Part shown: piece by piece, positions 1 to 64,000 of the stretch
Numbering within the stretch: position 1 is the stretch's first letter
Layout of the letters: the number at the start of each line of letters is the position of its first letter
Source of the DNA: an uncultured Clostridia bacterium
GTDB taxonomy: Bacteria; Bacillota; Clostridia; UMGS1883; UMGS1540
Assembly: GCA_937966555.1 (NCBI GenBank)
Contig: CALCLY010000036.1
Coordinates: 122,116-186,115, forward strand
Length of the DNA: 64,000 bases
Reading direction: 5' to 3'
Made by a program: the position numbers and the translations under genes
The notes under the pieces: generated by a model
The model's database searches: none
What the model saw: the letters and a program-made list of their open reading frames with translations, nothing else
What the model was told of the DNA's origin: nothing

Positions 1-183
1 CATAATTTTCAATTAAATGCTTTTTATACTCCAAAACCTTTGCTTTTGAAAGCTCGCCCCCACAAAGCCACTCTGCAAAAGCTGTTAAATCACGAATATA
101 CTTTTCCGCCGTAGCTTTTGCTTTTTCCTCGCAAATAAGATACTCTTTGAATTTTTTTATTATTTTGTCTGTAATTTTTTTCA
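1..183 (-). CDS. Partial (N-terminal ~60 aa) tyrosine-type site-specific recombinase/integrase; the gene runs off the left edge of the window.
   Basis: Reverse-strand translation starting at 183 reads MKKITDKIIKKFKEYLICEEKAKATAEKYIRDLTAFAEWL..., which resembles the N-terminal SAM-like domain of phage-integrase-family recombinases. It is open to the window edge. Confidence 0.45.
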
Positions 184-351
184 TAGTCCGACAACTCCTT
201 TACTACTATTATTTTACCACTAACATAGTAATATCCCGTGAAGCTGTCAATAATTTGCCGTTTATAAATAAATTTCCGGTATAAAGTTTATTGAATAAGC
301 GGCAATTTGACAAATGTACGGATTTTCAGATATAAATTAATGTCTACTGAA

Positions 352-530
352 CAAATGGTTTTGCGAAACCATTTGTGTGAAACCTTCGGTTTCACACCTA
401 AAAACAGCATAAGAATGCCGTTTTTAGGTTCACAACATTGATTTAATTACTGTTTCAAGTCAACTGTCGGGGGACGACAGCCGACTTGAAAGTGCAAGAC
501 TTTTGGCAAAAAAGCACAAAATCCTTGCAC
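352..530. repeat. Cluster of five consecutive palindromes/stem-loops: 352-375, 375-397, 397-428, 453-491 and 492-530.
   Basis: The first two are perfect 10-bp inverted repeats (caaatggttt/aaaccatttg and gtgtgaaacc/ggtttcacac) and the third has 9-bp arms (cctaaaaac/gtttttagg). A nested imperfect hairpin and a gtgcaag/cttgcac hairpin follow. They sit in the intergenic region between the integrase and the sigma-like gene. Confidence 0.6.
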
Positions 531-658
531 TTGAACAATTACAAAATGCCGAAAAAATTAGTATATGAGTGCATTTTGTAATTGTTCAGCAGCCATTAAA
601 TTAAGCCCGAATATGCAAGCTGACATTTGCTTGTATATTCGGGCTTTTTCTGTTTGTG

Positions 659-1522
659 TCACCAATTACTTTTTATATATTTTCGCAATTTTTCATATGC
701 TCGGTTTACCTCATTTTCAGCAGTCTGTGCCGAGGTTAATTCGTTTTCAATTGCTATTTCCTGATATGTTTTCGACTTTTTCGTAAATCTCAGGCATTCC
801 GGGCATAAGCCGAGATGTGAATATATCATTTCCCGCTCTCTGTAACCGAGCTTTGCAAACGCTTCTTTCAGGAGCTTGTGTAATTCAATTCTCATAAGTA
901 TGTCAAGTGGTTCGGTGGTATAATCGGTAGTTACATCATCCTGTGTGTCATCATCTTCATCGGCATATTTTCTGTAAAAATCAACAATGTTTGTACTCTC
1001 AAGTCCTGCCGTAATAATTTCCGACACATATTGTTCCGAACGCTTGACTTCTTCTGTAATTTTAGATATTGCTTCATTACTGCTGCCGTACCGATAATAC
1101 AAATGCATTATTTTTCGTAAATTTCTGTATGTGGTTTGGCTGCTGCCCGAAAACCCGGTACGCATTGTGCGTATGTAATTATGCACCTCGTTCCACATTA
1201 TACGGACTTTATAGGTTATGAATTGCCCGTCTTTCGATTTATTATAGCTTTTTAGTGCTTTGTATATTCCGCTAACGCATTCCTGCTTTATATCCGCAAA
1301 ATGCCCGTACATAGCATATCTTTGAACAATGTCTGTTACAGTATCATTCAAAACTGGCTCATAATAATGCAAAAACCACATAAGATATTTTTCATCGTTT
1401 TCCGCAAAATATAAATCTATGTATTCCTGAAAATCATCTTTTTTCGGCGGTGCCGGACTCAAACGATAAATATATAGCTCTTTCTCCCATTCCTTCACGG
1501 CACTCACCTCTCTTTCAGCCAT
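659..1522 (-). CDS. Sigma-70 family (ECF-like) RNA polymerase sigma factor, as carried by conjugative/mobilizable transposons.
   Basis: 287 aa. The C-terminal region-4-like HTH reads REREMIYSHLG...YQEIAIENELTSAQTAENEVNRAYEKLRKY, and a region-2-like segment is present upstream. Confidence 0.55.
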   Translation of the reverse strand: MAEREVSAVKEWEKELYIYRLSPAPPKKDDFQEYIDLYFAENDEKYLMWFLHYYEPVLNDTVTDIVQRYAMYGHFADIKQECVSGIYKALKSYNKSKDGQFITYKVRIMWNEVHNYIRTMRTGFSGSSQTTYRNLRKIMHLYYRYGSSNEAISKITEEVKRSEQYVSEIITAGLESTNIVDFYRKYADEDDDTQDDVTTDYTTEPLDILMRIELHKLLKEAFAKLGYREREMIYSHLGLCPECLRFTKKSKTYQEIAIENELTSAQTAENEVNRAYEKLRKYIKSNW

Positions 1523-1524
1523 TT

Positions 1525-2748
1525 TTATACCGTAACACCTTTTTCGACCGCTTTATATAAATTGTGTTTCTCCATATCGTGCTCAAAATCTTCTGCCGTG
1601 TAATTATCGTCACGGCGAAATTTATGCTTTAAGTCCTTTGCCAGTCTTTTTGCTTTTTCCGCAAATTCCTCCGATATAACTCCCTGCGACTTTTCGGCAC
1701 GGATACAACTGCACCGCCTGTTATAAATATCCGTAATTTTATCATTTTTCGCAAGCTCCTTTTGGTTGTTCTTCGCCGCAAACTTTCTGCAAGTGATTCT
1801 TTCGCCGTCGGTAAGTTCAAGCGGCGCAAAACCCATACAATACTTTTGCTTTCTCGCATTTTCCATAAGGAAGTATGTTTCGCAAATTTCGCATTGCCTC
1901 GGATAATGTCCAAACAAAAGTCCTTCAAAGAAATCAGTTAGGATAAAGCTGTAAAATGTTTCAAAATGAAGCCTTTTTACCAACGCTTTCTTATTGCCCT
2001 TTGGAACGGCAATATATTCGGTTGTTATGTTAAATTGGGCTTTATCAAAAATTTTGTTTGCAAGTGTTAAAAGCTCACTTTCGTTGTAATGCTCCAAATC
2101 ATCCAAGCTCCAAACAAACTCCGTCAAATGTTCAAATGCTTTCATCATATCGTTACCGATATTTTCGTAAAATCTCAATATCCGTATTACAAATCCGATA
2201 AATTCGTTTGCCTTTTTTGAAAGCTCCGCATATCCGTCGGGTAGTATGTCAAGCAGCATTGCACCCTCATCTTGCGTGGATACCTTTGCTCTTTGCCTAT
2301 AATAGTCCAATATGAAGTCTGCATTTTCCTTTGTAAAGGTTTCGGATATTGTTTTTCTCTCGCTTTCAATATCCAGATAGCAGAACGGACTGAAATTTGG
2401 GAGTACATCAAGAATATACAAAATCTCTTTTCCAGTCCTTACAAATTCATAATCGTTTATATAACCTCTTTCCATTGAGGAGGACAATATGTGATTGTCA
2501 AAGGTCATTGCGGCTATCCTTGCACCGTTGTCATTTTCCTCATATCGGTTAAGAAAATCGACGGCAAAACTGCCGACAGTAAATTTATTTTTGTCTATGA
2601 AGGTAAACTTATCTCTGTAATCAACTGTGAAAAACTCTATTTTATCCGGCATATCGAACACCTCAAAACTTTTCAATTTTTTTTGCAAACTTTTATTGCG
2701 AAATATATTTCGTATATCTATTATACCATAACTTTGCTTGTATTTCAA
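1525..2748 (-). CDS. Hypothetical mobile-element protein with a C-terminal Cys cluster (CxxC...YC...C). A truncated homologue lies at 14373..15005.
   Basis: 407-aa ORF overlapping the sigma-like gene by one codon. The C-terminal motif HYPRQCEICETYF...QKYC...ITCRKF parallels KPCKCCGHYF...EYC...PCNEF in the 14373 ORF. Confidence 0.5.
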   Translation of the reverse strand: MKYKQSYGIIDIRNIFRNKSLQKKLKSFEVFDMPDKIEFFTVDYRDKFTFIDKNKFTVGSFAVDFLNRYEENDNGARIAAMTFDNHILSSSMERGYINDYEFVRTGKEILYILDVLPNFSPFCYLDIESERKTISETFTKENADFILDYYRQRAKVSTQDEGAMLLDILPDGYAELSKKANEFIGFVIRILRFYENIGNDMMKAFEHLTEFVWSLDDLEHYNESELLTLANKIFDKAQFNITTEYIAVPKGNKKALVKRLHFETFYSFILTDFFEGLLFGHYPRQCEICETYFLMENARKQKYCMGFAPLELTDGERITCRKFAAKNNQKELAKNDKITDIYNRRCSCIRAEKSQGVISEEFAEKAKRLAKDLKHKFRRDDNYTAEDFEHDMEKHNLYKAVEKGVTV

Positions 2749-2940
2749 GGGGTTTAGCTGATTGCGGTTTTTATTTTAATACACTTTCGCAATACTTACC
2801 TTTTTGTAAAATCCCTTACATTCTATATATCGGAAGGGGACAAGACAAGCCCTTTCAAATCTTTGAAATGAGATGTGATGCCTATGATTGTATCAATCTG
2901 ACACGAACAATACTAATATGAAAAACGGAGGAATTTAATT

Positions 2941-3237
2941 ATGGGAGCTTATTCAAAAAGGCAGTTTGCAAGGTCAGATTTTGACAGAACGGGATACGAA
3001 TTTAACGAAACAGAGGGAGTGTTTTCCGGAACACTCGTATGTAAAGCTTGGGGTAAAAAGTGTAACATTGTTTGTTATGCGGATTTAGATGACGGGAGAA
3101 AAATAATTTGCACCGCTTATCAAAAGCCGGGCAACTATTTTGGACTACCTGATATCGAGGTCGGTACAAGAATAATTCTTGAGTTCAAAAGAAGCAAACA
3201 AGGTAAAATGCGACTCAATTCAGTACGGGCAGAATAA
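2941..3237 (+). CDS. Hypothetical small protein (98 aa).
   Basis: ORF with a strong RBS (ACGGAGGAATTTAATT-ATG). No recognizable domain. Confidence 0.4.
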   Translation: MGAYSKRQFARSDFDRTGYEFNETEGVFSGTLVCKAWGKKCNIVCYADLDDGRKIICTAYQKPGNYFGLPDIEVGTRIILEFKRSKQGKMRLNSVRAE

Positions 3238-3284
3238 CTGTCCTGTACTGTAACGAGCAGGGAGCTTGTATTGCACAAACTCCG

Positions 3285-3345
3285 AAAACGGCGAGAGTTC
3301 TTAATGAACTCCCGCCGATGATTTTAGGGAGAACCCTAATACCCC
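3285..3345 (+). promoter_or_regulatory. Putative oriT: an inverted repeat immediately upstream of mobC-relaxase.
   Basis: IR ggcgagagttc (3290-3300) and gaactcccgcc (3306-3316) with a 5-nt loop. It sits just upstream of mobC, the canonical oriT position in MobC/MOB modules. Confidence 0.35.
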
Positions 3346-3376
3346 GAACAAAATTTTAATAGCAGGAGATGATTTT

Positions 3377-3664
3377 ATGAATGAGAGAACAACCGCAATT
3401 TATGTGCGTGTTACCGAAAAAGAAAAATCACGCATAAAACAAAAAGCAGACAAGTGCGGTTTATCGCAATCGGAGTATTTAAGAAAGAGAGCTTTGGGAT
3501 ATTCGCCCAAAGCTCTTTTGCCGGAAAGCTTTTATGAATTTTCGAGTAAGCTCGGCGAAGTGTATGAGCAAATCAACAAGGAATATAACACAGAAGTTGA
3601 GGAAAAACTTTTATCCCTGCTTGATGAAATTCAGCTAAAGCTACTGACACCCGAAAACGAATAA
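3377..3664 (+). CDS. mobC: Relaxosome accessory protein MobC (ribbon-helix-helix).
   Basis: 95 aa, AIYVRVTEKEKSRIKQKADKCGLSQSEYLRKRALG, which is MobC-like. It lies directly upstream of the relaxase with an RBS. Confidence 0.7.
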   Translation: MNERTTAIYVRVTEKEKSRIKQKADKCGLSQSEYLRKRALGYSPKALLPESFYEFSSKLGEVYEQINKEYNTEVEEKLLSLLDEIQLKLLTPENE

Positions 3665-3671
3665 AGGAGGT

Positions 3672-5048
3672 ATGCGTGACGTGGCTACAACAGGATTTTG
3701 GCCCGTTAAGGGCAGTTTGAAAGATGTTGTAAATTATGCGGATAACCCCGATAAAACCACCAATTCGAAATACCTCAATAAAGATTTGGCAAACGCACTT
3801 AAATATGTCGAAAACGATAGTAAAACGGATATGAAAATGTTTGTAAGCGGAATCAACTGCCCGACGGTTAGGGCTTATGAACAGATGATGGTAACAAAAC
3901 GCCGTTACGGAAAACTTGGTGGAAATGTTGCATATCACGGTTATCAAAGCTTTAAATCAGGCGAAGTCACTCCCAAAGAAGCACATAAAATCGGCATTGA
4001 AACCGCAAAGCGTATGTGGGGCGGAAACTACGAAATCGTTGTCACAACGCACCTCAATACCGAAAATATCCATAATCATTTTGTAGTCAATTCAGTATCG
4101 TTTAAGACGGGTCGGAAATTTGAAAATCATATTTCAGATCATATCCGTCTGCGTGAAATTTCTGACGTGGTATGCAAGGAATTTAACAAATCGGTAATTG
4201 AAAACGCAAAATTTTATAACAGCGATAAAAAATCATATTGGATACACAAGCAAGGCAAGAAAACACATCGGGATATTTTGCGTGACGATGTGGATTTTGC
4301 GGTTAAAACCTCCGGAAATCTTATGGAATTTGAGCGGATAATGATAAATATGGGATATTCGTTTAATCGAAATATTATGTCGGCACACCCGTCTGTTATT
4401 GCTAAAGGCTGGCAAAGACCTGTTCGCATTGATAGCTTGGGAGAAGAATATTCAACCGAAGGGCTTGTAAAACGAATTGCGGATAACAAGATTTTTGTAA
4501 GCTCTTTCGCCAAAAGCGAGCGAGTACACAAAACAAAGCCAAAGCATACGCCGTTTGCGGAAATGGAATATCAACTGCGGCGGGTAAAATATATGGACAC
4601 ATTAGAGGCTATGTTTTATCTACTCTTAGAGTTGTTAAAACCGTCAAATCCTACCACTAATTACAAGCCACCTTTATCTCCGTTTATGCGTGAGGAAATA
4701 AGAAAGTTTGAACAATACCAAAAGCAGTTCAAGCTCTTGCACGATGAAAAAATCAACACCGTGTCGGAGCTTGAATTTTTTATATCCGACCTATCCAAAC
4801 AGATTAACGATTTGGAAAAGGAACGCTCAAATGCCGATAACAAACGCAGACGAGCCACAACAGATGCGGACAAGAAAATGTATAAGTCTGAAATCAGGGA
4901 TATATCCGCAAAGATAAAACCTATAAGAGAAAAACTGAAAATTGCCAAATCCACATTAGAGTCTGTGCCAAAAGTACAAGAACTGCTTAATATTGAGCGA
5001 GATATGGAAAACAAAATTTTACACAAAGAGAGGAGCAAAATACGATGA
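3672..5048 (+). CDS. MOB-family relaxase/mobilization nuclease.
   Basis: 458 aa. It has the relaxase N-terminal domain with the histidine triad HLNTENIHNHFVVNSVSF and a coiled-coil C-terminus. It forms an operon with mobC. Confidence 0.8.
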   Translation: MRDVATTGFWPVKGSLKDVVNYADNPDKTTNSKYLNKDLANALKYVENDSKTDMKMFVSGINCPTVRAYEQMMVTKRRYGKLGGNVAYHGYQSFKSGEVTPKEAHKIGIETAKRMWGGNYEIVVTTHLNTENIHNHFVVNSVSFKTGRKFENHISDHIRLREISDVVCKEFNKSVIENAKFYNSDKKSYWIHKQGKKTHRDILRDDVDFAVKTSGNLMEFERIMINMGYSFNRNIMSAHPSVIAKGWQRPVRIDSLGEEYSTEGLVKRIADNKIFVSSFAKSERVHKTKPKHTPFAEMEYQLRRVKYMDTLEAMFYLLLELLKPSNPTTNYKPPLSPFMREEIRKFEQYQKQFKLLHDEKINTVSELEFFISDLSKQINDLEKERSNADNKRRRATTDADKKMYKSEIRDISAKIKPIREKLKIAKSTLESVPKVQELLNIERDMENKILHKERSKIR

Positions 5049-5890
5049 AAAATATTACATATATAGAAATTGAAAAATTGAAACCATTTGAAAATCATCC
5101 TTATAAGGTTGTGGAGAATGAAGAAATGAACAATTTAACGCAAAGCATTAAAGAAAACGGAATTTTATCACCGTTTATTGTGCGACCTATCGAAAATGGC
5201 GAATATGAAATAGTATCGGGGCATCGCAGACTATTTGCAGGCAAACAGGCAGGACTTACGAAAATTCCGGCAATAGTATGTGAAATGGATAGAGATACTG
5301 CCGCTATTACATTGGTTGACAGCAATCTTCATAGAGAAAATATTTTACCAAGCGAAAAAGCATTCGCATATAAGCTGAAGGCAGAGGCTTTATCTCATCA
5401 AGGCAAACGCACAGATTTAACTTTGGAGCAAGTTGCACCGAAGTTAAGTACGGAAACAATCGGCGAAAGCGAAAATATAAGTAAGGATACCGTAAAGCGA
5501 TACATACGCTTGACCAAGCTTTTGCCAAAATTGTTGGAACTCGTTGATGAGGCGCGAATTGCTTTCACTCCGGCAGTCGAGCTTTCCTATCTAAATGACA
5601 TCGAGCAACAGGATTTAATTGAAATAATCGAAAGCGAGGATTGCACTCCGTCATTATCACAGGCGGTGCGTATGAAAAAGTTAAGTCAACAAGGACTACT
5701 TACAGACGATAAAATCCTTGAAATTATGTCGGAGGAAAAGGCAAATCAAAAGGAACGAATAAAAATTCCAACAGAGCGAGTGCGAAAATTCTTTCCCCAA
5801 AGTTACAGCACATCGCAAATTGAAGAAGCAATTATTAAACTGTGCGAAACGCATTATCGCAAAAAACAGCGGCAGCAACAAGAAAGGTAA
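5045..5890 (+). CDS. ParB-like nuclease domain protein (ParB/Srx family).
   Basis: 281 aa with the ParB N-terminal motif IVSGHRRLFAGKQAGLTKIPAIV. Its start overlaps the relaxase stop. Confidence 0.75.
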   Translation: MKNITYIEIEKLKPFENHPYKVVENEEMNNLTQSIKENGILSPFIVRPIENGEYEIVSGHRRLFAGKQAGLTKIPAIVCEMDRDTAAITLVDSNLHRENILPSEKAFAYKLKAEALSHQGKRTDLTLEQVAPKLSTETIGESENISKDTVKRYIRLTKLLPKLLELVDEARIAFTPAVELSYLNDIEQQDLIEIIESEDCTPSLSQAVRMKKLSQQGLLTDDKILEIMSEEKANQKERIKIPTERVRKFFPQSYSTSQIEEAIIKLCETHYRKKQRQQQER

Positions 5891-5902
5891 GGTGAGTTTT
5901 AT

Positions 5903-6085
5903 ATGACAAAACAAGCTAACAGTCTATACGAGTTTTTTTCTCCGACTTTAGATAAGGACAATTTGGATTTTGAATTAAAAATCGGCGGTACAACCTACGA
6001 GATATGCACTCGCTTTAATATCAATGGCAAACAAAGCATATTGGAGCAGTTCAAAAACTTGATTTTATCAGAAAATTTGATTTAA
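5903..6085 (+). CDS. Small hypothetical protein (60 aa) between the ParB-like gene and the serine recombinase gene.
   Basis: ORF only, tightly packed in the operon. Confidence 0.3.
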   Translation: MTKQANSLYEFFSPTLDKDNLDFELKIGGTTYEICTRFNINGKQSILEQFKNLILSENLI

Positions 6086-6123
6086 TACATTCGACAATTT
6101 GTGTCGGGCATAGTAAAATAGCA

Positions 6124-7860
6124 ATGAAGCCTTTGCTATGCCCGGTTGTCGGAAAGGAGAAACGAATTATGACAACTCAAAATATTATAGGGCAAACAAC
6201 AGAAGAAATAACTGCATTGTACGGAAGATTATCACAAGATGACGGTTTGGAGGGCGAAAGCAACAGCATATTCAATCAAAAAGAAATTCTGATGAAATAT
6301 GCAAAAGAGCACAATCTGAAAAATCTGAGATTTTTTATTGATGACGGAATTTCAGGTACAACCTTTGAGCGAAGCGGCTTTAAGGAAATGCAAGCACTTG
6401 CAGAAGCCGGAATTGTAAAAACTATTGTGGTAAAAGATTTATCCCGTTTCGGCAGAAACTACATTGAAGTCGGCGAATATCTTGAAATCAAATATCCCAC
6501 TCTCGGCGTAAGGTTTATATCTATTCAGGAAAATGTTGACACAATGCAAAACACAGGTGCGGAAATGATGCCGTTTCATAATATATTTAATGAATGGTAC
6601 GCCGCACAGACAAGCAAGAAAATTCGTGCCGTATGGCAGATGAAAGCCTCAAGCGGAAAGCGTGTCGGCTCATCTGTCCCTTACGGATATATGAAATCTC
6701 CCGAAGATAAGGAAAAATGGATAATTGATGAAGAAGCCGCAGAGGTTGTCAGAAAGATATTTTCACTATCTCTCTCCGGGCGAGGTATTTCACAAATCGC
6801 CCGTCAATTAGAGCAAGAAAAAATACTTATTCCTACGGCATATAAAATAGAAAAAGGATTATCCGCATCGCACAAGTATCCCGAAAAACCCTATTATTGG
6901 GATTCATCAACCGTTGCAGGAATAATTGATAACAGACAGTATACGGGATGTACTGTAAATTTCAAAACAACAACAGTAAGCTACAAAGTTCATAGGGTTA
7001 TACGTAAATCCGAAGATGAGCAGCAAATAATTCCTAACACACAAGAACCGATTATAGATGAGGACTTGTGGTTACGAGTTCAAGAGCTTCGTCAGCATAA
7101 GAGAAGACCGACATCTACGGGAAGGACAAGCCTGTTTTCGGGTTTGGTTTATTGCCCCGATTGCGGAGCAAAATTGCATTTTGCCGCCGCTAAGAGTATG
7201 ACAAGACAGCAGGAGCATTTCAGATGTTCAAATTACAAGAGCGGTCGGGGTGAATGTCAAATACATTTCATAAGAGATGTAGTTCTTGAAAAAATAGTAT
7301 TTGAAGCCATAAGCAACTTATCTGATTTTGTCAGATGTTATGAATCGGTATTTTTGTACTTGATGGCAACAAAAAATCAAACGTCAAGAAAAAGTAAGCT
7401 TCAAAAACTGAAAAGCAAGGTGGAAAACGAAAAAAGACGAATATCCGAGCTTGATGTGATTATTTCACGCATTTACGAGGACAATATTTTAGGCAAGATA
7501 AGCGATGAAAGATATTCCCGAATGTCTGTTATGTACGAAAACGAGCAAAAAGAGCTTATAAAAACAGTTTCCGCCGAAGAAAAAGAATTGGAAACAGCCG
7601 AGCAAAAAAATGTTGATATGCGGCTGCTGCTAAAAACGCTGCGAGAATTGACCGATTTTAAGGAGCTTACTCCGACAATCGTTAATTCTTTGATACAACG
7701 GATAGAAGTTCACAACAACGATAAGTATGATGGTCATTGCCACGTAAAAGTCGATATTTACTTTACTGCCGTGGGAATGATTGATGTTCCTGATGAAAAA
7801 GAAATATTGGATATAATAAATAAAATCCAAGATAATCCACAGATGTACAAGGTTGGATAA
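6124..7860 (+). CDS. Large serine recombinase (TnpX/TndX-type integrase of the element).
   Basis: 578 aa. The N-terminal resolvase catalytic domain reads YGRLSQDD...VVKDLSRFGRN, and a recombinase/zinc-ribbon C-terminal domain (CPDCGAKLHF...CSNY) follows. The gene is at the terminus of the element. Confidence 0.85.
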   Translation: MKPLLCPVVGKEKRIMTTQNIIGQTTEEITALYGRLSQDDGLEGESNSIFNQKEILMKYAKEHNLKNLRFFIDDGISGTTFERSGFKEMQALAEAGIVKTIVVKDLSRFGRNYIEVGEYLEIKYPTLGVRFISIQENVDTMQNTGAEMMPFHNIFNEWYAAQTSKKIRAVWQMKASSGKRVGSSVPYGYMKSPEDKEKWIIDEEAAEVVRKIFSLSLSGRGISQIARQLEQEKILIPTAYKIEKGLSASHKYPEKPYYWDSSTVAGIIDNRQYTGCTVNFKTTTVSYKVHRVIRKSEDEQQIIPNTQEPIIDEDLWLRVQELRQHKRRPTSTGRTSLFSGLVYCPDCGAKLHFAAAKSMTRQQEHFRCSNYKSGRGECQIHFIRDVVLEKIVFEAISNLSDFVRCYESVFLYLMATKNQTSRKSKLQKLKSKVENEKRRISELDVIISRIYEDNILGKISDERYSRMSVMYENEQKELIKTVSAEEKELETAEQKNVDMRLLLKTLRELTDFKELTPTIVNSLIQRIEVHNNDKYDGHCHVKVDIYFTAVGMIDVPDEKEILDIINKIQDNPQMYKVG

Positions 7861-7870
7861 CAAGGAAAAT

Positions 7871-7900
7871 GGAGTAGCTCCTTGATTTTGGAACTACTCC
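7871..7900 (+). terminator. Hairpin 10 bp after the serine recombinase stop (an 11-bp stem with one mismatch and an 8-nt loop). It could be a terminator or part of the element-end recombination site.
   Basis: ggagtagctcc-ttgatttt-ggaactactcc. Confidence 0.4.
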
Positions 7901-7976
7901 ATAAAAAACTTCCTTATCTGGCGTTGGCAAACGTCAACCGACTTTTTAAACAGCCCCTTTTCGTTTTTTTTATTTA

Positions 7977-9194
7977 TTATTTATTTACTATTCTTAAAGT
8001 TTCCCTTGCTATGGCAAGCTCTTCGTTTGTGGGAAGGAGGAGAACTTTAACTTTCGAATCGGGTGCGGAAATTACGCGTCTTTCGCCTTTTACGTTATTT
8101 GCTTCGTCATCGATTTTAACACCGAGGTATCCGAGATAATCATCGCAAATAAGTTTGCGTGCTTTTATATCGTTTTCGCCGACACCTGCCGTAAATGCGA
8201 TAGCGTCAACACCATTCATTGCAGCGGCATATGCGCCGATGTATTTTGCAACTCTGTATCTGAAAGCTTCAAGAGCCGCTTCTGCCTGATGGTTACCAGC
8301 TGCCGCAGCTTTGTCAACATCGCGGAAGTCGGAAGAAATGCCGCCGCTCATGCCCAGGATACCGGACTTTTTGTTGAGTATATTGAGCATTTCGTTAATG
8401 TCGATTCCTTCATGATTGCAGATAAACTGAAGCGCAGCGGGGTCAATGTCGCCGGAGCGAGTTCCCATGATAAGTCCCTCCAAAGGAGTGAGACCCATTG
8501 ATGTGTCAACACATTTGCCGCCTATGGAAGCAGATATGCTCGCGCCGTTTCCGAGATGGCATACGATAACTTTAGCTTTGTCGGGATCAAGGTTTGCCAT
8601 TTTTATAGCTTCGCCCGAAACAAACATATGGCTTGTGCCATGGAAGCCATAGCGGCGGAGCTTGTATTTTTTATAATAATTATAGGGGATAGCATAAAGA
8701 TATGCTTTTTCTTCCATTGACATGCCGAACGCCGTGTCAAATACAGCAACGTTGGGCTTACCCGGCATTGCTGCTTCGCATGCTTCAATACCTATAAGGT
8801 TTGCGGGGTTGTGAAGCGGTCCCAAATCAAAACACTCACGGATGACTTTTTTAACGTCCTCGTCAACCTGAATTGATTCCGTATATGTATTTCCGCCGTG
8901 GAGTACACGGTGACCGATGGCATAAATATCGGAAGTGTCTGCGATAACACCGTGCTCTTTATCCGTGAGCGCATCAAGAACCAATTTTATTGCATCTTTG
9001 TGCGAGGGCATGGGTGTTTCGGTTTCGTATTTGTCCTTGCCTGTGGGCTTATGCGTGAGTTTCGAGCCGTTTATGCCGATTCTTTCGCAAAGACCTTTTG
9101 CAAGAACCTGTTCGCTTTCGCTGTCAATAAGCTGATACTTAAGCGAAGAACTTCCGCAGTTTACTATGAATATTTTCATGTTTTTCTCCTTCAA
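7977..9194 (-). CDS. ackA: Acetate kinase.
   Basis: 405 aa with the N-terminal MKIFIVNCGSSSLKYQLID motif and acetate kinase signatures throughout. Confidence 0.9.
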   Translation of the reverse strand: MKEKNMKIFIVNCGSSSLKYQLIDSESEQVLAKGLCERIGINGSKLTHKPTGKDKYETETPMPSHKDAIKLVLDALTDKEHGVIADTSDIYAIGHRVLHGGNTYTESIQVDEDVKKVIRECFDLGPLHNPANLIGIEACEAAMPGKPNVAVFDTAFGMSMEEKAYLYAIPYNYYKKYKLRRYGFHGTSHMFVSGEAIKMANLDPDKAKVIVCHLGNGASISASIGGKCVDTSMGLTPLEGLIMGTRSGDIDPAALQFICNHEGIDINEMLNILNKKSGILGMSGGISSDFRDVDKAAAAGNHQAEAALEAFRYRVAKYIGAYAAAMNGVDAIAFTAGVGENDIKARKLICDDYLGYLGVKIDDEANNVKGERRVISAPDSKVKVLLLPTNEELAIARETLRIVNK

Positions 9195-9197
9195 AAA

Positions 9198-10205
9198 TTA
9201 TTTTTGTATCATCTGAGCCTGTACGCATGTGATTGCAACAACGCCTGCGATATCATCGGCGTTACAGCCTCTTGAAAGGTCGTTTACGGGAGCTGCTATA
9301 CCCTGGAGAACAGGACCGTATGCCTCAGCCTTTGCAAGACGCTGAACAAGCTTGTAGCCTATGTTGCCGGCATCAAGATTCGGGAATATAAGAACGTTTG
9401 CATGACCTGCAATAGCACTATCGGGAGCTTTTGCTTTGCCTATCTCGGGAACGATTGCAGCGTCAAGCTGAAGCTCGCCGTCAAGCTTTAATTCAGGAGC
9501 TTTTTCTTTTGCAAGACGTGTAGCTTCAACAACTTTTTCAACAAGCGTATGCTTTGCGGAACCGTAGCTTGAGTGAGAAAGCATTGCAACTTTCGGTTCT
9601 GCACCGAAAAGGTTCTTGAAGGACTGAGCCGAGGAAATTGCAATTTCAGAAAGCTCGTCTGCTGTGGGATCCTGGTTAAGACCGCAGTCGGCGAATACAA
9701 ATGCGCCGTTTTCGCCGTATTCGCAGTCCGGAACTATCATGGCAAAAAATGCCGATACAAGCTTTGTGCCGGGAGCTGTTTTGAGAATTTGAAGTGCGGG
9801 GCGCAAAACATTTGCCGTGGCGTTTATAGCACCTGCAACCATGCCGTCAGCGTCGCCGGACTTAACCATCATTGTGCCGAAATAAAGAACATTGTCAAGA
9901 GTTTCCAAAGCCTTTTCGGGCGTCATGCCTTTTGCTTTGCGAAGCTCATAAAACTTATCGGCATAAGCGGCTTTGTCGGGCGAAGTTTTGGGATTTATAA
10001 GCTTTGCGGCGCTGATATCAAGATTTTCACTTTCAGCCATTTTTTTGATTTCGGATTCATCACCCAAAATGATAATGTTGGCTATTTCATCTTTCAAAAC
10101 TTTTGCCGCAGCGCGGATTGTACGCATATCACTGCCTTCGGCAAGAACAACGGTTTTCTTGTCGCTCTTGGCTTTTGCAATGATTCCGTCCATAAATTTA
10201 CTCAT
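9198..10205 (-). CDS. pta: Phosphate acetyltransferase (phosphotransacetylase).
   Basis: 335 aa, Pta-like throughout, immediately upstream of and co-directional with ackA. Confidence 0.9.
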   Translation of the reverse strand: MSKFMDGIIAKAKSDKKTVVLAEGSDMRTIRAAAKVLKDEIANIIILGDESEIKKMAESENLDISAAKLINPKTSPDKAAYADKFYELRKAKGMTPEKALETLDNVLYFGTMMVKSGDADGMVAGAINATANVLRPALQILKTAPGTKLVSAFFAMIVPDCEYGENGAFVFADCGLNQDPTADELSEIAISSAQSFKNLFGAEPKVAMLSHSSYGSAKHTLVEKVVEATRLAKEKAPELKLDGELQLDAAIVPEIGKAKAPDSAIAGHANVLIFPNLDAGNIGYKLVQRLAKAEAYGPVLQGIAAPVNDLSRGCNADDIAGVVAITCVQAQMIQK

Positions 10206-10246
10206 ATAAAATCATCTCCAAATATTTATTTTGCTTTAACAGTATA

Positions 10247-10275
10247 ATTATACAACACTTGTTTGCAAAATTCAA
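10247..10275 (-). promoter_or_regulatory. Sigma-A-type promoter for pta-ackA on the minus strand (TTGAAT-N17-TATAAT).
   Basis: The reverse complement of 10270-10275 is ttgaat and of 10247-10252 is tataat, with a 17-nt spacer. Confidence 0.5.
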
Positions 10276-10332
10276 GAGAAAAATGCATAATATGTCAAAA
10301 AATAAATTATTTTTTTATTTTTCAAAAAGGGG

Positions 10333-10361
10333 TTGACATAGCTTTGAGTATAGTGTAGAAT
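10333..10361 (+). promoter_or_regulatory. Sigma-A-type promoter for the ABC transporter operon (TTGACA-N17-TAGAAT).
   Basis: ttgaca at 10333-10338 and tagaat at 10356-10361. The RBS GGAGGA precedes the ATG at 10394. Confidence 0.6.
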
Positions 10362-10393
10362 GTGGTTTAAGTAATATATAGGAGGAAAAATTT

Positions 10394-12652
10394 ATGGACG
10401 ACGTACCCCTTATATCAAACAAAAAAGTAAATGAAAAGGTGCTATCTTCCGCATCACGTATTATGAACGGCAAAAAACCTCTTTTTGCCGTTGTGGGCGA
10501 TCTCAGCCGCAACGCAAAATATTCCGAAAGCTGTCTGCTTTTCTTTGAAAGCGGATTACTTTTGTTTGAAAATAGCGAGAGCGATGGGAGAGCCTTTTAT
10601 TATTCGGAAATTACGGATATTTATACCAAACGTATGTACGGGAATGCATGTATTTTTATCTCAACCGAAAGCGAAAAGGATATGCTTTTGTTCAGATATA
10701 CTTATTCGCTTGCCGCCATTTGTGACGCTGCGGTAAATTTTGCGGACAGAGTGTGCAGCGGTGTGAATATTAAAGAAGAACTTGCGGTGGTTGAGGCTAC
10801 ATACGAAAAAGCTTTGAGTGTCTGCCCCAAATGCGGCAGAAATCTTATTCGCCCGGGTGCGGAGTGCATAATGTGCCGCTCGAAAAAGAAGATTGCCGGA
10901 AAGCTTTTAGAATATATTGCGCCGCAGAAATATGTGCTGATTTTTTGCAGCATACTGTCTCTTATAACAACGGCAATGTCGCTTTTGCCGCCTTATGTTA
11001 CGAAAATAATGGTTGACAAAATAATTCCGTCGGGAAACGAAAAAATGCTTGCGGCGGTTATCGGGGCGCTGCTTCTGTCATATATTATTCAGTACGGCAT
11101 AGGCATAATACGCAGCTATTATATGCGTGCCGCGGGTGACAAAACCGTGGAACTTCTGCGAAACGATATATACAGAAAAGCACAGTATCTGCCCATGAAG
11201 TTTTACGACAAAACGTCAACGGGTTCGGTTATAAACAGAATTGCGAGCGATTCGGCAACGCTTCAGCAATTTATGCTGAGGATAACGCAGGAGGTTGTCG
11301 TTCAGTTTTTCCTGCTTATAGGCATTGTGGTTATAATGTTTGTTTTAAACTGGAAGCTTACGCTGCTTTCGCTTCTCCCCGTACCGTTCGTTGTTATAGG
11401 TTCAAAAATTTTCGGCAAGAAAATTGCGCCGTATTACAAAAGAATCTGGAGAAGATGGTCTGCCGTTACATCTATTTTGGCGGATTCAATTCCGTGCGTG
11501 AGAATAATAAAGTCTTTTGCCGGAGAGGACAGAGCCGTTAAAAAATTTGAAAAATACAATAAAGAGTGGCTCGGGGTTGACTTAAAATCCGCAAAAATTT
11601 CAACCGCTTTTCCAAACATTGTTTCATTTATTATTACTTGCGGCTCGCTTGCAATATGGGCAATAGGCGGCGGAAGTGCCATAAGAAATCCTAATGGTGC
11701 GGTGTCGGTTGGTATGCTTGTGTCATTTATCTCATATACTACCATGTTTTACGGCCCTGTAAACTTTTTTGCAAATCTTAACGATTCTTATCAGAGTGCG
11801 CTTTCTTCAACGGAAAGAATACTTGATATATTGGAAGCGGAGCCCGAAAACGATGTTTCGGAGGGGTTGAAACCGCCGATGCTCCGCGGGAAAATAGAAT
11901 TTAAAAACGTTAATTTTTCGTTTGACAGAACCAAAAAGGTTCTAAACGATATAAATCTCACAATAGAGCCCGGAGATATTGTCGGAATAGTGGGTACAAC
12001 GGGTTCGGGCAAATCCACCCTTATAAACCTTCTTATGAGATTTTATGATAATTATGAAGGAGATATTTTGGTAGACGGTCAGAATATAAAGAATTTTGAC
12101 ATAGGAGCGTACCGCGCAAAAATCGGATACGTTCAGCAGGAACCGATGATGTTCAGCGATACGATATTCAATAATATTTCTTACGGCGTTCCGGAAGCTT
12201 CAGTTGAAGAAGTGATTCACGCGGCAGATGTTGCCAATGCACACGGATTCATAGCACGCCTCCCCGATGCGTACGATACGGTTTTGGGGGAGAGGGGAGT
12301 GGGCGTCTCCGGCGGTGAAAAGCAGAGACTTTCAATTGCACGTGCCGTTCTTAAAAATCCGAGTATAATGATATTTGACGAGGCGACCGCTGCTGTGGAT
12401 TCCGAAACCGAGAATCTTATACAGCAGGCGATTGACAAGCTTATAAGCGGCAGAACAACACTCATGATAGCACACAGACTTTCAACTTTGCGCAAGGCTA
12501 ACAAAATTGTGGTTGTTGATAAAGGCAAAATAATAGAATTCGGCTCGCCCGAAGAGCTTATGGCGCTCAAAGGCAAATACTATAAGCTTATAAAAATACA
12601 ATCCATGTCCGATGAAGTTAACAGAGAAAGGCAGGCGGAAAATTTTGAGTAG
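10394..12652 (+). CDS. ABC exporter with fused permease and ATPase. It carries an unusual ~170-aa N-terminal cytoplasmic extension (a PH-like segment plus a CxxC...CxxC zinc ribbon).
   Basis: 752 aa. Six TM helices, Walker A GTTGSGKST, the ABC signature LSGGEKQRLSIARA and Walker B IMIFDEATAAVD are present. Upstream of the first TM helix is the motif CPKCGRNLIRPGAECIMCRS. Confidence 0.8.
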   Translation: MDDVPLISNKKVNEKVLSSASRIMNGKKPLFAVVGDLSRNAKYSESCLLFFESGLLLFENSESDGRAFYYSEITDIYTKRMYGNACIFISTESEKDMLLFRYTYSLAAICDAAVNFADRVCSGVNIKEELAVVEATYEKALSVCPKCGRNLIRPGAECIMCRSKKKIAGKLLEYIAPQKYVLIFCSILSLITTAMSLLPPYVTKIMVDKIIPSGNEKMLAAVIGALLLSYIIQYGIGIIRSYYMRAAGDKTVELLRNDIYRKAQYLPMKFYDKTSTGSVINRIASDSATLQQFMLRITQEVVVQFFLLIGIVVIMFVLNWKLTLLSLLPVPFVVIGSKIFGKKIAPYYKRIWRRWSAVTSILADSIPCVRIIKSFAGEDRAVKKFEKYNKEWLGVDLKSAKISTAFPNIVSFIITCGSLAIWAIGGGSAIRNPNGAVSVGMLVSFISYTTMFYGPVNFFANLNDSYQSALSSTERILDILEAEPENDVSEGLKPPMLRGKIEFKNVNFSFDRTKKVLNDINLTIEPGDIVGIVGTTGSGKSTLINLLMRFYDNYEGDILVDGQNIKNFDIGAYRAKIGYVQQEPMMFSDTIFNNISYGVPEASVEEVIHAADVANAHGFIARLPDAYDTVLGERGVGVSGGEKQRLSIARAVLKNPSIMIFDEATAAVDSETENLIQQAIDKLISGRTTLMIAHRLSTLRKANKIVVVDKGKIIEFGSPEELMALKGKYYKLIKIQSMSDEVNRERQAENFE

Positions 12653-13133
12653 AATATACATAAACAGCGATGAAGTCCGTTTTACAAAGAACGGTTTAAA
12701 CCATGTTGATGCGGAATTCTATGACGGAACACGCATGTATGACCTTGAACCGCGCAGACTTTTTCCCGTCAGCGGACTTGACAAATATATCACTTTACTC
12801 GATGAAAACGGAGACGAAAAAGCGGTTATCAGAAATGTTTCGCACTTAATGCCGGAGTCACGCGATGTAATTAACGATTGCCTGCGCGAATATTATCTTA
12901 TACCAAAAATCACAAGACTTCTTGACAGCGACGAAAAATATGGTATAATAAAATGGAAGGTCGAAACAGACAGAGGCATTAAAGCTTTTGATATCAGAAA
13001 CAGACACCACGATATAAAGGTGTTGTTTGACGGACGTGTGCTTGTGAGGGACAGCAATGATAACAGATATGAAATTCCCGATTATAAAAAGCTTGACAAG
13101 CACAGCAGAAAACTTCTGATTTCGGAGCTTTGA
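12612..13133 (+). CDS. DUF1854-like protein that commonly partners with this type of ABC exporter.
   Basis: 173 aa. The annotated ATG overlaps the ABC gene by 41 nt, so the true start may be TTG near 12643. Confidence 0.55.
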   Translation: MKLTEKGRRKILSRIYINSDEVRFTKNGLNHVDAEFYDGTRMYDLEPRRLFPVSGLDKYITLLDENGDEKAVIRNVSHLMPESRDVINDCLREYYLIPKITRLLDSDEKYGIIKWKVETDRGIKAFDIRNRHHDIKVLFDGRVLVRDSNDNRYEIPDYKKLDKHSRKLLISEL

Positions 13134-13189
13134 TAAATGTCGCAGGGCTCGTGCGATGAAAAGAATTACAGAGCAGAAAGGGTTTTTAA

Positions 13190-13516
13190 ATGAAACTTGT
13201 ATTGGCAATTGTAAGTAACGATGATACCGGGGCGGTTGTTCCTGAACTTATTAAAGAAGGATATTCGGTTACCACGCTTTCAACCACAGGCGGGTTTTTG
13301 AGAGTGGGAAATACAACGCTTTTGGTTGTGACTGAAGATGAAAAGGTAACTCAGCTTCGCGATCTTTTTGCTAAATATTGCTCGTCAAGAAAAAAGGTAA
13401 ACCCCTCAACATCTTCTTTTGGAAAGAATATGCTGTCGGACAGTCCGGCTGAGGAAGTTTCCGTAGGCGGCGCAACATTTTTTGTTTTAAATGTTGATAA
13501 AATGGAAAAATTCTGA
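13190..13516 (+). CDS. darA: Cyclic-di-AMP receptor DarA (YaaQ family, PII-like).
   Basis: 108 aa. MKLVLAIVSNDD...TTGGFLRVGNTTLLVV...VGGATFFVL matches the YaaQ/DarA pattern. Confidence 0.65.
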   Translation: MKLVLAIVSNDDTGAVVPELIKEGYSVTTLSTTGGFLRVGNTTLLVVTEDEKVTQLRDLFAKYCSSRKKVNPSTSSFGKNMLSDSPAEEVSVGGATFFVLNVDKMEKF

Positions 13517-13533
13517 TTTTTTCAAAAAAACAA

Positions 13534-13562
13534 TTGACTTAATTTGTTTTTTGTGATAAAAT
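13534..13562 (+). promoter_or_regulatory. Sigma-A-type promoter for tadA (TTGACT-N17-TAAAAT).
   Basis: ttgact at 13534-13539 and taaaat at 13557-13562. This implies the tadA start is the downstream ATG at 13592. Confidence 0.45.
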
Positions 13563-13591
13563 ATAAGGCAGTGATTTTGTTGAATCAGTTT

Positions 13592-14017
13592 ATGAAACTT
13601 GCAATTGAAGAAGCGCGGATTGCCATGTGCGGGGGAGAGGTTCCTGTAGGCGCGGTGGTTACGAAAAACGGCGTTGTTGTGGCAAAAGCGCATAATTTGG
13701 TTGAAAAGCTTCATGATTCCACCGCACATGCAGAGATTCTTGCCATACGCAAGGCGGGAGAGGCATTGGGCAATTGGAGACTTACTGAATGCAGTTTGTA
13801 TGTCACGCTTGAGCCTTGTGCGATGTGTGCAGCGGCACTGTTGCGCGCCCGAATCGCTGCCCTTTATTTCGGCTCTTTTGACAGTGAGTTCGGAGCAGTG
13901 GAAAGCAACAGGCTGATTGTTAATCCGCGTTTGTCTGTGTATTGCGGCATAGAAGAGGATGAATGCAATAAAATCATCAGATGTTTTTTTGATAAAAAAC
14001 GTTTGAAATGCGAATAA
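13592..14017 (+). CDS. tadA: tRNA-specific adenosine(34) deaminase.
   Basis: It has the CMP/dCMP deaminase zinc motifs HAEILAI and LEPCAMC. The start is trimmed from the ORF-track position 13544 to MKLAIEEAR because of the promoter position. Confidence 0.85.
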   Translation: MKLAIEEARIAMCGGEVPVGAVVTKNGVVVAKAHNLVEKLHDSTAHAEILAIRKAGEALGNWRLTECSLYVTLEPCAMCAAALLRARIAALYFGSFDSEFGAVESNRLIVNPRLSVYCGIEEDECNKIIRCFFDKKRLKCE

Positions 14018-14109
14018 GGACGGGTATCGAAGTGGTCATAACGGGGCTGACTCGAAATCAGTTTGTCGGTAATACCGGCACGTGGGTTCGAATCCCACCC
14101 CGTCCGCCA
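14018..14109 (+). tRNA. tRNA-Ser (anticodon CGA).
   Basis: 92 nt. The acceptor stem is GGACGGG/CCCGTCC with discriminator G and an encoded CCA. The anticodon loop is CTCGAAA, a long variable arm is present, and the T-arm is GGTTCGAATCC. Confidence 0.85.
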
Positions 14110-14112
14110 ATT

Positions 14113-14160
14113 ATGCGGGTTTGCTTAACTTTTGCGAACCCGCATTTACTTTATGTTTTT
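14113..14160 (+). terminator. Rho-independent terminator after the tRNA.
   Basis: Stem atgcgggtt/aacccgcat followed by a T-rich tract. Confidence 0.5.
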
Positions 14161-14372
14161 TGCCCAATTTTGCCTTAAACCTCACCATTATTCGTTACCG
14201 TACAGTAATTCAAGCGGCTTGAAATACGGTATAATTATACTGCACACATTGTCGCGATAGCCGCTGTATGTAGTAAGCTGAATACTCGGTTTGACGCGTT
14301 CAAGCCATTGCTGCATTTATCGAATACCTTGCCGAGGGAACAGATAAAGCTCTTGCGGAATTTACGGCGTTT

Positions 14373-15005
14373 ATGGGCAGTGATTTTGCAGCGCCTCAAA
14401 AAGATTCGGCGCATTATATGATGAATTTTATCAATGCTATGACGGCAAGTATTGAGCAGAAAAAAGCTGAAATCAAGTTTTATATAAATGATATTATGAA
14501 AGATAAAAACGGTTCCCTTAATCAGCGTTTTGTAAACTGCGGAAAAGAGAGCAAACTGTTTGATTTTCAATTTGATTCGCATTTTGATTTTGAAAACGAT
14601 GTAATTATCTATCCTCTCGAAACTATGGATGATGTAATTCGCTTTGATATTATGCAGATGCTTGCAAATAAGATTAAATTCAAGCCGTGCAAATGCTGCG
14701 GTCATTATTTTGTGCCCGGCGGGCGCACGAACAGCGAATACTGCGACAGAATTATGCCCGGCGAAACAAGACCTTGCAATGAGTTCGGCGCACTTAAAAC
14801 ATTTGATATCACTCATAAAAACGACGATATTCATAAAGCCTATATCACCGCTTACCGCCGTATGGACTCACGCCAGCGCGCAAAGCTCATCACTAAAGAT
14901 GAATTCAAGCAGTTCGGCAAAATTGCCCGTGCCGAGCGTAAAAAATGCTATAACGGCGAAATAACTCTTGATCAGTTCAAAACTTGGCTTGATGATTTTA
15001 GATAA
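14373..15005 (+). CDS. N-terminally truncated homologue (210 aa versus 407 aa) of the mobile-element protein at 1525..2748. It is probably a remnant of an element once integrated at the tRNA.
   Basis: It shares the C-terminal Cys-motif architecture, and there is an in-frame stop at 14292-14294 upstream with no earlier start. It is 264 bp downstream of the tRNA-Ser 3' end. Confidence 0.45.
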   Translation: MGSDFAAPQKDSAHYMMNFINAMTASIEQKKAEIKFYINDIMKDKNGSLNQRFVNCGKESKLFDFQFDSHFDFENDVIIYPLETMDDVIRFDIMQMLANKIKFKPCKCCGHYFVPGGRTNSEYCDRIMPGETRPCNEFGALKTFDITHKNDDIHKAYITAYRRMDSRQRAKLITKDEFKQFGKIARAERKKCYNGEITLDQFKTWLDDFR

Positions 15006-15016
15006 ATGTATAGCGA

Positions 15017-15046
15017 AAGCAGCAGATTGCGGTCTGCTGCTTTTGT
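15017..15046. terminator. Bidirectional hairpin terminator between convergent genes.
   Basis: Stem agcagcag/ctgctgct with an 8-nt loop and a flanking T-run. Confidence 0.5.
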
Positions 15047-15049
15047 GGA

Positions 15050-18000
15050 TTATACTCTGTTTGAAGTTCTATATGTTTCCTGTGCCAATGTAGCCATAAC
15101 CGTATCATAAAAGCGTTTATCCTCAAACAATTTTGAAAACGCCTTCATCTGTTCCATATAACAGTCCTGCGCAACCTGTTTGAACACTTCGGGAAATATT
15201 GACTTTGTATAAACTTCCTCATCATTTTTCTGTGCCTGACGGTTTAGTTTCTTATTTTCCTTTGCTCTGTTGTAAAGTGTTTCAACAATAACTCTGTCAC
15301 CCTCCGAAAAAATACCGTCAAACCGTTCATTTATTTTGCTGATAATTTCTTCAAGCAAAGCATCTTCTTCGGACATAAATCCGGCCGTTTTTAATGACTT
15401 CGGATTTTCGAGTGTTTTTGTTGCTTCCGTCGGTGCTAAACTAATATCTCCGTGAAAATCCTCTTGAATTTTATAGTATTCAAGTTTCAGCTTATCCTCC
15501 AAATCAACATTGCGTGTGTCGCTGACCGGCGGCAGCATTTTTTCAAGGTACTGCGTATATGTGTATTCCTCCTGCAAAGACCTGTCAAACATCCTGCTTA
15601 TCTGCGTAATATATGAATACCACTTATTAAAATTTTTAACCGTTTTCTTGACCTCAAATCTATCTTCCTCACTCATCGCCTCATATCTTGCCACAACGGG
15701 TTTTAAAAGGCTTGTGAGCTTTCCCAAATCGCTGTCATTTTGGTCTTTTTTTAAAAATATCTTTAAAAATTCCTGTATATCATTTTCGTCATATATTCCT
15801 TTTTGACGGAGAAGCTGTCTTGTATCGTAAATCATATTGACATTGATTTCTTCATCAAGATATGTAGCCTCGTAGTACGGCTCAAAGGCTTTTTGTATGT
15901 CCTCTGCTGTGTTTACAAAATCCAGTACAAATGTATCTGTTTTGCCCGGACAGGTTCGGTTAAGCCTTGAAAGGGTCTGCACGGCTTTGACATCTTTCAG
16001 TTTTTTATCGACAAACATTGTGTGCAGCAACGGCTCGTCAAATCCTGTCTGATATTTTTCCGCAACAACAAGCATTGCATATTCGTCTTTATTAAATTCG
16101 GACGGCAGCTGACTTTCTTTTATGGTCGTTCCGTCCTTTCGCTTGTTCAAGCCTTCTTCGGTGTACTCAAATTCGCCGTCTTTCACAACGCCCGAAAAGG
16201 CAACAAGAATTTCAACATCATCATATCCGTGACTTTCAATATAGCGTTTCATCTCGTGATAATATCTTATTGCGTGAAGCCGCGACGCCGTTACAACCAT
16301 TGCTTTTGCTCTGCCGTTTATTTTATTTTTTGTAACGCTTCTGTATGTTTCAATAATAATGGCGGTTTTCTGTGCAATGTTGTGAGGGTGCAGTTCCTTG
16401 TACCTCAAAACAGCCTTTACTGCTTTGTTTGCCGGCACTTCGGGGTTGTCCGGCGTTTGTTTTGCAATGCGATAACAGGTTTTATAGTGCATAAAATTTT
16501 TCAGTACATCTAAAATAAAGCCCTCTTCAATAGCTTGTTTCATAGAATAAATATGAAACGGTCTGAAACCTTTGCCATTTTCTCTTGGTGTGCCGAATAT
16601 TTCAAGCGTTTTTTCTTTCGGCGTGGCGGTGAAGGCAAAAAACGAAAGGTTTTTGTGTTTCCCGTGCGACAGCATTTCGTCAACAAGCTTGTCCTCTTGG
16701 TCTTTCACCTCATCTTCCGCAATACCTTCAAGCTCGGCATATTCTTTTAATGCGTCCTCTGTGTCGGCAAGAGCAGTTTTCAATTTTGCGGCATTTTTCC
16801 CTGTCTGCGAATTGTGAGCCTCATCAACTATAACTGCAAACCGCCTGTCTGTTGTGTCATCAATTTCATTGTATATATACGGAAATTTCTGAATTGTTGT
16901 TATAATAATTTTCTTTCCGTTGTTTATAGCCGCTTTTAAATCTGCTGAATGTTTGTCATCATCAATTTTTTCGACAACGCCTTTTGTATGGTCGAATCCG
17001 TAAATTGTGTTCTGTGTTTGGCGGTCAAGTACAGTACGATCATTGACAACTATAACAGATGTGAATATAGGTTTGTTGTCCTTATCGTGCAGTTCGGTAA
17101 GCTGATAGGCAAGCCAAGCAATGGAATTGCTCTTGCCGGAGCCGGCGGAGTGCTGAATAAGGTAATTATGCCCCGAACCGTTGTCCTTAACATCTGCGAC
17201 CAGCTTTGATACAACATCTAACTGATGAAATCGCGGAAATATCAGTTTAACCGATTTCTTTTTGACTTCTTTTCCGTTTGAATAGACAATCTTTTCTTCC
17301 TCAACTCTCTGCAAAAACCTTTGAAGTATATTTAAAAGACTGTCCTTTGTCAAAACCTTTTCCCAAAGGTAGCTTGTGGCGTACCCGTTTTTGTTTTCGG
17401 GGTTTCCTTTGCCGCCGACATTTCCGGCGCCGTTTGAGCCTTGATTAAACGGCAGAAAAAATGTTTTTTCTCCGTCGAGCTTTGTTGTCATTGCAACTTC
17501 GTATAAATCAACGGCGAAATATACAAGAAAACGGTTGTCAAAGCGAAAACAAAACTCTTTCGGATTTCTGTCCGTCATAAATTGCTTTTTTGCATTTGCA
17601 ACGCTTTGTCCCGTTAATTGGTCTTTCAGCTCCAAAGCAACAACAGGTATTCCGTTTACGGACAGCACCATATCAATAGAATTTTCATTTTCGGTTGAAT
17701 ATTTAAACTGCCTTGTGCAGGTTACAATGTTTGAATTGTAATCGGCAAGAACGGAATCGTTGAGCGTTGTGTTTTCTTTGAAAGAGACAATTTTTATTTT
17801 TGCACCCCTATCTTCAAAGCCGTGCTTTAAAACATAGGTCAATCCGAACGTGTCAACACATTCCTGAAAACGCTTGTATAATCTCTTTTCAGCGTCTGCA
17901 CCATAATTTCTTTCGTACTTTTGCCACTCTTTCGGCTGCGTTGCCTTTATGTATTGTATCAGTTTTGGCAGGTCAATGGAAGTTTCCCGGTTATATGTCG

Positions 18001-18082
18001 ATAAATCGCCCTTTGTATATCCGCCGCAGTTTAACATATAGCTTTCTATGTCCTGCTCAAAGCGTTTTTCTTTTATATTCAT
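15050..18082 (-). CDS. hsdR: Type I restriction enzyme R subunit.
   Basis: 1010 aa with an N-terminal HsdR nuclease region, helicase motifs including DEAH (AVIVDEAHNSQTG), and a C-terminal HsdR domain. Confidence 0.9.
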   Translation of the reverse strand: MNIKEKRFEQDIESYMLNCGGYTKGDLSTYNRETSIDLPKLIQYIKATQPKEWQKYERNYGADAEKRLYKRFQECVDTFGLTYVLKHGFEDRGAKIKIVSFKENTTLNDSVLADYNSNIVTCTRQFKYSTENENSIDMVLSVNGIPVVALELKDQLTGQSVANAKKQFMTDRNPKEFCFRFDNRFLVYFAVDLYEVAMTTKLDGEKTFFLPFNQGSNGAGNVGGKGNPENKNGYATSYLWEKVLTKDSLLNILQRFLQRVEEEKIVYSNGKEVKKKSVKLIFPRFHQLDVVSKLVADVKDNGSGHNYLIQHSAGSGKSNSIAWLAYQLTELHDKDNKPIFTSVIVVNDRTVLDRQTQNTIYGFDHTKGVVEKIDDDKHSADLKAAINNGKKIIITTIQKFPYIYNEIDDTTDRRFAVIVDEAHNSQTGKNAAKLKTALADTEDALKEYAELEGIAEDEVKDQEDKLVDEMLSHGKHKNLSFFAFTATPKEKTLEIFGTPRENGKGFRPFHIYSMKQAIEEGFILDVLKNFMHYKTCYRIAKQTPDNPEVPANKAVKAVLRYKELHPHNIAQKTAIIIETYRSVTKNKINGRAKAMVVTASRLHAIRYYHEMKRYIESHGYDDVEILVAFSGVVKDGEFEYTEEGLNKRKDGTTIKESQLPSEFNKDEYAMLVVAEKYQTGFDEPLLHTMFVDKKLKDVKAVQTLSRLNRTCPGKTDTFVLDFVNTAEDIQKAFEPYYEATYLDEEINVNMIYDTRQLLRQKGIYDENDIQEFLKIFLKKDQNDSDLGKLTSLLKPVVARYEAMSEEDRFEVKKTVKNFNKWYSYITQISRMFDRSLQEEYTYTQYLEKMLPPVSDTRNVDLEDKLKLEYYKIQEDFHGDISLAPTEATKTLENPKSLKTAGFMSEEDALLEEIISKINERFDGIFSEGDRVIVETLYNRAKENKKLNRQAQKNDEEVYTKSIFPEVFKQVAQDCYMEQMKAFSKLFEDKRFYDTVMATLAQETYRTSNRV

Positions 18083-18085
18083 AGG

Positions 18086-20026
18086 TTAGACCTCCTTAAT
18101 AACTGTCTTTTTACCATAGCCTTTCGGAACAAGATTAAGTGCTCGCATTTTATCTATAGCACGGAGCCATACATCTTTACTAAATCTCCTTTTACTTTTG
18201 TGCCAATTATTAAGAATGTCATTTATTACATCATCATCTGTAAATGTTTTTTTATCAATCAAGAAATCATTCCAAGCCCCATACAAAGTGGCAATAATCT
18301 CTGCTTGGTCTGTGTCAAAATTATCAAAAATGGCTATAATTCGCTCGATTTCCGTATTGTAATTAGCAAAGTAATCATTATAATACTTTTTATATTTATT
18401 TACATTCTTTGTGGCTTTATAAGATACACCATAATTACTTGAAATGATATTAAACCACTTATTATTTTTGCTTATTATTGCTTCACAGCTGTAAAGAGAT
18501 TTATCAAAAGGACCTGCCGCTTCTCTGGTATATTCTGTTTCAAAATTAAATCCAATATGCTGCTCTATCACATAAAGCGTTTTTTCAAGTTTTACCCTGC
18601 CTTTATTATTATTTGATGTAGCAAGAATTTTACTCATAAGAACTGCTTGTGCAAATCTTGATTTTTTTGCATTATAAACAGCAGGATATATAGGAATAAC
18701 ACTTATGATGATATTATCATTATTCTTTGACATCAAAGCATCCTTTTTTCCTGTCACATATTCATAGATAAGTGACTTTTTGTATTCTTCCAAATTTGTA
18801 ATAAGTTTTTCTTTTTCTAAAATGATATTGTCTATTTCAGCACATTTACTATCAAGAAAAGCAATTATTTCCTTTTGTGTTGATATAGATGTATATATTA
18901 TTGGAGAATTTTTTATTGCATCAGCACTCATACCCTCTCTGTTACCGCCTGTTTGATACAAATTGACAGACATTTTTCCCAATGAAGATAACCAATAATA
19001 GTGCATATACTCCGGAAACATTATATCCTGTTTTAATCTTATAATACTGACATGCTGATTTACATTTGCCTTGCCATAAGATTTATCATATATACAACAT
19101 CTTCCAATAGATCCTCCGGTTATGTTTAAAAGTACATCTTTATCCATAACTCTTGTATTTTTCATTTCTTCGTCTATTTCTTCTGAAATGTAAGTGGGGT
19201 CGTCTAATACAAGTCCTGTATCATAAACATTTTGACTTCGCAAGAACAATACACCTTCACTTGAATAAACATCTCCACCGCCTTTTGGCGTTTTTCCGCT
19301 TCCAACTTTTGTAACACAAGACTTGATTTTTCCTAACCGCCAATCAACAGGTATTTCACCTATCCACTCAATGCCGCTATCTTTCATTGGCACATTTTTA
19401 TCAAGTCCTTTTGTGACGGCTTCTGTTATAACCGACTGCTTATACTCCTTGTAATTTTCAATACTTGCCTTTGTTTCGGAAATGATTTTATCTATTTCTG
19501 TAACCTTGCTGTCAAGGAAATCGGCTATTCTTTTCTGTTCGGGTAACAGCGGAACAGGTATATAGTAATTCATCAGCGTTTCTGTCGATAAAGTCCAGCG
19601 GTTATCATAAGAAACCCCCTTGCCGTGCGCAAAAAAAACCATTGCCCAATATTGTGTTTTAAAATAATAATCATAAAATACAGGGTAATAATTTTTGTTT
19701 GCTTTTAAGTTTATGTAGGCAGGACTAATAACGCCATAGACTTTGGATATACTGCAATTTGCACCACTGTATAAGTCCATAGGGTTTAAAAGTAAATCAA
19801 AAGGTTCCACAGGGTTGTAATTATAATAACTTTCCGCAATCTGACCTTCTCCTGTTGATACATCTCTAACTTTAACACCGCTTCTTGCAAGCGAAAGAAT
19901 AGTAGGCTCTTCTTGCTGTGCTTTTTCGTTTTTTCTGGTAAAAGCATTTTTTACCCTGCCTATTTTCCACTCACTCGGAATATCGCCTATCCACTCAACG
20001 CCGCTGTTTTTCATTTCTCTTGTCAT
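18086..20026 (-). CDS. hsdS: Type I R-M specificity subunit: two TRDs plus a non-canonical ~220-aa C-terminal extension.
   Basis: 646 aa. The conserved HsdS central and distal helices are LPEQKRIADFLDSKVTEIDKII and IIAFLDSKCAEIDNIILEKEKLITNLEEYKKSL. An extra AT-rich C-terminal domain is encoded by 18086-18754. Confidence 0.85.
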   Translation of the reverse strand: MTREMKNSGVEWIGDIPSEWKIGRVKNAFTRKNEKAQQEEPTILSLARSGVKVRDVSTGEGQIAESYYNYNPVEPFDLLLNPMDLYSGANCSISKVYGVISPAYINLKANKNYYPVFYDYYFKTQYWAMVFFAHGKGVSYDNRWTLSTETLMNYYIPVPLLPEQKRIADFLDSKVTEIDKIISETKASIENYKEYKQSVITEAVTKGLDKNVPMKDSGIEWIGEIPVDWRLGKIKSCVTKVGSGKTPKGGGDVYSSEGVLFLRSQNVYDTGLVLDDPTYISEEIDEEMKNTRVMDKDVLLNITGGSIGRCCIYDKSYGKANVNQHVSIIRLKQDIMFPEYMHYYWLSSLGKMSVNLYQTGGNREGMSADAIKNSPIIYTSISTQKEIIAFLDSKCAEIDNIILEKEKLITNLEEYKKSLIYEYVTGKKDALMSKNNDNIIISVIPIYPAVYNAKKSRFAQAVLMSKILATSNNNKGRVKLEKTLYVIEQHIGFNFETEYTREAAGPFDKSLYSCEAIISKNNKWFNIISSNYGVSYKATKNVNKYKKYYNDYFANYNTEIERIIAIFDNFDTDQAEIIATLYGAWNDFLIDKKTFTDDDVINDILNNWHKSKRRFSKDVWLRAIDKMRALNLVPKGYGKKTVIKEV

Positions 20027-21795
20027 TTGCTTTCACGCTCCTCAAACAATGCTTTAAGCGAAGCAGTGATACTTGCCTCCTGCGAGCTTATAATTTCTGC
20101 GATTTCATCGGAACTTCTCGGAGCCTGATATTTATAAAAATATCTTGTAAAAGGTATTTCATAGCCAACCTTTGTTTTGCTTTTATCTATCCACGCCGCC
20201 GCATTATACGGTTTTACCTCTCTTGCAAAATAGCTGTCTATGTCCTCCACAAGCGGAACGTTTTCATAATCCCGTTTTGAAGTGTCGGGGACAGGCTGGT
20301 TTTTCTTGCCTTTGGTTACGATTTCTCCGTTTTCATCATACAGCGGGCTTTCAATTTGAATACGGTTAAAGCCGAAATCCTCATTATTGAAAATTTTGCT
20401 TTCACACACTTTTCCGTCAAAATCATATTCCTTTGTCCTGTAATCTCCGTAAACCTTAACGATAGCCTCACGGCATTTGTCGGTTATATCGTATCTTTTA
20501 TTTCCGATATTTTTTCTGCGCTGTTCCGCCATTTTGGACGCGTCTATAAGCTGAACCTTGCCCTGCCTATGCAGAGGTTTATTTTTTGAGATTATCCATA
20601 TATATGTTGTAATTCCCGTATTATAAAATACATCTGTTGAAAGCTGAATTATACAGTCGAGCCAGTCATTCTCTATCATATATCGGCGGATTTCGCTTTC
20701 GCCGCTTTCAGCCGCACCGGTAAAAAGCGACGAGCCGTTATGTATAATCGCCATTTTGCCGTCATCTTTCAATTTTGCAATTCCGTTTAAATCAAACAGC
20801 ATTTGCCCGTCGGATATTTTGGGCAAGCCGACGCCGAATCTGCCATTGTCGCCCAGAGCGTGCTCCGCTTCAACCTCTCTTTTTGCGGTTTTCCATTCGA
20901 TACCGAACGGCGGATTTGAGATGATATAATCAAATTTATAATTCGGAAATTTATCATCCGAAAGCGTATTGCCAAGCTTCATATTATCTGCATTGCTGCC
21001 ATGAATAAGCGCAGAGGACTTTGCAATAGCAAATGTTTCGGGATTTAACTCCTGCCCGAATGTTCTTACGTCAGCCTCGGAATCAAGAGCCTTTAACCGC
21101 TCCGTCATACAGGTGAGCATTTGAGAAGTACCCATTGTCATATCATAAACCGTCTTTGCAACGCCTTCTTCAATTAAAAGGTCTTTATCTTCGGAAATAA
21201 GAATATCGGTCATAAGATATATAATATCTCTCGATGTGAAATGCGCTCCGGCTTGTTCGTCATAACTTTCCGAAAATCTCTTTATCAAATCCTCAAAAAT
21301 ATATCCCATATCAACGGAAGTAATTTTATCTGCTCCCATATAGGCACTCGGTTTATTAAACGCCTCTATGACGAGGAATAAAAGACCGTTATTTGCAAGT
21401 TTTTTGATTTCGTTGTCAAATTCGTAATTTTCCAAAATGTCCTGCACATTTTCAGAATATCCCATTATATAATTGCGGAAATTATCTTCAATATGCGTTG
21501 CGTCTTCGGTCAGCTTCCCGAAATCATATTTGCTGATGTTGTAAAATGAGTAGCCGGCGGCACGCTCCAAAAAGCCGGATTTAACTTCAAGGTGTTTTAC
21601 ATTTTCGTATGTTTCCAAAACCTTATCCTTTGTCGGAATAAGGCAGTCGTTAAATCTTTTCAAGACGCAAAACGGCAAAATTACTTTTCCGTATTCGTGC
21701 GGTTTGTAATAATCACGCAACAGGTCAGCAACGCTCCAAATCAAGTTTGATTTTTCCTGTATATTTGTTGTGGTTTGTGTAAGTAATTCTGACAT
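20023..21795 (-). CDS. hsdM: Type I R-M N6-adenine DNA methyltransferase subunit.
   Basis: 590 aa with an HsdM N-terminal domain and the catalytic motif NPPFG (IISNPPFGIEW). Its stop overlaps the hsdS start by 4 bp. Confidence 0.9.
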   Translation of the reverse strand: MSELLTQTTTNIQEKSNLIWSVADLLRDYYKPHEYGKVILPFCVLKRFNDCLIPTKDKVLETYENVKHLEVKSGFLERAAGYSFYNISKYDFGKLTEDATHIEDNFRNYIMGYSENVQDILENYEFDNEIKKLANNGLLFLVIEAFNKPSAYMGADKITSVDMGYIFEDLIKRFSESYDEQAGAHFTSRDIIYLMTDILISEDKDLLIEEGVAKTVYDMTMGTSQMLTCMTERLKALDSEADVRTFGQELNPETFAIAKSSALIHGSNADNMKLGNTLSDDKFPNYKFDYIISNPPFGIEWKTAKREVEAEHALGDNGRFGVGLPKISDGQMLFDLNGIAKLKDDGKMAIIHNGSSLFTGAAESGESEIRRYMIENDWLDCIIQLSTDVFYNTGITTYIWIISKNKPLHRQGKVQLIDASKMAEQRRKNIGNKRYDITDKCREAIVKVYGDYRTKEYDFDGKVCESKIFNNEDFGFNRIQIESPLYDENGEIVTKGKKNQPVPDTSKRDYENVPLVEDIDSYFAREVKPYNAAAWIDKSKTKVGYEIPFTRYFYKYQAPRSSDEIAEIISSQEASITASLKALFEERESK

Positions 21796-21820
21796 TGTAA
21801 ATTTCTCCTTTATTTATAGT

Positions 21821-23209
21821 TTAACGTATCATATCTCCATACTCGACCAAACTAACATTACCCATCTCACTTGCCTTATCTTCACAGCCTTTTGTAAAGC
21901 CTGATTTTGAGAACAGATAATAATATTTAGTTTTGTAATTGAACAGTTCGCTTCGTTTAACAAGTGTTTCCAACACGCCGAGATCGACCTTTTCGTTTGT
22001 CCATTTACATTCCGCAAAAAGGGCAGTGTTTTTGTCCTGCTCGCCCATAATGTCGATTTCTTCCTGACGCTTTTCTTTCGGATTATTGCCCCACCAACGA
22101 CCGAGAGCCGTAAACTCAACAGGGCAGTTGCCGGAAAGGAGCTGTTTCCACAGATACTGTTTACAGATTTCCTCAAAAACCTTGCCCATATAGTCCGAAA
22201 GCTGCGGCTCAATACGCTTATATGCCAAATCTGCGGCGCCGCGGGCGATGATTGAATTATTTTCAAACACGAACCGATACCAAAAGCGGAACATATTATC
22301 TTCAATCGAATAAACCGACTTTCGAGAAGCTTTTTCGCCGTACGGTGTTTCTTTCTGCACAATTCCCAAATTGATCAAATTTTTGAGATACATTGCGCAA
22401 ACATTGGTATCTTCGCCGACCTTGCCCGAAATCTCCGACATTCTCGACGCTCCCGTTGCAATAGCGGCAATTATCGCCGTATAGATTGCCGGTTCTCTGA
22501 CTTCCTGTTTCAAGAGGTTTATCGGCTCTTCATACAAGAATGAAACGGGGTTCAAAAATGTATCTTTGATATTATCCTCAACGCTCAATGCGTCATTAAT
22601 CTGCAATAGATACTGCGGAGTACCGCCGACAACCCCATAGATAAGCGCTTTATCTTCGGCAGTGAAATTTTTGAAGTAGCGGCAGGTTTCCTCAAAGTCG
22701 AACGGCAAAAGTTTTATTTGCGCCGTTCTTCTGCCATAAAGAGGTGCTTTATAGGCGAGAACGTGATCTTCCATATACGACATTGACGAACCGCAGAGAA
22801 TCAGCATCAGCTTTGATTTATCCTTATATTTATCAATCAAAAGTTGCAGGGTAGAGGCAAGACTCTTTGACGAGCGTGCAACATACGGGTATTCGTCGAT
22901 TGCAAGAATGATGCGTTCTTTTTCGGCAAGTCGGAACACATATTCGAGTGCCGATTGAAACGACGAGAATATGCTGTCAATCTCCGTACCGCTGACATAC
23001 TCCATAATGCTCTTTGAAAAATTTTCGAGATTTTGCTTTGCATTACTCTCAACACCCATAAAATAAATAGCATTTTTATCATCAATAAATTTGTTGATAA
23101 GTGCGGTTTTACCCACACGGCGTCTGCCATAGATAACCGCAAATTCAAATTTATCCGATTTGTATAATCTTTCAAGAGCTGAAAGCTCTCGCTGTCTGCC
23201 TATAAACAT
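21821..23209 (-). CDS. AAA-type ATP-binding protein (ATPase + DUF234 architecture).
   Basis: 462 aa with Walker A GRRRVGKT and a Walker B-like ILAIDEYP. It is co-directional with the hsd operon and 25 bp upstream of it. Confidence 0.7.
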   Translation of the reverse strand: MFIGRQRELSALERLYKSDKFEFAVIYGRRRVGKTALINKFIDDKNAIYFMGVESNAKQNLENFSKSIMEYVSGTEIDSIFSSFQSALEYVFRLAEKERIILAIDEYPYVARSSKSLASTLQLLIDKYKDKSKLMLILCGSSMSYMEDHVLAYKAPLYGRRTAQIKLLPFDFEETCRYFKNFTAEDKALIYGVVGGTPQYLLQINDALSVEDNIKDTFLNPVSFLYEEPINLLKQEVREPAIYTAIIAAIATGASRMSEISGKVGEDTNVCAMYLKNLINLGIVQKETPYGEKASRKSVYSIEDNMFRFWYRFVFENNSIIARGAADLAYKRIEPQLSDYMGKVFEEICKQYLWKQLLSGNCPVEFTALGRWWGNNPKEKRQEEIDIMGEQDKNTALFAECKWTNEKVDLGVLETLVKRSELFNYKTKYYYLFSKSGFTKGCEDKASEMGNVSLVEYGDMIR

Positions 23210-23334
23210 AATTCAACCTCCAATTCGAGTTATTATCATTATATCATAATTTTTATAAATAGTCAAGTGTAATTGAGTAACTTATAATTTGATAAATGTG
23301 TTTTACTTATAACTCCGAACACATCTCCAAACAT

Positions 23335-23535
23335 CTATTCAATATGCTCGCTGTTGATTTTTAATAACTGCGACTTTACAACCTCTCTTGAGAAATCATT
23401 TCCGGCGATGCGTACCGTTTTGGAATTACCGCATATAGTTTCCGCCATAACACTCACAAGTTCATCAAGTATATCGCCGCTGTACCTCTCGCAAAGAATG
23501 TCATAATCAATATTTTCTTTTATCCGATTCGTCAT
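23335..23535 (-). CDS. Small hypothetical protein (66 aa).
   Basis: ORF only. Confidence 0.3.
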   Translation of the reverse strand: MTNRIKENIDYDILCERYSGDILDELVSVMAETICGNSKTVRIAGNDFSREVVKSQLLKINSEHIE

Positions 23536-23599
23536 CGCATCTATCTCGTTTTCTGTGATTGATAGATTGATGTTGTTAAAAGAATTATTAATATTTTTA

Positions 23600-23750
23600 T
23601 TTATATATTGATTGGGTGCACACTGTTCACTGCGTGGTGCAGATATTTCACTACCCGGTAGTGAAGGCTGTTCATCAGGTGGTGAATTATATTAATTACC
23701 CTGTGGTGCAGGCATTTCACCGGGCAGAGAAAAATCAGGTATTCCGATAA
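23600..23750. repeat. Iteron-like direct repeats GGTGCA-N4-(T/G)TTCAC (three copies) plus related half-sites. The position is typical of a replication origin or operator.
   Basis: The three copies are ggtgcacactgttcac, ggtgcagatatttcac and ggtgcaggcatttcac, with inverted gtgaa half-sites between them. They lie next to the Rep-like HTH gene. Confidence 0.4.
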
Positions 23751-24030
23751 GCACTTCATAGTCGTTAGCTGTATGATCACCCTTGCTGCTTCTTCGTTCA
23801 GTCTTTTTTATGCAGCCCAATGTCACAAGCTCGCTTATAATATCAATAACCTTTCGCCTGCTGATTCCGCTGTCATCAGCAATCGTCTGATAAGACGGAA
23901 AGGCAATATTACTGCTGTTTGAATAACTGCAAATTACGCTGAGAACCACCTTGTGCAGCGGCTTTAATGTATGGCTCCTCAAAATATTATTCGGCATTTG
24001 TGTAAATCCCGTATCGTATGTAATTTTCAT
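23692..24030 (-). CDS. Replication-initiator/replisome-organizer N-terminal-like HTH protein.
   Basis: 112 aa. FTQMPNNILRS...VLSVICSYSNSSNIAFPSYQTIADDSGISRRKVIDIISELVTLGCIKK is a pattern typical of plasmid/phage Rep N-terminal winged-helix domains. Confidence 0.5.
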   Translation of the reverse strand: MKITYDTGFTQMPNNILRSHTLKPLHKVVLSVICSYSNSSNIAFPSYQTIADDSGISRRKVIDIISELVTLGCIKKTERRSSKGDHTANDYEVLIGIPDFSLPGEMPAPQGN

Positions 24031-24245
24031 TCTCGCTCAACTCCTTCCGGGTAAACATATTCGGCAAGCACAAGTTCCTCCGCATAATGCCTTGCAAAAT
24101 TCATACGCCGAACCCATTCCATTTGGTCGGTGCAAGTCGAACCGATGCTTTTTCTGAATTTGCTTATGATGTCATCATAATAGTTTATGACTGCATAGTA
24201 CAGTCCTTTCTTCTCTCGTATAGTTCCTGTTACATTTTTGCTCAA
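24027..24245 (-). CDS. Small hypothetical protein (72 aa).
   Basis: ORF overlapping the downstream gene start by 4 bp. Confidence 0.3.
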   Translation of the reverse strand: MSKNVTGTIREKKGLYYAVINYYDDIISKFRKSIGSTCTDQMEWVRRMNFARHYAEELVLAEYVYPEGVERE

Positions 24246-24336
24246 TTTTTAGACCTCCTTTGTTTTTTGAGAGAAAAAACAAACACCTATCATTGACATT
24301 ACTATTATATCAACAATAGGTACCAAACGCAAAAAA

Positions 24337-24528
24337 TCACGATGTTGTTTTATTTTTTCTCATCAAGAAATCAACTACACTGATTTTTGTTATACAATAC
24401 TCTCGACCGACTTTTATACTTTCGATTTTGTTTTCACGAAGTAATTTATATCCTGTTTTTGTACTTATACCGCCGAGAACTTCGCACATATCTTTAATTT
24501 TCAGCACATCGGGATAATTTTTCATCAT
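24337..24528 (-). CDS. Excisionase-family (Xis/MerR-like) DNA-binding protein.
   Basis: 63 aa. LKIKDMCEVLGGISTKTGYKLLRENKIESIKVGREY is an excisionase-type HTH. Confidence 0.55.
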   Translation of the reverse strand: MMKNYPDVLKIKDMCEVLGGISTKTGYKLLRENKIESIKVGREYCITKISVVDFLMRKNKTTS

Positions 24529-24796
24529 TGAAAGAAGGATGAAGTAGAAGCAAAAACTATCGTCTTGGCGTATCTGCCGCTTGGCTCGTCCATACCGGAA
24601 TGTATCTGTTGCCGTTATACTGCACCGCCGTTATCTTGCGTGCTTTCTTTGTAAAAAATTATATTGCGGTTTTGGGCATTGAAAACTTATTGATGATGTT
24701 GCTCGCAATGTTTTTCTCCGGCTGGTCGAGAGTGTCTATAATTTCAGTAAGCACTCTTTCTTCATCATAGGATAAATACCGGAAAACTCTGTTGTG

Positions 24797-25003
24797 TTAA
24801 GCCTCCATCAAGAATATTCCGCCGTTTACACCGCTTTTTACACGGATGGGAGCGTAACGACCTAAAAAGGTAATATCGTTATATACCGTGTTTTTATGTA
24901 CGGAATACCTTTTTGATAATTCGGACAAAGTAACTTTTTTTGAACTTATTATAAAAAACAGGATTTCTATCCGTCTTTCAAAGGTAGACAATTTACCTGT
25001 CAC
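24797..25003 (-). CDS. Small HTH (HTH_11-like) DNA-binding protein. It probably starts at GTG and is translationally coupled to the upstream basic-protein ORF.
   Basis: GGAGG lies 9 nt upstream of GTG (MTGKLSTFERRIEILFFIISSKKVTLSELSKRYSVHKNTVYNDITFL). Confidence 0.45.
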   Translation of the reverse strand: MTGKLSTFERRIEILFFIISSKKVTLSELSKRYSVHKNTVYNDITFLGRYAPIRVKSGVNGGIFLMEA

Positions 25004-25235
25004 AGCCGTTACACCTCCTTCCAAAAAACATTCTAACATTTAATGTCACAAGCTCATTGTAACTTTCAAAAAATAATTTCATAATTTCACCCTTTTGTGT
25101 AAATTTTGTTGAATTTGCACAAGAGAGAGGCGGAGCACGGCTGTGATACGGTGGCGGTTTTCTGTGATGTTTTCCCGAAGATTTGCGGTTATGTCCTTTA
25201 GGCTTATGCTTTTTGCGCTTTGCTCTGTGCTTCAT
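24993..25235 (-). CDS. Small, highly basic (K/R/H-rich) protein of ~80 aa.
   Basis: MKHRAKRKKHKPKGHNRKSSGKHHRKPPPYH..., with a GGAGG RBS 8 nt upstream. It overlaps the downstream GTG start by 8 nt. Confidence 0.35.
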   Translation of the reverse strand: MKHRAKRKKHKPKGHNRKSSGKHHRKPPPYHSRAPPLSCANSTKFTQKGEIMKLFFESYNELVTLNVRMFFGRRCNGCDR

Positions 25236-25361
25236 AAAGTGTCCTCCGTGCCGCAGGGCATATCCGACAAAAAGCATAATTTTGTCCTATGCAGGGCAAT
25301 TTTTTGTTTATGCGGTAATCGCTTTCGCTTCCTTTGCTTTGTAATATCATATAAAAAGGCA

Positions 25362-25412
25362 CAAAAAAAGCCGCCCGGCAATAAAGGCGTTTTGCCTCTA
25401 TACCGGGCGGCC
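25362..25412 (-). terminator. Rho-independent terminator of the surface-protein gene.
   Basis: Stem gccgcccgg/ccgggcggc, followed on the minus strand by a T7 run. Confidence 0.55.
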
Positions 25413-25469
25413 TGCTGTGCCGTCGTTTGTCCTCATTTTAAGAGAACGGTTTTAATATTAAGCTTTGTT

Positions 25470-28400
25470 TTATTTTAGGTTTTCCAGCACACGCATAAAT
25501 ACCGCGGCTGCCTGCGCTCTTGTCGTATTGGCCTTTGGTGCAAAGCTCCCATCCGTATTACCTGTCATAATGGACTTTTCCGCCGCCCATGTTACAGCGT
25601 CCTTCGCATAGTCTGAAATGTCGCTGTTGTCCATATAGGCTGTGCTGCCGCTTGTCGTTATATCATATCCCTTGAATGTTGCATAGCGATAGATCATTAC
25701 TACCATCTGCTCTCTGGTTATATTATCATTCGGAGCAAATTGATTTTCGGAAATTCCGAAGATTATACCGTTATTGCTTGCCCACGCAACAGCCTTTTCA
25801 TAATAGCTTCCGCTTTCTATGTCAATAAAGGCGGCTGCAGCTGTCTGCGGCTCATTTTCCATTCTGTAAAGAATTGTAACAAACATTGCCCTTGTAATAT
25901 CGCTTTGGGGTGCAAATTCCGTATTTGATACGCCTTTCATCAGACCGTTTTCGTATGCGTATTTCACCGAATCATAAAACCAGTCGTTTTTGTGAATGTC
26001 TGTAAACGGATTTTCCCATTCTGTCGGTTTTGGTGGGTCAACCGGATCAACAGGCTTTTCGTTTTCGTTCCACTTTGCATAAAGCGTAAAGTCCTTTGTA
26101 ACCTTGCTTGCAAAATCATATTTTGCAGTCAATTTTTCATCTGTGTACCAGCCGTCAAAGGTAAAACCTTCTTTTGCAGGAGCAGTCGGCTCTTTAACAA
26201 CACTATTTTTTGTTACGGAAGATGATGTAATTGCGTTTCCGCCGTTTGTTTCAAACTTAACTGTGTAGCGTGTTGTTCCGCCGCCGCCACCGCCGCCGCC
26301 ACCGCCGCCGGACGAATTAACAGTAAAGCGGATTGTCTTATCAATCGTGGTCAAATTGGTGGCTGTTACACGAACTGTTGCGGTGTAAGTGCCTGCGGCC
26401 AAGCCTGTGTTGGGCTTGATGGTGAAAGTTGTGGTGCCGGATGTTGCCAGATTCGTATTAAAACCCGTCTTATCCAGCGTGAAGCTGTCGGCATTGGCTC
26501 CGGTCAGGGTCACATCCAGAGAAGCAAGAGCACCGGTGCCGGTATTGGTGATCGTAAAGGTCTCTGCGGTCTGCTCGCCGTAGCCTACGGTCCGTGCAGC
26601 AAAAGTTTTACCGTCCGGTGTGACTGTTGCCGTATAAGTCAGGGGCACATCGTCTGCCGGGACGGTGACCGTAGTGGTTGCACCTGCAAAGTGTGTATCA
26701 GTTTCCGCTATGCGGACATAGTAGGTGCCTGCGGTAAGTCCGGTGATCTCGGTGCCGGAGCATACAGTACCTGCGGGGCTGGCAAAGTTAGAGTCGGTGC
26801 TGTACTCCATAGCTGTGGTTGTACCGGTTATCTTACCGTCGGAGCCGCCCAAAGTGGTGGGATTCACTCCGTTCAAACCGGTAGGAGCACCGGGACTGTC
26901 AGCCTTTTTAACCGCAGCGGTTGCGGCGCTGGTAAGTGTGCCGGTTTCCTCGCTGCTGGAAATCTCCACGGTGATGGTCGAGCCGATGTCGGCCTTAACC
27001 AGCGTGTAGGTGCTGTTCATTGCGCCGGAGATGTCGGAGCCATCACGCTTCCACTGATAGGACAGCGTGCCGGTATTATTGCCGCTTTCAAGAGATGCTG
27101 TCAGGGTCTGACCGAACTTAGCCGTACCGGTGATCGTGGCTGTGCCGGTCAGGGCGGGGTTCTCCGTCCAGCGCGCGTAATATTCGCTACTTGAATCTGT
27201 ATAAACTGTGTCCAGACTCAACAAAGTGCCGCCGCTTTCTGCTGTATACCACCCGGCAAAGATGTAGTGCTCTTTTGTCGGTGTCGGCACCTGTTCCGCG
27301 GTCAACTTGCCGTCCGTACCGGTAACAAGTTCCACACGATAACTTTCATCTCCGATTTTTCCGCCCTGCGTATAGAAGCCAACGATATATTTTGTAACGC
27401 CGCCGAGAGGACTCATAGAAAACGGAACGCCGTAAGAATATTTCACTTCGTCTATCGTATAGTTAGTATACACAACCCCCGGGTTATTGCCTCCCAAGGT
27501 GACATCTGTTTCATTCAGCTCTGCCAGTGCCAACCCGTCCTGTGCCTTGAAGTATATCCACAGAGTGTATTTAATCCCCGAAATGAACTGTGCAGAAAGC
27601 TTTGTTGCGTCAGAATAACTTCCGCCGGAGTCTGAGTATTGCCACTTATACGTGAATTCTACACCCGCCGTATTGCAGGTGACAACCGCATCCGCAACAT
27701 TTTCTCCCTCCGTATATCCGGTATAGGAAAATGAAACGCTGTCAATCGCTCCCCACAAGGCATATACCGTGGTTGCCTCGCTGAAAACCGTTGTCTCCGT
27801 TATCTTCATTCCTCCGCTTGCTGCGGTATACCATCCGTCGAAGGTGTAGCCCTCCCTTGTCGGAACCGGAAGTGATGCCAATTTACCTTTATCCGCCGCC
27901 GGTATCGTTATTGTATCCGTATCCTTGCCGTTTACCTTGCCGCCGTTTGCATCAAATGTTACATCAATGTCAACGGCGGGCACCCAGCGCGCGTAAAATT
28001 GGTTTCTTGGATCTGTATAAACTGTGTCCAGACTCAACAAAGTGCCGCCGCTTTCTGCTGTATACCACCCGGCAAAGATGTAGTGCTCTTTTGTCGGTGT
28101 CGGCACCTGTTCCGCGGTCAACTTGCCGTCCGTACCGGTAACAAGTTCCACACGATAACTTTCATCTCCGATTTTTCCGCCCTGCGTATAGAAGCCAACG
28201 ATATATTTTGTAACGCCGCCGAGAGGACTCATAGAAAACGGAACGCCGTAAGAATATTTCACTTCGTCTATCGTATAGTTAGTATACACAACCCCCGGGT
28301 TATTGCCTCCCAAGGTGACATCTGTTTCATTCAGCTCTGCCAGTGCCAACCCGTCCTGTGCCTTGAAGTATATCCACAGAGTGTATTTAATCCCCGAAAT

Positions 28401-28664
28401 GAACTGTGCAGAAAGCTTTGTTGCGTCAGAATAACTTCCGCCGGAGTCTGAGTATTGCCACTTATACGTGAATTCTACACCCGCCGTATTGCAGGTGACA
28501 ACCGCATCCGCAACATTTTCTCCCTCCGTATATCCGGTATAGGAAAATGAAACTGCTTCTATCTCTGTTCCCGCCGCACTCGCCGTCACGCCCATGGCGG
28601 GCACGAGGGAAAGCAGCATTGCCAGTGTCAGTAAAACAGAAAAAAATTGTCTTGTCTTTTTCAC
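25470..28664 (-). CDS. Large S-layer-homology (SLH) anchored surface protein with duplicated ~272-aa modules, Flg_new (Listeria-Bacteroides) repeats and a poly-Gly linker.
   Basis: Three C-terminal SLH domains begin at FTDIHKNDWFYDSVKYAYENG, FIDIESGSYYEKAVAWASNNG and YMDNSDISDYAKDAVTWAAEKS. The true start is GTG at 28664 (RBS AAAGGAGGAT 8 nt upstream), giving the signal peptide MKKTRQFFSVLLTLAMLLSLVPAMGVTASA. Confidence 0.85.
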   Translation of the reverse strand: MKKTRQFFSVLLTLAMLLSLVPAMGVTASAAGTEIEAVSFSYTGYTEGENVADAVVTCNTAGVEFTYKWQYSDSGGSYSDATKLSAQFISGIKYTLWIYFKAQDGLALAELNETDVTLGGNNPGVVYTNYTIDEVKYSYGVPFSMSPLGGVTKYIVGFYTQGGKIGDESYRVELVTGTDGKLTAEQVPTPTKEHYIFAGWYTAESGGTLLSLDTVYTDPRNQFYARWVPAVDIDVTFDANGGKVNGKDTDTITIPAADKGKLASLPVPTREGYTFDGWYTAASGGMKITETTVFSEATTVYALWGAIDSVSFSYTGYTEGENVADAVVTCNTAGVEFTYKWQYSDSGGSYSDATKLSAQFISGIKYTLWIYFKAQDGLALAELNETDVTLGGNNPGVVYTNYTIDEVKYSYGVPFSMSPLGGVTKYIVGFYTQGGKIGDESYRVELVTGTDGKLTAEQVPTPTKEHYIFAGWYTAESGGTLLSLDTVYTDSSSEYYARWTENPALTGTATITGTAKFGQTLTASLESGNNTGTLSYQWKRDGSDISGAMNSTYTLVKADIGSTITVEISSSEETGTLTSAATAAVKKADSPGAPTGLNGVNPTTLGGSDGKITGTTTAMEYSTDSNFASPAGTVCSGTEITGLTAGTYYVRIAETDTHFAGATTTVTVPADDVPLTYTATVTPDGKTFAARTVGYGEQTAETFTITNTGTGALASLDVTLTGANADSFTLDKTGFNTNLATSGTTTFTIKPNTGLAAGTYTATVRVTATNLTTIDKTIRFTVNSSGGGGGGGGGGGTTRYTVKFETNGGNAITSSSVTKNSVVKEPTAPAKEGFTFDGWYTDEKLTAKYDFASKVTKDFTLYAKWNENEKPVDPVDPPKPTEWENPFTDIHKNDWFYDSVKYAYENGLMKGVSNTEFAPQSDITRAMFVTILYRMENEPQTAAAAFIDIESGSYYEKAVAWASNNGIIFGISENQFAPNDNITREQMVVMIYRYATFKGYDITTSGSTAYMDNSDISDYAKDAVTWAAEKSIMTGNTDGSFAPKANTTRAQAAAVFMRVLENLK
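26279..26311. repeat. GGC/GGT triplet-repeat tract encoding an 11-residue poly-Gly linker in the SLH protein.
   Basis: ccgccgccaccgccgccgccaccgccgccgg, which is codon GCC/ACC read on the minus strand. It is in-frame slippage-prone. Confidence 0.6.
27195..28553. repeat. Perfect tandem direct duplication inside the SLH gene: 543-bp identical blocks at 27195-27737 and 28011-28553, with a period of 816 bp.
   Basis: Identical 122-aa alternative-frame ORFs (27267..27635 and 27999..28451) and identical DNA were read at an offset of 816 bp. Confidence 0.8.
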
Positions 28665-28692
28665 ATTTATATCCTCCTTTTGATGTGATGTT

Positions 28693-29280
28693 CTACTTGC
28701 CTCCGATATTCCGGCTTGAAATTGCATTACCGCAATACTCGCATTTGCCGGAGCTTCCGGCGCGAATTCTTGTTGTTCCGCTGCATTTTTCACACACAAT
28801 GTTAACAAAGCTTGTTTTACTGCCTTCTCTGCCCGAAAGAATCACGCAGGGCATGCCCTGCTTTTGCAGAGTGCAGTCACAGAATACTCCTTTGCCGAAA
28901 AGCTTCTCAAGCTCGGAAAGTACCTTGAACGGCGGTTTCCCCGATTGCTTTGCAAGCTCGTCAATTGTCACCATGCCGTCAGCATCACACATAAAGATTG
29001 AGTTGTAGCGATATGCAAGACCTGCCCTTCTGCCGTTTTTAATCCCGTTTAACAAAAGCAATCCGGACGGAACAACCATGACTATATTGGTAATCAAGTT
29101 ATCGCGAAGCTCTTCGTTATACCCGGTAACCCCGGAAATAATTCCAAACAGAAAAACCGCCGTGAAGAATCCGCCTATAATCATTTGTATGTGCTTTTTT
29201 AATGTAAGCCTTGCAATTGCCACTTTTGAAATATATGTTCCGCCACCCGAAAAGATTGTTTGATTCGTCTTCATTTTCAC
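28693..29280 (-). CDS. Membrane protein (2-3 TM) with a C-terminal CxxC...CxxC zinc ribbon.
   Basis: 195 aa with C-terminal CEKCSGTTRIRAGSSGKCEYCG. It lies 29 bp upstream of the SLH gene start. Confidence 0.5.
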   Translation of the reverse strand: MKMKTNQTIFSGGGTYISKVAIARLTLKKHIQMIIGGFFTAVFLFGIISGVTGYNEELRDNLITNIVMVVPSGLLLLNGIKNGRRAGLAYRYNSIFMCDADGMVTIDELAKQSGKPPFKVLSELEKLFGKGVFCDCTLQKQGMPCVILSGREGSKTSFVNIVCEKCSGTTRIRAGSSGKCEYCGNAISSRNIGGK

Positions 29281-30125
29281 TGCCTCCGAAATGCCATCAT
29301 TCCCACTCCGATGATTGCAAGCAATATACCGGTTACTATGCCGAAAATCGAGCCGCCGCGCACTCCTTTTTTGTTCTCCCCGGCAAATTCTTCTGCTGTC
29401 ATAATTCCCTTAACGGTTGTAACCGAATCCACATCCTCGGCTTCTATCAGGGTATCGCCTTTTTGTACGCCGACAATCGTATATTCGAGCGGATCGTCGG
29501 GCGAAACGATGCCGTAGGATATTTTTTGAGATCCGTATCCCGTCGATGAGTACATACCTGTTGATTTTTTCGGCAGCCAATTTTCTTTTGAAACGCAGTA
29601 GCTGCTTTCTCTTCCGCCCGAAAGCACCTTCCAGCCCGCATTGAGGCTCTTCTCGTCATATTGCGTAAATTCGGTGTTTCTTATAAGCGGATTGAGCAGC
29701 TTGCTTTCCACCTTAAATTCTCCGAGTAGGGTAGGTGCGGCGAGCATGGTTGATGTAAGTATCTCGGCGTTTATTCCAAAATTCGCCTTTTCGCTGTAGT
29801 CTGTATTCTCCGGATACCAGTCCCACACTTTTTCATCACCGCTGCCGGTATCCTGTTTATAAGTCCAAACCGTTCTTTTCGCCGTTACTCCGGGAAGCTT
29901 AACGCCCGTTATGGGATCCTGAAGCTGTTCGGCAGGTTTAAGAGTTCCCGAAACAACCACAAGCTTTCCCTCGTTTTCGGGAGTAAGCTTGCCGTCTTTA
30001 ATCGTTGGCGCAGCTTTGATTTTCTCATAGGACTGCGGTGCTGACACAAGAGCTTTTATGGCAAGCGAAGCAAAGAGCAAGCCTCCTATAATCAGTATAA
30101 CGCCGATTATTTTTTTCATAGTCAT
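29277..30125 (-). CDS. Bitopic membrane protein with N- and C-terminal TM helices and a large extracytoplasmic domain.
   Basis: 282 aa. Its stop overlaps the downstream start by 4 bp. Confidence 0.5.
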   Translation of the reverse strand: MTMKKIIGVILIIGGLLFASLAIKALVSAPQSYEKIKAAPTIKDGKLTPENEGKLVVVSGTLKPAEQLQDPITGVKLPGVTAKRTVWTYKQDTGSGDEKVWDWYPENTDYSEKANFGINAEILTSTMLAAPTLLGEFKVESKLLNPLIRNTEFTQYDEKSLNAGWKVLSGGRESSYCVSKENWLPKKSTGMYSSTGYGSQKISYGIVSPDDPLEYTIVGVQKGDTLIEAEDVDSVTTVKGIMTAEEFAGENKKGVRGGSIFGIVTGILLAIIGVGMMAFRRQ

Positions 30126-30140
30126 TCCTCCGTTCTGTAG

Positions 30141-31313
30141 CTATTCAAGCTTATTCGCCTGATTTTTATATTCGTCCTGTATAAATTTCGCGTCCTTGTC
30201 GCTAAGTGCGTTTATAACCGTGCCGAGTGCGTCAAACTGCGCTCTTGTGCAGTGCACCGCAACAGGTTTGCAGGCATATCCGCGCGTCATACGTCCTAAA
30301 TTTTCGTTTTTTACAAGTCCGAGCATAACTTCATAAAGCTCATCCGTATTGAAATAGGTTGCTTTTGCCTTCCATGCGTCATAGTTCTCCTCGGATTTGT
30401 TGATAAAGCTTGTTACGGCTGCCCATGCGGGAACTTTGTCGCTGCCCGGTGTGGTTTTAAAGTAGTCCATCGTGGCTCTGTATGCCGCCTCGCTTGTGTT
30501 TTCGTGTGACGGATAATCATACCACAGCCAAACAAGACCTTTTACACCGCTTGAATGAAGGTCTGCGTCAGCCTCGTTTTTCAGCATTTCCGAGATAGGC
30601 GCAACCACCCTGTCATCACCGAGGAGACCGGCATACTCATACGCTGCCTTCCGAACATCGTTATCCGAATCTTTCATCAGCTCGATTTCCGCATCAACCG
30701 CTCCGTTAAGAGTCTTGTTCCATGTGCTTCCGAGAGCAACCGCCGCCTGCCTTCTTACAACTGCGTTTTCATTCTTTGCCGCATCAAGCAGGAATTTGCC
30801 GATTTCTGCATCCTTGCCGCCTTCATTTCCAAGAGCTTTTACCGCACATTTAATAACATAAGGCTCTTTTTCGGTTTTCAGAATCTCCTTTGCCGACGCT
30901 TTATGCGAATCACTTACCCCGAAAAATGTGGCGATGTTTGAAAAAGCATAGCCTCTTACCTGCGGTGCATCGCTTTTTAAAAGAGGCTCAACAAATTCCT
31001 TTGCCGCAGGGAGTGTTGCCTTGTTATCCTTAAGCTTTTTGATTGCTTTGTCTGTTATATTTTCATCAAGCTCAAGCTTATTGTTGATTGTTGCATATGA
31101 ATATGTGGAAGCAAGATTTACAAATTCGTCCAAGGTTATATTCTGCTCATCTTTAATAAACTCTTTTATCAGATCGTCCTCTGTCATATTTGCGTAGTCA
31201 ATCTTTTTGGTTTCCTGCTTTGTTTCGGTTTCTTTTCCGGTATTTTCACCGCCGCACGCAGCGAGCGAAAATACCATTCCTACAGCTAAAATGAACGCTA
31301 ATATTTTTTTCAT
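30141..31313 (-). CDS. Lipoprotein with HEAT-like (PBS-lyase-type) repeats.
   Basis: Lipobox LAACGG after the signal peptide. Repeats resemble PQVRGYAFSNIA, VRRQAAVALGS and NDVRKAAYEYAG. Confidence 0.55.
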   Translation of the reverse strand: MKKILAFILAVGMVFSLAACGGENTGKETETKQETKKIDYANMTEDDLIKEFIKDEQNITLDEFVNLASTYSYATINNKLELDENITDKAIKKLKDNKATLPAAKEFVEPLLKSDAPQVRGYAFSNIATFFGVSDSHKASAKEILKTEKEPYVIKCAVKALGNEGGKDAEIGKFLLDAAKNENAVVRRQAAVALGSTWNKTLNGAVDAEIELMKDSDNDVRKAAYEYAGLLGDDRVVAPISEMLKNEADADLHSSGVKGLVWLWYDYPSHENTSEAAYRATMDYFKTTPGSDKVPAWAAVTSFINKSEENYDAWKAKATYFNTDELYEVMLGLVKNENLGRMTRGYACKPVAVHCTRAQFDALGTVINALSDKDAKFIQDEYKNQANKLE

Positions 31314-31337
31314 AATATAAAATTCCTCCTGATTCTT

Positions 31338-32663
31338 TTATTGTTTATCATTATCGTCAAATATGTCGCCGCATTCAGGGCAGAATTTCGGCGGATTTTT
31401 GGGATCTTCAGGCTCCCAGCCGCATTTATCGCATTTATAGGTCGGTGCGCCCGCAGGTTTCGGATTCCCACAGTTTTGGCAGAACCTACCCTTGTTGACC
31501 GTTCCGCACGAACACGTCCAGCCGTCGGGCGATGCCTGCGGTTTTCCGCAATTCATACAGAATTTCCCGGTATTGCCCGTCTGACCGCATTCACAGCTCC
31601 AGCCTGCCGCTTGAGGCTGCTGTGCCTGCTGCTGAGACTGCTGTTGCTGCTGACCCATCGCAAAAAGATTGCCCGCATTCATACCGCCTGCATTCTGCGC
31701 CATACTCATTCCGAAAAAGCCGCCCATTGCGCCCATTCCGCCTTCGTTTGCCGCTGCCGTTCTCATAGCGTCTGTCTGCCCGCCGACTATGCGCGCCGCC
31801 GCAATATTCGGATTGGTTGTCATAACGTTTTCTTCCCATTCGGTAATCTTTTTTCTCTGGTCATCCGGGATAGATACACCGTTAATGCTTACGGCAAAGA
31901 GCTCGATTCCGCGCTTTTCCTTCCACTCAACTTTAAGCTCCTCGGAAAGAGCCTTTGTAACCTCTTTTGTATGTGCAGGAATTTCCGAATACATTATTTT
32001 CATTGCCGAAATCTGCGCAAATGCCGGTCTCAGAGCGTCCAAAAGCTCACTCTTTAACATTTCGTCAATTTCCGAACGGCTGTATACATATTCCACATTA
32101 CCGCTTACGTTTGTATAAAACATAACAGGGTCGGCTATTTTATAGGAATACACACCGTTACACCTTAAATCCACCGACAGCTTATAGTTCATCGATTCAT
32201 CTATAGTCACCCTGAATGGCACGGGAGAGGAGGTGCCGAATTTATTGCCGGTAATTTCCTTTGTGTTGAAATAATAAACCCTCTGATCCTTGCCCGGTTC
32301 GCCGCCGAAAGTAAAACGCTTGCCTACCTGCTGAAAGCTTTGTTTAATGCTTTCGCCTAAGTTGCCGCAAAAAATGCTCGGCTCGGTTGAATTATCATAA
32401 ACAAACTCACCCGCCTCGGCGCAAAATTCAACAATTTTGCCCGATTCCACGATAATCATGCTCTGTCCTTCGTTTACCGAAATGATAGAACCGTTTGAAA
32501 TAATGTTGTCGTCTCCCTTTTTGTTGGAGCTTCTTTTTCCCACTCGTTTTTCACCTTTTGCCACAAGTGTGTCGGCATCTAAACTTTCGCAGTAGAAAAA
32601 TTCTCTCCACTGGTCAGCCAAAACACCGCCAAGAGCGCCTGCGCCCGCTTTTAAAAGTCCCAT
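31338..32663 (-). CDS. SPFH/band-7 (flotillin-like, YdjI-type) protein with a Gln-rich linker and four C-terminal zinc-ribbon motifs.
   Basis: 441 aa. The four ribbons are WSCECGQTGNTGKFCMNCG, WTCSCGTVNKGRFCQNCG, YKCDKCGW and FCPECG. The body resembles the B. subtilis YdjI class. Confidence 0.65.
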   Translation of the reverse strand: MGLLKAGAGALGGVLADQWREFFYCESLDADTLVAKGEKRVGKRSSNKKGDDNIISNGSIISVNEGQSMIIVESGKIVEFCAEAGEFVYDNSTEPSIFCGNLGESIKQSFQQVGKRFTFGGEPGKDQRVYYFNTKEITGNKFGTSSPVPFRVTIDESMNYKLSVDLRCNGVYSYKIADPVMFYTNVSGNVEYVYSRSEIDEMLKSELLDALRPAFAQISAMKIMYSEIPAHTKEVTKALSEELKVEWKEKRGIELFAVSINGVSIPDDQRKKITEWEENVMTTNPNIAAARIVGGQTDAMRTAAANEGGMGAMGGFFGMSMAQNAGGMNAGNLFAMGQQQQQSQQQAQQPQAAGWSCECGQTGNTGKFCMNCGKPQASPDGWTCSCGTVNKGRFCQNCGNPKPAGAPTYKCDKCGWEPEDPKNPPKFCPECGDIFDDNDKQ

Positions 32664-32687
32664 AATTCTGTTCTCCTCTCAAAATTT

Positions 32688-33236
32688 TTATTCTTTATAG
32701 TCTGTTATATCCCATATATCGGGTGTACATATCAGCCTGCCGTTTTCATCCGTATCAAGCGTGATTTTGTGTCCGCCGCGTATGACGATATAAATTTCAA
32801 CATTGCCGCCGCAGTTTATTATATACGGTGTGCCGTCATCTGCTTTTTGCAAATTTTTCTTATCGCCGTTTTGAATCAGCTCGTTTTCCTCTCCGTACCG
32901 CGGAATAACAAGATACCATTTTTCTCCGCCGTAATCATAATGACTGATTGCCCGGCGTTTTTCCTCGGAAAGCTCCGAAAAAAGCTTTTCTATATATTCA
33001 TTTGCCGTATTTTTGCCGGTTTCTCCCTCTCCGAGATATGCGACCGCCCAATAGGGATAGTCCTCGATTTCATCGAACGGAAGAGTATTTGCGTATTCTG
33101 TACGATGCTCACTGTCAACATACACCATGCCCGGTCCGTCCAGTATAAAAGGGTTTTCTCCGGGAGCCCTGCATCCGAAAAGACCGGCAATAACCGTAAA
33201 TATCGCAATTGCTTTCATCAGCCTTACCTTAATCAC
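32688..33236 (-). CDS. Putative lipoprotein (182 aa).
   Basis: Signal peptide plus Cys (IAGLFGCRAPG). Confidence 0.5.
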   Translation of the reverse strand: MIKVRLMKAIAIFTVIAGLFGCRAPGENPFILDGPGMVYVDSEHRTEYANTLPFDEIEDYPYWAVAYLGEGETGKNTANEYIEKLFSELSEEKRRAISHYDYGGEKWYLVIPRYGEENELIQNGDKKNLQKADDGTPYIINCGGNVEIYIVIRGGHKITLDTDENGRLICTPDIWDITDYKE

Positions 33237-34426
33237 CCTTTCGGCAATTCAATTCGCATATCGTAGCAAAGAATTCTCGAAATAAGAGCCGCCGCTTCAC
33301 TGCGTTTTACCTGTGAATCCGGATAGAACGCCATGTATTCATTGCTTCCCACTGCGATCCCTTTATTATAAAGATCCAAAATTTCATATGCGAAGGGCGT
33401 TGTGTCATAAACGTCCGGAATATCGGTTATCGGAACATCGTTTATAAAATACGGATTGACGTCGCACCGTGAAAACAGATATGCCATCTGTGCACGCGTT
33501 GCGTTTTTCTCCCAATCGAAGATAATATGATCTTCAAGTATTGCTTTGTCATAGCAATAATCCACATAAACATCATACCAGTTTTCACCGGTCATTTGGA
33601 ATTCAACTTCCTCTCCTTCGTATTGGCTTTTCTTGTGAATTACCGCGGCAATTTTGGCTGCCTCCGCGCAGGTAAGCCCTGCATTCGGGTCAAATTCTCT
33701 TTTGTTTTTCCCGTTTAAGATGCCAAAGCTGTACGCCGTCTGCACATAAGAATAGTACCATGCGTCCGGCGATATGTCCGCAAACGGCAGAGAGGTATTC
33801 TCCAGATATTTGCTTCCTTTAAAACCACAGTCCTCGCAGTATATCATGTTTTCACCGAAAATACCCTTTTCCGTCATACTCTCAACAAGCGCAGTATGCA
33901 TAAGTGAAAAACTAAAATTCCCGTCACCCTTTGCATCGGATATTTTTTCGTACATCACATGCTCATCTGCCGTGCACGGGATATAAAATTGTATAAATCC
34001 GGTTCCGGCAAACACATCAAAATCAAACGTTATTTCCTCTGAATTCAATGTAACCTCATTAAGATTTGCGCAGTTGGCAAAAGCGCGCTCACCAATATTT
34101 TTCACACTTGACGGAATATATGCACTTTCGGCATTGCAGCCTTCAAATGCATTTGTGTTTATCAATTCAATTCCTTCAGCAACGGATATGGCTTCAAGTC
34201 CTAAGTCAAAACAAGCCATAACACCGATTTCATTGATTTTTGTTCCGTCTATTTCTGCCGGGAAAAAGGCAAATTCATCACCGTAATAAGCGGTAATTAC
34301 TCCATCCTTTGTGTATTCATACATACCGTCTGCCGATTTGAATGTTTCCCATTCCGCACTGACAACAGTGCTGCTTAAGATCAGCAGTGCTGCAAGCAAT
34401 AACGATAGTTTTTTCACGTTTTGCAC
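33233..34426 (-). CDS. Secreted protein with BspA-type leucine-rich repeats and SLH-like C-terminal domains.
   Basis: The LRR block reads NAFEGCNAESAYIPSSVKNIGERAFANCANLNEVTL. The SLH-like segment is SPDAWYYSYVQTAYSFGILNG...LTCAEAAKIAAVI. Confidence 0.6.
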   Translation of the reverse strand: MQNVKKLSLLLAALLILSSTVVSAEWETFKSADGMYEYTKDGVITAYYGDEFAFFPAEIDGTKINEIGVMACFDLGLEAISVAEGIELINTNAFEGCNAESAYIPSSVKNIGERAFANCANLNEVTLNSEEITFDFDVFAGTGFIQFYIPCTADEHVMYEKISDAKGDGNFSFSLMHTALVESMTEKGIFGENMIYCEDCGFKGSKYLENTSLPFADISPDAWYYSYVQTAYSFGILNGKNKREFDPNAGLTCAEAAKIAAVIHKKSQYEGEEVEFQMTGENWYDVYVDYCYDKAILEDHIIFDWEKNATRAQMAYLFSRCDVNPYFINDVPITDIPDVYDTTPFAYEILDLYNKGIAVGSNEYMAFYPDSQVKRSEAAALISRILCYDMRIELPKG

Positions 34427-34432
34427 CTCCCG

Positions 34433-35302
34433 CTACTTTATTTTGGCTTCCGCATCGTCCGCGCGTCTTGTGTAAACCGCCATGCCGCCGGTCGCTGCGT
34501 CATTCATAGCATTTATGCCTTCCTTCAGTTTTTCTTTGTCTGCCTCCGTTATGGCTTCCTCACCTTTTGTTGCAGCCTTAAAAGCCGTTCCGAATGCCGC
34601 CGCCATTCCAATCGCTGCCGCATCCTCTCTTTTTTCCGCCTTGCTTCTGCCGAAGCCGAATAACCCTCTTTCGTCATCGTGAACGCCGAAAATATAGTCA
34701 AAATGCTGCTTTGCATTGTGCGCATATTGTACGTCTGAACGATTGTTCTTGCTGAAGCAGATTTTAAGCTCCTGCTTAATATAAGGGTGAGGACGCAGTC
34801 CTTTTTTGTTATCCGTATTCACCCTGCTCATATTTCCGCCCAACAGTTTGATTTTCAAGCCGCAGCCCTTAAACTCGGGCTGTTTGCCCGGCTCGGTTGC
34901 GGGTGTTTCATCTACATATTCCTCATAGCTTGCCACCTGATCGTAGCGGAAAAGCTCTTTCATCTTGCCTCTGCTCGTGTCGCTTCTGTATACAATTCTG
35001 AACATTCCCAGCTCGTCGCAAAATTCAATGCCCATATCATTAAGCGTGGACGGATATGTGCTTTTTTTGCCCTCCTTTGAGTAAACCTCTTCAAACAGTC
35101 TGTTCTGGCGCTTCATGTACTCAATGTGTCCCTTGATTTCGTCAAGCGTAAGCTCGCTTAAACGAATGTATTTTGAACACAGGTTTCCGCATTCGCTGCA
35201 GATAAATTCCTTGTTCTTGATTTTCGAGCGGTGCATCACGCCACACTCTTTGCCGCATAGTGCGCAGGTTTTTTTACCGAAAATATTTTTAAAGAATCCC
35301 AT
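34433..35302 (-). CDS. Zinc-ribbon protein (N-terminal CxxC x2) of unknown function.
   Basis: 289 aa with the motif CALCGKECG...CSECGNLC. Confidence 0.5.
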   Translation of the reverse strand: MGFFKNIFGKKTCALCGKECGVMHRSKIKNKEFICSECGNLCSKYIRLSELTLDEIKGHIEYMKRQNRLFEEVYSKEGKKSTYPSTLNDMGIEFCDELGMFRIVYRSDTSRGKMKELFRYDQVASYEEYVDETPATEPGKQPEFKGCGLKIKLLGGNMSRVNTDNKKGLRPHPYIKQELKICFSKNNRSDVQYAHNAKQHFDYIFGVHDDERGLFGFGRSKAEKREDAAAIGMAAAFGTAFKAATKGEEAITEADKEKLKEGINAMNDAATGGMAVYTRRADDAEAKIK

Positions 35303-35320
35303 TTTTCAACCTCCAATGAT

Positions 35321-36100
35321 TTAATAGCTTCCGCCCCTGCCGCCGTGGGTTTCGCCCGACGACGATGTGTGGGTTCCGGAATTGTTTTTTTGTTTTTCCG
35401 TTTTTGTGACCGTACTGTAAAGAAATATATCCCTTGAATCATGCATATTCATGCTTCCGGGCTTCATGTAATCGGACGCATAATCCTGTTTTACGGCTGT
35501 TTTCATTTTTTCCAGCTGCTTTTTCGTCATGTAATACGCCAGAAGCAGCGGAAGGAGCAGCGCTCCGCCGATTACGCAAAGAAGGTAGCCTAAGGTATAC
35601 TGTTTTTCGTTAAAGATATTGCCGCTGCTTGCCATGCCCAGAAGCTTTTCCGATTGTTCGAAAAACGCCTCTGCCGCGGCATCGAAGTTATCCTCCTTGA
35701 GAAAGGGCAAAACTTGTTTTTCCATATACGCCAAGCCGTTTTTATTAAAATATTTGATACCCTTGCCGTGTGTTGAGAAATGATACGCTCTCGGCATTTC
35801 GGAAATGTAAAGAATAATACCGTCTTTTTCCGCGCCGCAGCCGTAGCCGCCGTAGTCGAAAATATCGTCTGCGCGGCTTTCCGCATCATCGCCCGACATG
35901 TATTCCTCCGTGTATATCGCTACGTCAAAATTGTATTTGCTTCTTATTGCGTCGGCTTTTTTCGAGAGCTTGTCAAATTCGCTTTCCGACAAAAGCTCCG
36001 CCTCGTCCGTAATCGACGGATTTGCAAAATCCGCAAGGGCTCCGAAAGCCGACGTAAGCAAAAGAATAGCCGCCAAAAACGATAAAAGTATTTTTTTCAT
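35321..36100 (-). CDS. TPM-domain (TLP18.3/Psb32/MOLO-1) protein with a C-terminal TM helix and Gly-rich tail. YdjH-like.
   Basis: TDEAELLSESEFDKLSKKADAIRSKYNFDVAIYTEEY...DGIILYIS. The start is trimmed to MKKILLSF (RBS GGAGGCGGCAGGC). Confidence 0.7.
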   Translation of the reverse strand: MKKILLSFLAAILLLTSAFGALADFANPSITDEAELLSESEFDKLSKKADAIRSKYNFDVAIYTEEYMSGDDAESRADDIFDYGGYGCGAEKDGIILYISEMPRAYHFSTHGKGIKYFNKNGLAYMEKQVLPFLKEDNFDAAAEAFFEQSEKLLGMASSGNIFNEKQYTLGYLLCVIGGALLLPLLLAYYMTKKQLEKMKTAVKQDYASDYMKPGSMNMHDSRDIFLYSTVTKTEKQKNNSGTHTSSSGETHGGRGGSY

Positions 36101-36113
36101 GCCTGCCGCCTCC

Positions 36114-37193
36114 TCAGTGTAACAGGAAATATGCAATTACCGCCGCAGCAACGTACGCGATGCCTGCAATTTTCGCAAAATATATGTTTTTCTTCTTTTT
36201 GTCAACGGGGTATTCTCCCACCACCTTGCCCGTCTGCCCGTTTATGGCGAATTTGTACATTGTATTCATGTACTTGATGTTGAGCATCCACACCGGAAGC
36301 AGCGAATATCTGATTTTACCGCCTGAAAAGCTTATTCTCGTGCTTTCGGGAATTACCGCCGCATAGCCGCCCGTGGTTTCACGAAATACCGAAACCGTCG
36401 ATGCCTTGACGCGCTCGTTTGCTCTTTCTATGCTATCCTCCGCCGTAACGTCGTATTTGTCCGCCAGATATCCCGAAAGATACGCTCCGTTAAAAACGAC
36501 GGCGTCCTCGTAATTGAAGGGCTCGACAGCCTCCATATATGCGTTGTCCGCCTTTTTCGAGCCGTCAACGGGGATATTGGCAAAGCCGACGCTGCCGCTT
36601 CTGAAAAGTCTGTAATAATCGGTTTTTGTATAATTGTAGCTCGAATCGCTCCAGCTTGTAACCCTCTGCGCGCTGTATGTAATCGCCGCGTTGCAGTCGC
36701 AGTCAAACATCCAGAACGGTACGTAAACACCTGCCATTTCTTCTATTTTCTTTTTTACCTTAAATTCGTCCGGCAGAAACGGCGCATTTTTAAAATCATC
36801 TTCAAACGCCGCCGTTGCCGCTTTTTTATCCTTTTTGAACGGAATGATGTAATCGGGGCGGAGCGTTCCCTCAAACTGTCCCTTGATTACCGCGGCGTCG
36901 CCGCAATAAGGGCATACGGTAGAGCCCATGGTGTCATCGCCCGTTATTTCAGCGCCGCATGAAGGGCAGGTGTAGCTTGCAAGATCAATTTCTCCGTCCG
37001 CTTCATAATTTCTCGGCTCGTAGCTCTCCCAGTCATATTTTGATTCACCCTGCATTTCGGCGTTCGCATCGTCGATTTGCCGCATAGCGTCAAGCTCAAA
37101 ATTGTTTCCGCAGGAATCGCAGTGCAGCGATTCGTTTTTGAAAACCAGCGCAGCTCCGCAGCAGGGACATTTATAGCTTTGTACAGTTTCCAT
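36114..37193 (-). CDS. Double zinc-ribbon protein with a C-terminal TM anchor. YdjG-like.
   Basis: 359 aa with CPCCGA...CDSCGN and CPSCGA...CPYCGD. Confidence 0.6.
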   Translation of the reverse strand: METVQSYKCPCCGAALVFKNESLHCDSCGNNFELDAMRQIDDANAEMQGESKYDWESYEPRNYEADGEIDLASYTCPSCGAEITGDDTMGSTVCPYCGDAAVIKGQFEGTLRPDYIIPFKKDKKAATAAFEDDFKNAPFLPDEFKVKKKIEEMAGVYVPFWMFDCDCNAAITYSAQRVTSWSDSSYNYTKTDYYRLFRSGSVGFANIPVDGSKKADNAYMEAVEPFNYEDAVVFNGAYLSGYLADKYDVTAEDSIERANERVKASTVSVFRETTGGYAAVIPESTRISFSGGKIRYSLLPVWMLNIKYMNTMYKFAINGQTGKVVGEYPVDKKKKNIYFAKIAGIAYVAAAVIAYFLLH

Positions 37194-37263
37194 TGTTTCC
37201 CTCCTTTTTGCCCGGCCGCTCCCCGTGTCCGTTTTCGGGCAGGGGAGCGGCTGACACTTTTGC

Positions 37264-37653
37264 CTATGCCTTGTTTTTTGCCGCTCCGATTATGTATAAA
37301 ATCGGAACAATCAAACCCGAGGCATAACTCATGATATTGAATTTGCTGCCGACTACGTTTGACATAACGTTTCCGGCTACGCTGAGCAGAGCCACAATAA
37401 CGCCCATAACAAGGCACGCCTGTGCCTTTTCCGGCTTCTCGCAGTTTTTCACGCCCATAATCCCCGCTATCAGCTGGAACACGGCGCCGGCGAGAATAAG
37501 AACACTTGCAAGCGTCAGAGTACCCGTGCTTGTGTCAAGCAGCGCCGCCATTGTTGCCACACTGACAAGAGCGACAATACCTCCGATGATACCGAACGCG
37601 CTGCCGATAATCATCAGAATTCCCGTGACCTTCAAAAATTGCTTTCCTTTCAT
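37264..37653 (-). CDS. Small polytopic membrane protein (4 TM).
   Basis: 129 aa, hydrophobic throughout. Confidence 0.5.
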   Translation of the reverse strand: MKGKQFLKVTGILMIIGSAFGIIGGIVALVSVATMAALLDTSTGTLTLASVLILAGAVFQLIAGIMGVKNCEKPEKAQACLVMGVIVALLSVAGNVMSNVVGSKFNIMSYASGLIVPILYIIGAAKNKA

Positions 37654-37712
37654 ACCGAACCTCCTTTAAAAAATATTTATATCTGTTTTTTCAAAAAGAT
37701 ATGACAAACGTG

Positions 37713-40700
37713 TTATTCCACCGTTACGACATCGCAGAGCGGCTGCATACCTTGGCTTTCGTGTCCCCAGAGCATAAGCTTGTAAACGTATCCGTCGCCG
37801 GGAGTGCCTTTTAAATAGTAATCCTCCCGATTAACATATTTTATAAGGTAATTTACAAGATTTCCGTTTGCGTCATACTTGGCGCTGTGAAGCCTTGCGC
37901 TGCTGTCAGGTGCAAAGCCGATTACGGTGTTAAGCTCTTTGTTGTAGCTGATAAAGGCTGCGTCCTCCGGCGCAATCAGCGCATACCATGCGTTCGGCAC
38001 ATCGCCGGGGTCTGACATGACATACGACAAATCGCTGCTGTTTTTTGCTCCTACGACTTTCATGGGAGAATATTCGCTTTGCGTAAACATCTGCGTAAAT
38101 GCCTTAAAGCTTGTGCCGTTGTAATTTCCCCAATAAATTTCCGTTATGCCGTAAGCAAGCATCGTTTTGCCGTCAAACGCGGTTTTGCAGTCCCTCACGC
38201 TCAGCTTTTCGGCAAGATTTTCGATTTTCGTGGCTTTTATGCCCTTGTCATACGTCAGCTTGCCCGCACCATTGATTGTGAGTGTTCCGCTGCCGTAAAA
38301 AGAAACCTTGCCTCCGCACAGAATACCCACGGCATCTATAGTGTCCGCTTCGATGATACTGTTTCCCATAAGCTCTATGTCAAGGTCGCCGTTTGCATAA
38401 ATTCCGACAGATTCCGCCGTGGCGTAAATCGGATGCGTATCAATATGCGCATTGTTCAGCGTCAGCTTTGCGGGAGACATTGATGTTTCCGGAGTAAAGC
38501 TTACCGCTCCTCCAAACAGCGCCTCGGCATTGTCCTGCGTGATGCTTTCGCCACCCACCGTTATTATAGGTTCGGCAAATACCGCATAAAGCGAAAGCCC
38601 CATAGGTACGAAAACCTCATCTCCCGGCAGATAATCCACCGTTTTGCCGTTTCTGTCGACAGTCCAGCCCAAAAAGCTGTATCCGTTTTTTATCGGACGA
38701 ACATTGGGCAGAATTACTTTATTATACATTTTCATCCGTATGGTTTTATACGGCTGGCTGCCGGCTTCTCTTTTATCGAACAGGAAGAGAACCGTGCTGC
38801 TCTGCATATCGCTTTTTGTAAACGAATTGACAGCAGACGGCTGATATCCGCACTTGGCGCAGGTTTTGCGATACAGCCCGTCTACGGTGTCGGTTGCTTC
38901 TCTTAAAAGCTCATATTTGTAGATGTGTTCTTCGTCCTTCTTGTACGTCACGGTATTTCCGCTCTCATCCTCGTAGCTGCAGCGGCTGCATATAAGGCTG
39001 TGGTTTGTACCGTCCTTCGGGGTGCACGAATCAAATATATGCCTTACAGAGTGACTGACAAGGTTGCCGTTTACCCCTTTTGTAACTTCTTCGCCGTTTA
39101 CCTTTACAACGCATCTGTATGTTTCGCTTTCCGGCATCCTGTTTGTTATGACAAATCCCGGCGTCTCATAGCCGACAAACATGCCGACGCCTACCCCATA
39201 ATCAACAAGCTGTTTTATGCTGATAAACGCCGAATCCTGTTTAAGCTGCCAGTCATATGTAACCGTTGCCCCCTCGGGCGCGCACACCTTGATGTGGAAT
39301 GCGGCGCTCCTGTCACACTCCGTAACAACCTTGTCTGTAAGGTTTTCGATAAAGGGCGCGGTTTCCGTTCTCCCGATATGCACCGGAAGATATTTGCTCT
39401 CGTCGCCCGACGTCACCGTCAGCGTAAAGCTTTTTTCCTCCGTTGCCGCGGACGGGTAAACGCCGGTGATATAACGATTGCCTGTGATTGAAAGCCCGTA
39501 AGCTGCAAATTCCGCATCGCCCGTCACCGTATAGCTGTCGGCACAGCTTATATAATTTTTCAAATCAACATTGATGGAAGATCCCGAAACACCTGCCGGA
39601 ATTTCGACGGGCTTCAGGTTATATACTTTAAACTCCGAAGCTTCCGCGCAAGTATATTCACGTCCGATGTATATGTCCCTTGAAGGCTTGGAAAGATGAT
39701 TCTCAACGGAGACATCGTTTATATACAGCTTTGTTTCCGCCGTAAACCAGGCGTCACCCGTGGCTTTTTCATAGGCGCCGTATTCGTATACGGTATTTTC
39801 GGTATATTCCTCCAATAAGCTGTATTCGGCTTCTCCCGCAAACAGCGCGTTTTGTGCCTCATTGTCCGAAATAATATTCCCGTCATCGTCTTCATAACTC
39901 TGCATTACGGTATACTCCGATGTTCCGAGAGGATAAAAAACGGGTTTTCTGCCCGGCATCGGCTCGATATTGTAAAGCCGCAGCTCTTTTATTATCGGCT
40001 TCCATTGCGCGTAGATTGTCGTATCCTTATTATATACCCTGCCGAGGTCAACCCGTTCGCCGCCTTCGGGCTCGGTATACCAACCCTCAAGATAAAACCC
40101 TTCTCTGTTGATAACGGTGTGGTCATAATGTAAACTCATAATCGTTCCGTCAATCCCCGTCTGCATCTCAAGCGTTGCGGCGCCGGCAGCGCCCACAAAG
40201 CTGCCGCCGTTTGTGTCAAGCGTTATCGTGTTTGGCTTCGGACTTTTGATTGTGTATTCGAACGTAACGCTCGGTTTGTTCACTCCCACGGTGCTTTTTC
40301 TTATCGCTCTCGGCGGCGCGCCGTCCGTCAGCAGTATCTGAGTATTCCGACTCATGCCGAAGCCTTCCTCAAAATCAAACGTCACCGTCAGCGTGCAGCG
40401 GGTTGTGTTTTTAAAACTCGTTGCATTGACATAGCTTTTTTTAATGGGGTCATATACCTTCCATTTAATCCCCCATATGCTGTAAGGTCTGCCGGCAGAC
40501 ACCTTTACCGCCTGCGTCAGCTCCTCTACCGAGCTGTTTGGCCCGGGCTGCTGCACGCCCATAAGCTCAAGCGAATCCAAATAATTCTTCCTAACTCCTT
40601 CGGTGCACAGATTTTTTGTTTTTATATACAGATACCCGGCATAATAGTCTATGTTTTCTTGCGGCACAGGCTCATCGTCAATATAAAACGCGGTACTGCT

Positions 40701-41033
40701 GTTTACCACATAATTTCCGTTTTTGATGATCACTTTAAAACGGTAATAATACTCTGTGCCGCTGTCAAACGGGTCATAATTTGAACTCAGCTTTGCATCG
40801 TCGCAAGCCCTGTACCACTTTCCCTCATCAATCTTTAATATCTCGTCGGAACCGGGACAGGTTAATTTAACAGGCGCTGCTTTGACGCCTTTCTTAATGC
40901 TTACCTCGCTCATCCCCTCAAACCTCACTTCGGGTATAACGGTTTGAGCCGCAAGCGTTGTCTGCGGCAAAACGCCCAAAAGCACTGCCGCGCAAAGAAC
41001 AGCCGAAAAAAGCCTGCCCTTTTTTATTTTCAT
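37713..41033 (-). CDS. Large secreted protein (1106 aa) with Flg_new-type repeats. Function unknown.
   Basis: The start is trimmed to MKIKKGRLFSAVLCAAVLLGVLPQTTLAAQT (RBS GGAGCT). Flg_new repeats read LEGWYTEPEGGERVDLGRVYNKDTTIYAQW and LGWTVDRNGKTVDYLPGDEVF. Confidence 0.7.
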   Translation of the reverse strand: MKIKKGRLFSAVLCAAVLLGVLPQTTLAAQTVIPEVRFEGMSEVSIKKGVKAAPVKLTCPGSDEILKIDEGKWYRACDDAKLSSNYDPFDSGTEYYYRFKVIIKNGNYVVNSSTAFYIDDEPVPQENIDYYAGYLYIKTKNLCTEGVRKNYLDSLELMGVQQPGPNSSVEELTQAVKVSAGRPYSIWGIKWKVYDPIKKSYVNATSFKNTTRCTLTVTFDFEEGFGMSRNTQILLTDGAPPRAIRKSTVGVNKPSVTFEYTIKSPKPNTITLDTNGGSFVGAAGAATLEMQTGIDGTIMSLHYDHTVINREGFYLEGWYTEPEGGERVDLGRVYNKDTTIYAQWKPIIKELRLYNIEPMPGRKPVFYPLGTSEYTVMQSYEDDDGNIISDNEAQNALFAGEAEYSLLEEYTENTVYEYGAYEKATGDAWFTAETKLYINDVSVENHLSKPSRDIYIGREYTCAEASEFKVYNLKPVEIPAGVSGSSINVDLKNYISCADSYTVTGDAEFAAYGLSITGNRYITGVYPSAATEEKSFTLTVTSGDESKYLPVHIGRTETAPFIENLTDKVVTECDRSAAFHIKVCAPEGATVTYDWQLKQDSAFISIKQLVDYGVGVGMFVGYETPGFVITNRMPESETYRCVVKVNGEEVTKGVNGNLVSHSVRHIFDSCTPKDGTNHSLICSRCSYEDESGNTVTYKKDEEHIYKYELLREATDTVDGLYRKTCAKCGYQPSAVNSFTKSDMQSSTVLFLFDKREAGSQPYKTIRMKMYNKVILPNVRPIKNGYSFLGWTVDRNGKTVDYLPGDEVFVPMGLSLYAVFAEPIITVGGESITQDNAEALFGGAVSFTPETSMSPAKLTLNNAHIDTHPIYATAESVGIYANGDLDIELMGNSIIEADTIDAVGILCGGKVSFYGSGTLTINGAGKLTYDKGIKATKIENLAEKLSVRDCKTAFDGKTMLAYGITEIYWGNYNGTSFKAFTQMFTQSEYSPMKVVGAKNSSDLSYVMSDPGDVPNAWYALIAPEDAAFISYNKELNTVIGFAPDSSARLHSAKYDANGNLVNYLIKYVNREDYYLKGTPGDGYVYKLMLWGHESQGMQPLCDVVTVE

Positions 41034-41154
41034 ACAATTCAGCTCCTTTTTTCTTTCGGCGCGCGGCAGCTGCCGCGCTCCTACTGCTTTTTTTATGATT
41101 GTTTCTCCGTCGGCCGGGCCGCAAAATGCCGTAAGCCCGACTTGCATATTGGTT

Positions 41155-44100
41155 TTATGAGCCTGTTATTTTCAGTCTTGCCGAAGGCAAAAGAGGTTTT
41201 ATGTTCTTGTCATAGTTAAACATAAACGCTCTTATCTCATCCGCATCCGAAATATTCAGCTCAAGGGTGCCGACGGAAGCGTCGAGTACCGGCATATCCA
41301 TTTGGCGGATAAATTCTCTTTTTATGTCAATCATCCGTCCGTTTTTGTAGCTTGCTATCCAAATATAGGCAGAGAGTCCGCCGTTGGAAGCGTGGATGCA
41401 ATACTCACCGTTTTTCTCGAACAGCTGCAAGACAGGTTTTTCGGTAAGCTTCGGAAGCGTTACATCCTCTTCGTAAAGGCATACGGAGCAGACATGATGG
41501 CCGATTCCTTCCTCGGTCAAAGTCGGTTTTTTGGGAAATACCATCTGATTGTAGCGGTGAGGAATCACGCGGAGCTTTTCGGAGCAGTCCGGACTCTCGC
41601 ATTCCAGCCAGTGACTTGTTTCGTCGTGCTCATATGAACTGTTGACAAAGGAACAGACATGCGTCAACGCTGCTATCGGCGCGGTTTGTTCGTTCCAGCA
41701 GCCGGCTTGCGAGCAGATGCGTTTCTTAAGGCCCGGCGCAGCTGCTGTCGGTGCCGTAACGGTCACCCAGTCGCTGTATGTATGGCGAACATAGGAGTTG
41801 TCGGAACGTCCGCAAGCTTCGTCGGAGCAAGTATTCCAGTGCGCAATGTTGTCATGCGCCACCACGGTGAAGCTGTGCGTATGCGGTGCGGAAAGCTTGG
41901 GAATGCTCTGCTTCTGCCTTGTTAAGCCGCAGTCGGCACAGTAATAGGTCTGCTCGCCCTCGGCGTCAACCGTAGGCTCCTTGGTGGTTTTCCAATAACC
42001 CGGTGTGTGCGACTGCAAATAAAATTCTTCGTAACAGTTTTTGCACAGTACCATATGTCTGTCTGTCCGACTGCCTGTATATGCCACACTATTTCTGTAC
42101 TCATAAGACGAGGTGTCATGCTGAGGAATAATGCGAATCGGATTGGACTGCGCCGTGCCGCCGTCGCCGGTAACAACGCAGACAAACATGAATTCATCCT
42201 CATATCGCAAAACCTCGCCGCACATGGCGTCATACAGCCCAACGGTCAGCGTATCGGTTTTTGTGCCCGCATGACCGTTTTCGGGGTGTTCCTCTATGTC
42301 GGGAACTTTATACAACTTAACATCTCCGTTGGCATCGTAATAAGCGTTGTACCACTGATAAGTAAGATTGTTGCCGCGCGCCTTGACCGAAAGCTTTACG
42401 AAGTTGTCGTCGCGTCCGTGTCTGTAGGTCGGCTTTATTTCGGCAGGCGACTGCCATGTGATGCGCACGGGGCGGATCCTTCCGCAGGCAACGCAGGAGT
42501 CGCCGTGGCGCCAGTCGTGTGCGCCGATATTCACGCGCTTGCCGCCGTCGGGGCAATCAGAATTGGAGCAGATCTTCCAATGCTGCGTTTCGTTCATCTG
42601 CCACTCATCCGTTTCGTGCGGCAGGTTGATAAAGAACCGCACGTCGCTGTTGTAGTATGCCTCATAATTTCCAAGCTCGTTATGTGCGCGCAGGATAAAT
42701 TCGTATCTGCCGCACTGACCGTACAAGTGCTTGAACAGACGTTGGCACTGCGGCTCCTGTAAATCCAAAATAACGCTGTCTTTGGTATAGGTTACCAGCT
42801 GCTGGGCATACATATTCCAAAACGGCGTGCTCTGCTGCGGATTTATCTTCATCCCCGTTTCGGGGTCGATAATCGACATCTTTACATTTTCGCCGCATAG
42901 CAGCGTATATGGAATTACCAGTTTTTCACCGAATATCGCCGTAAATTCGTCCGCAGCGTAATATTTTTCTTTGCCGTTGACATATGTAACGTAGTCCCAT
43001 TCAAGATCTTTGCCGCCGACCGTATCAATTGCCGGCGCGGCAATTTTCTTATAATAACAGTTCAAAGCGCCGCAGGCATAGGGGTTCTTCGAGAAATCGT
43101 GCGTTGTTTTTGTGCTGGCTTTTACATCGCCGCAAAGGCTGCATTGCCTCCAGTGATGCGTTGCGTTATACGCCAGCACTTCACTGCCTTCGCACGTTCC
43201 GTTTACGCAGGCGGACGAAACACTGCTTGTTTTTCTCAAAAAGTATCCGCAGTCAAGGCAGTTGGAATGTATGATTGCAATAGGTTTTCCGAAAACTTCG
43301 GAAAAGTTTTCACGAACCCATTCTCCGAATCTGTGTCTGTTTTGGTTCATCGCCATACCGCAAATGGTACAGGTCTGATAATGTCTGTTGACGTCCCCCT
43401 GTACATAGGTGCTTCCCGGCGTATGCGTATGTGCGCCGTGGGAGCATTTCGAGAAGCAGGTTCCGTGCGATGTGCAATAGTGGTCGACCCATTTCGGGTC
43501 GCTCGGACATATGTCGTTTCCGCAGGAGCAGGGCGTTGCCGCCTTGCAGCAGACAAGGCACTTGCCGCAGTATTGGCACATCTCGCCGGGCGCAAAGCAC
43601 TTATTGCACGTTTTGCAGAAATGCTTGCTCCAGCCCGAGGAGCCCGGGCAAACGTGTGTATGCGTGCATTGCTCCTCCTCGCGCATCTGATTGCAGCAGC
43701 CGGCACAGCCGCCGCAGATGTTACACAAAACCTCTACACAGCCGCCGTGTTCCTCGCAGTAATGGCTTCTCCATTCGCTTCCTTCTATACATATGCCGTG
43801 TTCGCAGCCCAGAAAATCTGCGTTGCTTAAACAGCAATTCAGACAGTAGCCGCAGTCAGGGCAAAACTCATTATCCTCAAAACAGTTGCCGCAGTTGCCG
43901 CAGCGGTGGGTATCCGCGTCCCACTCCGTGCTTTCAACGCATATGCCGTGGTCGCAGCCATTCCTCTGACTTTCGTTAAGGCAGCACTCTGCGCAAAGGC
44001 TGCAGTCATCACACATCTCATCTTCTTCAAAGCAGTTTTCGCAGGATTGGCAGCGGTGAGAATAATCGTCCCAGTCGCTGCTTTCCACGCATATATCGTG

Positions 44101-45135
44101 GTAGCAGCCGTTTTCTTCGCTGGTTCTGCGGCAGCATTCCTCGCATTTTTCGCATTCGTAGCAGAAATTTTCGCACGAGCTGCAGTAATCTCCGCAATCA
44201 GAGCAAAGTATGTAGCCTTCGTAGTTACACTGATTACAGTTTTCACAAATCCACTCCCAGCACTTGTCGCAGTGATCCCCGTCCTCGCAGCGTCTGCCAT
44301 ATTCTTCGGGGCAAGCGCCGCAGTTGGGGCAAATATCGCTCGGCTCCCAGTCGCAGCAAAAGCCGCAGCTGCCGCAGCTTTGGCAGATTCTGTCGTCTTT
44401 TTCGGCGCAATTTTCGCACATTTCGCAGGTATCGTGGTATTCATATGCACAGCTGTTACATTCCGTACAGTGATCATCCAGCCAGCAATCCCTACACCTA
44501 TCGCATTCCCGGCAGATGACGCCGTCCGTAACACAGTTGTTGCACTTTTCGCAACCTTTACAGAAATCGTCCTCCGATTTACATTGGTTGCAGGCTGACA
44601 AACAATCCTGGCAAACGATTTCCAGACAGCAGCCGAGAGTTGCGCGGCAGGTCTTGCACATATCCTCCTCCTCAAACCCTCCGCTCCCGTAAAGGCAGGT
44701 CAGACACTCGTCGCAGTACGGGCACATGGCGCCGTTCGTCCGGCGGCAGTCTTCGCATACATTACAGCCGCTGCAAATGTCTCTGCCGCATTCTCCGCAA
44801 TACCTGCAGTGGTCGTTTTCGCCGCATTCGATACAATTCCAGCATTCGGTGCAGTATTGGTTTTCGCTCAAATCGTTAAAGCATGCGCCGCAGCTGTGGC
44901 AATGAGTGATTTCAAAACAGTCGCTTCTGCAGTCCTCCGTACAGCGGCCGCAGTTTCCGCAGCAATAGCTGTCCCAATGATAGTGACCGCAGCTTCCGCA
45001 GTTCTGACCGTCGGAATAGTCTGCAAATGCCGTAAAGCTGAAAATGGCTGCTAAAAGGACAACGGCAAAAAGAATAACGGCAAAAAGAACAACGGCATGT
45101 TTCACATGATTTCTTTTCATAATCTTCATAATCAA
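41155..45135 (-). CDS. Giant cysteine-rich secreted/anchored protein (1326 aa). A ~550-aa N-terminal region is packed with CxxC/CxxCxxC(xxxC) clusters and ~50-aa GC-H-IC...W...H-C repeats. Then come HW-x2-C-x4-C motifs and Ig-like regions.
   Basis: N-terminal TM/signal HAVVLFAVILFAVVLLAAIFSFTAFA. The Cys clusters include CGNCGRCTEDC, CRYCGECGRDIC, CKGCEKCNNC and CRECDRCRDC. Four tandem ~50-aa repeats of the type NGC(Y/D)H(D/G)ICVES..W....H.C..C.NCF...E.C..C..C..CC are present. Confidence 0.75.
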   Translation of the reverse strand: MIMKIMKRNHVKHAVVLFAVILFAVVLLAAIFSFTAFADYSDGQNCGSCGHYHWDSYCCGNCGRCTEDCRSDCFEITHCHSCGACFNDLSENQYCTECWNCIECGENDHCRYCGECGRDICSGCNVCEDCRRTNGAMCPYCDECLTCLYGSGGFEEEDMCKTCRATLGCCLEIVCQDCLSACNQCKSEDDFCKGCEKCNNCVTDGVICRECDRCRDCWLDDHCTECNSCAYEYHDTCEMCENCAEKDDRICQSCGSCGFCCDWEPSDICPNCGACPEEYGRRCEDGDHCDKCWEWICENCNQCNYEGYILCSDCGDYCSSCENFCYECEKCEECCRRTSEENGCYHDICVESSDWDDYSHRCQSCENCFEEDEMCDDCSLCAECCLNESQRNGCDHGICVESTEWDADTHRCGNCGNCFEDNEFCPDCGYCLNCCLSNADFLGCEHGICIEGSEWRSHYCEEHGGCVEVLCNICGGCAGCCNQMREEEQCTHTHVCPGSSGWSKHFCKTCNKCFAPGEMCQYCGKCLVCCKAATPCSCGNDICPSDPKWVDHYCTSHGTCFSKCSHGAHTHTPGSTYVQGDVNRHYQTCTICGMAMNQNRHRFGEWVRENFSEVFGKPIAIIHSNCLDCGYFLRKTSSVSSACVNGTCEGSEVLAYNATHHWRQCSLCGDVKASTKTTHDFSKNPYACGALNCYYKKIAAPAIDTVGGKDLEWDYVTYVNGKEKYYAADEFTAIFGEKLVIPYTLLCGENVKMSIIDPETGMKINPQQSTPFWNMYAQQLVTYTKDSVILDLQEPQCQRLFKHLYGQCGRYEFILRAHNELGNYEAYYNSDVRFFINLPHETDEWQMNETQHWKICSNSDCPDGGKRVNIGAHDWRHGDSCVACGRIRPVRITWQSPAEIKPTYRHGRDDNFVKLSVKARGNNLTYQWYNAYYDANGDVKLYKVPDIEEHPENGHAGTKTDTLTVGLYDAMCGEVLRYEDEFMFVCVVTGDGGTAQSNPIRIIPQHDTSSYEYRNSVAYTGSRTDRHMVLCKNCYEEFYLQSHTPGYWKTTKEPTVDAEGEQTYYCADCGLTRQKQSIPKLSAPHTHSFTVVAHDNIAHWNTCSDEACGRSDNSYVRHTYSDWVTVTAPTAAAPGLKKRICSQAGCWNEQTAPIAALTHVCSFVNSSYEHDETSHWLECESPDCSEKLRVIPHRYNQMVFPKKPTLTEEGIGHHVCSVCLYEEDVTLPKLTEKPVLQLFEKNGEYCIHASNGGLSAYIWIASYKNGRMIDIKREFIRQMDMPVLDASVGTLELNISDADEIRAFMFNYDKNIKPLLPSARLKITGS

Positions 45136-45419
45136 ATCGCCTCTCTTTCATGAATTTGCTTTGCTCCGCACATGGGGCAATACTCCGCATCATTAGGGAG
45201 AACATTTTCACATTTGGTGCAGCAACGATGCTTTGCTCTGTAAATATCAAAAACTGTTTCCTCCGGCAGTTTTGTCTGACAAACTTTGCAAAACTTGTTT
45301 TTTGCAGCCTGCGCATTTCCGCAGCACGGGCAGATTTTAAACCTTTTCATATTTTGGGTGCCAAAACCGAAATGCTCCAAAACATCTTTTCTTAACGGTC
45401 TATATCTCGTCACTCTCAT
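45132..45419 (-). CDS. Small double zinc-ribbon protein.
   Basis: CPCCG...CKVC and CTKC...CPMCG. The start is trimmed to avoid a 56-nt overlap, so it is uncertain. Confidence 0.45.
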   Translation of the reverse strand: MRVTRYRPLRKDVLEHFGFGTQNMKRFKICPCCGNAQAAKNKFCKVCQTKLPEETVFDIYRAKHRCCTKCENVLPNDAEYCPMCGAKQIHEREAI

Positions 45420-45873
45420 CAGCTCCTCCATATAATAGTTTTTTGCCGCATACAAAGCAAATTATATCTCCGTTTTTTGCTTTTGCGCCGCAGTGCTTGC
45501 AATACTTTGCTTCTTCCTCAAGAGGAGCACAATTCACGCACATAAGCATATCCGGATTATATACAATCGAATCAACCCATCTGCCGCACAAGTGGCATAA
45601 ATTAAAATTTTTCTTGCCCTCCGCTTCCCATGCCGCCGAAAGCTCTGCCTCGAAATCGTCTGCATAATACTTTCCTGTGGTACAGACAAGCTTTCCCGAC
45701 AATTCACAGAAAAAGCTGTAACGGTTTCCGCCATGTGACGGAATAATTTTGTATGCAGCCGTTTTATGCTTCTCATTTATCATACGCCTCGCCTCCTCTC
45801 TGAAAAACTTATAAACCCGTTTCTTTTGCACAAACCTACGCAAATTATCCGCAAGCCGTTGACTAATTGCCAA
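45400..45873 (-). CDS. Zinc-ribbon protein (157 aa). It is the first gene of the co-directional envelope cluster.
   Basis: CHLCG...CVNC and CKHCG...CFVCG. Confidence 0.5.
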   Translation of the reverse strand: MAISQRLADNLRRFVQKKRVYKFFREEARRMINEKHKTAAYKIIPSHGGNRYSFFCELSGKLVCTTGKYYADDFEAELSAAWEAEGKKNFNLCHLCGRWVDSIVYNPDMLMCVNCAPLEEEAKYCKHCGAKAKNGDIICFVCGKKLLYGGADESDEI

Positions 45874-46086
45874 AAATGTGATATACTTGTGATGGATAAA
45901 TCTGCTAAAAAGGAACCCGTCTTTTTATTTAAGAAACTGCGATTACTTTATAATAGGTTGAAACACATACGTAAAAGAACGCCTCTTTATCTTTTTTTTG
46001 CAGATAATTCTTTCCGGTGCTGCAAATTGTTGTTTTTACATGTTTTCATTATACATAAAAATATCTTTTTGTCCCCATACTTTTTG

Positions 46087-46158
46087 CCAAAAGTATAGGA
46101 TGAATTTCAAAAAAATCAGGTTTTTTTAAAAAAGTAGGGGGAAAAGTATAGGAGAATT
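46087..46158 (+). promoter_or_regulatory. Direct repeat AAAAGTATAGGA (two copies 56 bp apart) in the promoter region of the SBP gene. It is a candidate operator.
   Basis: ccaaaagtataggatg at 46087-46102 and ggaaaagtataggaga at 46143-46158. Confidence 0.3.
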
Positions 46159-46235
46159 ACATTTATTGGTAATTTTTTGATGTAAAACCGAAGGACAGAA
46201 AAAATCATTAAAACATATTACGGAGGAATTTTTGT

Positions 46236-47558
46236 ATGCAACCTGTAAAAAAAATTTTTTTATTTTTACTCATTTTCAGCATATTGGTATGCTGTCTTTC
46301 CGGCTGCAAAAAATCGGAACTTGATAAAAACAAGCCCGTTACGCTTACAATGTGGCACGTTTACGGAGAACAAGCGGATTCGCCGATGAATCGGCTTATT
46401 GACGAATTTAACGAGACAGTTGGCATGGAAAAAGGCATTATTATCAATGTCACGGCAATGTCCAACGCCTCCAAAATAGGCGAAAAACTGCTTGACGCAC
46501 ATAATAAGATTCCCGGTTCCGCCGAAATGCCCGACCTTTTCTTTGCACACAAAAGCAACGCGCTGGAGCTTGGAACGGATTGTTTACTTGACTGGAACGA
46601 ATATTTTTCCGAAAAAGAGCTTTCGGCATACGTTCCGGGGTTTTTGGAGGACGGCACGGCAGACGGAAATCTGTCCGTGTTCCCGGTTTCCAAATCCACG
46701 CATCTTTTATTCATCGCCGGAGGTCAGTTTGAACGCTTTTCAGCCGATACGGGCGTTACATATGAAGCACTGTCCACATGGGATGGGTTTTTCGATGCTG
46801 CCGCGAAATATTATGACTGGTCGGGCGGAAAACCGTTCTGCGCTCTTGATTATCCGCTGCGCGCCATTGAGCTTGCGGCTACGGAAAGCGGCGCAGGAAA
46901 TATTTTTGCCGACAACGGATTCTATGACCCGTCAAACGTGATTTTTAAGCAAACCTTCATGAAATTTGCGGATTCGCTTGCAAAAGGGCATATTATGCTT
47001 TCAAATCTCTATTCAAACACACAGGTGATGACAGGCGATGTTGTAGCCGGCATAGGCTCGTCCGCCGCAATTCTTTACTATAATGATACCGTGACATATG
47101 AGGACGGAACGAGTGAGCCGATGGAGCTGGAGATACTGCCTCTGCCCGCTGAAAACGGAAAAAAGCCGTATATCACGCAAGCCGGAGTCGGTCTTTGCGC
47201 ATATAAAACATCAAGTCAAAAAGCAGAGGCTGCAGTGATTTTTGCCAAATGGCTCACCGAGCCGGAGAGAAATCTTGAGTTCGTATGCCAAACAGGTTAT
47301 ATGCCCGTTACAAACGGTGCATTTGACAAAATAGACGACTGCCATTTCAAGACAGCCGATTATGAAAAACTTTATGCAGCCCTAAAAAAAATTAAGGAAA
47401 GCTCGGAGGTTTTATCGGAACAGCAAAGTCCCGAATATTACAGCAGAGTTTACGCATTTTACGATTATTTAAGAAACGAACAGAAACAATTTATATTAAG
47501 CAACACGCCGCCCGAAGCACTTGCCAATGGACTTTGGCAAAAGCTCTGCGAAAAATAG
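46236..47558 (+). CDS. Extracellular solute-binding protein (ABC SBP family 1, lipoprotein). It is an orphan with no adjacent permease.
   Basis: 440 aa with lipobox LSGCKK and an SBP_bac_1-like fold (TLTMWHVYGEQ...). Confidence 0.8.
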   Translation: MQPVKKIFLFLLIFSILVCCLSGCKKSELDKNKPVTLTMWHVYGEQADSPMNRLIDEFNETVGMEKGIIINVTAMSNASKIGEKLLDAHNKIPGSAEMPDLFFAHKSNALELGTDCLLDWNEYFSEKELSAYVPGFLEDGTADGNLSVFPVSKSTHLLFIAGGQFERFSADTGVTYEALSTWDGFFDAAAKYYDWSGGKPFCALDYPLRAIELAATESGAGNIFADNGFYDPSNVIFKQTFMKFADSLAKGHIMLSNLYSNTQVMTGDVVAGIGSSAAILYYNDTVTYEDGTSEPMELEILPLPAENGKKPYITQAGVGLCAYKTSSQKAEAAVIFAKWLTEPERNLEFVCQTGYMPVTNGAFDKIDDCHFKTADYEKLYAALKKIKESSEVLSEQQSPEYYSRVYAFYDYLRNEQKQFILSNTPPEALANGLWQKLCEK

Positions 47559-47571
47559 ACGGGGGATTATT

Positions 47572-49176
47572 ATGCAAATATCGGTAAGAAACAAAAGACA
47601 ATCTATGCAAAAAAAGCTGTTTGGATATATGTTTATCCTGGCTATCGTTTTATTGCTTATATTTGCGGCTTTTCTTTTCCTGTTCGGACGTTTTTCGACA
47701 ACCGAGGATAAAATATCGGATATATTAAGCCTTCAGATTGAGTTTTTCGACCGTGAAATGACGGCTTACTACAATAATATTACCTTGCGCGGCGCACAGC
47801 TTTCCGAAAAAGCCGCGCAGCTTACCGAGCAATATCTCAATTCGGAAAATACAGATTTTGGCGGCGTTCAAAATTCTTCTTTGCATATCAACGCTCTTGA
47901 GGAACGCTATATTGATTTATTGAAGAACGAGCTTTTAAAGGCAAGCTGTTCCGGCGCTTTTATTCTGATTAACGCATCTCAAACCGGCGAAAGCGGTTCA
48001 AAAGCAGGCGTGTACCTTAATCAGGATCTGTTCGGAACAACGGACAAGGAAACAATGCTTCTTTACAGGGGAAATGTGAAGGCTGCAATAAACAAAGGCA
48101 TTATGCCTCACCGAAAATGGCATTTGGAATTTGACACCGGGGGATTCCCAAATTTTGAAGAAGTTCTTTCGGATACCGCCGAGCCGATTGAAAAAGCCTC
48201 TCACATTTGTAATATTATAATGCTTCCCGGAACGTCGGAGCATGTTATGCTTGTAGCGCTTCCTATCAGAGGCGACGGCGGCCGCGTTTACGGCATCTGC
48301 GGCTTTGAAGTAAACGAAAGCGTTTTTAAGTCCGCACACGCACAGCCGTCCACGCTTCCGCACATAACCTGCATATTCTCCCGCTCGGACGATAAAGAAA
48401 TCAATATCAAAGAGGGATTAAGCTGCGGAGCAAAAAACGGATATTTTCTTGCACCTAAGGATTCCCTCAAAATCAAGCCGCTGAAAAAGGGTCTTGTCGC
48501 TTTAAAAAATGAATACGGCGCATATATTGGCATGACGAGAAACACAACTCTTTATTCCGAAAACACACCTTATTCGATTACGGTTATGATGCCGTATGCG
48601 GATTATTCCGAGCTGGAAACGAAAAACACCATACAGCTTATACTCATAATTCTGATTTTGGGATTTGCTGTTTTAAGCCTTAGCCTGTATTTTTCAAAAC
48701 GATTTATCCTTCCGATAAAAAAATCGCTTGACAAAATAAAGCAATCCGAAAAGACATATTCCGACGAAAGTCAAAGCGGTATTATGGAAATTGACGACCT
48801 TTTTGCATTTCTTGCCGGAAAGGATAACGAATATCAAAAAATCTTCGATGAGCATTCCGAAAAAAACGAGAGTCTGCAAAGCGAGATTGAACGCATCAGA
48901 ACCGAAAACAAGCGTCTGATGAAAGAGCATAAAAATATCATCATACAGGATGATTATGATCATTTCTGTTCTGGTTTACGCAGCCTTACTCCCAAGGAGA
49001 GAACAATATTTGACCTCTATCTGGAGGGAAAAACCGTTCCTGAAATTTTACAGATTGCAAAAGTTAAAGAGAGTACACTTAAATACCATAACGGCAATAT
49101 TTACAGCAAGCTCGGCGTTTCCTCAAAAAAGCAGCTTCTTAATTTTGCGGCACTGTATGCACAGGAAAAAAAATAA
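47572..49176 (+). CDS. Membrane-anchored one-component regulator: TM1, a ~330-aa extracytoplasmic sensor domain, TM2, a coiled coil and a LuxR/GerE-type HTH.
   Basis: LuxR HTH at LTPKERTIFDLYLEGKTVPEILQIAKVKESTLKYHNGNIYSKLGV, with two hydrophobic helices. The start is trimmed to MQISVRNKRQ (RBS GGGGGA). Confidence 0.7.
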   Translation: MQISVRNKRQSMQKKLFGYMFILAIVLLLIFAAFLFLFGRFSTTEDKISDILSLQIEFFDREMTAYYNNITLRGAQLSEKAAQLTEQYLNSENTDFGGVQNSSLHINALEERYIDLLKNELLKASCSGAFILINASQTGESGSKAGVYLNQDLFGTTDKETMLLYRGNVKAAINKGIMPHRKWHLEFDTGGFPNFEEVLSDTAEPIEKASHICNIIMLPGTSEHVMLVALPIRGDGGRVYGICGFEVNESVFKSAHAQPSTLPHITCIFSRSDDKEINIKEGLSCGAKNGYFLAPKDSLKIKPLKKGLVALKNEYGAYIGMTRNTTLYSENTPYSITVMMPYADYSELETKNTIQLILIILILGFAVLSLSLYFSKRFILPIKKSLDKIKQSEKTYSDESQSGIMEIDDLFAFLAGKDNEYQKIFDEHSEKNESLQSEIERIRTENKRLMKEHKNIIIQDDYDHFCSGLRSLTPKERTIFDLYLEGKTVPEILQIAKVKESTLKYHNGNIYSKLGVSSKKQLLNFAALYAQEKK

Positions 49177-49181
49177 CAGAG

Positions 49182-49225
49182 CCACACAGCAGAGAATAAT
49201 TCTCGGTTGTGTGGTTCTTTCATAC
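49182..49225 (+). terminator. Hairpin terminator after the LuxR-type gene.
   Basis: ccacacagcagag...ctcggttgtgtgg stem. Confidence 0.4.
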
Positions 49226-49460
49226 AGACAGCGAAAGGCATATAGAAATGCTCCCCGCTGTCTTATGTTTTTAATAGCACCTCGGTCTTGCCGCAAAGCT
49301 CGCAAATACTGTTCGTTTCATTGAAATTCCTCTGTTTCAGTAGTTTATTTTCGGTATCTTTATTGTATCATCATATAAAAAGACCGTCAAAAAATTTTCT
49401 GAAACGAAAAAGACAACCCGTACAGGTTGCCTTAAAAGCCTGTTATAAAAACAGAAACTG

Positions 49461-49838
49461 TCAGCTTTTTTTCTTATGAGTTTTTAGTGCTGTTGCATCG
49501 TAACTCATATCCAAAAGCATTTTTATTGTATCATCATTTACACTTTTATCAAGTGCAACAGTAATCCAGCTTTCTTTATTCATATGATATGCAGGAAAAA
49601 ACCCTGCTTCCTTTAATAAAGAGCCAATCAGCAAAGGATCGCACTTGAAATTTACCACATCAATTATATCCGTTCCCGGCAATCCGAGTTTATTTTTAGG
49701 TATATCCATAATCAAAGCAAACCACTTACGGTTATTGCTATGCCGAAACACTTCGTAATTCGGATATTTAAGCCACGGATAATCTGATTCAGCGTTATAG
49801 TTTTCATTGATAAACTGTTCCAAATCATCACGGTTCAT
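49461..49838 (-). CDS. MmcQ/YjbR family DNA-binding protein.
   Basis: 125 aa. MNRDDLEQFINENY...YPWLKYPNYEVFRH...KWFALIMDIP is typical of the family. Confidence 0.75.
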   Translation of the reverse strand: MNRDDLEQFINENYNAESDYPWLKYPNYEVFRHSNNRKWFALIMDIPKNKLGLPGTDIIDVVNFKCDPLLIGSLLKEAGFFPAYHMNKESWITVALDKSVNDDTIKMLLDMSYDATALKTHKKKS

Positions 49839-50126
49839 ATTGTTTCACCTACATATTCACATTTATCTTGCAAATATTATACCACAGAAACAGCGAGAAA
49901 GCAATGTTTCCGACTGCTTTCTCCCATTTGCACAAAGGTTTATTTTACCCAAGTTTCAGTGTTGTTTGCCGTGTTTACGCGCGAATACGCCGACATGATA
50001 GGCGCCGATTGCTATGCGCCCGATGCGCTTGCAACGGTTAATTACGCAAAGAAAGTGTTCGGAAGGTAATTATATTGAGTGTTTTCTGATTGTCTTCTGC
50101 TTAAAACGCAAGGTCTTTTGATAGAT

Positions 50127-51110
50127 TTAACGCACATAACTGCCGTTGCAGATAAACTCGTATTTACATTCAATATTGCAGGTTGCAAAATCGCGGGGAC
50201 AATTTCTCACTTCCTTAACGGCTCTTTTAAATTCGGTAGGAGTCATATGTATATATTTTCTGAAAACATCCCGAAAATGTTTTATATCTGAATATCCGAC
50301 GCTTTCCGCCACCGATTCGAGATTCAGAGGCGTTTCGGAAAAAAGAATACAGCTTTGAAAAATGCGCAGTTTCTGAATGTATTCGTGAAACTGCACCCCC
50401 GTTTTATGTGCAAATTCGCGCGAAAGCGCGGAAACGCTTATATTTAATGAATTTGCAATGTCCGAGAGAGAAATATTTTCCGAATAATTCTCATTTACAT
50501 AGTGTATAACGTAATTTATATGGTCATTGTCATCCGTGGTGTGTCTGCCTAAATATGTTTTTAAAATTTTTATCAAAATCAACGATAAAATGCATTTTAT
50601 TGCTTTTTTTGAAGTCACATCGGCGTCTTCGAATTCTTTGAGCATTTCTTCAAACATATATAAAACAGTCTTGTTTTCGTTATCGTGATAAATATATTCA
50701 TCAGTTAAATTGTGAGATCCGACAGGGGTGTAAAAGCAGTTCTGCATAAGCTCCTTCAGCGATGTTTTATATGTTAATCGGCTGTCAAGAAAGCCGGAGT
50801 GAAATGTGCATATAATCATATCAAGCTTTTCTTTTACATTTTGGAAGCTGTGTCTGCTGTTGCTTATAATGAAAAAATCACCGGCTTTAATCTTAAATAC
50901 TTTATCGTTAATTATTTGTTCCGCCTCGCCGGATATAATATAAGACAGCTCATATACTTGATTGTGAACATGACAATTTGTATTGTAATGCGAAGCTCTG
51001 TAGACACGCAGTGTGGAATTTGTAATATTAAAAAAAGGCGATTTCAACTCAGGCACAACAAAATACCCCCCTAATTCTAAAAATGTTCCTTCTTGTAAAG
51101 ATTGTATCAT
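50127..51110 (-). CDS. AraC-family transcriptional regulator with an N-terminal cupin and a C-terminal double HTH.
   Basis: 327 aa. The HTH region reads ISLSDIANSLNISVSALSREFAHKTGVQFHEYIQKLRIFQSCILF...SVGYSDIKHFRDVFRKYIHMTPTEFK. Confidence 0.8.
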   Translation of the reverse strand: MIQSLQEGTFLELGGYFVVPELKSPFFNITNSTLRVYRASHYNTNCHVHNQVYELSYIISGEAEQIINDKVFKIKAGDFFIISNSRHSFQNVKEKLDMIICTFHSGFLDSRLTYKTSLKELMQNCFYTPVGSHNLTDEYIYHDNENKTVLYMFEEMLKEFEDADVTSKKAIKCILSLILIKILKTYLGRHTTDDNDHINYVIHYVNENYSENISLSDIANSLNISVSALSREFAHKTGVQFHEYIQKLRIFQSCILFSETPLNLESVAESVGYSDIKHFRDVFRKYIHMTPTEFKRAVKEVRNCPRDFATCNIECKYEFICNGSYVR

Positions 51111-51412
51111 AATGTTATAATTAAATCAAGATATATTTAATATATTGACATGGTTTTGGTTAAAAAATAAGTTTTTAATTATGATTACAATTACTTTTTG
51201 AGTATTTTAATACCGTGGATGATAATAAGCCGGTCTGCTTTAAAGACAAATTATTTATATTGTTTTCATTCTGCTGATTATTTTTCTGCAAATATATCCC
51301 CTGTTTTTTTAGAAGACGGCAGGGAATATGGGAGGTGCGGTATCAAATGGTTAATTTGTAAAAAACAAAAGAACTCGGTCGGTATTAATTTTTTTGAAAG
51401 GATGTATTTTTT

Positions 51413-52915
51413 ATGAAAAAGATTTTATTGGCAGTATTTACGGCGGTGATTTGCATAACAACATCGGTAACGCCGATATGCGCAGCCAAAAATGAGGGCG
51501 TGAATGTACACGCCGTACATTATTATCAGAATGAAAAAGAAATCACAAAGCTGACGGAAAGCGGAGAAATTAACTGCAAGGTGGAATTTACTCCCGGCAG
51601 AGAATGGAGGGACAATTCCTTATGTATTATTCACGCTGCATATCGCGGAAATGTTTTGTCGGATGTATCGTTTGATAAGCTGACGGCTTTTTCACCCGAT
51701 TACGGCGCGGTAGACTATTATCGGACCGCGACGTCGGGACTGCCCGTGTCCGACGAGACAACTGAAGTGGCATCTTTTGTGTGGAGCGCAGACTATAAAC
51801 CGTTTGTAAAGGCAAAAACAATAAAAAAAGCTGCTTCAAACGATACAAGGATTTATTCGGCAGTCGTAACAATAGGAGAAAAAACTTACGAAGCGGATAT
51901 TGACAACACAAATAAAACGGTTACATTCAATGTTGACAGAATAATATATGAATCAAGCAAAAGCGTTGTATACGAAGTAAGTGATGAAATCTATAACAGT
52001 AATATAACTGCCCTTGCGCCATCCTTTGTATTGGGAGAGGGCGCCGATATTGCCGACAGGGAAGTGCCGCGAGATTTTACGGCGCCGCAGACATATACCG
52101 TTACGGCCGAGGACGGCAGCTCCGAAGAATATTTAGTTCTGATTGAGACCGTAGGAGTATATTACGATTATTGTTTTGACGCAAAAGAGGGCGATCCAAA
52201 CACTGAAATAGGCATAAGAAGAGGTGTTCCCGGCAGTGCTTTTTCGGTAAGCGGAGCAGATGTGACAAAGCTTGCCGATGATCCCGATACCGCAAATCAC
52301 AGCGGCGAAAAGGCTTACAGAATAAGCAAAACGGGAAATGAAAGCTGCAATATTGCATACAGCGGCAATCCGAACCTTCCGAAATGGAGCCCTCTTAAAG
52401 TGATTTGCGACTATGATGTGTATTTTAACTCCATTGACGCGGCACAGTTTTTTGTAGCCTTCCCCGTCGATGCGACAAGAAACGTTAAACCGACCTTTTA
52501 TTTTGCGAAAAGCAATACGGAAGGCTATGTTGACATTATTCCCACAAGACATTCAAGAACAAATCTTCCGAATGCGGGCACGGCAAGAAACTGGGTAACG
52601 GTTTGCAAAATTCCTTTGAATACATGGACAAATATCAGAATGATTTTTACAAATACGCAGGACGGCACATATACGGACGCAAGCGGAGAAACCAAACCGA
52701 TTTACAAAAAAGGTTATTCGCTTTATATTAACAACGAGCATGTGTACAGCGGAATGCTTGATATTGATCCCGACATGACAAATTTTGATTCATGGCAGAA
52801 TGATGCGATAAGACAGCTTGGTTTTTCTTTAAACAGCAATTTTATGGGCTCGGGCTCGGCAAGCGCAAAATTTGACATTTACTTTAAAAACATGTCATTA
52901 CTGTTTACAAAATAA
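51413..52915 (+). CDS. Secreted hypothetical protein (500 aa). It is transcribed divergently from the AraC regulator.
   Basis: Signal peptide MKKILLAVFTAVICITTSVTPICAA. No recognized domain. Confidence 0.55.
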   Translation: MKKILLAVFTAVICITTSVTPICAAKNEGVNVHAVHYYQNEKEITKLTESGEINCKVEFTPGREWRDNSLCIIHAAYRGNVLSDVSFDKLTAFSPDYGAVDYYRTATSGLPVSDETTEVASFVWSADYKPFVKAKTIKKAASNDTRIYSAVVTIGEKTYEADIDNTNKTVTFNVDRIIYESSKSVVYEVSDEIYNSNITALAPSFVLGEGADIADREVPRDFTAPQTYTVTAEDGSSEEYLVLIETVGVYYDYCFDAKEGDPNTEIGIRRGVPGSAFSVSGADVTKLADDPDTANHSGEKAYRISKTGNESCNIAYSGNPNLPKWSPLKVICDYDVYFNSIDAAQFFVAFPVDATRNVKPTFYFAKSNTEGYVDIIPTRHSRTNLPNAGTARNWVTVCKIPLNTWTNIRMIFTNTQDGTYTDASGETKPIYKKGYSLYINNEHVYSGMLDIDPDMTNFDSWQNDAIRQLGFSLNSNFMGSGSASAKFDIYFKNMSLLFTK

Positions 52916-52930
52916 AAAGGGGGCATACCG

Positions 52931-55267
52931 ATGACCGGATTTTTAAAAAAATTATTGGTAATTTTATTATCGGCAGCATTATTTATTCCATTCGGAAGCG
53001 GAAACAAAGCATTTGCGGAGGATGACGTTTCCGTGTATATCGATTATGTAAAGCTTGAAACGGACCAGCCGGCGATTATACTTAATTCCCGGACGATGGT
53101 GCCTCTCCGCGGGATTTTTGAGGCAATTAAGGCAAAGGTTACGTGGGATGACGAAACAAGAACGGTAACGGCTGTACGACGTGATACAACGGTAAAGCTT
53201 GAAATAGGCAAGAATATCGCTTTTATAAACGATAATGAATGCGTACTTGATGCTGTGCCCGTTATCCAAAACGGCAGAACACTTGTTCCGCTTCGTTTTA
53301 TAAGCGAGGCATTCGGCTTTGATGTTGGCTGGGACGCGGAAAGCAAAAAAGCAACGGTATATTATAAGACCACAAAGGAAATTCAGGAGGCTCTGAATGA
53401 ATATACGGAGTATATGCACAGCTTTAAAAGACTGCAATGGCTTGCGTCGCTGTACGATACGGAATCGGGCGGGTTTTATTATGCGGTAAGCTCAAGAGAC
53501 AACTATCCTTTTCTGCCCGATTTGGAAAGCACTTATCAGGCCTGCAGTCTGCTTGTAAACATGGGAGTCTTTAAAGATTTTGAGGATATGAAGGCAAGGC
53601 TGCCCAAGGAATTTTCCGAAAAAATGGTAAATTTTGCACGTGAAATGCAAAGTGAGGATGACGGATACTTTTATCATCCGCAATGGGGTAAGGATATTTC
53701 CGTTTCCAGACAGGGGCGTGATTTGGGACACGCAAAGAATATAATAAAAAAATTCGGTAACGGTGAGTTCAAATATCCTCTTCCCGAAGAAAGAAAAAAC
53801 CCTCAGGAAGCAAATAAAGCCGCGGCAGATAATTTAAAGTCCGGCGCCGAAGAATTTCTCAAAAGCGAAGAAAACTTTAAAGATTGGCTTCAAAATACAC
53901 TTTTGTGGGATACGGCACAGCATTGCTATGAGTCGTCAAATACGCTTGCGGCAACATATCAAAATATAAAAGCCGCAGGCTACTCTGACATAGCAATTGA
54001 TTTTTTAAAGTCAATTCAGAATCAGCAAACAGGTCTTTGGGGATCGGAAACGGGCAAGGATCTCACGACAATTAACAGTGACGCGGCAATGAAGGCTTGT
54101 CTTTGTTTTTATTATGCAAAGGTGCCTGTTCCGTTTTTTGAGAAAATATTTGACAGTGTGATGTATATTATCGAAAACTGCTCGCCGCGTTCAACGTCAA
54201 GCATGTATAATACATGGACGACGCTGACTGTCGCAAGAATGTCTTTGAGCTCTGACAGTGACGACTATTTGAAAAATGAAACATTTAAAAGTGTTTTGAA
54301 AAAGGTTCCGAAGCTGATTAGAAGCACCATGGAAAAAAACGAGGTGTTTGTCAAAGACGACGGCGGCTGCTCATACCTGCCCGACAAATCCTCTGCAGCC
54401 AGCCAGCAAGCAAGCGTTGGACTCGGTCTTGCCGAAGGGGATGTAAACGGCACAGGAACATGGTACAACGGCAGGCTGCAGGTATTTTATTTCCTAAACA
54501 TGGACGGTATTGAAATTCCGCCTGTATATACAGAGGAAGACAGGGACGCGTTTATAGAGCTTATAAAAAATGCAAAGCCTGTTCAGAAGAAAGGCGGAGT
54601 TCCTGCGGAAAAAAGCCTTACCCTGTCAAACGGCAGAACAATTGATTTTGAAGCTTATAAAATAGGCGAAGCCATTGATGACAATGCGCTCTATTCTCCG
54701 CTTGTAGCAGACAAAAGCAGTCTTGTCGAAATAAGCAAGGACCCTTATAACAAGAAAAACAAATGCCTGAAAATTTCACGGGTTCCGTCGGCAAAAACAT
54801 CAATAGAATTTAAAATCAATAATAAAAGCACCGTTAAACAGATATCCTTGGAGTACGATTTGATGATAGACGAATACAGCAATAACGGCGGAAAACCATT
54901 CTGGCTGTATCTTTCACCGTGTCAAAACTGGATTTACGATGCGAGAAATGACGGATTTACCCTCATTCAAAGAAATTGCGTTTCTCCGGAAAAGCTTACC
55001 GAAAAATTCGGCTTGATGGATTTCAGCGATTGGACACATTTTAAAATAGTCTATGAAGAGACGGATGAAACGGAAAGCGGCACGTGGGTTACATATTACA
55101 TTAACGGCAAAGAGGTGTATAAATCCGACGGTTATTTGGCGGAAAGCGACACTTCAACTACCAAACGCCTGCCGTCAAAGGTTACGCGTTTTACGGTAAC
55201 GGCGTCACCTCAATCAAAGGATGATGCGGTTCTGTACTTAGACAATATAAAGATTGAAACAAAATAG
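52931..55267 (+). CDS. Secreted protein with an N-terminal copper-amine-oxidase-like (stalk) domain and a large uncharacterized catalytic-looking region.
   Basis: Signal peptide present. The CAO_N-like motif reads MVPLRGIFEAIKAKVTWDDETRTVT...TLVPLRFISEAFGFDVGWD. 778 aa. Confidence 0.55.
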   Translation: MTGFLKKLLVILLSAALFIPFGSGNKAFAEDDVSVYIDYVKLETDQPAIILNSRTMVPLRGIFEAIKAKVTWDDETRTVTAVRRDTTVKLEIGKNIAFINDNECVLDAVPVIQNGRTLVPLRFISEAFGFDVGWDAESKKATVYYKTTKEIQEALNEYTEYMHSFKRLQWLASLYDTESGGFYYAVSSRDNYPFLPDLESTYQACSLLVNMGVFKDFEDMKARLPKEFSEKMVNFAREMQSEDDGYFYHPQWGKDISVSRQGRDLGHAKNIIKKFGNGEFKYPLPEERKNPQEANKAAADNLKSGAEEFLKSEENFKDWLQNTLLWDTAQHCYESSNTLAATYQNIKAAGYSDIAIDFLKSIQNQQTGLWGSETGKDLTTINSDAAMKACLCFYYAKVPVPFFEKIFDSVMYIIENCSPRSTSSMYNTWTTLTVARMSLSSDSDDYLKNETFKSVLKKVPKLIRSTMEKNEVFVKDDGGCSYLPDKSSAASQQASVGLGLAEGDVNGTGTWYNGRLQVFYFLNMDGIEIPPVYTEEDRDAFIELIKNAKPVQKKGGVPAEKSLTLSNGRTIDFEAYKIGEAIDDNALYSPLVADKSSLVEISKDPYNKKNKCLKISRVPSAKTSIEFKINNKSTVKQISLEYDLMIDEYSNNGGKPFWLYLSPCQNWIYDARNDGFTLIQRNCVSPEKLTEKFGLMDFSDWTHFKIVYEETDETESGTWVTYYINGKEVYKSDGYLAESDTSTTKRLPSKVTRFTVTASPQSKDDAVLYLDNIKIETK

Positions 55268-55281
55268 AAGGGATACATAAA

Positions 55282-56340
55282 ATGAACAACAAGACAGTAA
55301 ATTTTGCCTTAATCGGCACAGGAGTAATAGGAAAAAATTATTTAAGATCGGTAAAAACTATCAATAATGCGGCAATCACAGCCGTTTGCGATACAAACGA
55401 GACTGCGCTGAAGGAGGCAATTTCAGGAACGCCCGGGATGTTCGGCACAACGGATTACAGAAAACTTTTAGAAAAAAGCGATATAGACGCTGTTATAGTT
55501 GCGACAAACGACCAGTCGCACAGAATGATTACGGTGGATGCATTAAAGGCGGGAAAACATGTGTTGTGCGAAAAACCCATGGCGTTGACGGACGAGGATT
55601 GCAGAGCGATGCTCGAGGCTGAGCGTAAAACAAAGGCAAAGCTTATGATAGGTCAGGTTTGCAGGTATACGCCGTCTTTTAAAAAAGCAAAGGAACTTGT
55701 TGAAAAAGGCGAAATCGGAGATTTGTTTTTTGTTGAAAGCGAATACGCACATGACTATTCCAAAATTCCCGGAATGAAGGGATGGAGAACGGATGAGGTG
55801 AATCTGAGAAATCCCGTCACGGGCGGCGGCTGTCATGCTGTTGATTTGCTGAGGTGGATTGCGGGAAACCCGACTGAGGTTTGCGCATATGCCAACAGAA
55901 AATCATTAACAGATTGGCCTGTGGACGATTGTACTGTTGCGATTATGAAATTCCCGAATAATGTTATAGGTAAGGTATTGACATCAATCGGCTGCCAGAG
56001 AGGCTATACTATGAGAACATGTCTTTACGGTACAAAAGGAACAATAATTGTCGAAAACCAGAAACCGCAGTTTACTGTTTTCAAAACAGAGTTTTGCGGC
56101 TGTGACCATGCATTTGACAGCAGTATGAAGGCTATTGAAATGAAGATTCCCGTGCAGGTTAACAATCACAATCTTGCGGCCGAGGTGAAAGAATTTGCCG
56201 AATGTATCGCAGAGGACAGACCTGTTGTAACGGACGGTGTGGAGGGAGCTACAACTGTTGCGGTCTGCAATGCTATTGTAAATTCGGCAAACAGCGGAGA
56301 AAAAGCGGAACCTGATTACTCCTTTTTTCAAAAAAAATAA
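55282..56340 (+). CDS. Gfo/Idh/MocA family NAD(P)-dependent oxidoreductase.
   Basis: Rossmann motif ALIGTGVIGKNY, the conserved EKP motif (VLCEKPMA) and a GFO_IDH_MocA C-terminal domain. Confidence 0.85.
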   Translation: MNNKTVNFALIGTGVIGKNYLRSVKTINNAAITAVCDTNETALKEAISGTPGMFGTTDYRKLLEKSDIDAVIVATNDQSHRMITVDALKAGKHVLCEKPMALTDEDCRAMLEAERKTKAKLMIGQVCRYTPSFKKAKELVEKGEIGDLFFVESEYAHDYSKIPGMKGWRTDEVNLRNPVTGGGCHAVDLLRWIAGNPTEVCAYANRKSLTDWPVDDCTVAIMKFPNNVIGKVLTSIGCQRGYTMRTCLYGTKGTIIVENQKPQFTVFKTEFCGCDHAFDSSMKAIEMKIPVQVNNHNLAAEVKEFAECIAEDRPVVTDGVEGATTVAVCNAIVNSANSGEKAEPDYSFFQKK

Positions 56341-56355
56341 TAATAATTAAAAAAA

Positions 56356-56400
56356 CAGCGGGTTTGTATCAATTTTTTTATTTGATACAAACCCGCTGTG
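56356..56400. terminator. Perfect 18-bp inverted repeat hairpin (acagcgggtttgtatcaa / ttgatacaaacccgctgt). It is a candidate terminator between operon genes.
   Basis: Read directly in the sequence. The loop is T-rich. Confidence 0.5.
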
Positions 56401-56412
56401 AGGACTGAGTAA

Positions 56413-58755
56413 ATGTTTGATATTGTCTTTAAACAAATGACAAATGAATATGAGCCATGCTATACATGGCTTTGGAATACAAAAATCACTCGATACGGAA
56501 TAAAAAAAAGAATTGATGAAATGCATGAAACAGGCATAAAATCATTTTACGTGTTGGGGGAACCGAAAAATTTCCGACCGCAAAAAAGAAAAACCTTCCT
56601 TGAGCCGGACTATTTGTCGGATGAATACATAGAATTGCTGCGCTATGCCATCGGGTATGCGAAGAAAAAAGGTATGCGCTGCTGGCTTTACAACGAAGGA
56701 GGATTCCCTTCGGGCATGGCGGCGGGGAAAATAGTCTCAACAGATCCAAGCCTGCGGAAAAAGGGGATTTCGGTACGGGAAACAAATGTAAGCAAGGGCG
56801 AAAAATACAAACCGCATGAAAGGCTTATCAGCGCTTTTTTTGAAAATTCAAGGATAAAGGAAGATTTTGTTTTTCCGCGCGACGGAGCCGTTTGTGAATA
56901 TACAGCCTGCGAAAAGCGAGAAATATCGGCATGGTGCGATGAGAAGCAGGCAGATATTGCAGATGAGAAAACAACCGCGCTGTTTTTGAAGGTCACGCAC
57001 GAAAGGCTTTTAAAGGGCTTGGGCGATGAGAATATGCGCCGCTGCCTTTATCTGTTTGACGATGAATCAAACATGGGCGGCTGGTCGGAGGGCTTTGAAG
57101 TCTTGTTTATGAACAAATACGGATATGACATTGCCGGTTTCATGCCATATATATGCGGAAAAAAGAAAAAAGGAAACGAAAATGATAAAAAGGCAAAAGC
57201 GGATTACGAAATGCTTTGCGGAGAGCTGCAAAACGTCAATTATTTCCTCAAAATGAAGCGGTGGCTCAATAAACACGGCATGAAAAGCGTCGGACACCTT
57301 GATAAGGATAACGAAACAGACGGCTTTATGCAGCTGCATTACGGCAATTCTCTTAAAATACTGAGAAGCTTTGATGTGCCCGGAATAGATGTTATATGGG
57401 GGCAGATAACATATCCGAAGGATGAAAAATGCTGCTTTGAAGGGTATGAATTCTTTCCGCTTATTGCGTCCTCGGCATCAAGGCAAAACGGAAGCAATGA
57501 AGCGCTGTCTGAAACCTTTGCGGTATACGGCTCGCAGCTTAATGCCGAGGAAATGCGCTTTGTTATTAATTATCAGGCGGTAAGAGGAATCAATATTTTT
57601 AATTTTATGACCATGTCATACGAAAAGAAGGGCATTTTGCCGTTTCAGTACAGACCGAGCTTTATCCCCGAAAACCCGGGCTGCGAATGCCTTTCGGAAA
57701 TAAACGGGTATACCGCAAGACTTTCATATCTCATGAGAAGCGGAAATGCCGTAATCGATACGGCGCTTTACTATCCCTTCAGAACAATATGCGCAGGGGG
57801 AGAAGAAGCCGAAAAAGCAAAAGAAAGCTTTGAAAAAAAGGGGCTTATGCTGGAAAGAGCGGGGATATGCTTTGACCTGGTCGACGAGGAATATCTTAAA
57901 AGCCCTAAAAAGCCCGTAGAATACAAAAATATATATGTTCCGTTTGCTCCGCTTGAAACAGATGAAACGAAGGCCTTGCTTTCAAAGTATAAGGCGTGTG
58001 CCGAGCCGCTGATAAAGTGCGAAAACTTCGTCAGATGCAGAGCGGTGGAAAACGGAGGCGAGAGACTTTATTTTGTCACAAACGAGAGCGGCGTGAGAAA
58101 GAAAACGGAAATTGTACTGCCCGAGAACAGAAACGTATACGAGATTAATTTGCGTGACGGCAAAATTTACGGCGTGAAGTGCAAAGCTGCGGATAACGGT
58201 GTAAAAATTACGATTGATGCTTACAGGGGAGAGGGAAAGATGTTTCTTTGTACCGACAGAAGCATAGATGCGGTGAATGTAAAAACAGAAGAACCCGTAA
58301 CCCTTATTTGCGGCAGCGCCCATATTTTAAGAAGATACACGGTTGAAAACGGAGCCGTAAACAAAAAAGTAAACGAAAAAACGGTATTGGGCTATGCTCC
58401 GAAGGATTTTTCGGGAGAAATAAAATATTCGCTTAAACTGCCCGGTGAAATTGAGGAGGGAGAGTATTATATAGAGCTTGATGAGCCGAGATATTTTGTT
58501 AAAGCATATAAAAACGGCGGAAAAATCGCAGAGGTAACAATGCCTCCTTATATAATTAAAACATTCTTAAAGCCGGGAGACGAGCTTGATTTCCTTGTAT
58601 CAAATACGGCTGCAAACGCCTGTGCGGCTACGGATTTTTTTGATAATATCCCGCCCGATAAGCTTGGCAGCTACAGTGCGGATATGATAAAGCGCGAAAG
58701 AAAAGCCCTGTGCGGAGGGTTTGGCGGCAGAGTTATGCTGTACAAAATCATTTAA
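56413..58755 (+). CDS. Large cytoplasmic glycoside-hydrolase-like protein of unassigned family (780 aa).
   Basis: There is no signal peptide. N-terminal YTWLWNT...SFYVLGEP...CWLYNEGGFPSG resembles TIM-barrel glycosidase-like DUFs. The assignment is tentative. Confidence 0.4.
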   Translation: MFDIVFKQMTNEYEPCYTWLWNTKITRYGIKKRIDEMHETGIKSFYVLGEPKNFRPQKRKTFLEPDYLSDEYIELLRYAIGYAKKKGMRCWLYNEGGFPSGMAAGKIVSTDPSLRKKGISVRETNVSKGEKYKPHERLISAFFENSRIKEDFVFPRDGAVCEYTACEKREISAWCDEKQADIADEKTTALFLKVTHERLLKGLGDENMRRCLYLFDDESNMGGWSEGFEVLFMNKYGYDIAGFMPYICGKKKKGNENDKKAKADYEMLCGELQNVNYFLKMKRWLNKHGMKSVGHLDKDNETDGFMQLHYGNSLKILRSFDVPGIDVIWGQITYPKDEKCCFEGYEFFPLIASSASRQNGSNEALSETFAVYGSQLNAEEMRFVINYQAVRGINIFNFMTMSYEKKGILPFQYRPSFIPENPGCECLSEINGYTARLSYLMRSGNAVIDTALYYPFRTICAGGEEAEKAKESFEKKGLMLERAGICFDLVDEEYLKSPKKPVEYKNIYVPFAPLETDETKALLSKYKACAEPLIKCENFVRCRAVENGGERLYFVTNESGVRKKTEIVLPENRNVYEINLRDGKIYGVKCKAADNGVKITIDAYRGEGKMFLCTDRSIDAVNVKTEEPVTLICGSAHILRRYTVENGAVNKKVNEKTVLGYAPKDFSGEIKYSLKLPGEIEEGEYYIELDEPRYFVKAYKNGGKIAEVTMPPYIIKTFLKPGDELDFLVSNTAANACAATDFFDNIPPDKLGSYSADMIKRERKALCGGFGGRVMLYKII

Positions 58756-58852
58756 ATACAGAAATTTCATTTTTAGCTTTAAATTAAAAGCATAAAGAGA
58801 GGGTGGTGCAAAACGAAATTGCAATCACCCTCTTTAATATATTTATTATTTT

Positions 58853-58930
58853 TCGCTGACGATTCTTAAAGTTTCTCTTGCTATGGCAAGCTCCTCTTTT
58901 GTCAGAGAAAGAAGGAAAACGAATGGCTGC
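58853..58930 (-). pseudogene. Remnant 3' end (last ~25 codons) of a second acetate kinase gene.
   Basis: The reverse translation ...VFLLSLTKEELAIARETLRIVSEK* compares with the intact ackA C-terminus ...VLLLPTNEELAIARETLRIVNK*. DNA 58862-58902 matches 7990-8030 at 38 of 41 positions. Confidence 0.6.
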
Positions 58931-59008
58931 AAAAATACAGACTTGCGCATCAAGCGTATGCCCCCTCGGGCAGGGGCGGGCAAACGAGATGTTCAAAACT
59001 GTATATCT

Positions 59009-59176
59009 GTAATCCTGAAATCAGTACACTCCGACAGAATAAAGGAAAATATTGATATTTTCGATTTTGTTCTTACAGATGAAGAAATGAGCGCACTTTT
59101 GGCGCTTGATACCGCAAAACCGATGATTGGAAAAGCCGAAAACTCCGAAACAACTGAATTTGCAATGACATGGTAA
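59009..59176 (+). pseudogene. Remnant C-terminal fragment of an aldo/keto reductase.
   Basis: ...VILKSVHSDRIKENIDIFDFVLTDEEMSALLALD... is the canonical AKR C-terminal motif. No upstream AKR body is present. Confidence 0.55.
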
Positions 59177-59411
59177 AATCTTTCTTTACTCTAAAACAAC
59201 TTGCCGATTGATAGCTTATCGTTTTTCGGCAGGTTACACGAGTTTTCTGTTCCAGGCGAAAAAGAAGTATGTTTGAATATTGTTATTGACTTAAAGATTC
59301 CCGGGTATGCCCCAAGTATGCTTTACAGTTCAAGCAAGACTTGAAAAACAGAGAAAAGGAAGATAAAAAGAAAAATACGAACAATCATAAAAATGAAAGT
59401 TCGTATTTAGA

Positions 59412-59503
59412 TGGCGGAGAAGGAGAGATTCGAACTCTCGCACCGGTTTCCCAGCCTACTCCCTTAGCAGGGGAGCCCCTTCGACCTACTTGGGTACTTC
59501 TCC
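59412..59503 (-). tRNA. tRNA-Ser (anticodon GCU).
   Basis: 92 nt on the minus strand. The acceptor stem is GGAGAAG/CTTCTCC with discriminator G and CCA, the anticodon loop is CTGCTAA, and there is a long variable arm. Confidence 0.85.
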
Positions 59504-59532
59504 GTATGTGTTAAGTTTTAAAAGAGAATGTT

Positions 59533-59619
59533 TGGCGGAGAAGGTGGGATTCGAACCCACGGCTCTTTCGAGTCACTGGTTTTCAAGACCAGCTCCTTAA
59601 ACCGCTCGGACACCTCTCC
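59533..59619 (-). tRNA. tRNA-Ser (anticodon UGA).
   Basis: 87 nt on the minus strand. The D-arm is GTGTCCGAGCGGTTTAAGGAG, the anticodon loop is CTTGAAA, and the T-arm is GGTTCGAATCC followed by CCA. Confidence 0.85.
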
Positions 59620-59768
59620 GCGTTGAGTTTAACAGCATATATTATTATAACAAAACGAAAACAGTTTGTCAAGAGTTTTTTAGAAAAAAATGCATTTTTC
59701 AAAAAAATAATATAAAAGAGTGTCATATACGCTTTACTTGCATATAATAAAAAAGGCGGTGATTAAAC

Positions 59769-60446
59769 ATGCGCAGGTACATACACAGACGGCGCAGATT
59801 GCGCACGGCGTTAATTTGCGCCGTGCTGTGCGTTTCGGTATTTGGGGTTTTGACGCTTTTTGAATTTCGTGTGAGACCCATAATAACTGAGGTAGCAGTT
59901 TCGCGTGCCAAAAATACGGCGGTGCGCGTTATATCGGACGTTGTTAACGATACAATGAGCAAGATTTCCGTAAATTATACCGACCTTGTACAATTCCAAA
60001 AAAACGGCTCGGAAAACATAACGGCGGTTACGGCAAATATTGTTGAAATCAACAAGCTTAAATCAACTTTGACATCTAAAATCGAGGAAAAAATATCCGA
60101 TATCGATTCCATGACGGCGAGAATTCCGCTCGGAAATCTTTTGGGGCAAAGCGCTCTTACAGGATTGGGGCCGAAAATAAAAATTAAGATGATTCCGGTC
60201 GGATATGCCGTGGTTAACATTCAAAATGAGTTCACGGAGGCAGGAATTAATCAGACAAAACATAAAATTTTTCTGAAAGCCGGCTGTACAATATCTGTGC
60301 TGCTTCCGATTTCGTCTTGTTCGGCATTTGTTGAAACCGAAATTCCGATTGCCGAAACAATAATTGTGGGAGCGGTTCCGGATACGTATACGCATGTTAC
60401 GGGGCAGGAGGATCCAAATGATTCCGTACTTAATATGCTGCCTTAA
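59769..60446 (+). CDS. yunB: Sporulation protein YunB.
   Basis: 225 aa with an N-terminal TM segment and a YunB-like body. Confidence 0.65.
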   Translation: MRRYIHRRRRLRTALICAVLCVSVFGVLTLFEFRVRPIITEVAVSRAKNTAVRVISDVVNDTMSKISVNYTDLVQFQKNGSENITAVTANIVEINKLKSTLTSKIEEKISDIDSMTARIPLGNLLGQSALTGLGPKIKIKMIPVGYAVVNIQNEFTEAGINQTKHKIFLKAGCTISVLLPISSCSAFVETEIPIAETIIVGAVPDTYTHVTGQEDPNDSVLNMLP

Positions 60447-60638
60447 TTAAAGACCCGCTAAAATGAACGCTGCAACAAGAGGATGGCTGACCGTCTTTGA
60501 TACGGACGTGGATAGTCCAAGAAAGGAGTCGTCAGACCAATTACTCCTCTTATTGTAGCTTAGGCAAGAGACGGAGTAAAGCATATCCGGCTGATATGCT
60601 TTACCCACAAATATATTGTAACAGAAAAGGAGATATTT

Positions 60639-61910
60639 ATGCAGGAACTGAAACGAGGCGACAGAGGAGCATATGTGTATATGCTTCAGCTTGCACTGCA
60701 AAGAAGCGGATATTTAAGCGCGCGCAAGGACGGGATTTTCGGGCCTGTGACGGAAAATGCGCTGCGCGGATTTCAAAGCGCGTTTATGATTCCCGTAACG
60801 GGAACGGCGGACGAAAAAACATGGAGATATTTAAACGACTTTATTCGAGGTTATGTAAAATACCGCGTAAAGCCGGGAGATACTCTTTTTAAAATTGCGG
60901 AGAAAAACTTTACAACAGTAAAAAGCATTGTCACGGCAAATTCACTGAAAAATCCGGATATGATAGAGGCAGGACAAACGCTTGTCGTGCCGTTCCGTTT
61001 CGACGTTGTGCCGTTTGACGTACCGTATACTTATGAACTTACAAACCTTTTGTGCGAGGGAATCTCTGGGCGTTACTCGTTTGTTGAGCTGAAGGAAAGC
61101 GGAAGGAGCGTTGAGGGGAAGCGGCTTAATCTTTTTGAAATGGGCAAAAAGGGGAGAAGTGTGTTTGTTAACGCTTCGCACCATGCCAATGAGTGGATTA
61201 CAACGCCGCTGGTGCTGAAGTTTTTGGAAAGATATGCCGCTTCATATGCAAACAGTGACAGCATAGAAGGTTTTAATGCGTCGCGGCTTTTCGAAAACAG
61301 CCGCCTTTACATGATGCCGCTTGTAAATCCGGACGGGGTAGACCTTGTAAACGGCGTGGCGGATGGTACGTATTTGGCAAATGCATGCAAAATAGCCGAG
61401 GCTTATCCGAACATACGTTTTCCCGAAGGGTGGAAAGCCAATATAGAAGGGACGGATTTAAATCTGAATTATCCGGCAGAGTGGGAAAAAGCAAAGAGAA
61501 TAAAATACGGACTGGGCTTTAAAACGCCGGCGCCGCGTGATTTTGTGGGGGAAAACCCACTTTCTGCGCCCGAAAGCCGCAGCGTTTATAATCTCACAAA
61601 ATCGGAAAATTTTGTATTTACAATTTCATATCATACGCAGGGTGAGGAAATTTATTACACATTTCAGGGTCAAACACCGCCGGGCGGACGTTTTTATGGG
61701 GAAGAATTTGCACGCCTGAGCGGCTACCTACTGGCAGACGCTCCGTATAACTCTTCTTTTGCCGGATATAAGGACTGGGTGATTCAGGACTACAATGTGC
61801 CCTCTTATACGATTGAAGCCGGAAAGGGCGAAAATCCGCTTCCGCTTTCGGAACTTCCGCTTATGTATCGTGATAATGCGGGGATAATGGCATATGCATT
61901 GTCGCTTTGA
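60639..61910 (+). CDS. M14-family zinc carboxypeptidase (gamma-D-glutamyl-L-diamino acid endopeptidase-like) with N-terminal peptidoglycan-binding and LysM domains.
   Basis: PG_binding_1 segment YVYMLQLALQRSGYL...GIFGPVTENALRGFQ. LysM segment YRVKPGDTLFKIAEKNF. M14 zinc motif SHHANEW. Confidence 0.75.
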   Translation: MQELKRGDRGAYVYMLQLALQRSGYLSARKDGIFGPVTENALRGFQSAFMIPVTGTADEKTWRYLNDFIRGYVKYRVKPGDTLFKIAEKNFTTVKSIVTANSLKNPDMIEAGQTLVVPFRFDVVPFDVPYTYELTNLLCEGISGRYSFVELKESGRSVEGKRLNLFEMGKKGRSVFVNASHHANEWITTPLVLKFLERYAASYANSDSIEGFNASRLFENSRLYMMPLVNPDGVDLVNGVADGTYLANACKIAEAYPNIRFPEGWKANIEGTDLNLNYPAEWEKAKRIKYGLGFKTPAPRDFVGENPLSAPESRSVYNLTKSENFVFTISYHTQGEEIYYTFQGQTPPGGRFYGEEFARLSGYLLADAPYNSSFAGYKDWVIQDYNVPSYTIEAGKGENPLPLSELPLMYRDNAGIMAYALSL

Positions 61911-61940
61911 TTTTGGGTTATAATATCTGCGGAGGTAGGT

Positions 61941-62096
61941 ATGGCTGAAATAAAAAAACACAAAAAGATACTGAAGGAAAACGAAACGCTTGCGCTTGCC
62001 GAGAGAAAGCATACGGACAAACGAAGCAAGGCTTCGCGCCCGTCGGAAGAAAATGTTGAAAATATGCGCGAGTGGTCAATAGAAAAAAAGCTGTGA
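61941..62096 (+). CDS. Small ORF of 51 aa (MAEIKKHKKILKENETLALAERKH...). Below the ORF-track cut-off.
   Basis: ORF only. Confidence 0.25.
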   Translation: MAEIKKHKKILKENETLALAERKHTDKRSKASRPSEENVENMREWSIEKKL

Positions 62097-62237
62097 AAAA
62101 AGGGGATGTTAAAAAACTCCGGAACGCAAGCAAATTTCTCCTCTCGACGTACCCATGTACGCCTTCGGGTATCCCAAACTTTAGTTTTGGCTCAGTTTGC
62201 CGATTCCAAAGCTTTTTTCCTATCCCCTTGAAAAAAT

Positions 62238-62275
62238 GGGCTGCTTAAAAAGTCAACCGACTTTTTAAACAGCCC
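62238..62275. terminator. Bidirectional terminator palindrome with 17-bp arms and one mismatch. It has flanking T-runs on both strands.
   Basis: gggctgcttaaaaagtc-aacc-gactttttaaacagccc. The right arm plus spacer is identical to 7933-7956. Confidence 0.55.
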
Positions 62276-62714
62276 GCTTTTTTATAAACTTGGATATTAT
62301 AAGATTAAATACAAGTTTTGAAACGACAAGACCTACGGCAATCGCGCCGCCTATTTTTACTGTATAAAGCAAATTGCTTAAAAAACTTGCGTTTTCACCG
62401 CGGAGAAAATCCTCCATGGTATAAAATATTCTTGCTCCCGGTACGAGCGGCACCATACCGATTATAAGATACAGCGTTACGGGAACTTTGCGCAGGCGCG
62501 CAAGTATTTCTGCCTGAAGACCGAGGGCCGCCGCAGCAAAAAGATATTGCATTATATCGGTTTCGAACATTCCGCCGAAAAGCAGATATACAAGCCACGA
62601 GAGCATTCCGCAAAGCCCGGAAAGAAATACATCAGCTCCTCTCACGTTAAAAAGAAAGCAAAAGCCGCATGAGCCGAAAAAAGCATAAAGACACGGCAAA
62701 ACAAATTCCTGCAT
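62265..62714 (-). CDS. Threonine/serine exporter family protein, small subunit (ThrE_2/DUF3815-like).
   Basis: 149 aa with four TM helices. It is adjacent to the ThrE-like gene. Confidence 0.65.
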   Translation of the reverse strand: MQEFVLPCLYAFFGSCGFCFLFNVRGADVFLSGLCGMLSWLVYLLFGGMFETDIMQYLFAAAALGLQAEILARLRKVPVTLYLIIGMVPLVPGARIFYTMEDFLRGENASFLSNLLYTVKIGGAIAVGLVVSKLVFNLIISKFIKKRAV

Positions 62715-62726
62715 AAAAAATCACCT

Positions 62727-63494
62727 CTACATAATAACGATTGCCGCCGCAACGCCCACAGCGATTGCGGTTGCGGTGACGAGTGCTTCCGTAAGCCGCA
62801 GAAAACCCGAGAGATAGTCCTTGGCAAGAAAATCGCGCATACTGTTTGTTATGGCGATGCCGGGCACCAGCGTCATCAAAACACCGATTATAATTTTTGT
62901 CCCGTCTATATAAGGAACACGCATTTCAACGGAAAACGATATAAGAGCCGTTACGGCGCTGCACACAATAATTCCTGTAAAGACTCCGCCGCCGATTCGC
63001 CGCAGAAGTATATCTATAATGCAAGTCAGAATTCCGACAAAGAATGCAACCACACCGGCAGGTGCATTTCCGCCGAAAAACATTGCAAACGAGGCGGAAA
63101 TTATTCCGTATCCGAATATGCGCATATACTGTGGATAAACGGGGCTTGTTTTTATTTTTTTGATTTCCTCTTCCACTTCCGCACGGGATGGGGTGCATAC
63201 GCATATTCGGCGTGAAAGTGAATTAAGCATGCATATTTTGTCGAAATCATAGCTGTAGCCTTTCACACGCCATGTTTCGGTACGGCTTTGCCCCGCTGTA
63301 TTGTATACGGTCACGGTTATATTTGAACCTATGGCAAAAACATGTGAGCCGTGAACGCCGTCATACGAAGCGCATATTCTTGAAATGGTGTCCTCAACGC
63401 GCTGAATTTCGGCACCGCAGCGAAGGAGATTAAATCCGACGCTCATGGCAATATAAAGCACATCATCGAGAACGGTAAGCTTTGTTTGTTCCAT
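62727..63494 (-). CDS. Threonine/serine exporter family protein (ThrE/DUF1212-like).
   Basis: The start is trimmed to MEQTKLTVLDD (RBS GGGAG 8 nt upstream). YIAMSVGFNLLRCGAEIQRVEDTISRI is typical of the family. Confidence 0.7.
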   Translation of the reverse strand: MEQTKLTVLDDVLYIAMSVGFNLLRCGAEIQRVEDTISRICASYDGVHGSHVFAIGSNITVTVYNTAGQSRTETWRVKGYSYDFDKICMLNSLSRRICVCTPSRAEVEEEIKKIKTSPVYPQYMRIFGYGIISASFAMFFGGNAPAGVVAFFVGILTCIIDILLRRIGGGVFTGIIVCSAVTALISFSVEMRVPYIDGTKIIIGVLMTLVPGIAITNSMRDFLAKDYLSGFLRLTEALVTATAIAVGVAAAIVIM

Positions 63495-63599
63495 TTTTTT
63501 CTCCCAAATATAAATCTTTTTATATTTTAGCACATTAAAGTGATTTTGGCAACATGTTTAAAATAAATTGAATAAAAAATTTATGTTTGGCTATACTTA

Positions 63600-63806
63600 T
63601 TGACAGAAAGGAAGGTGAAGAGAATGACACCAAAAGAGCTTTTGTACGTGGAAGATTCTCTTAATATGGAAAGCCAGCTTGCAACAAAATGTAATGACTA
63701 TGCAAGCAAGGTCAGTGATACGGTATTAAAAACAACGCTTACGGAATTGGCGGCACAGCATGCACAGCATTATAATTTGCTGCTTTCGCAGCTTGGAAAA
63801 TGGTAG
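63600..63806 (+). CDS. Spore coat protein F (CotF)-like small protein.
   Basis: 68 aa, helical, YVEDSLNMESQLATKCNDYASK-like. Assigned at low stringency. Confidence 0.45.
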   Translation: MTERKVKRMTPKELLYVEDSLNMESQLATKCNDYASKVSDTVLKTTLTELAAQHAQHYNLLLSQLGKW

Positions 63807-63820
63807 AAAGGGGTAAATTA

Positions 63821-64000
63821 TGAACGAAATAAAGCAGAATATGAGCGACAGGGAGTATATGGATGATATTCTTCTGACAAGTAAAACACTTTCGGCAATG
63901 TATCATTATGCAGTGCAGGAATCATCTACAAACGATGTACACACAAACTTTAAAAATATACTGAATGATTCTTTGGATATGCAGCACAGGATTTTTTCAC
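63821..64000 (+). CDS. CotF-like protein, partial (runs off the right edge).
   Basis: MNEIKQNMSDREYMDDILLTSKTLSAMYHYAVQESS.... The RBS is AAAGGGG. Confidence 0.45.

What the first reader, a model, noticed from the sequence alone, without database searches (positions are those of the whole stretch)
27195..28553. Perfect 816-bp-period tandem duplication (543 bp at 100% identity) inside the SLH surface-protein gene, plus a GGC triplet tract
Two identical 543-bp blocks (27195-27737 and 28011-28553) duplicate a ~272-aa module of the surface protein. Perfect identity implies a very recent duplication or ongoing gene conversion. Such repeats allow RecA-mediated expansion and contraction of surface-module number, a form of antigenic or length variation.

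Separately, 26279-26311 is a (GGC/GGT)11 tract encoding a Gly11 linker, which can change length in-frame by slippage. Assemblers often collapse or mis-size such repeats.
Basis: seen in the sequence. Interest (0 to 1): 0.5.

Follow-up and report, generated by a model that had tools for sequence, protein, structure and literature searches.

The report
Repeated head module in surface protein
A cell-surface protein gene of an uncultured human-gut Clostridia bacterium carries two identical 543-bp copies of its outermost module; comparison with other strains indicates an old duplication whose copies recombine with each other and are sometimes reduced to one, a familiar behaviour of bacterial surface proteins.

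Summary
Window 27195-27737 and 28011-28553 are 543/543 identical, 816 bp apart. Both lie in one minus-strand gene (25470-28664, 1064 aa): signal peptide, A-X-A head, Ig-like domains, Gly11 linker, three SLH anchor domains.

It is not a strict tandem duplication. Only 181 aa (A) is repeated, and the 273-bp spacer X is unique.

It is not a recent duplication. A-X-A occurs in orthologues whose copies differ at 0 to 15 of 543 sites, and in genes with other anchors whose copies differ by up to 30 of 190 residues.

Substitutions between strains are mostly paired in both copies, and A copies are heavily mosaic. This fits repeated gene conversion.

Alleles lacking exactly A+X (816 bp, in frame) recur in many assemblies, including MEGAHIT contigs, so recombinational contraction looks real. 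No three-copy allele was seen.

The Gly tract varies from 6 to 16 codons among orthologues.

The main caveat is that the window is a short-read metagenome scaffold. An assembler could have collapsed a few real differences between the copies. The closest scaffold differs only by the same four SNPs in both copies.

This is a new member of a known kind (variable-repeat, "Periscope"-like surface proteins). Interest is modest.

The parts
25470..28664 (-). Surface-protein gene, 1064 aa plus stop. It starts at GTG 28664 behind the ribosome-binding site AAAGGAGG (28673-28680). The signal peptide is about aa 1-30 (28575-28664). The product is identical to database protein P0123.
   Evidence: Pfam finds 4 Flg_new and 3 SLH stretches. 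NCBIfam finds TIGR02543 repeats.
28011..28553 (-). Copy A1 (aa 38-218), the N-terminal copy. It consists of a roughly 115-aa domain with no family-library match plus one Flg_new (InlB B-repeat type) domain.
27738..28010 (-). Spacer X (aa 219-309), a separate Flg_new domain present once. Its first 27 nt (27984-28010) are the degenerate tail of the A homology.
27195..27737 (-). Copy A2 (aa 310-490), 543/543 identical to A1.
27168..27194 (-). Degenerate tail of A2 (encodes ...SSSEYYARW). It has 5 mismatches in 27 nt against the A1 tail and marks the end of the homogenised tract.
26277..26309 (-). Gly11 linker, (GGC/GGT/GGA)x11 with 9- and 12-nt sub-periods. It sits between the ectodomains and the last Flg_new plus SLH anchor. 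Its length differs between orthologues (6 to 16 codons).
25473..26009 (-). Three SLH domains forming the cell-wall anchor.
   Evidence: coordinates derived from residue positions.
25372..25389 (-). Terminator-like hairpin followed by a T-run, about 80 nt after the stop codon.
   Evidence: This is a consensus match only.
24177..24528 (-). Remnants of an integrative element just downstream. There is a 63-aa ORF that looks excisionase/HTH-like on inspection (24337-24528, not scanned) and the first 23 codons of a tyrosine integrase (24177-24245). That integrase is intact (440 aa) downstream of the same gene in isolate MSJd-27.

Best explanation
The two 543-bp blocks are the two copies of an old intragenic duplication in the N-terminal, probably outermost, part of an SLH-anchored surface protein. 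The layout is signal peptide, then A, then X, then A. A consists of a rare all-beta domain plus a Flg_new domain. X is another Flg_new domain.

The copies lie 273 bp apart in direct orientation and are at least 97% alike in every orthologous strain examined, so they recombine with each other. Non-reciprocal exchange (gene conversion) repeatedly overwrites part or all of one copy with the other. In this strain the whole 543 bp is homogenised.

Reciprocal recombination between A1 and A2 removes one A plus X (816 bp, 272 codons, in frame). This gives a shorter 789-797-aa protein with a single head module. Both forms coexist in human gut populations.

The single-copy form has no internal repeat, so it cannot re-expand on its own. 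This makes the variation a population polymorphism rather than a reversible switch.

The (GGC)n linker changes length independently by slippage, always in frame.

Shown here: the repeat itself, its age, paired substitutions, mosaicism, the exact 816-bp deletion alleles and the linker length polymorphism. Inferred: the recombination mechanism (RecA-type homologous recombination), surface exposure of the head, and any selective benefit.
For: 1. The repeat is exact.

2. The duplication is old. Two copies at a 272-273-aa period occur in 34 of 43 related proteins that carry the module, with SLH, dockerin or Cu_amine_oxidN1 C-termini. Their copies differ at 0-30 of 190 residues.

3. Orthologous loci show 0 (window), 2 (L075), 10 (L001), 10 (L002) and 15 (L003, cultured isolate MSJd-27) differences per 543 nt. 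Identical runs between copies span 147-570 nt across the two-copy loci; in L001-L003 they are the central stretch (147-384 nt). Copy-specific sites cluster at A positions 10, 410-486 and 544-557.

4. Evolution is concerted.
- P0122 versus the window protein has 7 substitutions in A1 and the same 7 in A2 at offset 272.
- P0131/L077 versus the window shows the only 8 differences in 9195 bp to be 4 SNPs in A1 and the same 4 in A2.
- The mean within-protein A1-A2 distance is 9.3 per 190 residues. The A1-A2 distance between proteins is 16.4 and A1-A1 is 11.4.

5. The copies are mosaic. 440 of 903 site pairs show all four combinations, and the minimum number of recombination events is at least 19 across 71 distinct copies.

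6. Contraction occurs.
- Alleles at the same locus with the same upstream genes lack exactly 816 bp.
- These are L004, P0121 on 5 contigs from 5 samples including MEGAHIT k141 contigs, P0126, and P0127 on a 246-kb contig.
- The same 272-273-aa difference separates P0034 from P0008 and P0040 from P0009.
- An independent contig collection gave 10 single-copy loci and 2 complete two-copy loci.
- The single copy in L078 is identical over 543 nt to the A2 copy of L002. This fits a deletion that keeps the Y-proximal copy type.

7. The Gly tract is 6, 7, 8, 10, 11, 14 or 16 codons long among orthologues with otherwise identical flanks.
Against: - All close relatives except one isolate are short-read metagenome assemblies. 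Bubble collapsing in de Bruijn-graph assemblers can make near-identical repeats look identical, and strain-mixture chimeras can mimic mosaicism.
- The L076/L077 pair (no other difference in 9.2 kb, both scaffold names carry the same XXXXnn-n_sample_METAG-scaffold format) is explained equally well if both genomes have A1 differing from A2 at 4 sites and the assembler chose a different variant each time.
- No reads were available to test this.
- No allele with more than 2 copies was found, so expansion is not demonstrated.
- Nothing here shows the protein is expressed, surface exposed or under immune or phage selection.
Confidence: 0.75

Rival explanations
1. The identity is an assembly product. 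The real genome has two A copies that differ at a few sites (for example the 4-SNP patch at A positions 402-486). The short-read assembler merged the variants and then wrote the same consensus into both copies.
For: - The window is 100% identical to an ENA metagenome scaffold, XIEH16-1_SAMEA3449348_METAG-scaffold_11.
- The 543-bp repeat is longer than the reads and k-mers typical of such short-read assemblies (own knowledge).
- A scaffold from another sample whose name has the same format differs only by the same 4 SNPs in both copies, with nothing else in 9195 bp.
- In many relatives exactly this patch (IFA..E versus TFD..A) distinguishes A1 from A2.
- Several contigs break inside A, which shows that assemblers struggle here.
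Against: - Perfect or near-perfect copy pairs recur in other samples and pipelines: L084 (SPAdes) and L085 with 570/570 identical, and L075 with a 531-nt identical run.
- The same assemblers resolve 10-18 differences in other strains.
- Lineage-specific changes spread along the whole module, including a 1-aa insertion present in both copies of P0009, cannot come from collapsing a few bubbles.
- This rival affects only the last few differences, not the existence of two copies at least 99% alike.
Confidence: 0.3
2. A very recent duplication in this strain, with no time yet for divergence.
For: There are zero differences in 543 bp.
Against: - The same A-X-A layout with the same junctions exists in orthologues with up to 15 differences, in a monkey-gut isolate, and in genes at other loci.
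- A simple tandem duplication with an 816-bp period would copy X too, but X is unique.
- The 27-nt tails of the two copies already differ at 5 sites.
Confidence: 0.03
3. A dedicated, programmed variation system such as a diversity-generating retroelement, site-specific recombinase switching or silent-cassette antigenic variation, in which one A copy acts as donor and the other as acceptor.
For: - A copies form a mosaic pool with many dimorphic sites.
- The A-X-A part is 2-3% divergent between orthologues with pN about equal to pS, while the rest of the gene is 0-0.6% divergent.
- A 1.5-kb head cassette is shared at 97.75% identity with a dockerin gene at an unrelated locus, which could act as a donor.
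- Integrase and excisionase remnants lie downstream.
Against: - Differences between copies are not adenine-specific. In L003 only 5 of 15 differing sites have A in one copy and 3 in the other.
- No reverse transcriptase or invertase was found among the neighbouring ORFs scanned.
- Both copies are translated parts of one protein, not silent cassettes.
- Ordinary homologous recombination explains everything seen.
Confidence: 0.05

Closest known systems
Periscope Proteins (SasG/Aap, Rib/alpha C, Sgo_0707, Esp, CdrA); Whelan et al. 2021, PMC8201768
   Same: These are surface-anchored proteins containing long domain repeats (more than 50 aa) that are nearly identical at the DNA level. Repeat number differs between closely related strains, and the paper attributes this to intragenic homologous recombination. 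Here the protein is SLH-anchored, has a 181-aa repeat at 100% identity, and occurs as 1-copy and 2-copy alleles.
   Different: - Periscope repeats form a contiguous tandem array of many units. That array acts as a stalk under a distinct N-terminal functional domain.
- Here there are at most two copies, separated by a unique domain.
- The copies sit at the extreme N-terminus directly after the signal peptide, so the repeat is the head rather than the stalk.
- The single-copy state cannot re-expand.
Concerted evolution and ectopic recombination of cell-surface adhesin repeats (for example yeast FLO genes, PMC3512402; variable tandem repeats review, PMC3899988)
   Same: Recombination between repeats inside and between surface-protein genes produces chimeric alleles and length variants. 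The paired substitutions and mosaic A copies seen here show the same pattern. Both papers were seen only as title and abstract in a search listing.
   Different: Those systems are eukaryotic, with many short repeats. Here two long domain-sized repeats sit in a bacterial gene.
Clostridioides difficile CwpV and S-layer cassette variation (own knowledge, not tested here)
   Same: A Clostridia cell-wall protein family has one conserved part and strain-specific alternative parts exchanged by recombination. Here SLH-type and Cu_amine_oxidN1-type C-terminal halves are alternative alleles at one locus.
   Different: CwpV has a conserved anchor and a variable repeat region, and it is switched on and off by a site-specific recombinase. 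Here the head is conserved, the anchor is swapped, and no switch was found.
InlB B-repeat / Flg_new (PF09479, TIGR02543) repeat proteins
   Same: The protein contains four Flg_new domains above Pfam and NCBIfam thresholds.
   Different: It is not an internalin. The internalin models score far below their cutoffs (54-56 bits against 1050-1600), and there is no LRR domain.

Membership tests
Periscope Proteins (Whelan et al. 2021) | Bacterial cell-surface protein | tested here: met
   The protein has a signal-peptide-like N-terminus and three C-terminal SLH domains (E = 1.7e-34). Surface location is inferred from these domains and has not been shown experimentally.
Periscope Proteins (Whelan et al. 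2021) | Repeats longer than 50 residues with at least 80% identity (the detection rule in the paper) | tested here: met
   The repeat is 181 aa at 100% identity.
Periscope Proteins (Whelan et al. 2021) | Repeat number varies between related strains | tested here: met
   One-copy and two-copy alleles occur at the same locus. All data come from short-read assemblies; the MEGAHIT contigs support the one-copy form.
Periscope Proteins (Whelan et al. 2021) | Contiguous tandem array forming a stalk that projects a separate N-terminal functional domain | tested here: not met
   The copies are separated by a unique 91-aa domain and begin 8 residues after the predicted signal-peptide cleavage site. No domain lies N-terminal to them. 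The rod-like shape could not be tested because the AlphaFold model was unusable (pLDDT 46).
SLH-anchored cell-wall proteins | SLH domains above the Pfam gathering score | tested here: met
   PF00395 scores 118 bits against a cutoff of 20.8, in three stretches.
Flg_new / TIGR02543 (Listeria-Bacteroides repeat) proteins | Repeat domains above curated cutoffs | tested here: met
   PF09479 scores 156.9 bits against 27, in four stretches. TIGR02543 scores 71.9 against 20.95.
Class 1 internalins | Whole-protein score above the NCBIfam cutoff, and an LRR domain | tested here: not met
   The internalin_A and internalin_H models score 54-56 bits against cutoffs of 1600 and 1050. There is no LRR hit.
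Diversity-generating retroelement target | Template and variable repeats differing only at adenines of the template, with a linked reverse transcriptase | tested here: not met
   Differences between A1 and A2 involve all base types. No reverse transcriptase was found among the neighbouring ORFs scanned.
Simple-sequence contingency locus (on/off phase variation) | Repeat whose length change shifts the reading frame or promoter spacing | tested here: not met
   The Gly tract is a triplet repeat inside the ORF. All observed lengths (6 to 16 codons) keep the frame, so it changes linker length and not expression.

The most novel reading that the evidence does not exclude
The 1.5-kb segment covering the signal-peptide core and A-X-A may be an exchangeable 'head' cassette. 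It is found at about 98% nucleotide identity on genes with unrelated flanks and three different attachment modules: SLH, Cu_amine_oxidN1 and dockerin. Combined with gene conversion between A copies, within and between genes, it would reshuffle a limited pool of dimorphic residues. That would amount to an active combinatorial surface-variation system in a human-gut commensal Clostridia, located next to integrative-element DNA, rather than a passive record of past recombination.
Probability: 0.2. Interest if true: 0.55.

Novelty: new member of a known kind. Interest (0 to 1): 0.3.

Why it matters
The gene shows that variable-repeat behaviour, well known in surface proteins of Gram-positive pathogens, also operates in an uncultured commensal Clostridia lineage found in human gut metagenome contigs labelled XIEH16, VISC19, LIUW16, Hadza and Nepal.

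It also gives a concrete, testable example of how short-read metagenome assemblies may overstate repeat identity.

The repeat marks a locus where strain-level differences in cell-surface display are concentrated. These include one or two head modules, a 6-16 Gly linker, and alternative anchors. Such differences are the kind that could affect adhesion, phage adsorption or immune (IgA) recognition; none of these was tested.

The finding does not reveal a new mechanism.

Tried and rejected
- **Structure of module A.** AlphaFold2 on a shallow 12-sequence alignment gave mean pLDDT 46 and an all-beta model. This was too poor for a fold search, so none was run.
- **Sequence search of the 117-aa A domain against PDB.** Only chance-level hits were found, with E at least 0.18.
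- **Exhaustive HMMER search of the A domain.** Only 45 of 1.84 billion representatives scored E below 1e-3. Six clear relatives all belong to this family. A few weak full-length matches are similar domains in other surface proteins, read on inspection as clostridial-type. No functional annotation was obtained.
- **Exact look-up of the protein.** It first failed because my start codon was one codon too early. After correction to GTG 28664, the protein equals P0123.
- **Viral contigs.** No match to a conserved 38-mer of A, so there is no sign the module is phage-borne.
- **Assembler behind the METAG-scaffold names.** I checked whether these are SPIRE/MEGAHIT contigs, which could not contain a 543-bp exact repeat. 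The SPIRE paper uses MEGAHIT, but I could not establish that these scaffolds come from that pipeline. The assembler remains unknown.
- **Promoter and terminator scans inside the repeat.** Results were at chance level.
- **Recent tandem duplication, DGR and on/off contingency locus.** Considered and rejected; see the rival explanations and membership tests.
Full report
**1. Observation**

Window 27195-27737 and 28011-28553 are identical at all 543 positions, 816 nt apart. The repeat finder reports the same pair. A 50-mer from the block occurs exactly twice in the 64-kb window, where shuffles expect none. Identity at offset 816 drops to background within about 30 nt on both sides.

On the gene's 3' side the homology continues for 27 nt with 5 mismatches (27168-27194 versus 27984-28010). 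The homologous unit is therefore 570 nt, or 190 aa, ending in ...YARW. The 273 nt between the copies (27738-28010) has no second copy. The structure is therefore A-X-A, not a head-to-tail duplication of an 816-bp unit.

**2. The gene**

Both copies lie in one minus-strand ORF. The real start is GTG at 28664, 8 nt after AAAGGAGG. The stop codon ends at 25470, giving 1064 aa. The product is identical to database protein P0123.

The order of parts is as follows:
- a signal peptide of about 30 aa;
- A1 (aa 38-218);
- X (aa 219-309);
- A2 (aa 310-490);
- Ig-like repeats carrying a 'YQWKRDG' motif, read by eye from the translation;
- a weak 'choice-of-anchor D'-like region (below the NCBIfam cutoff);
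- the Gly11 linker (codons at window 26277-26309);
- a fourth Flg_new domain;
- three SLH domains.

Each A consists of a roughly 115-aa domain with no Pfam, NCBIfam or PDB sequence match followed by a Flg_new domain. X is another Flg_new domain.

The A domain is rare. In an exhaustive search of 1.84 billion representatives, only 45 proteins scored E below 1e-3. The six clear hits are all this family. A few weak full-length hits are similar domains, often in tandem, in other surface proteins that look clostridial on inspection. AlphaFold gave an all-beta but unreliable model (pLDDT 46).

**3. Provenance**

The window is 100% identical over 9195 bp to ENA metagenome scaffold XIEH16-1_SAMEA3449348_METAG-scaffold_11, which is 358 kb long. 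It is therefore a short-read human-gut metagenome assembly.

Relatives come from gut metagenome contigs whose names carry VISC19, LIUW16, MERR22, Hadza and Nepal labels. There is one cultured isolate, Acetivibrio sp. MSJd-27, proposed as 'Taichongia intestinisimiae' and obtained from monkey faeces.

**4. Age of the duplication**

Among 43 related proteins that carry the module, 34 have two copies at a 272-273-aa period and 9 have one. Two-copy proteins occur with SLH, Cu_amine_oxidN1 and dockerin C-termini. Their copies differ at 0 to 30 of 190 residues.

In orthologous SLH genes the two 543-nt copies differ at these numbers of sites:

| Locus | Differences per 543 nt |
|---|---|
| Window | 0 |
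| L075 | 2 |
| L001 | 10 |
| L002 | 10 |
| L003 (isolate) | 15 |

The duplication therefore predates these lineages. A recent duplication is excluded.

**5. Concerted evolution**

Differences between strains are mostly paired. P0122 differs from the window protein by 7 substitutions in A1 and the same 7 in A2, each pair 272 residues apart.

L077, a scaffold from another sample whose name has the same format, differs from the window at only 8 of 9195 nt. These are 4 SNPs in A1 (gene positions 513, 587, 593, 597) and the same 4 in A2.

Across 36 two-copy proteins (the window protein plus 35 database proteins), the mean distances per 190 residues are as follows:

| Comparison | Mean differences |
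|---|---|
| A1 vs A2, same protein | 9.3 |
| A1 vs A2, different proteins | 16.4 |
| A1 vs A1, different proteins | 11.4 |

For 27 of 72 copies the partner copy in the same protein is a nearest neighbour.

The copies form a mosaic of a limited set of dimorphic residues. All four combinations occur for 440 of 903 site pairs, and the minimum number of recombination events is at least 19.

Differences between copies cluster at A positions 10, 410-486 and 544-557. Identical runs between copies range from 147 to 570 nt across the two-copy loci; in L001, L002 and L003 the identical stretch is central (312, 384 and 147 nt). This pattern is as expected for conversion tracts. Fully identical pairs recur in L084 and L085 (570 of 570).

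**6. Contraction**

Alleles at the same locus, with the same upstream genes, lack exactly 816 bp in frame:
- L004;
- P0121, found on five contigs from five samples and at least three naming or assembly schemes, including two MEGAHIT k141 contigs;
- P0126, and P0127 on a 246-kb contig.

The MEGAHIT contigs matter for this argument. From my own knowledge of de Bruijn-graph assembly, a unitig cannot run through A into Y if an X branch of equal depth exists, so X is probably absent in those samples.

The same 272-273-aa difference separates P0034 from P0008 and P0040 from P0009. An independent scan of another contig collection gave the following:

| Layout | Loci |
|---|---|
| SP-A-Y (single copy) | 10 |
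| SP-A-X-A-Y (complete two-copy) | 2 |
| Partial two-copy | 4 |
| Contig broken inside A | 5 |

The single copy in L078 is identical over 543 nt to the A2 copy of L002. This fits loss of A1 plus X by recombination.

No allele with three copies was seen. Short reads could not resolve one, however. The single-copy allele has lost its repeat, so contraction is irreversible without an outside donor.

**7. The Gly tract**

Orthologues with identical flanking sequence carry 6, 7, 8, 10, 11, 14 or 16 Gly codons, built from GGC-GGC-GGT and GGC-GGC-GGC-GGT units. One 16-codon tract carries an internal Cys codon. All lengths keep the reading frame. This is linker-length polymorphism, not an on/off switch.

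**8. The main caveat**

The window is a short-read assembly, and the 543-bp repeat exceeds the reads and k-mers typical of such assemblies (own knowledge). Graph simplification can merge variants of near-identical repeats and then write one consensus into both copies.

The L076/L077 comparison has no other difference in 9.2 kb. It fits two opposite conversion events. It fits equally well a single true sequence with a 4-site difference between copies that was collapsed differently in the two assemblies. In many relatives exactly this patch (IFA..E versus TFD..A) distinguishes A1 from A2.

I could not identify the assembler. SPIRE uses MEGAHIT, but these scaffolds could not be tied to that pipeline.

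The caveat concerns only the last few differences. Three observations rest on many assemblies and one isolate:
- lineage-specific changes spread over the whole module, including a one-residue insertion present in both copies of P0009;
- the resolved 10-18 differences between copies in other strains;
- the deletion alleles.

**9. Comparison with known systems**

The closest named class is the Periscope Proteins (PMC8201768). These are surface proteins with long repeats nearly identical at the DNA level, whose number varies between strains through intragenic recombination.

This gene shares the surface location, the repeat identity and the copy-number variation. It fails the architectural criterion. 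It has only two copies, separated by a unique domain, at the extreme N-terminus with nothing to project. I therefore describe it as working like a Periscope-type variable repeat without filing it as a typical member.

It is a Flg_new/TIGR02543 and SLH protein by curated thresholds. It is not an internalin. It does not show a DGR pattern.

**10. Wider context, beyond the finding**

- Among orthologues the A-X-A part is 2-3% divergent with pN about equal to pS. The remaining 1.7 kb of the gene is 0-0.6% divergent, except for the last 807 nt in L075 (about 6% synonymous, 1% non-synonymous).
- The gene is 98% identical between strains whose flanks are 94% (L001, L075) or 88% (L004) identical. In the isolate it sits in a different context, with integrase genes on both sides and an NlpC/P60-like hydrolase upstream, the latter two read from the translations rather than scanned.
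- A Cu_amine_oxidN1-type protein (P0034) occupies the same chromosomal locus as an alternative allele. Homology runs through gene position about 1796 and resumes just after the stop codon.
- A dockerin-type gene at an unrelated locus shares only a 1511-bp cassette (window 27121-28631) at 97.75% identity.

These points suggest that the head is an exchangeable cassette. Whether that exchange is an active diversification process is open. I give it about 20%.

**11. Verdict**

The 'recent tandem duplication' reading is not. The perfect identity itself needs read-level confirmation. This is a new member of a known kind, with interest about 0.3.

Noticed in passing
window 25470-26870 (3' half of the gene) compared with L083 6496-9819: In MEGAHIT contig L083 the same chromosomal locus, with the same six upstream genes, carries a 1107-aa protein. 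It has the same signal peptide, a single A and the same Ig-like start, but a YDG/MBG_2/Cu_amine_oxidN1 C-terminal part instead of SLH. DNA homology ends near gene position 1796 and resumes for about 500 bp after the stop codon. The anchor half therefore behaves as an allelic replacement cassette.
   Followed up: partly
window 27121-28631 compared with L087 5419-6929: A dockerin-type gene (P0026) at an unrelated locus (zinc-ribbon gene, 179-aa ORF, the gene, then a 1205-aa PG_binding_1 protein) shares only this 1511-bp signal-peptide-core plus A-X-A cassette with the window, at 97.75% nucleotide identity. The flanks are unrelated. I could not test whether both genes occur in one genome.
   Followed up: partly
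window 24177-25470; L003 1-6000 and 10821-12143: Downstream of the gene lie remnants of an integrative element: a 63-aa ORF that looks excisionase-like on inspection, the first 23 codons of a tyrosine integrase, and ORFs annotated HTH_36 and DUF6017 in the identical locus L076. In isolate MSJd-27 the same gene (97% protein identity) has that integrase intact downstream. Upstream it has another integrase-like ORF and an NlpC/P60-like hydrolase (both read by eye from the translations), with no synteny to the window's upstream genes.
   Followed up: partly
window about 26000 (composition); flanks in L001, L075 and L004: G+C is 45-52% from about 26000 to 46000 and 37-42% to the left of about 26000. 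The gene is 98% identical between strains whose upstream flanks are only 94% or 88% identical. This suggests the gene has moved between backgrounds more recently than its neighbours diverged.
   Followed up: partly
window 27195-28553 compared with the rest of the gene: Among orthologues the A-X-A region has 2-3% divergence with non-synonymous and synonymous rates about equal. The middle 885 nt is almost invariant. The last 807 nt are also almost invariant, except in L075, where they show about 6% synonymous and 1% non-synonymous divergence. A1-versus-A2 differences are mostly non-synonymous: 30 non-synonymous against 7 synonymous, summed over four loci that are not independent.
   Followed up: partly
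window 33233-45135, minus strand: The gene lies in a cluster of putative surface proteins. These are an LRR_5 plus SLH protein (33233-34426), a 1144-aa protein with a Flg_new domain (37713-41147), and a 1326-aa ORF with no Pfam hit (41155-45135). Between them and the gene are zinc-ribbon, Band_7/SPFH, HEAT-repeat and TMEM43-like genes.
   Followed up: partly
window 15050-23209, minus strand: There is an ORF with type I restriction R-subunit domains (HSDR_N, T1R_D3-like, SWI2/SNF2-type ATPase; 15050-18082), followed by two large unscanned ORFs (18086-21795). A 462-aa ATPase_2/DUF234 protein with a weak Mrr-like nuclease match lies at 21821-23209.
   Followed up: no
window 31602-31652: Tandem Repeats Finder reports a 21-nt-period tandem repeat of 2.4 copies inside the Band_7/SPFH gene (31338-32663). 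It was not examined.
   Followed up: no
L089, L090, L093, L097, L101 (contig ends inside A); partial proteins P0125, P0130, P0134: Many public contigs and predicted proteins of this family end inside or at the edge of the A module. This family is therefore systematically fragmented and probably mis-sized in short-read metagenome catalogues.
   Followed up: partly

What the first reader, a model, noticed from the sequence alone, without database searches (positions are those of the whole stretch)
41155..45135. 1326-aa secreted protein with an extreme density of CxxC/CxxCxxC clusters and novel ~50-aa Cys/His/Trp repeats
The N-terminal ~550 residues after a signal/TM helix are roughly one-fifth cysteine. 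The Cys are arranged as CxxCxxCxxxC, CxxCxxCxxC and CxxC pairs (for example CGNCGRCTEDC, CKGCEKCNNC, CRECDRCRDC). These are followed by four tandem repeats of the form NGC-H-IC-ES-W-(D)-HRC-C-NCF-E-C-DC-C-CC. The C-terminal half carries recurring HWxxCxxxxC and zinc-ribbon-like motifs plus Ig-like segments.

I do not recognize this as multiheme (there is no CxxCH), ferredoxin (no CP, and the protein is extracytoplasmic), an SPASM domain or any named Cys-repeat family. An exported protein this Cys-dense in an anaerobe suggests metal or Fe-S cluster binding, or a disulfide-knotted scaffold. It could be a new extracellular metal-handling or electron-transfer domain family.

The strong codon periodicity (TGC/TGT, GAA, GAC) makes all other frames on both strands open for hundreds of codons. 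That is a compositional artefact.
Basis: partly seen in the sequence, partly recalled or inferred. Interest (0 to 1): 0.85.

Follow-up and report, generated by a model that had tools for sequence, protein, structure and literature searches.

The report
Secreted array of predicted zinc-binding repeats
A gut Clostridia bacterium encodes a real, conserved secreted protein whose first ~550 residues are one-fifth cysteine, arranged in an unnamed repeat family that most likely folds around about three metal ions (probably zinc) per ~45 residues; this is a very unusual design for a protein outside the cell.

Summary
An intact 1326-aa ORF (41155-45135, minus strand) has a Sec-type signal peptide. Residues 41-600 are 21% Cys, with 67 CxxC motifs in the whole protein and no CxxCH. 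There are four tandem ~45-50-aa repeats plus a degenerate fifth, and five HW..C..C units in the C-terminal half. The gene is under purifying selection (Ka/Ks 0.11-0.28; 147-148 of 149 Cys conserved in orthologs).

It matches no Pfam, NCBIfam or PDB family. It does belong to an unnamed family: 456 representatives at E<=1e-10 among 1.84 billion proteins. Members are large surface proteins, mostly of gut/rumen Clostridia, with the Cys-rich module at the N-terminus and often SLH or dockerin anchors at the C-terminus.

Best reading: an extracellular array of about 35 tetrahedral Cys/His metal (most likely Zn) sites forming a rigid N-terminal module. Fe-S and disulfide-knot readings are disfavoured but not excluded. 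Biological role and metal identity are untested.

The parts
41155..45135 (-). Complete gene, 1326 aa from TTG (likely 1324 aa from the ATG at 45129), stop included
   Evidence: Orthologs of 1317-1322 aa at 84-86% identity in L001/L002 show the frame is not interrupted, and Ka/Ks is 0.19-0.24 overall.
45022..45135 (-). Sec-type signal peptide, residues 1-38, predicted cleavage AFA|DY
   Evidence: Read from the sequence. Orthologs have MKK...AFA|DYSDGQNC. No clear twin-arginine motif in the query or the printed homolog N-termini. No SignalP run was possible.
44116..45021 (-). Cys-rich region A, residues 39-340 (71 Cys, 23.7% of residues 41-340), built of about 11 short sub-repeats of the form (H)CxxCxxC-x5-7-CxxCxxCxxC
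   Evidence: Cys spacing. Weak matches to positions ~14-44 of the repeat HMM. 70/71 Cys conserved in orthologs. AF2 pLDDT is only 45-79 here.
43966..44115 (-). Repeat 1, residues 341-390 (10 Cys + 2 His)
   Evidence: HMM domain E 1.2e-17; ligand count; part of the pLDDT 89.6 model.
43816..43965 (-). Repeat 2, residues 391-440 (10 Cys + 2 His)
   Evidence: HMM domain E 1.4e-18.
43681..43815 (-). Repeat 3, residues 441-485 (9 Cys + 3 His; HxCxxHxxC replaces HxCxxCxxC)
   Evidence: HMM domain E 8e-16; Cys-to-His swap at a ligand column.
43534..43680 (-). Repeat 4, residues 486-534 (10 Cys + 3 His)
   Evidence: HMM domain E 3.8e-17.
43381..43533 (-). Degenerate repeat 5, residues 535-585 (5 Cys + 6 His), overlapping the first HW/HY unit
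   Evidence: Partial HMM match, E 3e-8.
43216..43419 (-). HY/HW..C..C + C..C bipartite zinc-ribbon-like unit a, residues 573-640
   Evidence: Motif scan. The same unit corresponds to profile positions 428-509, which recur in many copies in other surface proteins. Those proteins hit zinc-ribbon/rubredoxin Pfam models.
43036..43191 (-). HW..C..C unit b, residues 649-700
42460..42618 (-). HW..C....C unit c, residues 840-892
41896..42054 (-). C..C ... W..KEPT....G.....C..CG.....IPKL zinc-ribbon-like unit, residues 1028-1080
   Evidence: Motif scan
41680..41877 (-). HW..C....C unit d, residues 1087-1152
41440..41649 (-). HW..C....C unit e, residues 1163-1232
41158..41439 (-). C-terminal ~94-aa Cys-poor domain, residues 1233-1326, with no recognisable anchor (no SLH, dockerin or LPxTG)
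   Evidence: No Pfam hit; sequence. Homologs P0002/P0003 duplicate this region.
45132..45455 (-). Upstream small double-zinc-ribbon ORF (likely ~72 aa from MKRFKICPCCG...). Its stop overlaps the start of the Cys-rich gene, suggesting translational coupling.
   Evidence: A 93-aa DZR gene sits in the same position before the 44%-identical ortholog P0004.
45400..45873 (-). Upstream 157-aa zinc-ribbon protein with promoter-like sites in front; probable first gene of the transcription unit
   Evidence: Pfam DZR / Zn_ribbon_3, just under cutoff. Promoter-like sites at 46075-46048 and 45873-45844. Syntenic in L009.

Best explanation
The gene encodes a Sec-exported cell-surface protein of an uncultured human-gut Oscillospiraceae/Clostridia bacterium.

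Proposed mechanism:
- After signal-peptide cleavage (AFA|DY), the N-terminal ~550 residues fold around metal ions rather than a hydrophobic core.
- Each ~45-50-aa repeat supplies 12 Cys/His ligands, enough for three tetrahedral sites. The sites are built from rubredoxin/zinc-ribbon-type CxxC(G) knuckles plus one short helix.
- The preceding region is made of shorter units with 7-8 ligands each.
- In total this gives about 35 metal sites, most likely Zn(II) picked up in the anoxic, reducing gut lumen. The result would be a compact, strongly acidic, probably rigid and protease-resistant beaded rod.
- The C-terminal half continues with five zinc-ribbon-like HW..C..C units, with Cys-poor segments between them that may be beta-rich.
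- In most relatives the C-terminus carries SLH or dockerin anchors, so the Cys-rich module is the end farthest from the cell wall.

Shown here: the sequence features, the conservation, the existence of the family, the extracellular architecture, the ligand arithmetic and a confident fold model.

Inferred: that the ligands bind metal, that the metal is zinc, and that the role is structural (a stalk, coat or tip, analogous to the CXXC-rich surface coats of gut protozoa).
For: 1. Real, constrained gene. Ka/Ks is 0.11-0.28, and 147/149 and 148/149 Cys are conserved against non-Cys identity of ~0.83-0.84.

2. Invariant columns are all Cys or His. This holds across 18 homologs sharing 32-81% identity with the query.

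3. Repeat profile over 237 near-full unique copies.
- Eleven columns are >=79% Cys or His.
- A twelfth column is H46/C20/D14/E11, all metal-ligand residues.
- The main alternative at near-invariant Cys columns is His.

4. Ligand count is quantised. Cys+His equals 12 in 144/237 copies and 11-13 in 89%. The commonest compositions are 10C+2H, 11C+1H and 9C+3H. Cys and His counts anticorrelate (r=-0.55).

5. Ligands relocate instead of being lost.
- When column 24 loses Cys, column 26 is Cys in 28/49 copies, against 11/188 otherwise.
- When column 4 is D/E, column 26 is His in 40/59 copies, against 0/110 when column 4 is His.

6. Odd Cys counts. 141/237 copies have an odd number of Cys, which does not fit an all-disulfide unit.

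7. Knuckle signature. There are 15 CxxCG in residues 41-600, and Gly is 74% at the position after the knuckle.

8. Fold model.
- The two-repeat AF2 model has pLDDT 89.6 and pTM 0.71, with beta-bridge knuckles plus one helix per repeat.
- The Foldseek list is nearly all zinc fingers.

9. Related units hit Zn-knuckle models. Relatives carrying many HW..C units accumulate Pfam hits to TFIIB Zn_Ribbon, RUBY_RBDX, PknG_rubred (1e-45) and FYVE.

10. Extracellular location. The signal peptides are Sec-type, and homologs have C-terminal SLH, dockerin, Big_2 or Flg_new domains.

11. Precedent. Giardia CXXC-rich surface proteins lose protease resistance on chelation and regain it when metal is added back (PMC6341118).
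Against:
- The AF2 model of the whole module is only moderate (pLDDT 67.8, pTM 0.30). Region 39-340 is poorly modelled.
- Arrays of Cys4 zinc sites are essentially an intracellular theme. Zn versus Fe(II) or another thiophilic metal cannot be decided from sequence.
- The query itself has no wall anchor, so its localisation after export is unknown.
- No conserved neighbour points to a function.
Confidence: 0.6

Rival explanations
1. Disulfide-knotted extracellular scaffold. The Cys form intra- or inter-repeat disulfides, as in EGF/furin-like repeats or as partly proposed for Giardia VSPs, giving a cross-linked, protease-resistant coat. His and acidic residues would be incidental.
For: The protein is extracellular and extremely Cys-rich. 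Some Clostridia do have DsbA/VKOR-type enzymes (PMC12453122). Inter-repeat or intermolecular disulfides could absorb odd Cys counts. Oxidation could occur near the mucosa or after excretion.
Against: - 59% of repeat copies have odd Cys counts, while Cys+His stays at 12.
- A His column is 95% conserved, and Cys<->His and His relocation are the main changes at ligand columns.
- The hosts are strict gut anaerobes.
- No thiol-oxidoreductase gene lies in the window or in related loci.
Confidence: 0.12
2. Extracellular redox protein. The knuckles bind iron, as rubredoxin-type Fe(Cys)4 or as Fe-S clusters, and the closely spaced centres form an electron conduit or an oxygen/ROS-scavenging shield on the cell surface.
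For: CxxCG knuckles are the rubredoxin signature, and relatives hit the rubredoxin-type Pfam models RUBY_RBDX and PknG_rubred. Seven CxxCxxCxxxC strings exist. Three sites per ~45 aa would put the centres within electron-transfer distance (inference). Fe(II) is soluble in the anoxic gut (general knowledge).
Against: - There is no CxxCxxCxxxCP, no Fer4-type Pfam hit at E<=1 and no CxxCH.
- The leader is Sec-type, not Tat, so any cofactor would have to be acquired outside the cell.
- No ferredoxin or rubredoxin structure appears among the fold matches; the only Fe-S-related entry in the weak Foldseek list is the HscB co-chaperone, matched over 25 columns.
- No flavin, quinone, hydrogenase or cytochrome partner genes lie nearby in any locus examined.
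- Zn normally outcompetes Fe(II) for Cys4 sites (Irving-Williams series, general knowledge).
Confidence: 0.1
3. Surface-displayed metal buffer. The same metal sites are present, but their purpose is to capture, store or detoxify thiophilic metals (Zn, Cu, Cd) at the cell surface rather than to build a rigid structure. This would be a wall-associated functional analogue of metallothionein or of the streptococcal polyhistidine-triad proteins.
For: The ligand density is very high (118 Cys + 24 His in residues 41-600). The module is strongly acidic (D+E 101 against K+R 36). The number of repeats varies widely between family members, from 45 to 205 Cys, as expected if capacity matters. Surface Zn-binding Pht proteins set a precedent (PMC3842936, listed).
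Against: - Conserved aromatic and hydrophobic positions (W/Y at column 13, F at 25, L at 36) and a confident ordered fold point to structural sites, not labile ones.
- No metal transporter or metalloregulator gene is linked in any locus.
- Metallothionein features (CxC motifs, lack of aromatics and His, small size) are absent.
Confidence: 0.13
4. Not a functional gene. The long ORF would be a compositional or repeat artefact, or a pseudogene.
For: Several other frames are also open for 180-280 codons.
Against: Ka/Ks is 0.11-0.28 in this frame with near-perfect Cys conservation. Full-length orthologs exist in at least two independent MAGs (L001, L002), with matching fragments in several more, and in hundreds of metagenome sequences (P0001 has 197 members, P0002 has 499). 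The signal peptide and domain architecture are shared with more than 100 relatives.
Confidence: 0.01

Closest known systems
Giardia variant-specific surface proteins and other protozoan CXXC-rich surface proteins (Pfam PF03302)
   Same: Both are extracellular surface proteins of an organism living in the anoxic or micro-oxic gut. Both are dominated by many CXXC motifs and vary in length by number of motifs. In VSPs, metal binding and metal-dependent protease resistance are documented (PMC6341118). This is the best functional analogy.
   Different: There is no sequence match to PF03302. Cys content here is about twice as high (21% against the ~12% I recall for VSPs). Conserved His and a strict 12-ligand repeat are present here. 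The protein is bacterial and Sec-exported. It lacks the C-terminal TM helix and cytoplasmic tail; relatives use SLH or dockerin anchors instead.
Zinc-ribbon / rubredoxin-knuckle domains (e.g. TFIIB Zn-ribbon PF08271, rubrerythrin rubredoxin-like PF21349, PknG rubredoxin domain PF16919)
   Same: Both use paired CxxC(G) knuckles on beta-hairpins as metal ligands. Relatives with many HW..C units hit these models cumulatively.
   Different: The query itself hits none of them at E<=1. Known examples have one site of 4 ligands per domain and are cytoplasmic. Here three interleaved sites sit in ~45 residues, in tandem arrays, outside the cell.
Eukaryotic cross-brace zinc fingers (RING, RBR/IBR, FYVE, PHD, LIM)
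   Same: These are the only solved folds that resemble the repeat model at all. They are small domains held together by two interleaved Zn(Cys/His)4 sites and a short helix.
SLH- or dockerin-anchored multidomain surface proteins of Clostridia
   Same: The overall architecture of the family matches: signal peptide, N-terminal functional or variable module, Ig-like/Flg_new/Big_2 spacers, and a C-terminal SLH triplet or dockerin. The gene sits in a cluster of SLH, Flg_new and LRR_5 surface-protein genes.
   Different: The query lacks any recognisable anchor domain. The Cys-rich N-module is not a described component of such proteins.
Metallothioneins
   Same: Both have very high Cys density and a predicted high metal-to-protein ratio.
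   Different: Metallothioneins are small and cytosolic, lack aromatics and (mostly) His, use CxC/CC clusters with bridging thiolates, and have no repeat fold. Here there are conserved W/Y/F/L positions, His ligands, CxxC spacing, helices and an exported 1326-aa protein.

Membership tests
4Fe-4S ferredoxin-type (Fer4) domains | CxxCxxCxxxCP cluster-binding motif and a match to Fer4-type profile HMMs | tested here: not met
   There are 0 CxxCxxCxxxCP strings. The 7 CxxCxxCxxxC strings arise from CxxCxxCxxCC. No Fer4 family appears at E<=1 in Pfam or NCBIfam.
4Fe-4S ferredoxin-type (Fer4) domains | Ferredoxin (beta-alpha-beta)2 fold | tested here: not met
Exported Fe-S proteins | Twin-arginine (Tat) signal peptide allowing export of a cofactor-loaded protein | tested here: not met
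   The leader is MIMKIMKRNHVKH + hydrophobic core + AFA|DY. The homolog N-termini printed are MKK-type Sec leaders. 15 of 121 sequences match a loose RRx## pattern in the first 45 residues; these were not examined individually. Judged by inspection; no TatP/SignalP was available.
Multiheme c-type cytochromes | CxxCH heme-attachment motifs | tested here: not met
   0 CxxCH among 67 CxxC.
Giardia VSP family (PF03302) | Match to the PF03302 profile | tested here: not met
   No hit at E<=1 in the Pfam-A scan.
Giardia VSP family (PF03302) | C-terminal TM helix with a conserved short cytoplasmic tail | tested here: not met
   The C-terminus is ...PLLPSARLKITGS with no hydrophobic helix.
Giardia VSP family (PF03302) | Extracellular region dominated by CXXC motifs | tested here: met
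   61 CxxC in residues 41-600, downstream of a signal peptide. This is a functional analogy only.
Zinc-ribbon / rubredoxin-knuckle class | Pairs of CxxC(G) knuckles on beta-hairpins | tested here: met
   15 CxxCG. Gly is 74% after the first knuckle and 47% after the second in the repeat profile. The model shows beta-bridge pairs at the knuckles.
Zinc-ribbon / rubredoxin-knuckle class | Significant match to an existing zinc-ribbon or rubredoxin profile or structure | tested here: inconclusive
Zinc-ribbon / rubredoxin-knuckle class | Tetrahedral binding of Zn or Fe by four Cys/His | not testable with these tools
Indirect support comes from the 12-ligand arithmetic and Cys/His interchange.
RING / FYVE / PHD cross-brace zinc fingers | Eight ligands forming two interleaved sites with the family-specific spacing, plus significant fold similarity | tested here: not met
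Metallothionein | Small Cys-rich protein with CxC/CC motifs, lacking aromatics and secondary structure | tested here: not met
   The dominant spacing is CxxC (61 of the gaps before residue 600). W/Y, F and L columns are conserved. Helices are predicted at high confidence. The protein is an exported 1326-aa protein.
SLH-anchored S-layer-associated proteins | SLH domain triplet | tested here: not met
   Absent from the query. Present in many homologs (P0005, P0026) and in neighbouring genes at 25470-28808 and 33233-34426.
Radical-SAM-modified Cys-rich peptides (SCIFF/ranthipeptide, SPASM-partnered) | Short precursor peptide next to a radical SAM/SPASM maturase | tested here: not met
   This is a 1326-aa protein with a signal peptide. 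No radical SAM gene lies within the cluster or in related loci.

The most novel reading that the evidence does not exclude
The ~35 closely spaced Cys/His sites might be loaded with iron rather than zinc in the anoxic gut. They would then form an extracellular chain of rubredoxin-like redox centres. That would be a heme-free electron conduit or a sacrificial oxygen/ROS shield on the surface of strictly anaerobic gut Clostridia, functionally parallel to multiheme cytochrome wires but built on a completely different principle.
Probability: 0.1. Interest if true: 0.9.

Novelty: new variant of a known kind. Interest (0 to 1): 0.65.

Why it matters
Structural zinc sites built from cysteines are a hallmark of intracellular proteins. 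Outside the cell, proteins are normally stabilised by disulfides.

If confirmed, this family would show that strict anaerobes build large extracellular proteins from dense arrays of metal-thiolate mini-domains, with about one metal per 15 residues. That would be an alternative answer to the question of how extracellular proteins are stabilised where disulfide chemistry is unavailable. It would also be a bacterial counterpart of the CXXC-rich coats of gut protozoa.

The family is common in human-gut and rumen metagenomes and is completely unannotated. Defining it would:
- name a domain now hidden in hundreds of 'hypothetical' surface proteins;
- flag a potentially large zinc (or iron) pool at the bacterial surface;
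- provide a compact, protease-resistant scaffold of possible biotechnological use;
- suggest an obvious oxygen-sensitivity mechanism, since thiolate oxidation would release the metal and unfold the module.

Tried and rejected
- Pfam-A and NCBIfam scans of the whole protein: no significant family.
- PDB sequence search with the protein, and with a 48-sequence repeat profile: nothing.
- AFDB50 fold search: library unavailable.
- Model coordinates are not exposed to scripts, so I could not measure ligand clustering.
- Four literature searches for cysteine-rich, CXXC, zinc, SLH, dockerin or Oscillospiraceae surface proteins: no description of this family. One hit on a 'CxxC binding protein' operon was unrelated.
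- Conserved-neighbour search in distant homolog loci: no shared partner. Synteny holds only within the close lineage.
- Paralogy with the adjacent 1144-aa surface protein: none by BLASTP.
- Annotated record for the complete MAG CP091729: not in the annotated collections.
- Considered and rejected:
  - multiheme cytochrome (no CxxCH);
  - ferredoxin/SPASM;
  - SCIFF-type RiPP precursor;
  - spore-coat/exosporium Cys-rich proteins, which are made in the mother cell without signal peptides, whereas this family has Sec leaders and SLH/dockerin anchors;
  - ORF artefact.

Full report
**1. The observation**

The ORF at 41155-45135 is on the minus strand, uninterrupted, and 1326 aa from a TTG start. 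An ATG two codons downstream, preceded by GAAAGAGAGG, is the more likely start.

- Residues 41-600 are 21.1% Cys. Two neighbouring large surface proteins have 1.7% and 0.4%.
- The protein has 149 Cys, 67 CxxC, 32 CxxCxxC and no CxxCH.
- The commonest Cys-Cys gap is two residues: 61 of the gaps before residue 600.
- Four tandem repeats (341-390, 391-440, 441-485, 486-534) and a degenerate fifth (about 535-585) are detected by a repeat HMM, with E 1e-16 to 1e-18 for the four.
- Region 46-340 consists of about 11 shorter units that match the C-terminal half of that repeat: (H)CxxCxxC-x5-7-CxxCxxCxxC.
- The C-terminal half carries five bipartite units of the form H(W/Y)xxC..C ... H ... W ... (PT....G).....CxxC.
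- The N-terminus is a Sec-type signal peptide with an AFA|DY site. Orthologs begin MKKFLSL...AFA|DYSDGQNC.
- Long ORFs in other frames (182-278 aa) do overlap the gene.

**2. Is it a real gene?**

Yes.

- Full-length orthologs (84-86% aa identity) are present in at least two independent human-gut MAGs (L001, L002), with matching fragments in several more. These include a complete MAG chromosome labelled Clostridiales and contigs labelled Oscillospiraceae.
- Ortholog clusters hold 197 and 499 metagenome sequences.
- Nei-Gojobori Ka/Ks against three orthologs is 0.19-0.24 overall and 0.11-0.18 in the repeat region.
- Against L001 and L002, 147/149 and 148/149 Cys are conserved, while non-Cys identity is about 0.83-0.84.

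**3. What family is it?**

- Pfam-A, NCBIfam and the PDB sequence search give nothing significant. A 48-sequence repeat profile also finds nothing in PDB.
- The protein is not an orphan. A word-indexed search found 148 relatives.
- An exhaustive profile search of 1.84 billion cluster representatives found 1,867 at E<=1e-3, 456 at E<=1e-10 and 114 at E<=1e-30.
- All 120 relatives I inspected have the same layout: a signal peptide, then an N-terminal Cys-rich block of 230-800 residues with 45-205 Cys, then Cys-poorer domains.
- Many end in an SLH triplet, a dockerin, or Big_2/Flg_new/CHB_HEX_C domains.
- The only names given by public sources are 'hypothetical protein', 'Ig-like domain-containing protein' and 'S-layer homology domain-containing protein [Agathobaculum hominis]'.
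- The module is therefore extracellular and sits at the end of the protein farthest from the wall anchor. The query itself has no recognisable anchor.

**4. What do the cysteines do?**

Sequence statistics on 237 non-identical, near-full-length repeat copies from the family give four independent lines of evidence for metal ligation over disulfides.

1. The profile has eleven columns that are >=79% Cys or His. One is a His column at 95%. A twelfth column is H46/C20/D14/E11, all of them metal-ligand residues. At the near-invariant Cys columns the main alternative is His.
2. The number of Cys+His per copy is sharply peaked at 12: 144 of 237 copies, and 89% within 11-13. The three commonest compositions, 10C+2H, 11C+1H and 9C+3H, all sum to 12. 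Cys and His counts are anticorrelated (r=-0.55). In the query, repeats 1-3 have exactly 12, and repeat 3 replaces HxCxxCxxC with HxCxxHxxC.
3. Ligands move rather than vanish. When column 24 is not Cys, column 26 is Cys in 28 of 49 copies, against 11 of 188 otherwise. When column 4 is Asp/Glu, column 26 is His in 40 of 59 copies, against 0 of 110 when column 4 is His.
4. 141 of 237 copies have an odd number of Cys, which an all-disulfide unit cannot accommodate.

Twelve ligands per repeat is what three tetrahedral sites would require. The knuckles often have the rubredoxin/zinc-ribbon form CxxCG: 15 in the query, and Gly at 74% in the profile.

**5. Structure**

- An AF2 model of residues 36-620 with an 18-sequence alignment was only moderate: pLDDT 67.8, pTM 0.30. 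The repeat region scored 75-87.
- A two-repeat construct (residues 325-449) with 48 repeat-pair sequences gave pLDDT 89.6 and pTM 0.71. Each repeat has short beta-bridge knuckles and one 10-residue helix.
- Foldseek found nothing significant (best E 0.38). Its list is almost entirely RBR, RING, PHD, LIM, FYVE, PARP and GATA zinc fingers. It contains no ferredoxin, rubredoxin, EGF or knottin fold.
- Relatives that carry many copies of the HW..C unit accumulate Pfam hits to TFIIB Zn_Ribbon, the rubrerythrin rubredoxin-like domain, the PknG rubredoxin domain (1e-45) and FYVE.
- The fold is thus of the metal-knuckle type, but it is not a recognisable member of any solved family.
- I could not access the coordinates, so the assignment of ligands to sites is untested.

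**6. Which metal, and what for?**

These points are inferred, not shown.

- The leader is Sec-type with no clear twin-arginine motif, so the chain is exported unfolded and must acquire its cofactor outside. That argues against Fe-S clusters.
- There is no CxxCxxCxxxCP motif, no Fer4 hit and no CxxCH.
- No redox, Fe-S-assembly, Dsb or metal-transport gene lies in the window cluster or in the loci of three relatives.
- Zn(II) is the usual occupant of such sites and outcompetes Fe(II) thermodynamically (general knowledge). The anoxic lumen would keep the thiolates reduced.
- The module is strongly acidic: D+E 101 against K+R 36 in residues 41-600. Its repeat number varies widely across the family.
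- I therefore favour a structural role: a rigid, protease-resistant, metal-stapled rod or tip on a surface protein.
- The closest functional precedent is the CXXC-rich surface coat of Giardia and other protozoa. Its protease resistance is lost on chelation or reduction and restored by metal (PMC6341118).
- A metal-buffering role and a redox role with iron remain possible. I give them lower probabilities.

**7. Context**

- The gene lies in a run of minus-strand genes with higher G+C (45-52%) than the flanks (37-42%).
- Two small zinc-ribbon ORFs lie upstream. The nearer one's stop overlaps the start codon.
- Downstream are a 1144-aa Flg_new protein, a 359-aa zinc-ribbon protein, TPM, DUF4428, LRR_5+SLH, SPFH, HEAT and a 1112-aa Flg_new+SLH protein.
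- The same order, minus the 1144-aa gene, flanks the 44%-identical ortholog P0004 and the ortholog in L001.
- More distant relatives share no neighbours.
- Promoter-like sites precede the 157-aa upstream ORF. Only 7 bp separate the Cys-rich gene's stop codon from the start of the next gene, with no terminator-like site between them. This suggests co-transcription.

**8. Verdict**

- Right: exported, unnamed family, metal-binding.
- Wrong or unsupported: Fe-S/electron transfer and disulfide knot as leading ideas, and the implication that it is unique.

I classify it as a new variant of a known kind. It is a metal-knuckle (zinc-finger-like) mini-domain, but with three sites per ~45 residues, in long tandem arrays, on the outside of the cell, and without a significant match to any described family or solved fold. 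Confidence in the metal-site array is about 0.6. Metal identity and biological role need experiments.

Noticed in passing
window 37208-41163 (gene 37713-41147, minus strand): The 1144-aa Flg_new surface-protein gene directly downstream of the Cys-rich gene is absent from the orthologous locus L001, where about 350 bp take its place. L003 and L005 carry different sequence there. This slot between conserved genes looks like a variable site for surface-protein genes.
   Followed up: partly
window ~26000-46000: The minus-strand surface-protein cluster has clearly higher G+C (45-52%) than the flanking DNA (37-42%). Part of this may simply reflect Cys/Gly/Ala-rich coding. I did not test whether it marks an acquired island.
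   Followed up: no
window 45132-45455 and 45400-45873 (minus strand); also 36114-37193 and 34433-35302: Several small or medium proteins with cytoplasmic-type zinc ribbons (DZR, Zn_ribbon_3, DUF4428) are interleaved with the surface-protein genes. The one directly upstream overlaps the start codon of the Cys-rich gene and is conserved in position before the 44% ortholog P0004. Their function, and any link to the Cys-rich protein, is unknown.
   Followed up: partly
profile positions 428-509 of A1, corresponding to query residues ~573-640 (window 43216-43419); proteins P0151, P0174, P0191, P0201, P0221: The HW..C..CG ... H ... W ... PT....G.....C..CG unit occurs on its own in 6-14 copies in many other large proteins found by the profile search. 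It has no dedicated Pfam model and is picked up only cumulatively by TFIIB Zn-ribbon, rubredoxin-like and PknG_rubred models. It looks like a second unnamed, widespread extracellular zinc-ribbon repeat.
   Followed up: partly
L011 (contig JAEEGK010000160.1, homolog P0029 at 8001-12800): One family member sits on a contig with Bacteroidota-type genes (GldH_lipo, CotH, GH43), and a cluster member is labelled Bacteroidaceae bacterium. The family may extend beyond Clostridia, or this MAG may be mis-binned.
   Followed up: no
L003 (CP091729.1) 9842-13498: In the complete MAG chromosome the ortholog's ORF is shortened to about 1218-1225 aa, with further fragments after it, although the DNA aligns across the whole gene at 90.6%. 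This is probably an assembly frameshift rather than a true pseudogene.
   Followed up: no
window 15050-23209 (minus strand): A complete type I restriction-modification system is present: HsdR 15050-18082, HsdS 18086-20026 and HsdM 20023-21795. An ATPase_2/DUF234 gene follows at 21821-23209.
   Followed up: no
window 14018-14109 (+), 59412-59503 (-), 59533-59619 (-): Three tRNA-Ser genes (anticodons CGA, GCT, TGA). These are the only Rfam matches at gathering score in the window.
   Followed up: no
mature N-terminus, residues 39-57 (window 44965-45021): The first residues after the predicted cleavage site (DYSDGQNCGSCGHYHWD) form a motif, x[DY][YE]xDGxxCxxCGx[YF]x[WY]. It recurs at the mature N-terminus of 28 of 121 family sequences, including distant ones. 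A conserved free N-terminal motif might be a functional site.
   Followed up: partly

What the first reader, a model, noticed from the sequence alone, without database searches (positions are those of the whole stretch)
58790..59620. Recombination scar: 3' remnants of a second ackA and of an aldo/keto reductase facing each other beside two tRNA-Ser genes
At 58853-58930 (minus strand) the last ~25 codons of an acetate kinase are preserved (...LTKEELAIARETLRIVSEK*). The DNA is 38 of 41 identical to the 3' end of the intact ackA 50 kb away (7990-8030), and the same TTTATTATTT-type downstream context follows. At 59009-59176 (plus strand) only the C-terminus of an aldo/keto reductase survives. Both are truncated at their 5' sides around 58930-59009, and tRNA-Ser(GCU) and tRNA-Ser(UGA) follow.

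Because the 3' ends of tRNA-Ser genes face inward on both sides (14109 and 59412), the ~45-kb interval between them may be composed of islands inserted at tRNA-Ser loci. One speculative reading is that the ackA 3' copy is a displaced target-site or junction fragment from an element that integrates into the ackA 3' end.
Basis: seen in the sequence. Interest (0 to 1): 0.55.

Follow-up and report, generated by a model that had tools for sequence, protein, structure and literature searches.

The report
Dead gene-fragment junction beside tRNA-Ser genes
This is an ordinary, non-functional scar where the last 16 codons and terminator of an acetate kinase gene were joined by sloppy recombination to the back end of a dead aldo/keto reductase gene, in a stretch of a gut bacterium's chromosome that is often rearranged.

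Summary
Window 58846-58896 (-) holds the stop codon plus 16 codons (EELAIARETLRIVSEK*) of an acetate kinase gene. Its own strong bidirectional terminator (58796-58835) is still attached. The piece is fused, with no spacer, to the last ~125 codons of an aldo/keto reductase (AKR) pseudogene (58897-59176, +). The two fragments lie back-to-back, not facing. The joint sits at a 5-nt microhomology (TTTGT).

The scar is present in every strain of this human-gut species that I could fetch, and it is visibly decaying. The ackA piece is not a copy of the resident ackA tail (...RIVNK*). It is a different, authentic ackA tail plus terminator, also seen in a sister lineage. In a few short metagenomic contigs that tail closes an intact ackA lying tail-to-tail with the same GH106 sugar gene.

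The best reading is that a sliver of ackA travelled with, or stayed with, the GH106 cluster when illegitimate recombination joined it into the AKR gene. That event deleted MerR and the AKR 5' half. It is not an attachment-site duplication.

Both tRNA-Ser flanks and the ackA terminator are genuine hot spots for mobile elements in other strains. Interest is low: a known kind of scar.

The parts
56413..58755 (+). GH106-like glycoside hydrolase gene, last gene of the AraC/500-aa/778-aa/GFO/GH106 sugar cluster. It is convergent with the ackA stub.
   Evidence: Pfam PF17132, E=1e-16. The same cluster is present in L018, L019 and L042.
58796..58835 (.). Bidirectional terminator hairpin ('termX'), shared by GH106 and the ackA stub.
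   Evidence: Folds at -21.8 kcal/mol on the + strand (z -5.8) and -18.4 on the - strand (z -4.6), with U-rich tails. Its ackA-proximal arm follows an intact ackA in sister lineage L054. The whole hairpin follows intact ackA in L048, L049, L051 and L053.
58846..58896 (-). ackA 3' stub: stop codon plus 16 codons (EELAIARETLRIVSEK*).
   Evidence: 38/41 and 48/57 identity to 7974-8030. The tail allele equals that of P0038, P0039, P0045 and P0046, and is close to L054. No Pfam hit, as expected for 16 codons.
58897..58902 (.). Junction. T at 58897 is AKR-type; TTTGT at 58898-58902 is the microhomology shared by both parents.
   Evidence: Three-way alignment of scar, ackA and AKR.
58897..59176 (+). 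AKR pseudogene remnant (from ...LFCQRK to ...FAMTW*). It carries a 1-nt deletion near 58961 and a 76-bp deletion at 58990-59001 that is specific to this strain.
   Evidence: Full-length homologues with a divergent MerR gene are seen in L027-L031, L043 and L044.
59412..59503 (-). tRNA-Ser(GCU). Its 3' flank (59396-59412) is where other strains carry serine-recombinase elements.
59533..59619 (-). tRNA-Ser(UGA).
59644..59672 (-). Consensus sigma-70-type promoter (TTGACA-17-TATAAT, with TG) for the tRNA-Ser pair.
   Evidence: 12 of 12 matches.
7974..8030 (-). 3' end of the intact resident ackA (gene 7977-9179; tail ...RIVNK*), homologous to the stub.
7929..7961 (.). Remaining half of the resident ackA terminator hairpin. 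It is cut by insertion of the serine-recombinase element.
   Evidence: family D3; -8 kcal/mol, z 0.3, against -27.7 for the intact copy at 62238-62275.
6124..7860 (+). Large serine recombinase (Resolvase/Recombinase/Zn_ribbon_recom/DUF4368) at the end of a mobilisable element next to the resident ackA. It is not part of the scar.
   Evidence: Relaxase, ParB and NikA-like neighbours are annotated in L034. Empty sites are seen in L032, L036, L039 and L040.
14018..14109 (+). tRNA-Ser(CGA), an integration site for tyrosine-integrase islands in other strains. In the window it is followed by a type I R-M island.

Best explanation
The feature is a fixed, non-coding junction scar with two parts.

The left part is the authentic 3' end of an acetate kinase gene (stop plus 16 codons), together with its native bidirectional terminator and the convergent GH106 sugar cluster. 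The right part is the distal ~45% of an AKR gene. In relatives, that AKR gene is paired with a divergent MerR regulator.

The two parts were joined by one illegitimate-recombination event at a TTTGT microhomology. The event removed MerR and the AKR 5' half.

The ackA sliver is there because, in the source arrangement, ackA and the GH106 cluster were tail-to-tail neighbours. The breakpoint simply fell 16 codons inside ackA.

I consider the most likely route to be a homology-facilitated-illegitimate-recombination-like import or translocation of the GH106 cluster. Its donor would have been a strain or sister lineage carrying the ...SEK(Q) tail, and its target the AKR-tRNA-Ser(GCU) locus. That route is inferred, not shown.

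Today nothing in the scar is expected to be expressed as protein. The only plausibly useful piece is the terminator hairpin. It should stop GH106 transcripts, and it should stop antisense read-through from the tRNA side.
For: Junction anatomy:
- ackA identity stops and AKR identity starts within the same 6 nt, around a shared TTTGT.

The stub is a real ackA tail, not a copy of the resident one:
- Its diagnostic bases (GAG, ATC, GTC, the extra GAA) and the terminator's ackA-proximal arm match sister lineage L054, which is 87% identical in nucleotides over pta-ackA.
- The same tail closes intact 401-402-aa ackA genes in P0038, P0039, P0045 and P0046.
- In L048, L049, L051 and L053 that ackA is followed by the same hairpin and the convergent GH106 gene, at ~99% identity to the window.

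The AKR side:
- The closest AKRs are ~275 aa with a divergent MerR gene.
- Neither MerR nor the AKR N-terminal half is present in the window.

Fixation and decay:
- The scar is present in L018, L019, L022 and L024-L026, and in protein clusters seen on dozens of contigs.
- Different indels occur in different strains.

Supporting points:
- The hairpin is strong on both strands.
- Microhomologies of 3-10 bp are the reported signature of homology-facilitated illegitimate recombination (PMC6382021).
Against: The direction of the event is not resolved. No homologous 'anchor' end of an imported segment was identified.

The contigs showing intact ackA next to GH106 are all under 6.2 kb and come only from metagenomes. 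Most strains share a 32-nt exact run between the resident tail and the stub. That run could create such contigs as assembly chimeras at k<=31. One of them, L047, stops 6 nt after the stop codon, like a graph tip.

In L054 the gene beyond the terminator is an aminotransferase, not GH106.

SNP density does not change sharply across the junction.

The resident ...IVNK tail resembles the tails of more distant ackA genes. Which tail is ancestral therefore remains uncertain.
Confidence: 0.65

Rival explanations
1. In-situ decay of a second gene copy. The locus once held a complete ackA (probably pta-ackA), convergent with GH106 and upstream of MerR-AKR. It would have arisen by segmental duplication, or this was the ancestral ackA position. 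A single deletion from inside ackA to inside AKR then removed everything between, while the copy at 8-10 kb carried on.
For: Back-to-back 3' fragments are exactly what a deletion between two divergently oriented genes leaves. A related lineage shows the same kind of scar between MerR and AKR (P0007). The stub keeps a normal terminator shared with a convergent neighbour. Contigs with intact ackA next to GH106 exist.
Against: It needs an extra duplication or a second acquisition of pta-ackA. No strain or relative with two ackA genes was seen among 8000 ackA candidates scored (120 listed) or 80 related loci. The stub's tail differs from the resident tail at 5-6 positions within 17 nt, so a recent duplication is excluded.
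Confidence: 0.25
2. Attachment-site duplication. An element that integrates into the ackA 3' end carried or displaced a copy of its target, so the stub would be half of an att site.
For: A large-serine-recombinase element does sit beside the resident ackA. The DNA downstream of ackA is hypervariable among strains. The two ackA tails are direct repeats.
Against: The element is inserted in the terminator hairpin roughly 45 nt beyond the stop and duplicates no ackA coding DNA. It lies outside the interval bounded by the repeats. That interval contains ackA itself, pta, an ABC transporter, a tRNA, R-M genes, S-layer genes and sugar genes, with no recombinase. Strains without the element keep the same resident tail. 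The serine recombinases found at tRNA-Ser(GCU) in other strains are only 33% identical to this one and insert beside the tRNA, not at the stub.
Confidence: 0.03
3. Chance similarity or assembly artefact.
For: None beyond the short length of the stub.
Against: No match in 100 shuffles. The reading frame and the stop are conserved. The same junction appears in many independent assemblies, including 25-204-kb contigs.
Confidence: 0.01

Closest known systems
Homology-facilitated illegitimate recombination junctions (de Vries & Wackernagel 2002; Prudhomme et al. 2002; as summarised in PMC6382021)
   Same: An abrupt joint between unrelated sequences at a 3-10-bp microhomology. Resident DNA is lost on the recipient side (MerR and the AKR 5' half). 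A sliver of a donor neighbour gene is carried along.
   Different: No homologous anchor end was identified, and natural competence of this organism is unknown. The process is inferred from the product only.
Deletion scars between divergent genes (e.g. the MerR|AKR remnant in the related lineage P0007)
   Same: Two 3' gene fragments lie back-to-back with no spacer. The same AKR family is decaying repeatedly.
   Different: Here the partner is an ackA tail rather than the AKR's own MerR neighbour, and an intact ackA exists 50 kb away.
tRNA-associated genomic islands, and Tn916/Tn5397-type elements with tyrosine or large serine recombinases
   Same: Strain-variable DNA starts at or inside the 3' ends of tRNA-Ser(CGA) and tRNA-Ser(GCU). 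Integrase and recombinase genes sit next to these ends in other strains.
   Different: The scar itself has no recombinase, no flanking att repeats and no empty-site counterpart. It lies about 235 bp from the tRNA and is fixed in the species.
Phage/ICE integration into gene 3' ends with a replacement 3' end
   Same: Two diverged copies of a gene's 3' end lie in direct orientation.
   Different: The DNA between the copies is core chromosome that includes the gene body. The copy order is wrong for an insertion into ackA.

Membership tests
Site-specific integration att duplication | Direct repeats bound one contiguous mobile element that carries its recombinase next to one repeat | tested here: not met
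   The interval 8031-58845 holds the ackA body, pta, an ABC transporter, tRNA-Ser(CGA), R-M genes, S-layer genes and sugar genes, with no recombinase. The serine recombinase at 6124-7860 lies outside it.
Site-specific integration att duplication | Empty-site strains retain a single repeat with the flanks joined | tested here: not met
   Strains lacking the ackA-adjacent element keep the same resident tail (L032, L036, L039, L040). Every fetched strain whose contig reaches the DNA downstream of GH106 has the scar. No L-a3-AKR joint was seen.
Acetate kinase gene (Pfam PF00871) | Full acetokinase domain of ~390 residues | tested here: not met
   The stub has 16 codons and no Pfam hit. tblastn finds only residues 380/384-400 of ackA there. 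The resident gene 7977-9179 meets the criterion (E=7e-147).
Aldo/keto reductase gene (Pfam PF00248) | Full (alpha/beta)8 domain of ~290 profile positions in one reading frame | tested here: not met
   Only profile positions 255-289 score in the window (17 bits, below the 24-bit cut-off). Homology covers the last ~125 of ~275 residues and is broken by a frameshift and a 76-bp deletion. It is a pseudogene.
tRNA-associated genomic island | Strain-variable DNA begins at or within the tRNA 3' end, with an integrase adjacent | tested here: met
   This holds for the two flanks in other strains. Homology breaks at 14057-14113, with tyrosine integrases in L032, L033, L037 and L038. It breaks at 59373-59412, with serine recombinases in L017, L020 and L021. 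In the window itself no integrase remains at either tRNA.
Homology-facilitated illegitimate recombination product | Microhomology of 3-10 bp at the illegitimate joint | tested here: met
   TTTGT is shared by ackA and AKR at 58898-58902, with patchy matches around it. The definition is taken from PMC6382021.
Homology-facilitated illegitimate recombination product | One side is foreign DNA, anchored at its other end by a homologous crossover | tested here: inconclusive
   The stub allele resembles the sister lineage rather than the resident tail.

The most novel reading that the evidence does not exclude
The resident ackA tail and the stub act as 32-nt direct repeats. Recombination between them would recurrently excise or tandemly amplify the 50.9-kb segment between them, which carries pta-ackA, an ABC transporter, tRNA-Ser(CGA), a type I R-M system, S-layer genes and the GH106 sugar cluster. 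On this reading, the short contigs L047-L053 with 'intact ackA next to GH106' are the circle or duplication junction. They would then be neither an ancestral arrangement nor an assembly chimera.
Probability: 0.08. Interest if true: 0.45.

Novelty: new member of a known kind. Interest (0 to 1): 0.2.

Why it matters
In itself it matters little. It is a pseudogene junction of the kind that illegitimate recombination and island turnover leave in many genomes.

It is useful in three ways:
- As a marker. It records that ackA and the GH106 sugar cluster were once neighbours.
- As a map. It shows that the ackA terminator and both tRNA-Ser flanks are rearrangement hot spots in this gut species.
- As a warning for annotation and assembly. 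The 97-aa ORF over the scar is spurious. The 32-nt repeat can break metagenomic contigs or mis-join them.

Tried and rejected
Searches that gave nothing useful:
- A scan of species-representative genomes with the M14 peptidase gave only distant relatives (<=56% aa) without synteny or tRNA-Ser.
- Searching the 45-aa stub ORF for acetate kinases with the same tail returned only the scar ORF itself.
- An exact 56-nt pattern specific to 'intact ackA with the SEK tail' found nothing in the JGI metagenome contigs.
- 80 ackA loci from metagenomes showed no conserved gene downstream of ackA beyond this species, so the ancestral neighbour could not be polarised.
- The exact GH106 protein look-up returned only window-type contigs.
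- Rfam found nothing but the two tRNAs.
- Cluster look-ups gave no organism names.

Ideas tested and dropped:
- The AKR 5' half and MerR were sought in the window and in all fetched loci of the species, and were absent.
- SNP density across the junction showed no clear step.
- A tandem duplication of the present arrangement as the origin of the stub was rejected. The order of the intact gene and the stub is wrong, and the tails differ.

Full report
**Observation**

Window 58862-58902 matches 7990-8030 at 38 of 41 positions, with no such match in 100 shuffles. The repeat finder extends this to 48 of 57 positions, 58846-58902 against 7974-8030 (family D4; alignment). On the minus strand the copy reads EELAIARETLRIVSEK*. 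The intact ackA (7977-9179, Pfam PF00871, E=7e-147) ends ...EELAIARETLRIVNK*. ARAGORN and Rfam confirm tRNA-Ser(GCU) at 59412-59503 (-), tRNA-Ser(UGA) at 59533-59619 (-) and tRNA-Ser(CGA) at 14018-14109 (+).

**Corrected anatomy**

Full-length relatives of the AKR fragment (about 275 aa, 76-88% identical) were found through a protein search and contig look-ups. Aligning them with the window shows that AKR-derived DNA begins at 58897 (...LFCQRK...), not at 59009. Two lesions hid the upstream part:
- a 1-nt deletion near 58961;
- a 76-bp deletion between imperfect 12-nt repeats at 58990-59001, present in this strain only. Strains L019, L022 and L024-L026 lack it and have an 87-aa AKR ORF.

The ackA-derived part is therefore only the stop plus 16 codons (58846-58896).

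The two fragments are fused directly and lie back-to-back. ackA identity ends and AKR identity starts within 6 nt, around a TTTGT that both parents share. Immediately beyond the ackA stop lies a strong hairpin at 58796-58835. It folds at -21.8 kcal/mol on one strand and -18.4 on the other (z -5.8 and -4.6) and has U-rich tails. It serves as a shared terminator with the convergent GH106-like gene at 56413-58755.

**Population context**

Looking up the exact YunB and AckA proteins showed that the window belongs to a common human-gut species with many assembled strains. Its closest species-level representative genome is only 56% identical on a neighbouring protein.

The scar is present at 98-100% identity in every fetched contig that reaches the DNA downstream of GH106: L018, L019, L022, L024-L026 and L042. 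Its accidental ORFs form clusters seen on dozens of contigs. Different strains carry different small lesions. No full-length AKR of this lineage was found. The scar is therefore old, fixed and decaying. It is not an assembly error.

**Where the ackA piece comes from**

Among the ackA proteins closest to the window's, a few that are 99-100% identical end in ...RIVSEK or ...RIVSEKQ, exactly like the stub. These are P0038, P0039, P0045 and P0046.

Their contigs (L047-L053) align to the window's ackA body and then switch to 58902 -> 56353. That gives an intact ackA followed by the same hairpin and the convergent GH106 and GFO genes. The two tail types are identical up to ...ACTTTAAGAAT, 17 nt before the resident stop. 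They share AAATAATAAATA around the stop and then diverge completely.

A sister lineage gives independent evidence. L054 has a 96%-identical AckA protein, and its pta-ackA DNA is 87% identical. Its tail is ...RIVNEKQ. It shares with the stub the GAG, ATC, GTC and extra-GAA positions and the ackA-proximal arm of the hairpin. The stub plus hairpin is therefore a genuine ackA 3' end. It is not a copy of the resident tail and not a generic terminator.

One caveat applies. All contigs with intact ackA next to GH106 are under 6.2 kb and come only from metagenomes. Most strains share an exact 32-nt run between the resident tail and the stub, which is enough to create chimeras in k=31 graphs. L047 ends 6 nt past the stop, like a graph tip. 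I therefore treat that arrangement as probable but unproven. L054 cannot be such a chimera, because its sequence is distinct.

**The AKR side**

In relatives the AKR is always preceded by a divergent MerR gene, and the gene after it varies. The module is decaying repeatedly in this group:
- nonsense codons in L027 and L029;
- a MerR|AKR back-to-back deletion in P0007.

Neither MerR nor the AKR N-terminal half is present anywhere in the window or in the fetched loci of this species.

**Mechanism**

Shown:
- one illegitimate joint at a 5-nt microhomology;
- loss of MerR and the AKR 5' half;
- an authentic ackA tail and terminator that remain attached to the GH106 cluster.

Inferred: ackA and the GH106 cluster were tail-to-tail neighbours in the source arrangement, and the breakpoint fell 16 codons inside ackA.

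The most economical route is a single event of the homology-facilitated illegitimate-recombination type. In it, a segment ending in ...GH106-hairpin-ackA tail replaced DNA up to the middle of AKR. Microhomologies of 3-10 bp are the described signature of that process (PMC6382021). I could not find the homologous anchor, and I could not decide which tail is ancestral. The resident ...IVNK tail resembles the tails of more distant ackA genes, while the ...SEK tail resembles the sister lineage.

The main rival is a deletion that destroyed a complete second ackA at this site. It needs an extra duplication, and no genome with two ackA genes was seen.

**The att-site idea**

A mobilisable element does abut the resident ackA. 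It carries a large serine recombinase (6124-7860), ParB and a relaxase. Comparison with empty-site strains (L032, L036, L039, L040) shows that it is inserted in the loop-proximal part of the terminator hairpin, about 45 nt past the stop. This destroys the hairpin: -8 kcal/mol (z 0.3), against -27.7 for an intact copy at 62238-62275. The element duplicates no ackA coding DNA, and it lies outside the interval bounded by the two tails. That interval contains ackA itself and other core genes, with no recombinase. The att-site reading is rejected.

**The tRNA-Ser flanks**

- At tRNA-Ser(CGA), homology between strains breaks at 14057-14113. Tyrosine integrases and duplicated tRNA segments occur there in L032, L033, L037 and L038. 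The window has a type I R-M island at this position.
- At tRNA-Ser(GCU), L017, L020 and L021 carry elements whose serine recombinase is only 33% identical to the window's. These start 0-39 bp from the tRNA 3' end.
- The interior of the interval, 25-58.7 kb, encodes S-layer-type and sugar-utilisation proteins and shows no island hallmarks.

**Verdict**

The feature is an ordinary, fixed recombination scar made of two pseudogene tails. It sits in a region where the ackA terminator and the tRNA-Ser flanks are hot spots for mobile DNA. Interest is low. Its kind is known.

Noticed in passing
window 7900-7975 and 62098-62290; L039/L040 downstream of ackA: The resident ackA terminator is one copy of a dispersed ~180-250-bp intergenic repeat built around a perfect 38-nt hairpin, which is intact at 62238-62275. 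In the window the copy beside ackA has lost one arm to the insertion of a serine-recombinase mobilisable element. The palindromic hairpin looks like that element's target.
   Followed up: partly
L033, L035, L037, L038, L054 (DNA just downstream of ackA): A ~280-bp element with ~25-nt terminal inverted repeats (GCCACARCCCGRYAAGGAAGTATTG) sits in the same hairpin, in either orientation. The end of the window's serine-recombinase element (7908-7928) matches the repeat at 17 of 21 positions. This suggests a non-autonomous derivative using the same site. No copy is present in the window.
   Followed up: partly
L017 1-9600 versus L033 1-4800: The same cargo order (M28/SLH peptidase, sigma70_r4, HTH_16) ends in a large serine recombinase next to tRNA-Ser(GCU) in one strain. 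In another strain it ends in an Xis-like gene plus a tyrosine integrase next to tRNA-Ser(CGA). This is a Tn916/Tn5397-style swap of integration modules.
   Followed up: no
L041 and L055, immediately after the ackA stop: In some strains a different sugar-utilisation island (GFO-type oxidoreductase 52-69% identical to the window's, AraC regulator, heparinase-like gene) starts right after the ackA stop. Its hairpin matches 24 of 29 positions of the one next to the stub. With the other variants, ackA has at least six different downstream contexts in this lineage.
   Followed up: partly
L027, L029, L043, L044; protein P0007: The MerR/AKR module closest to the remnant is itself a pseudogene in several related lineages. 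There are nonsense codons, frameshifts, and a back-to-back MerR|AKR deletion.
   Followed up: partly
window 59644-59672 (-): A perfect extended sigma-70-type promoter (TTGACA-17-TATAAT with TG) lies upstream of the tRNA-Ser(UGA)/tRNA-Ser(GCU) pair.
   Followed up: no
window 27168-27467 and 27984-28283: A 300-nt direct repeat at 98% identity lies inside the 1112-aa SLH/Listeria-Bacteroides-repeat surface-protein gene (25470-28808).
   Followed up: no
window 58883-59176 (+): A 97-aa ORF runs from the antisense of the ackA stub across the junction into the AKR remnant. Gene callers report it (P0015, P0150), but it is an accident of the scar.
   Followed up: yes
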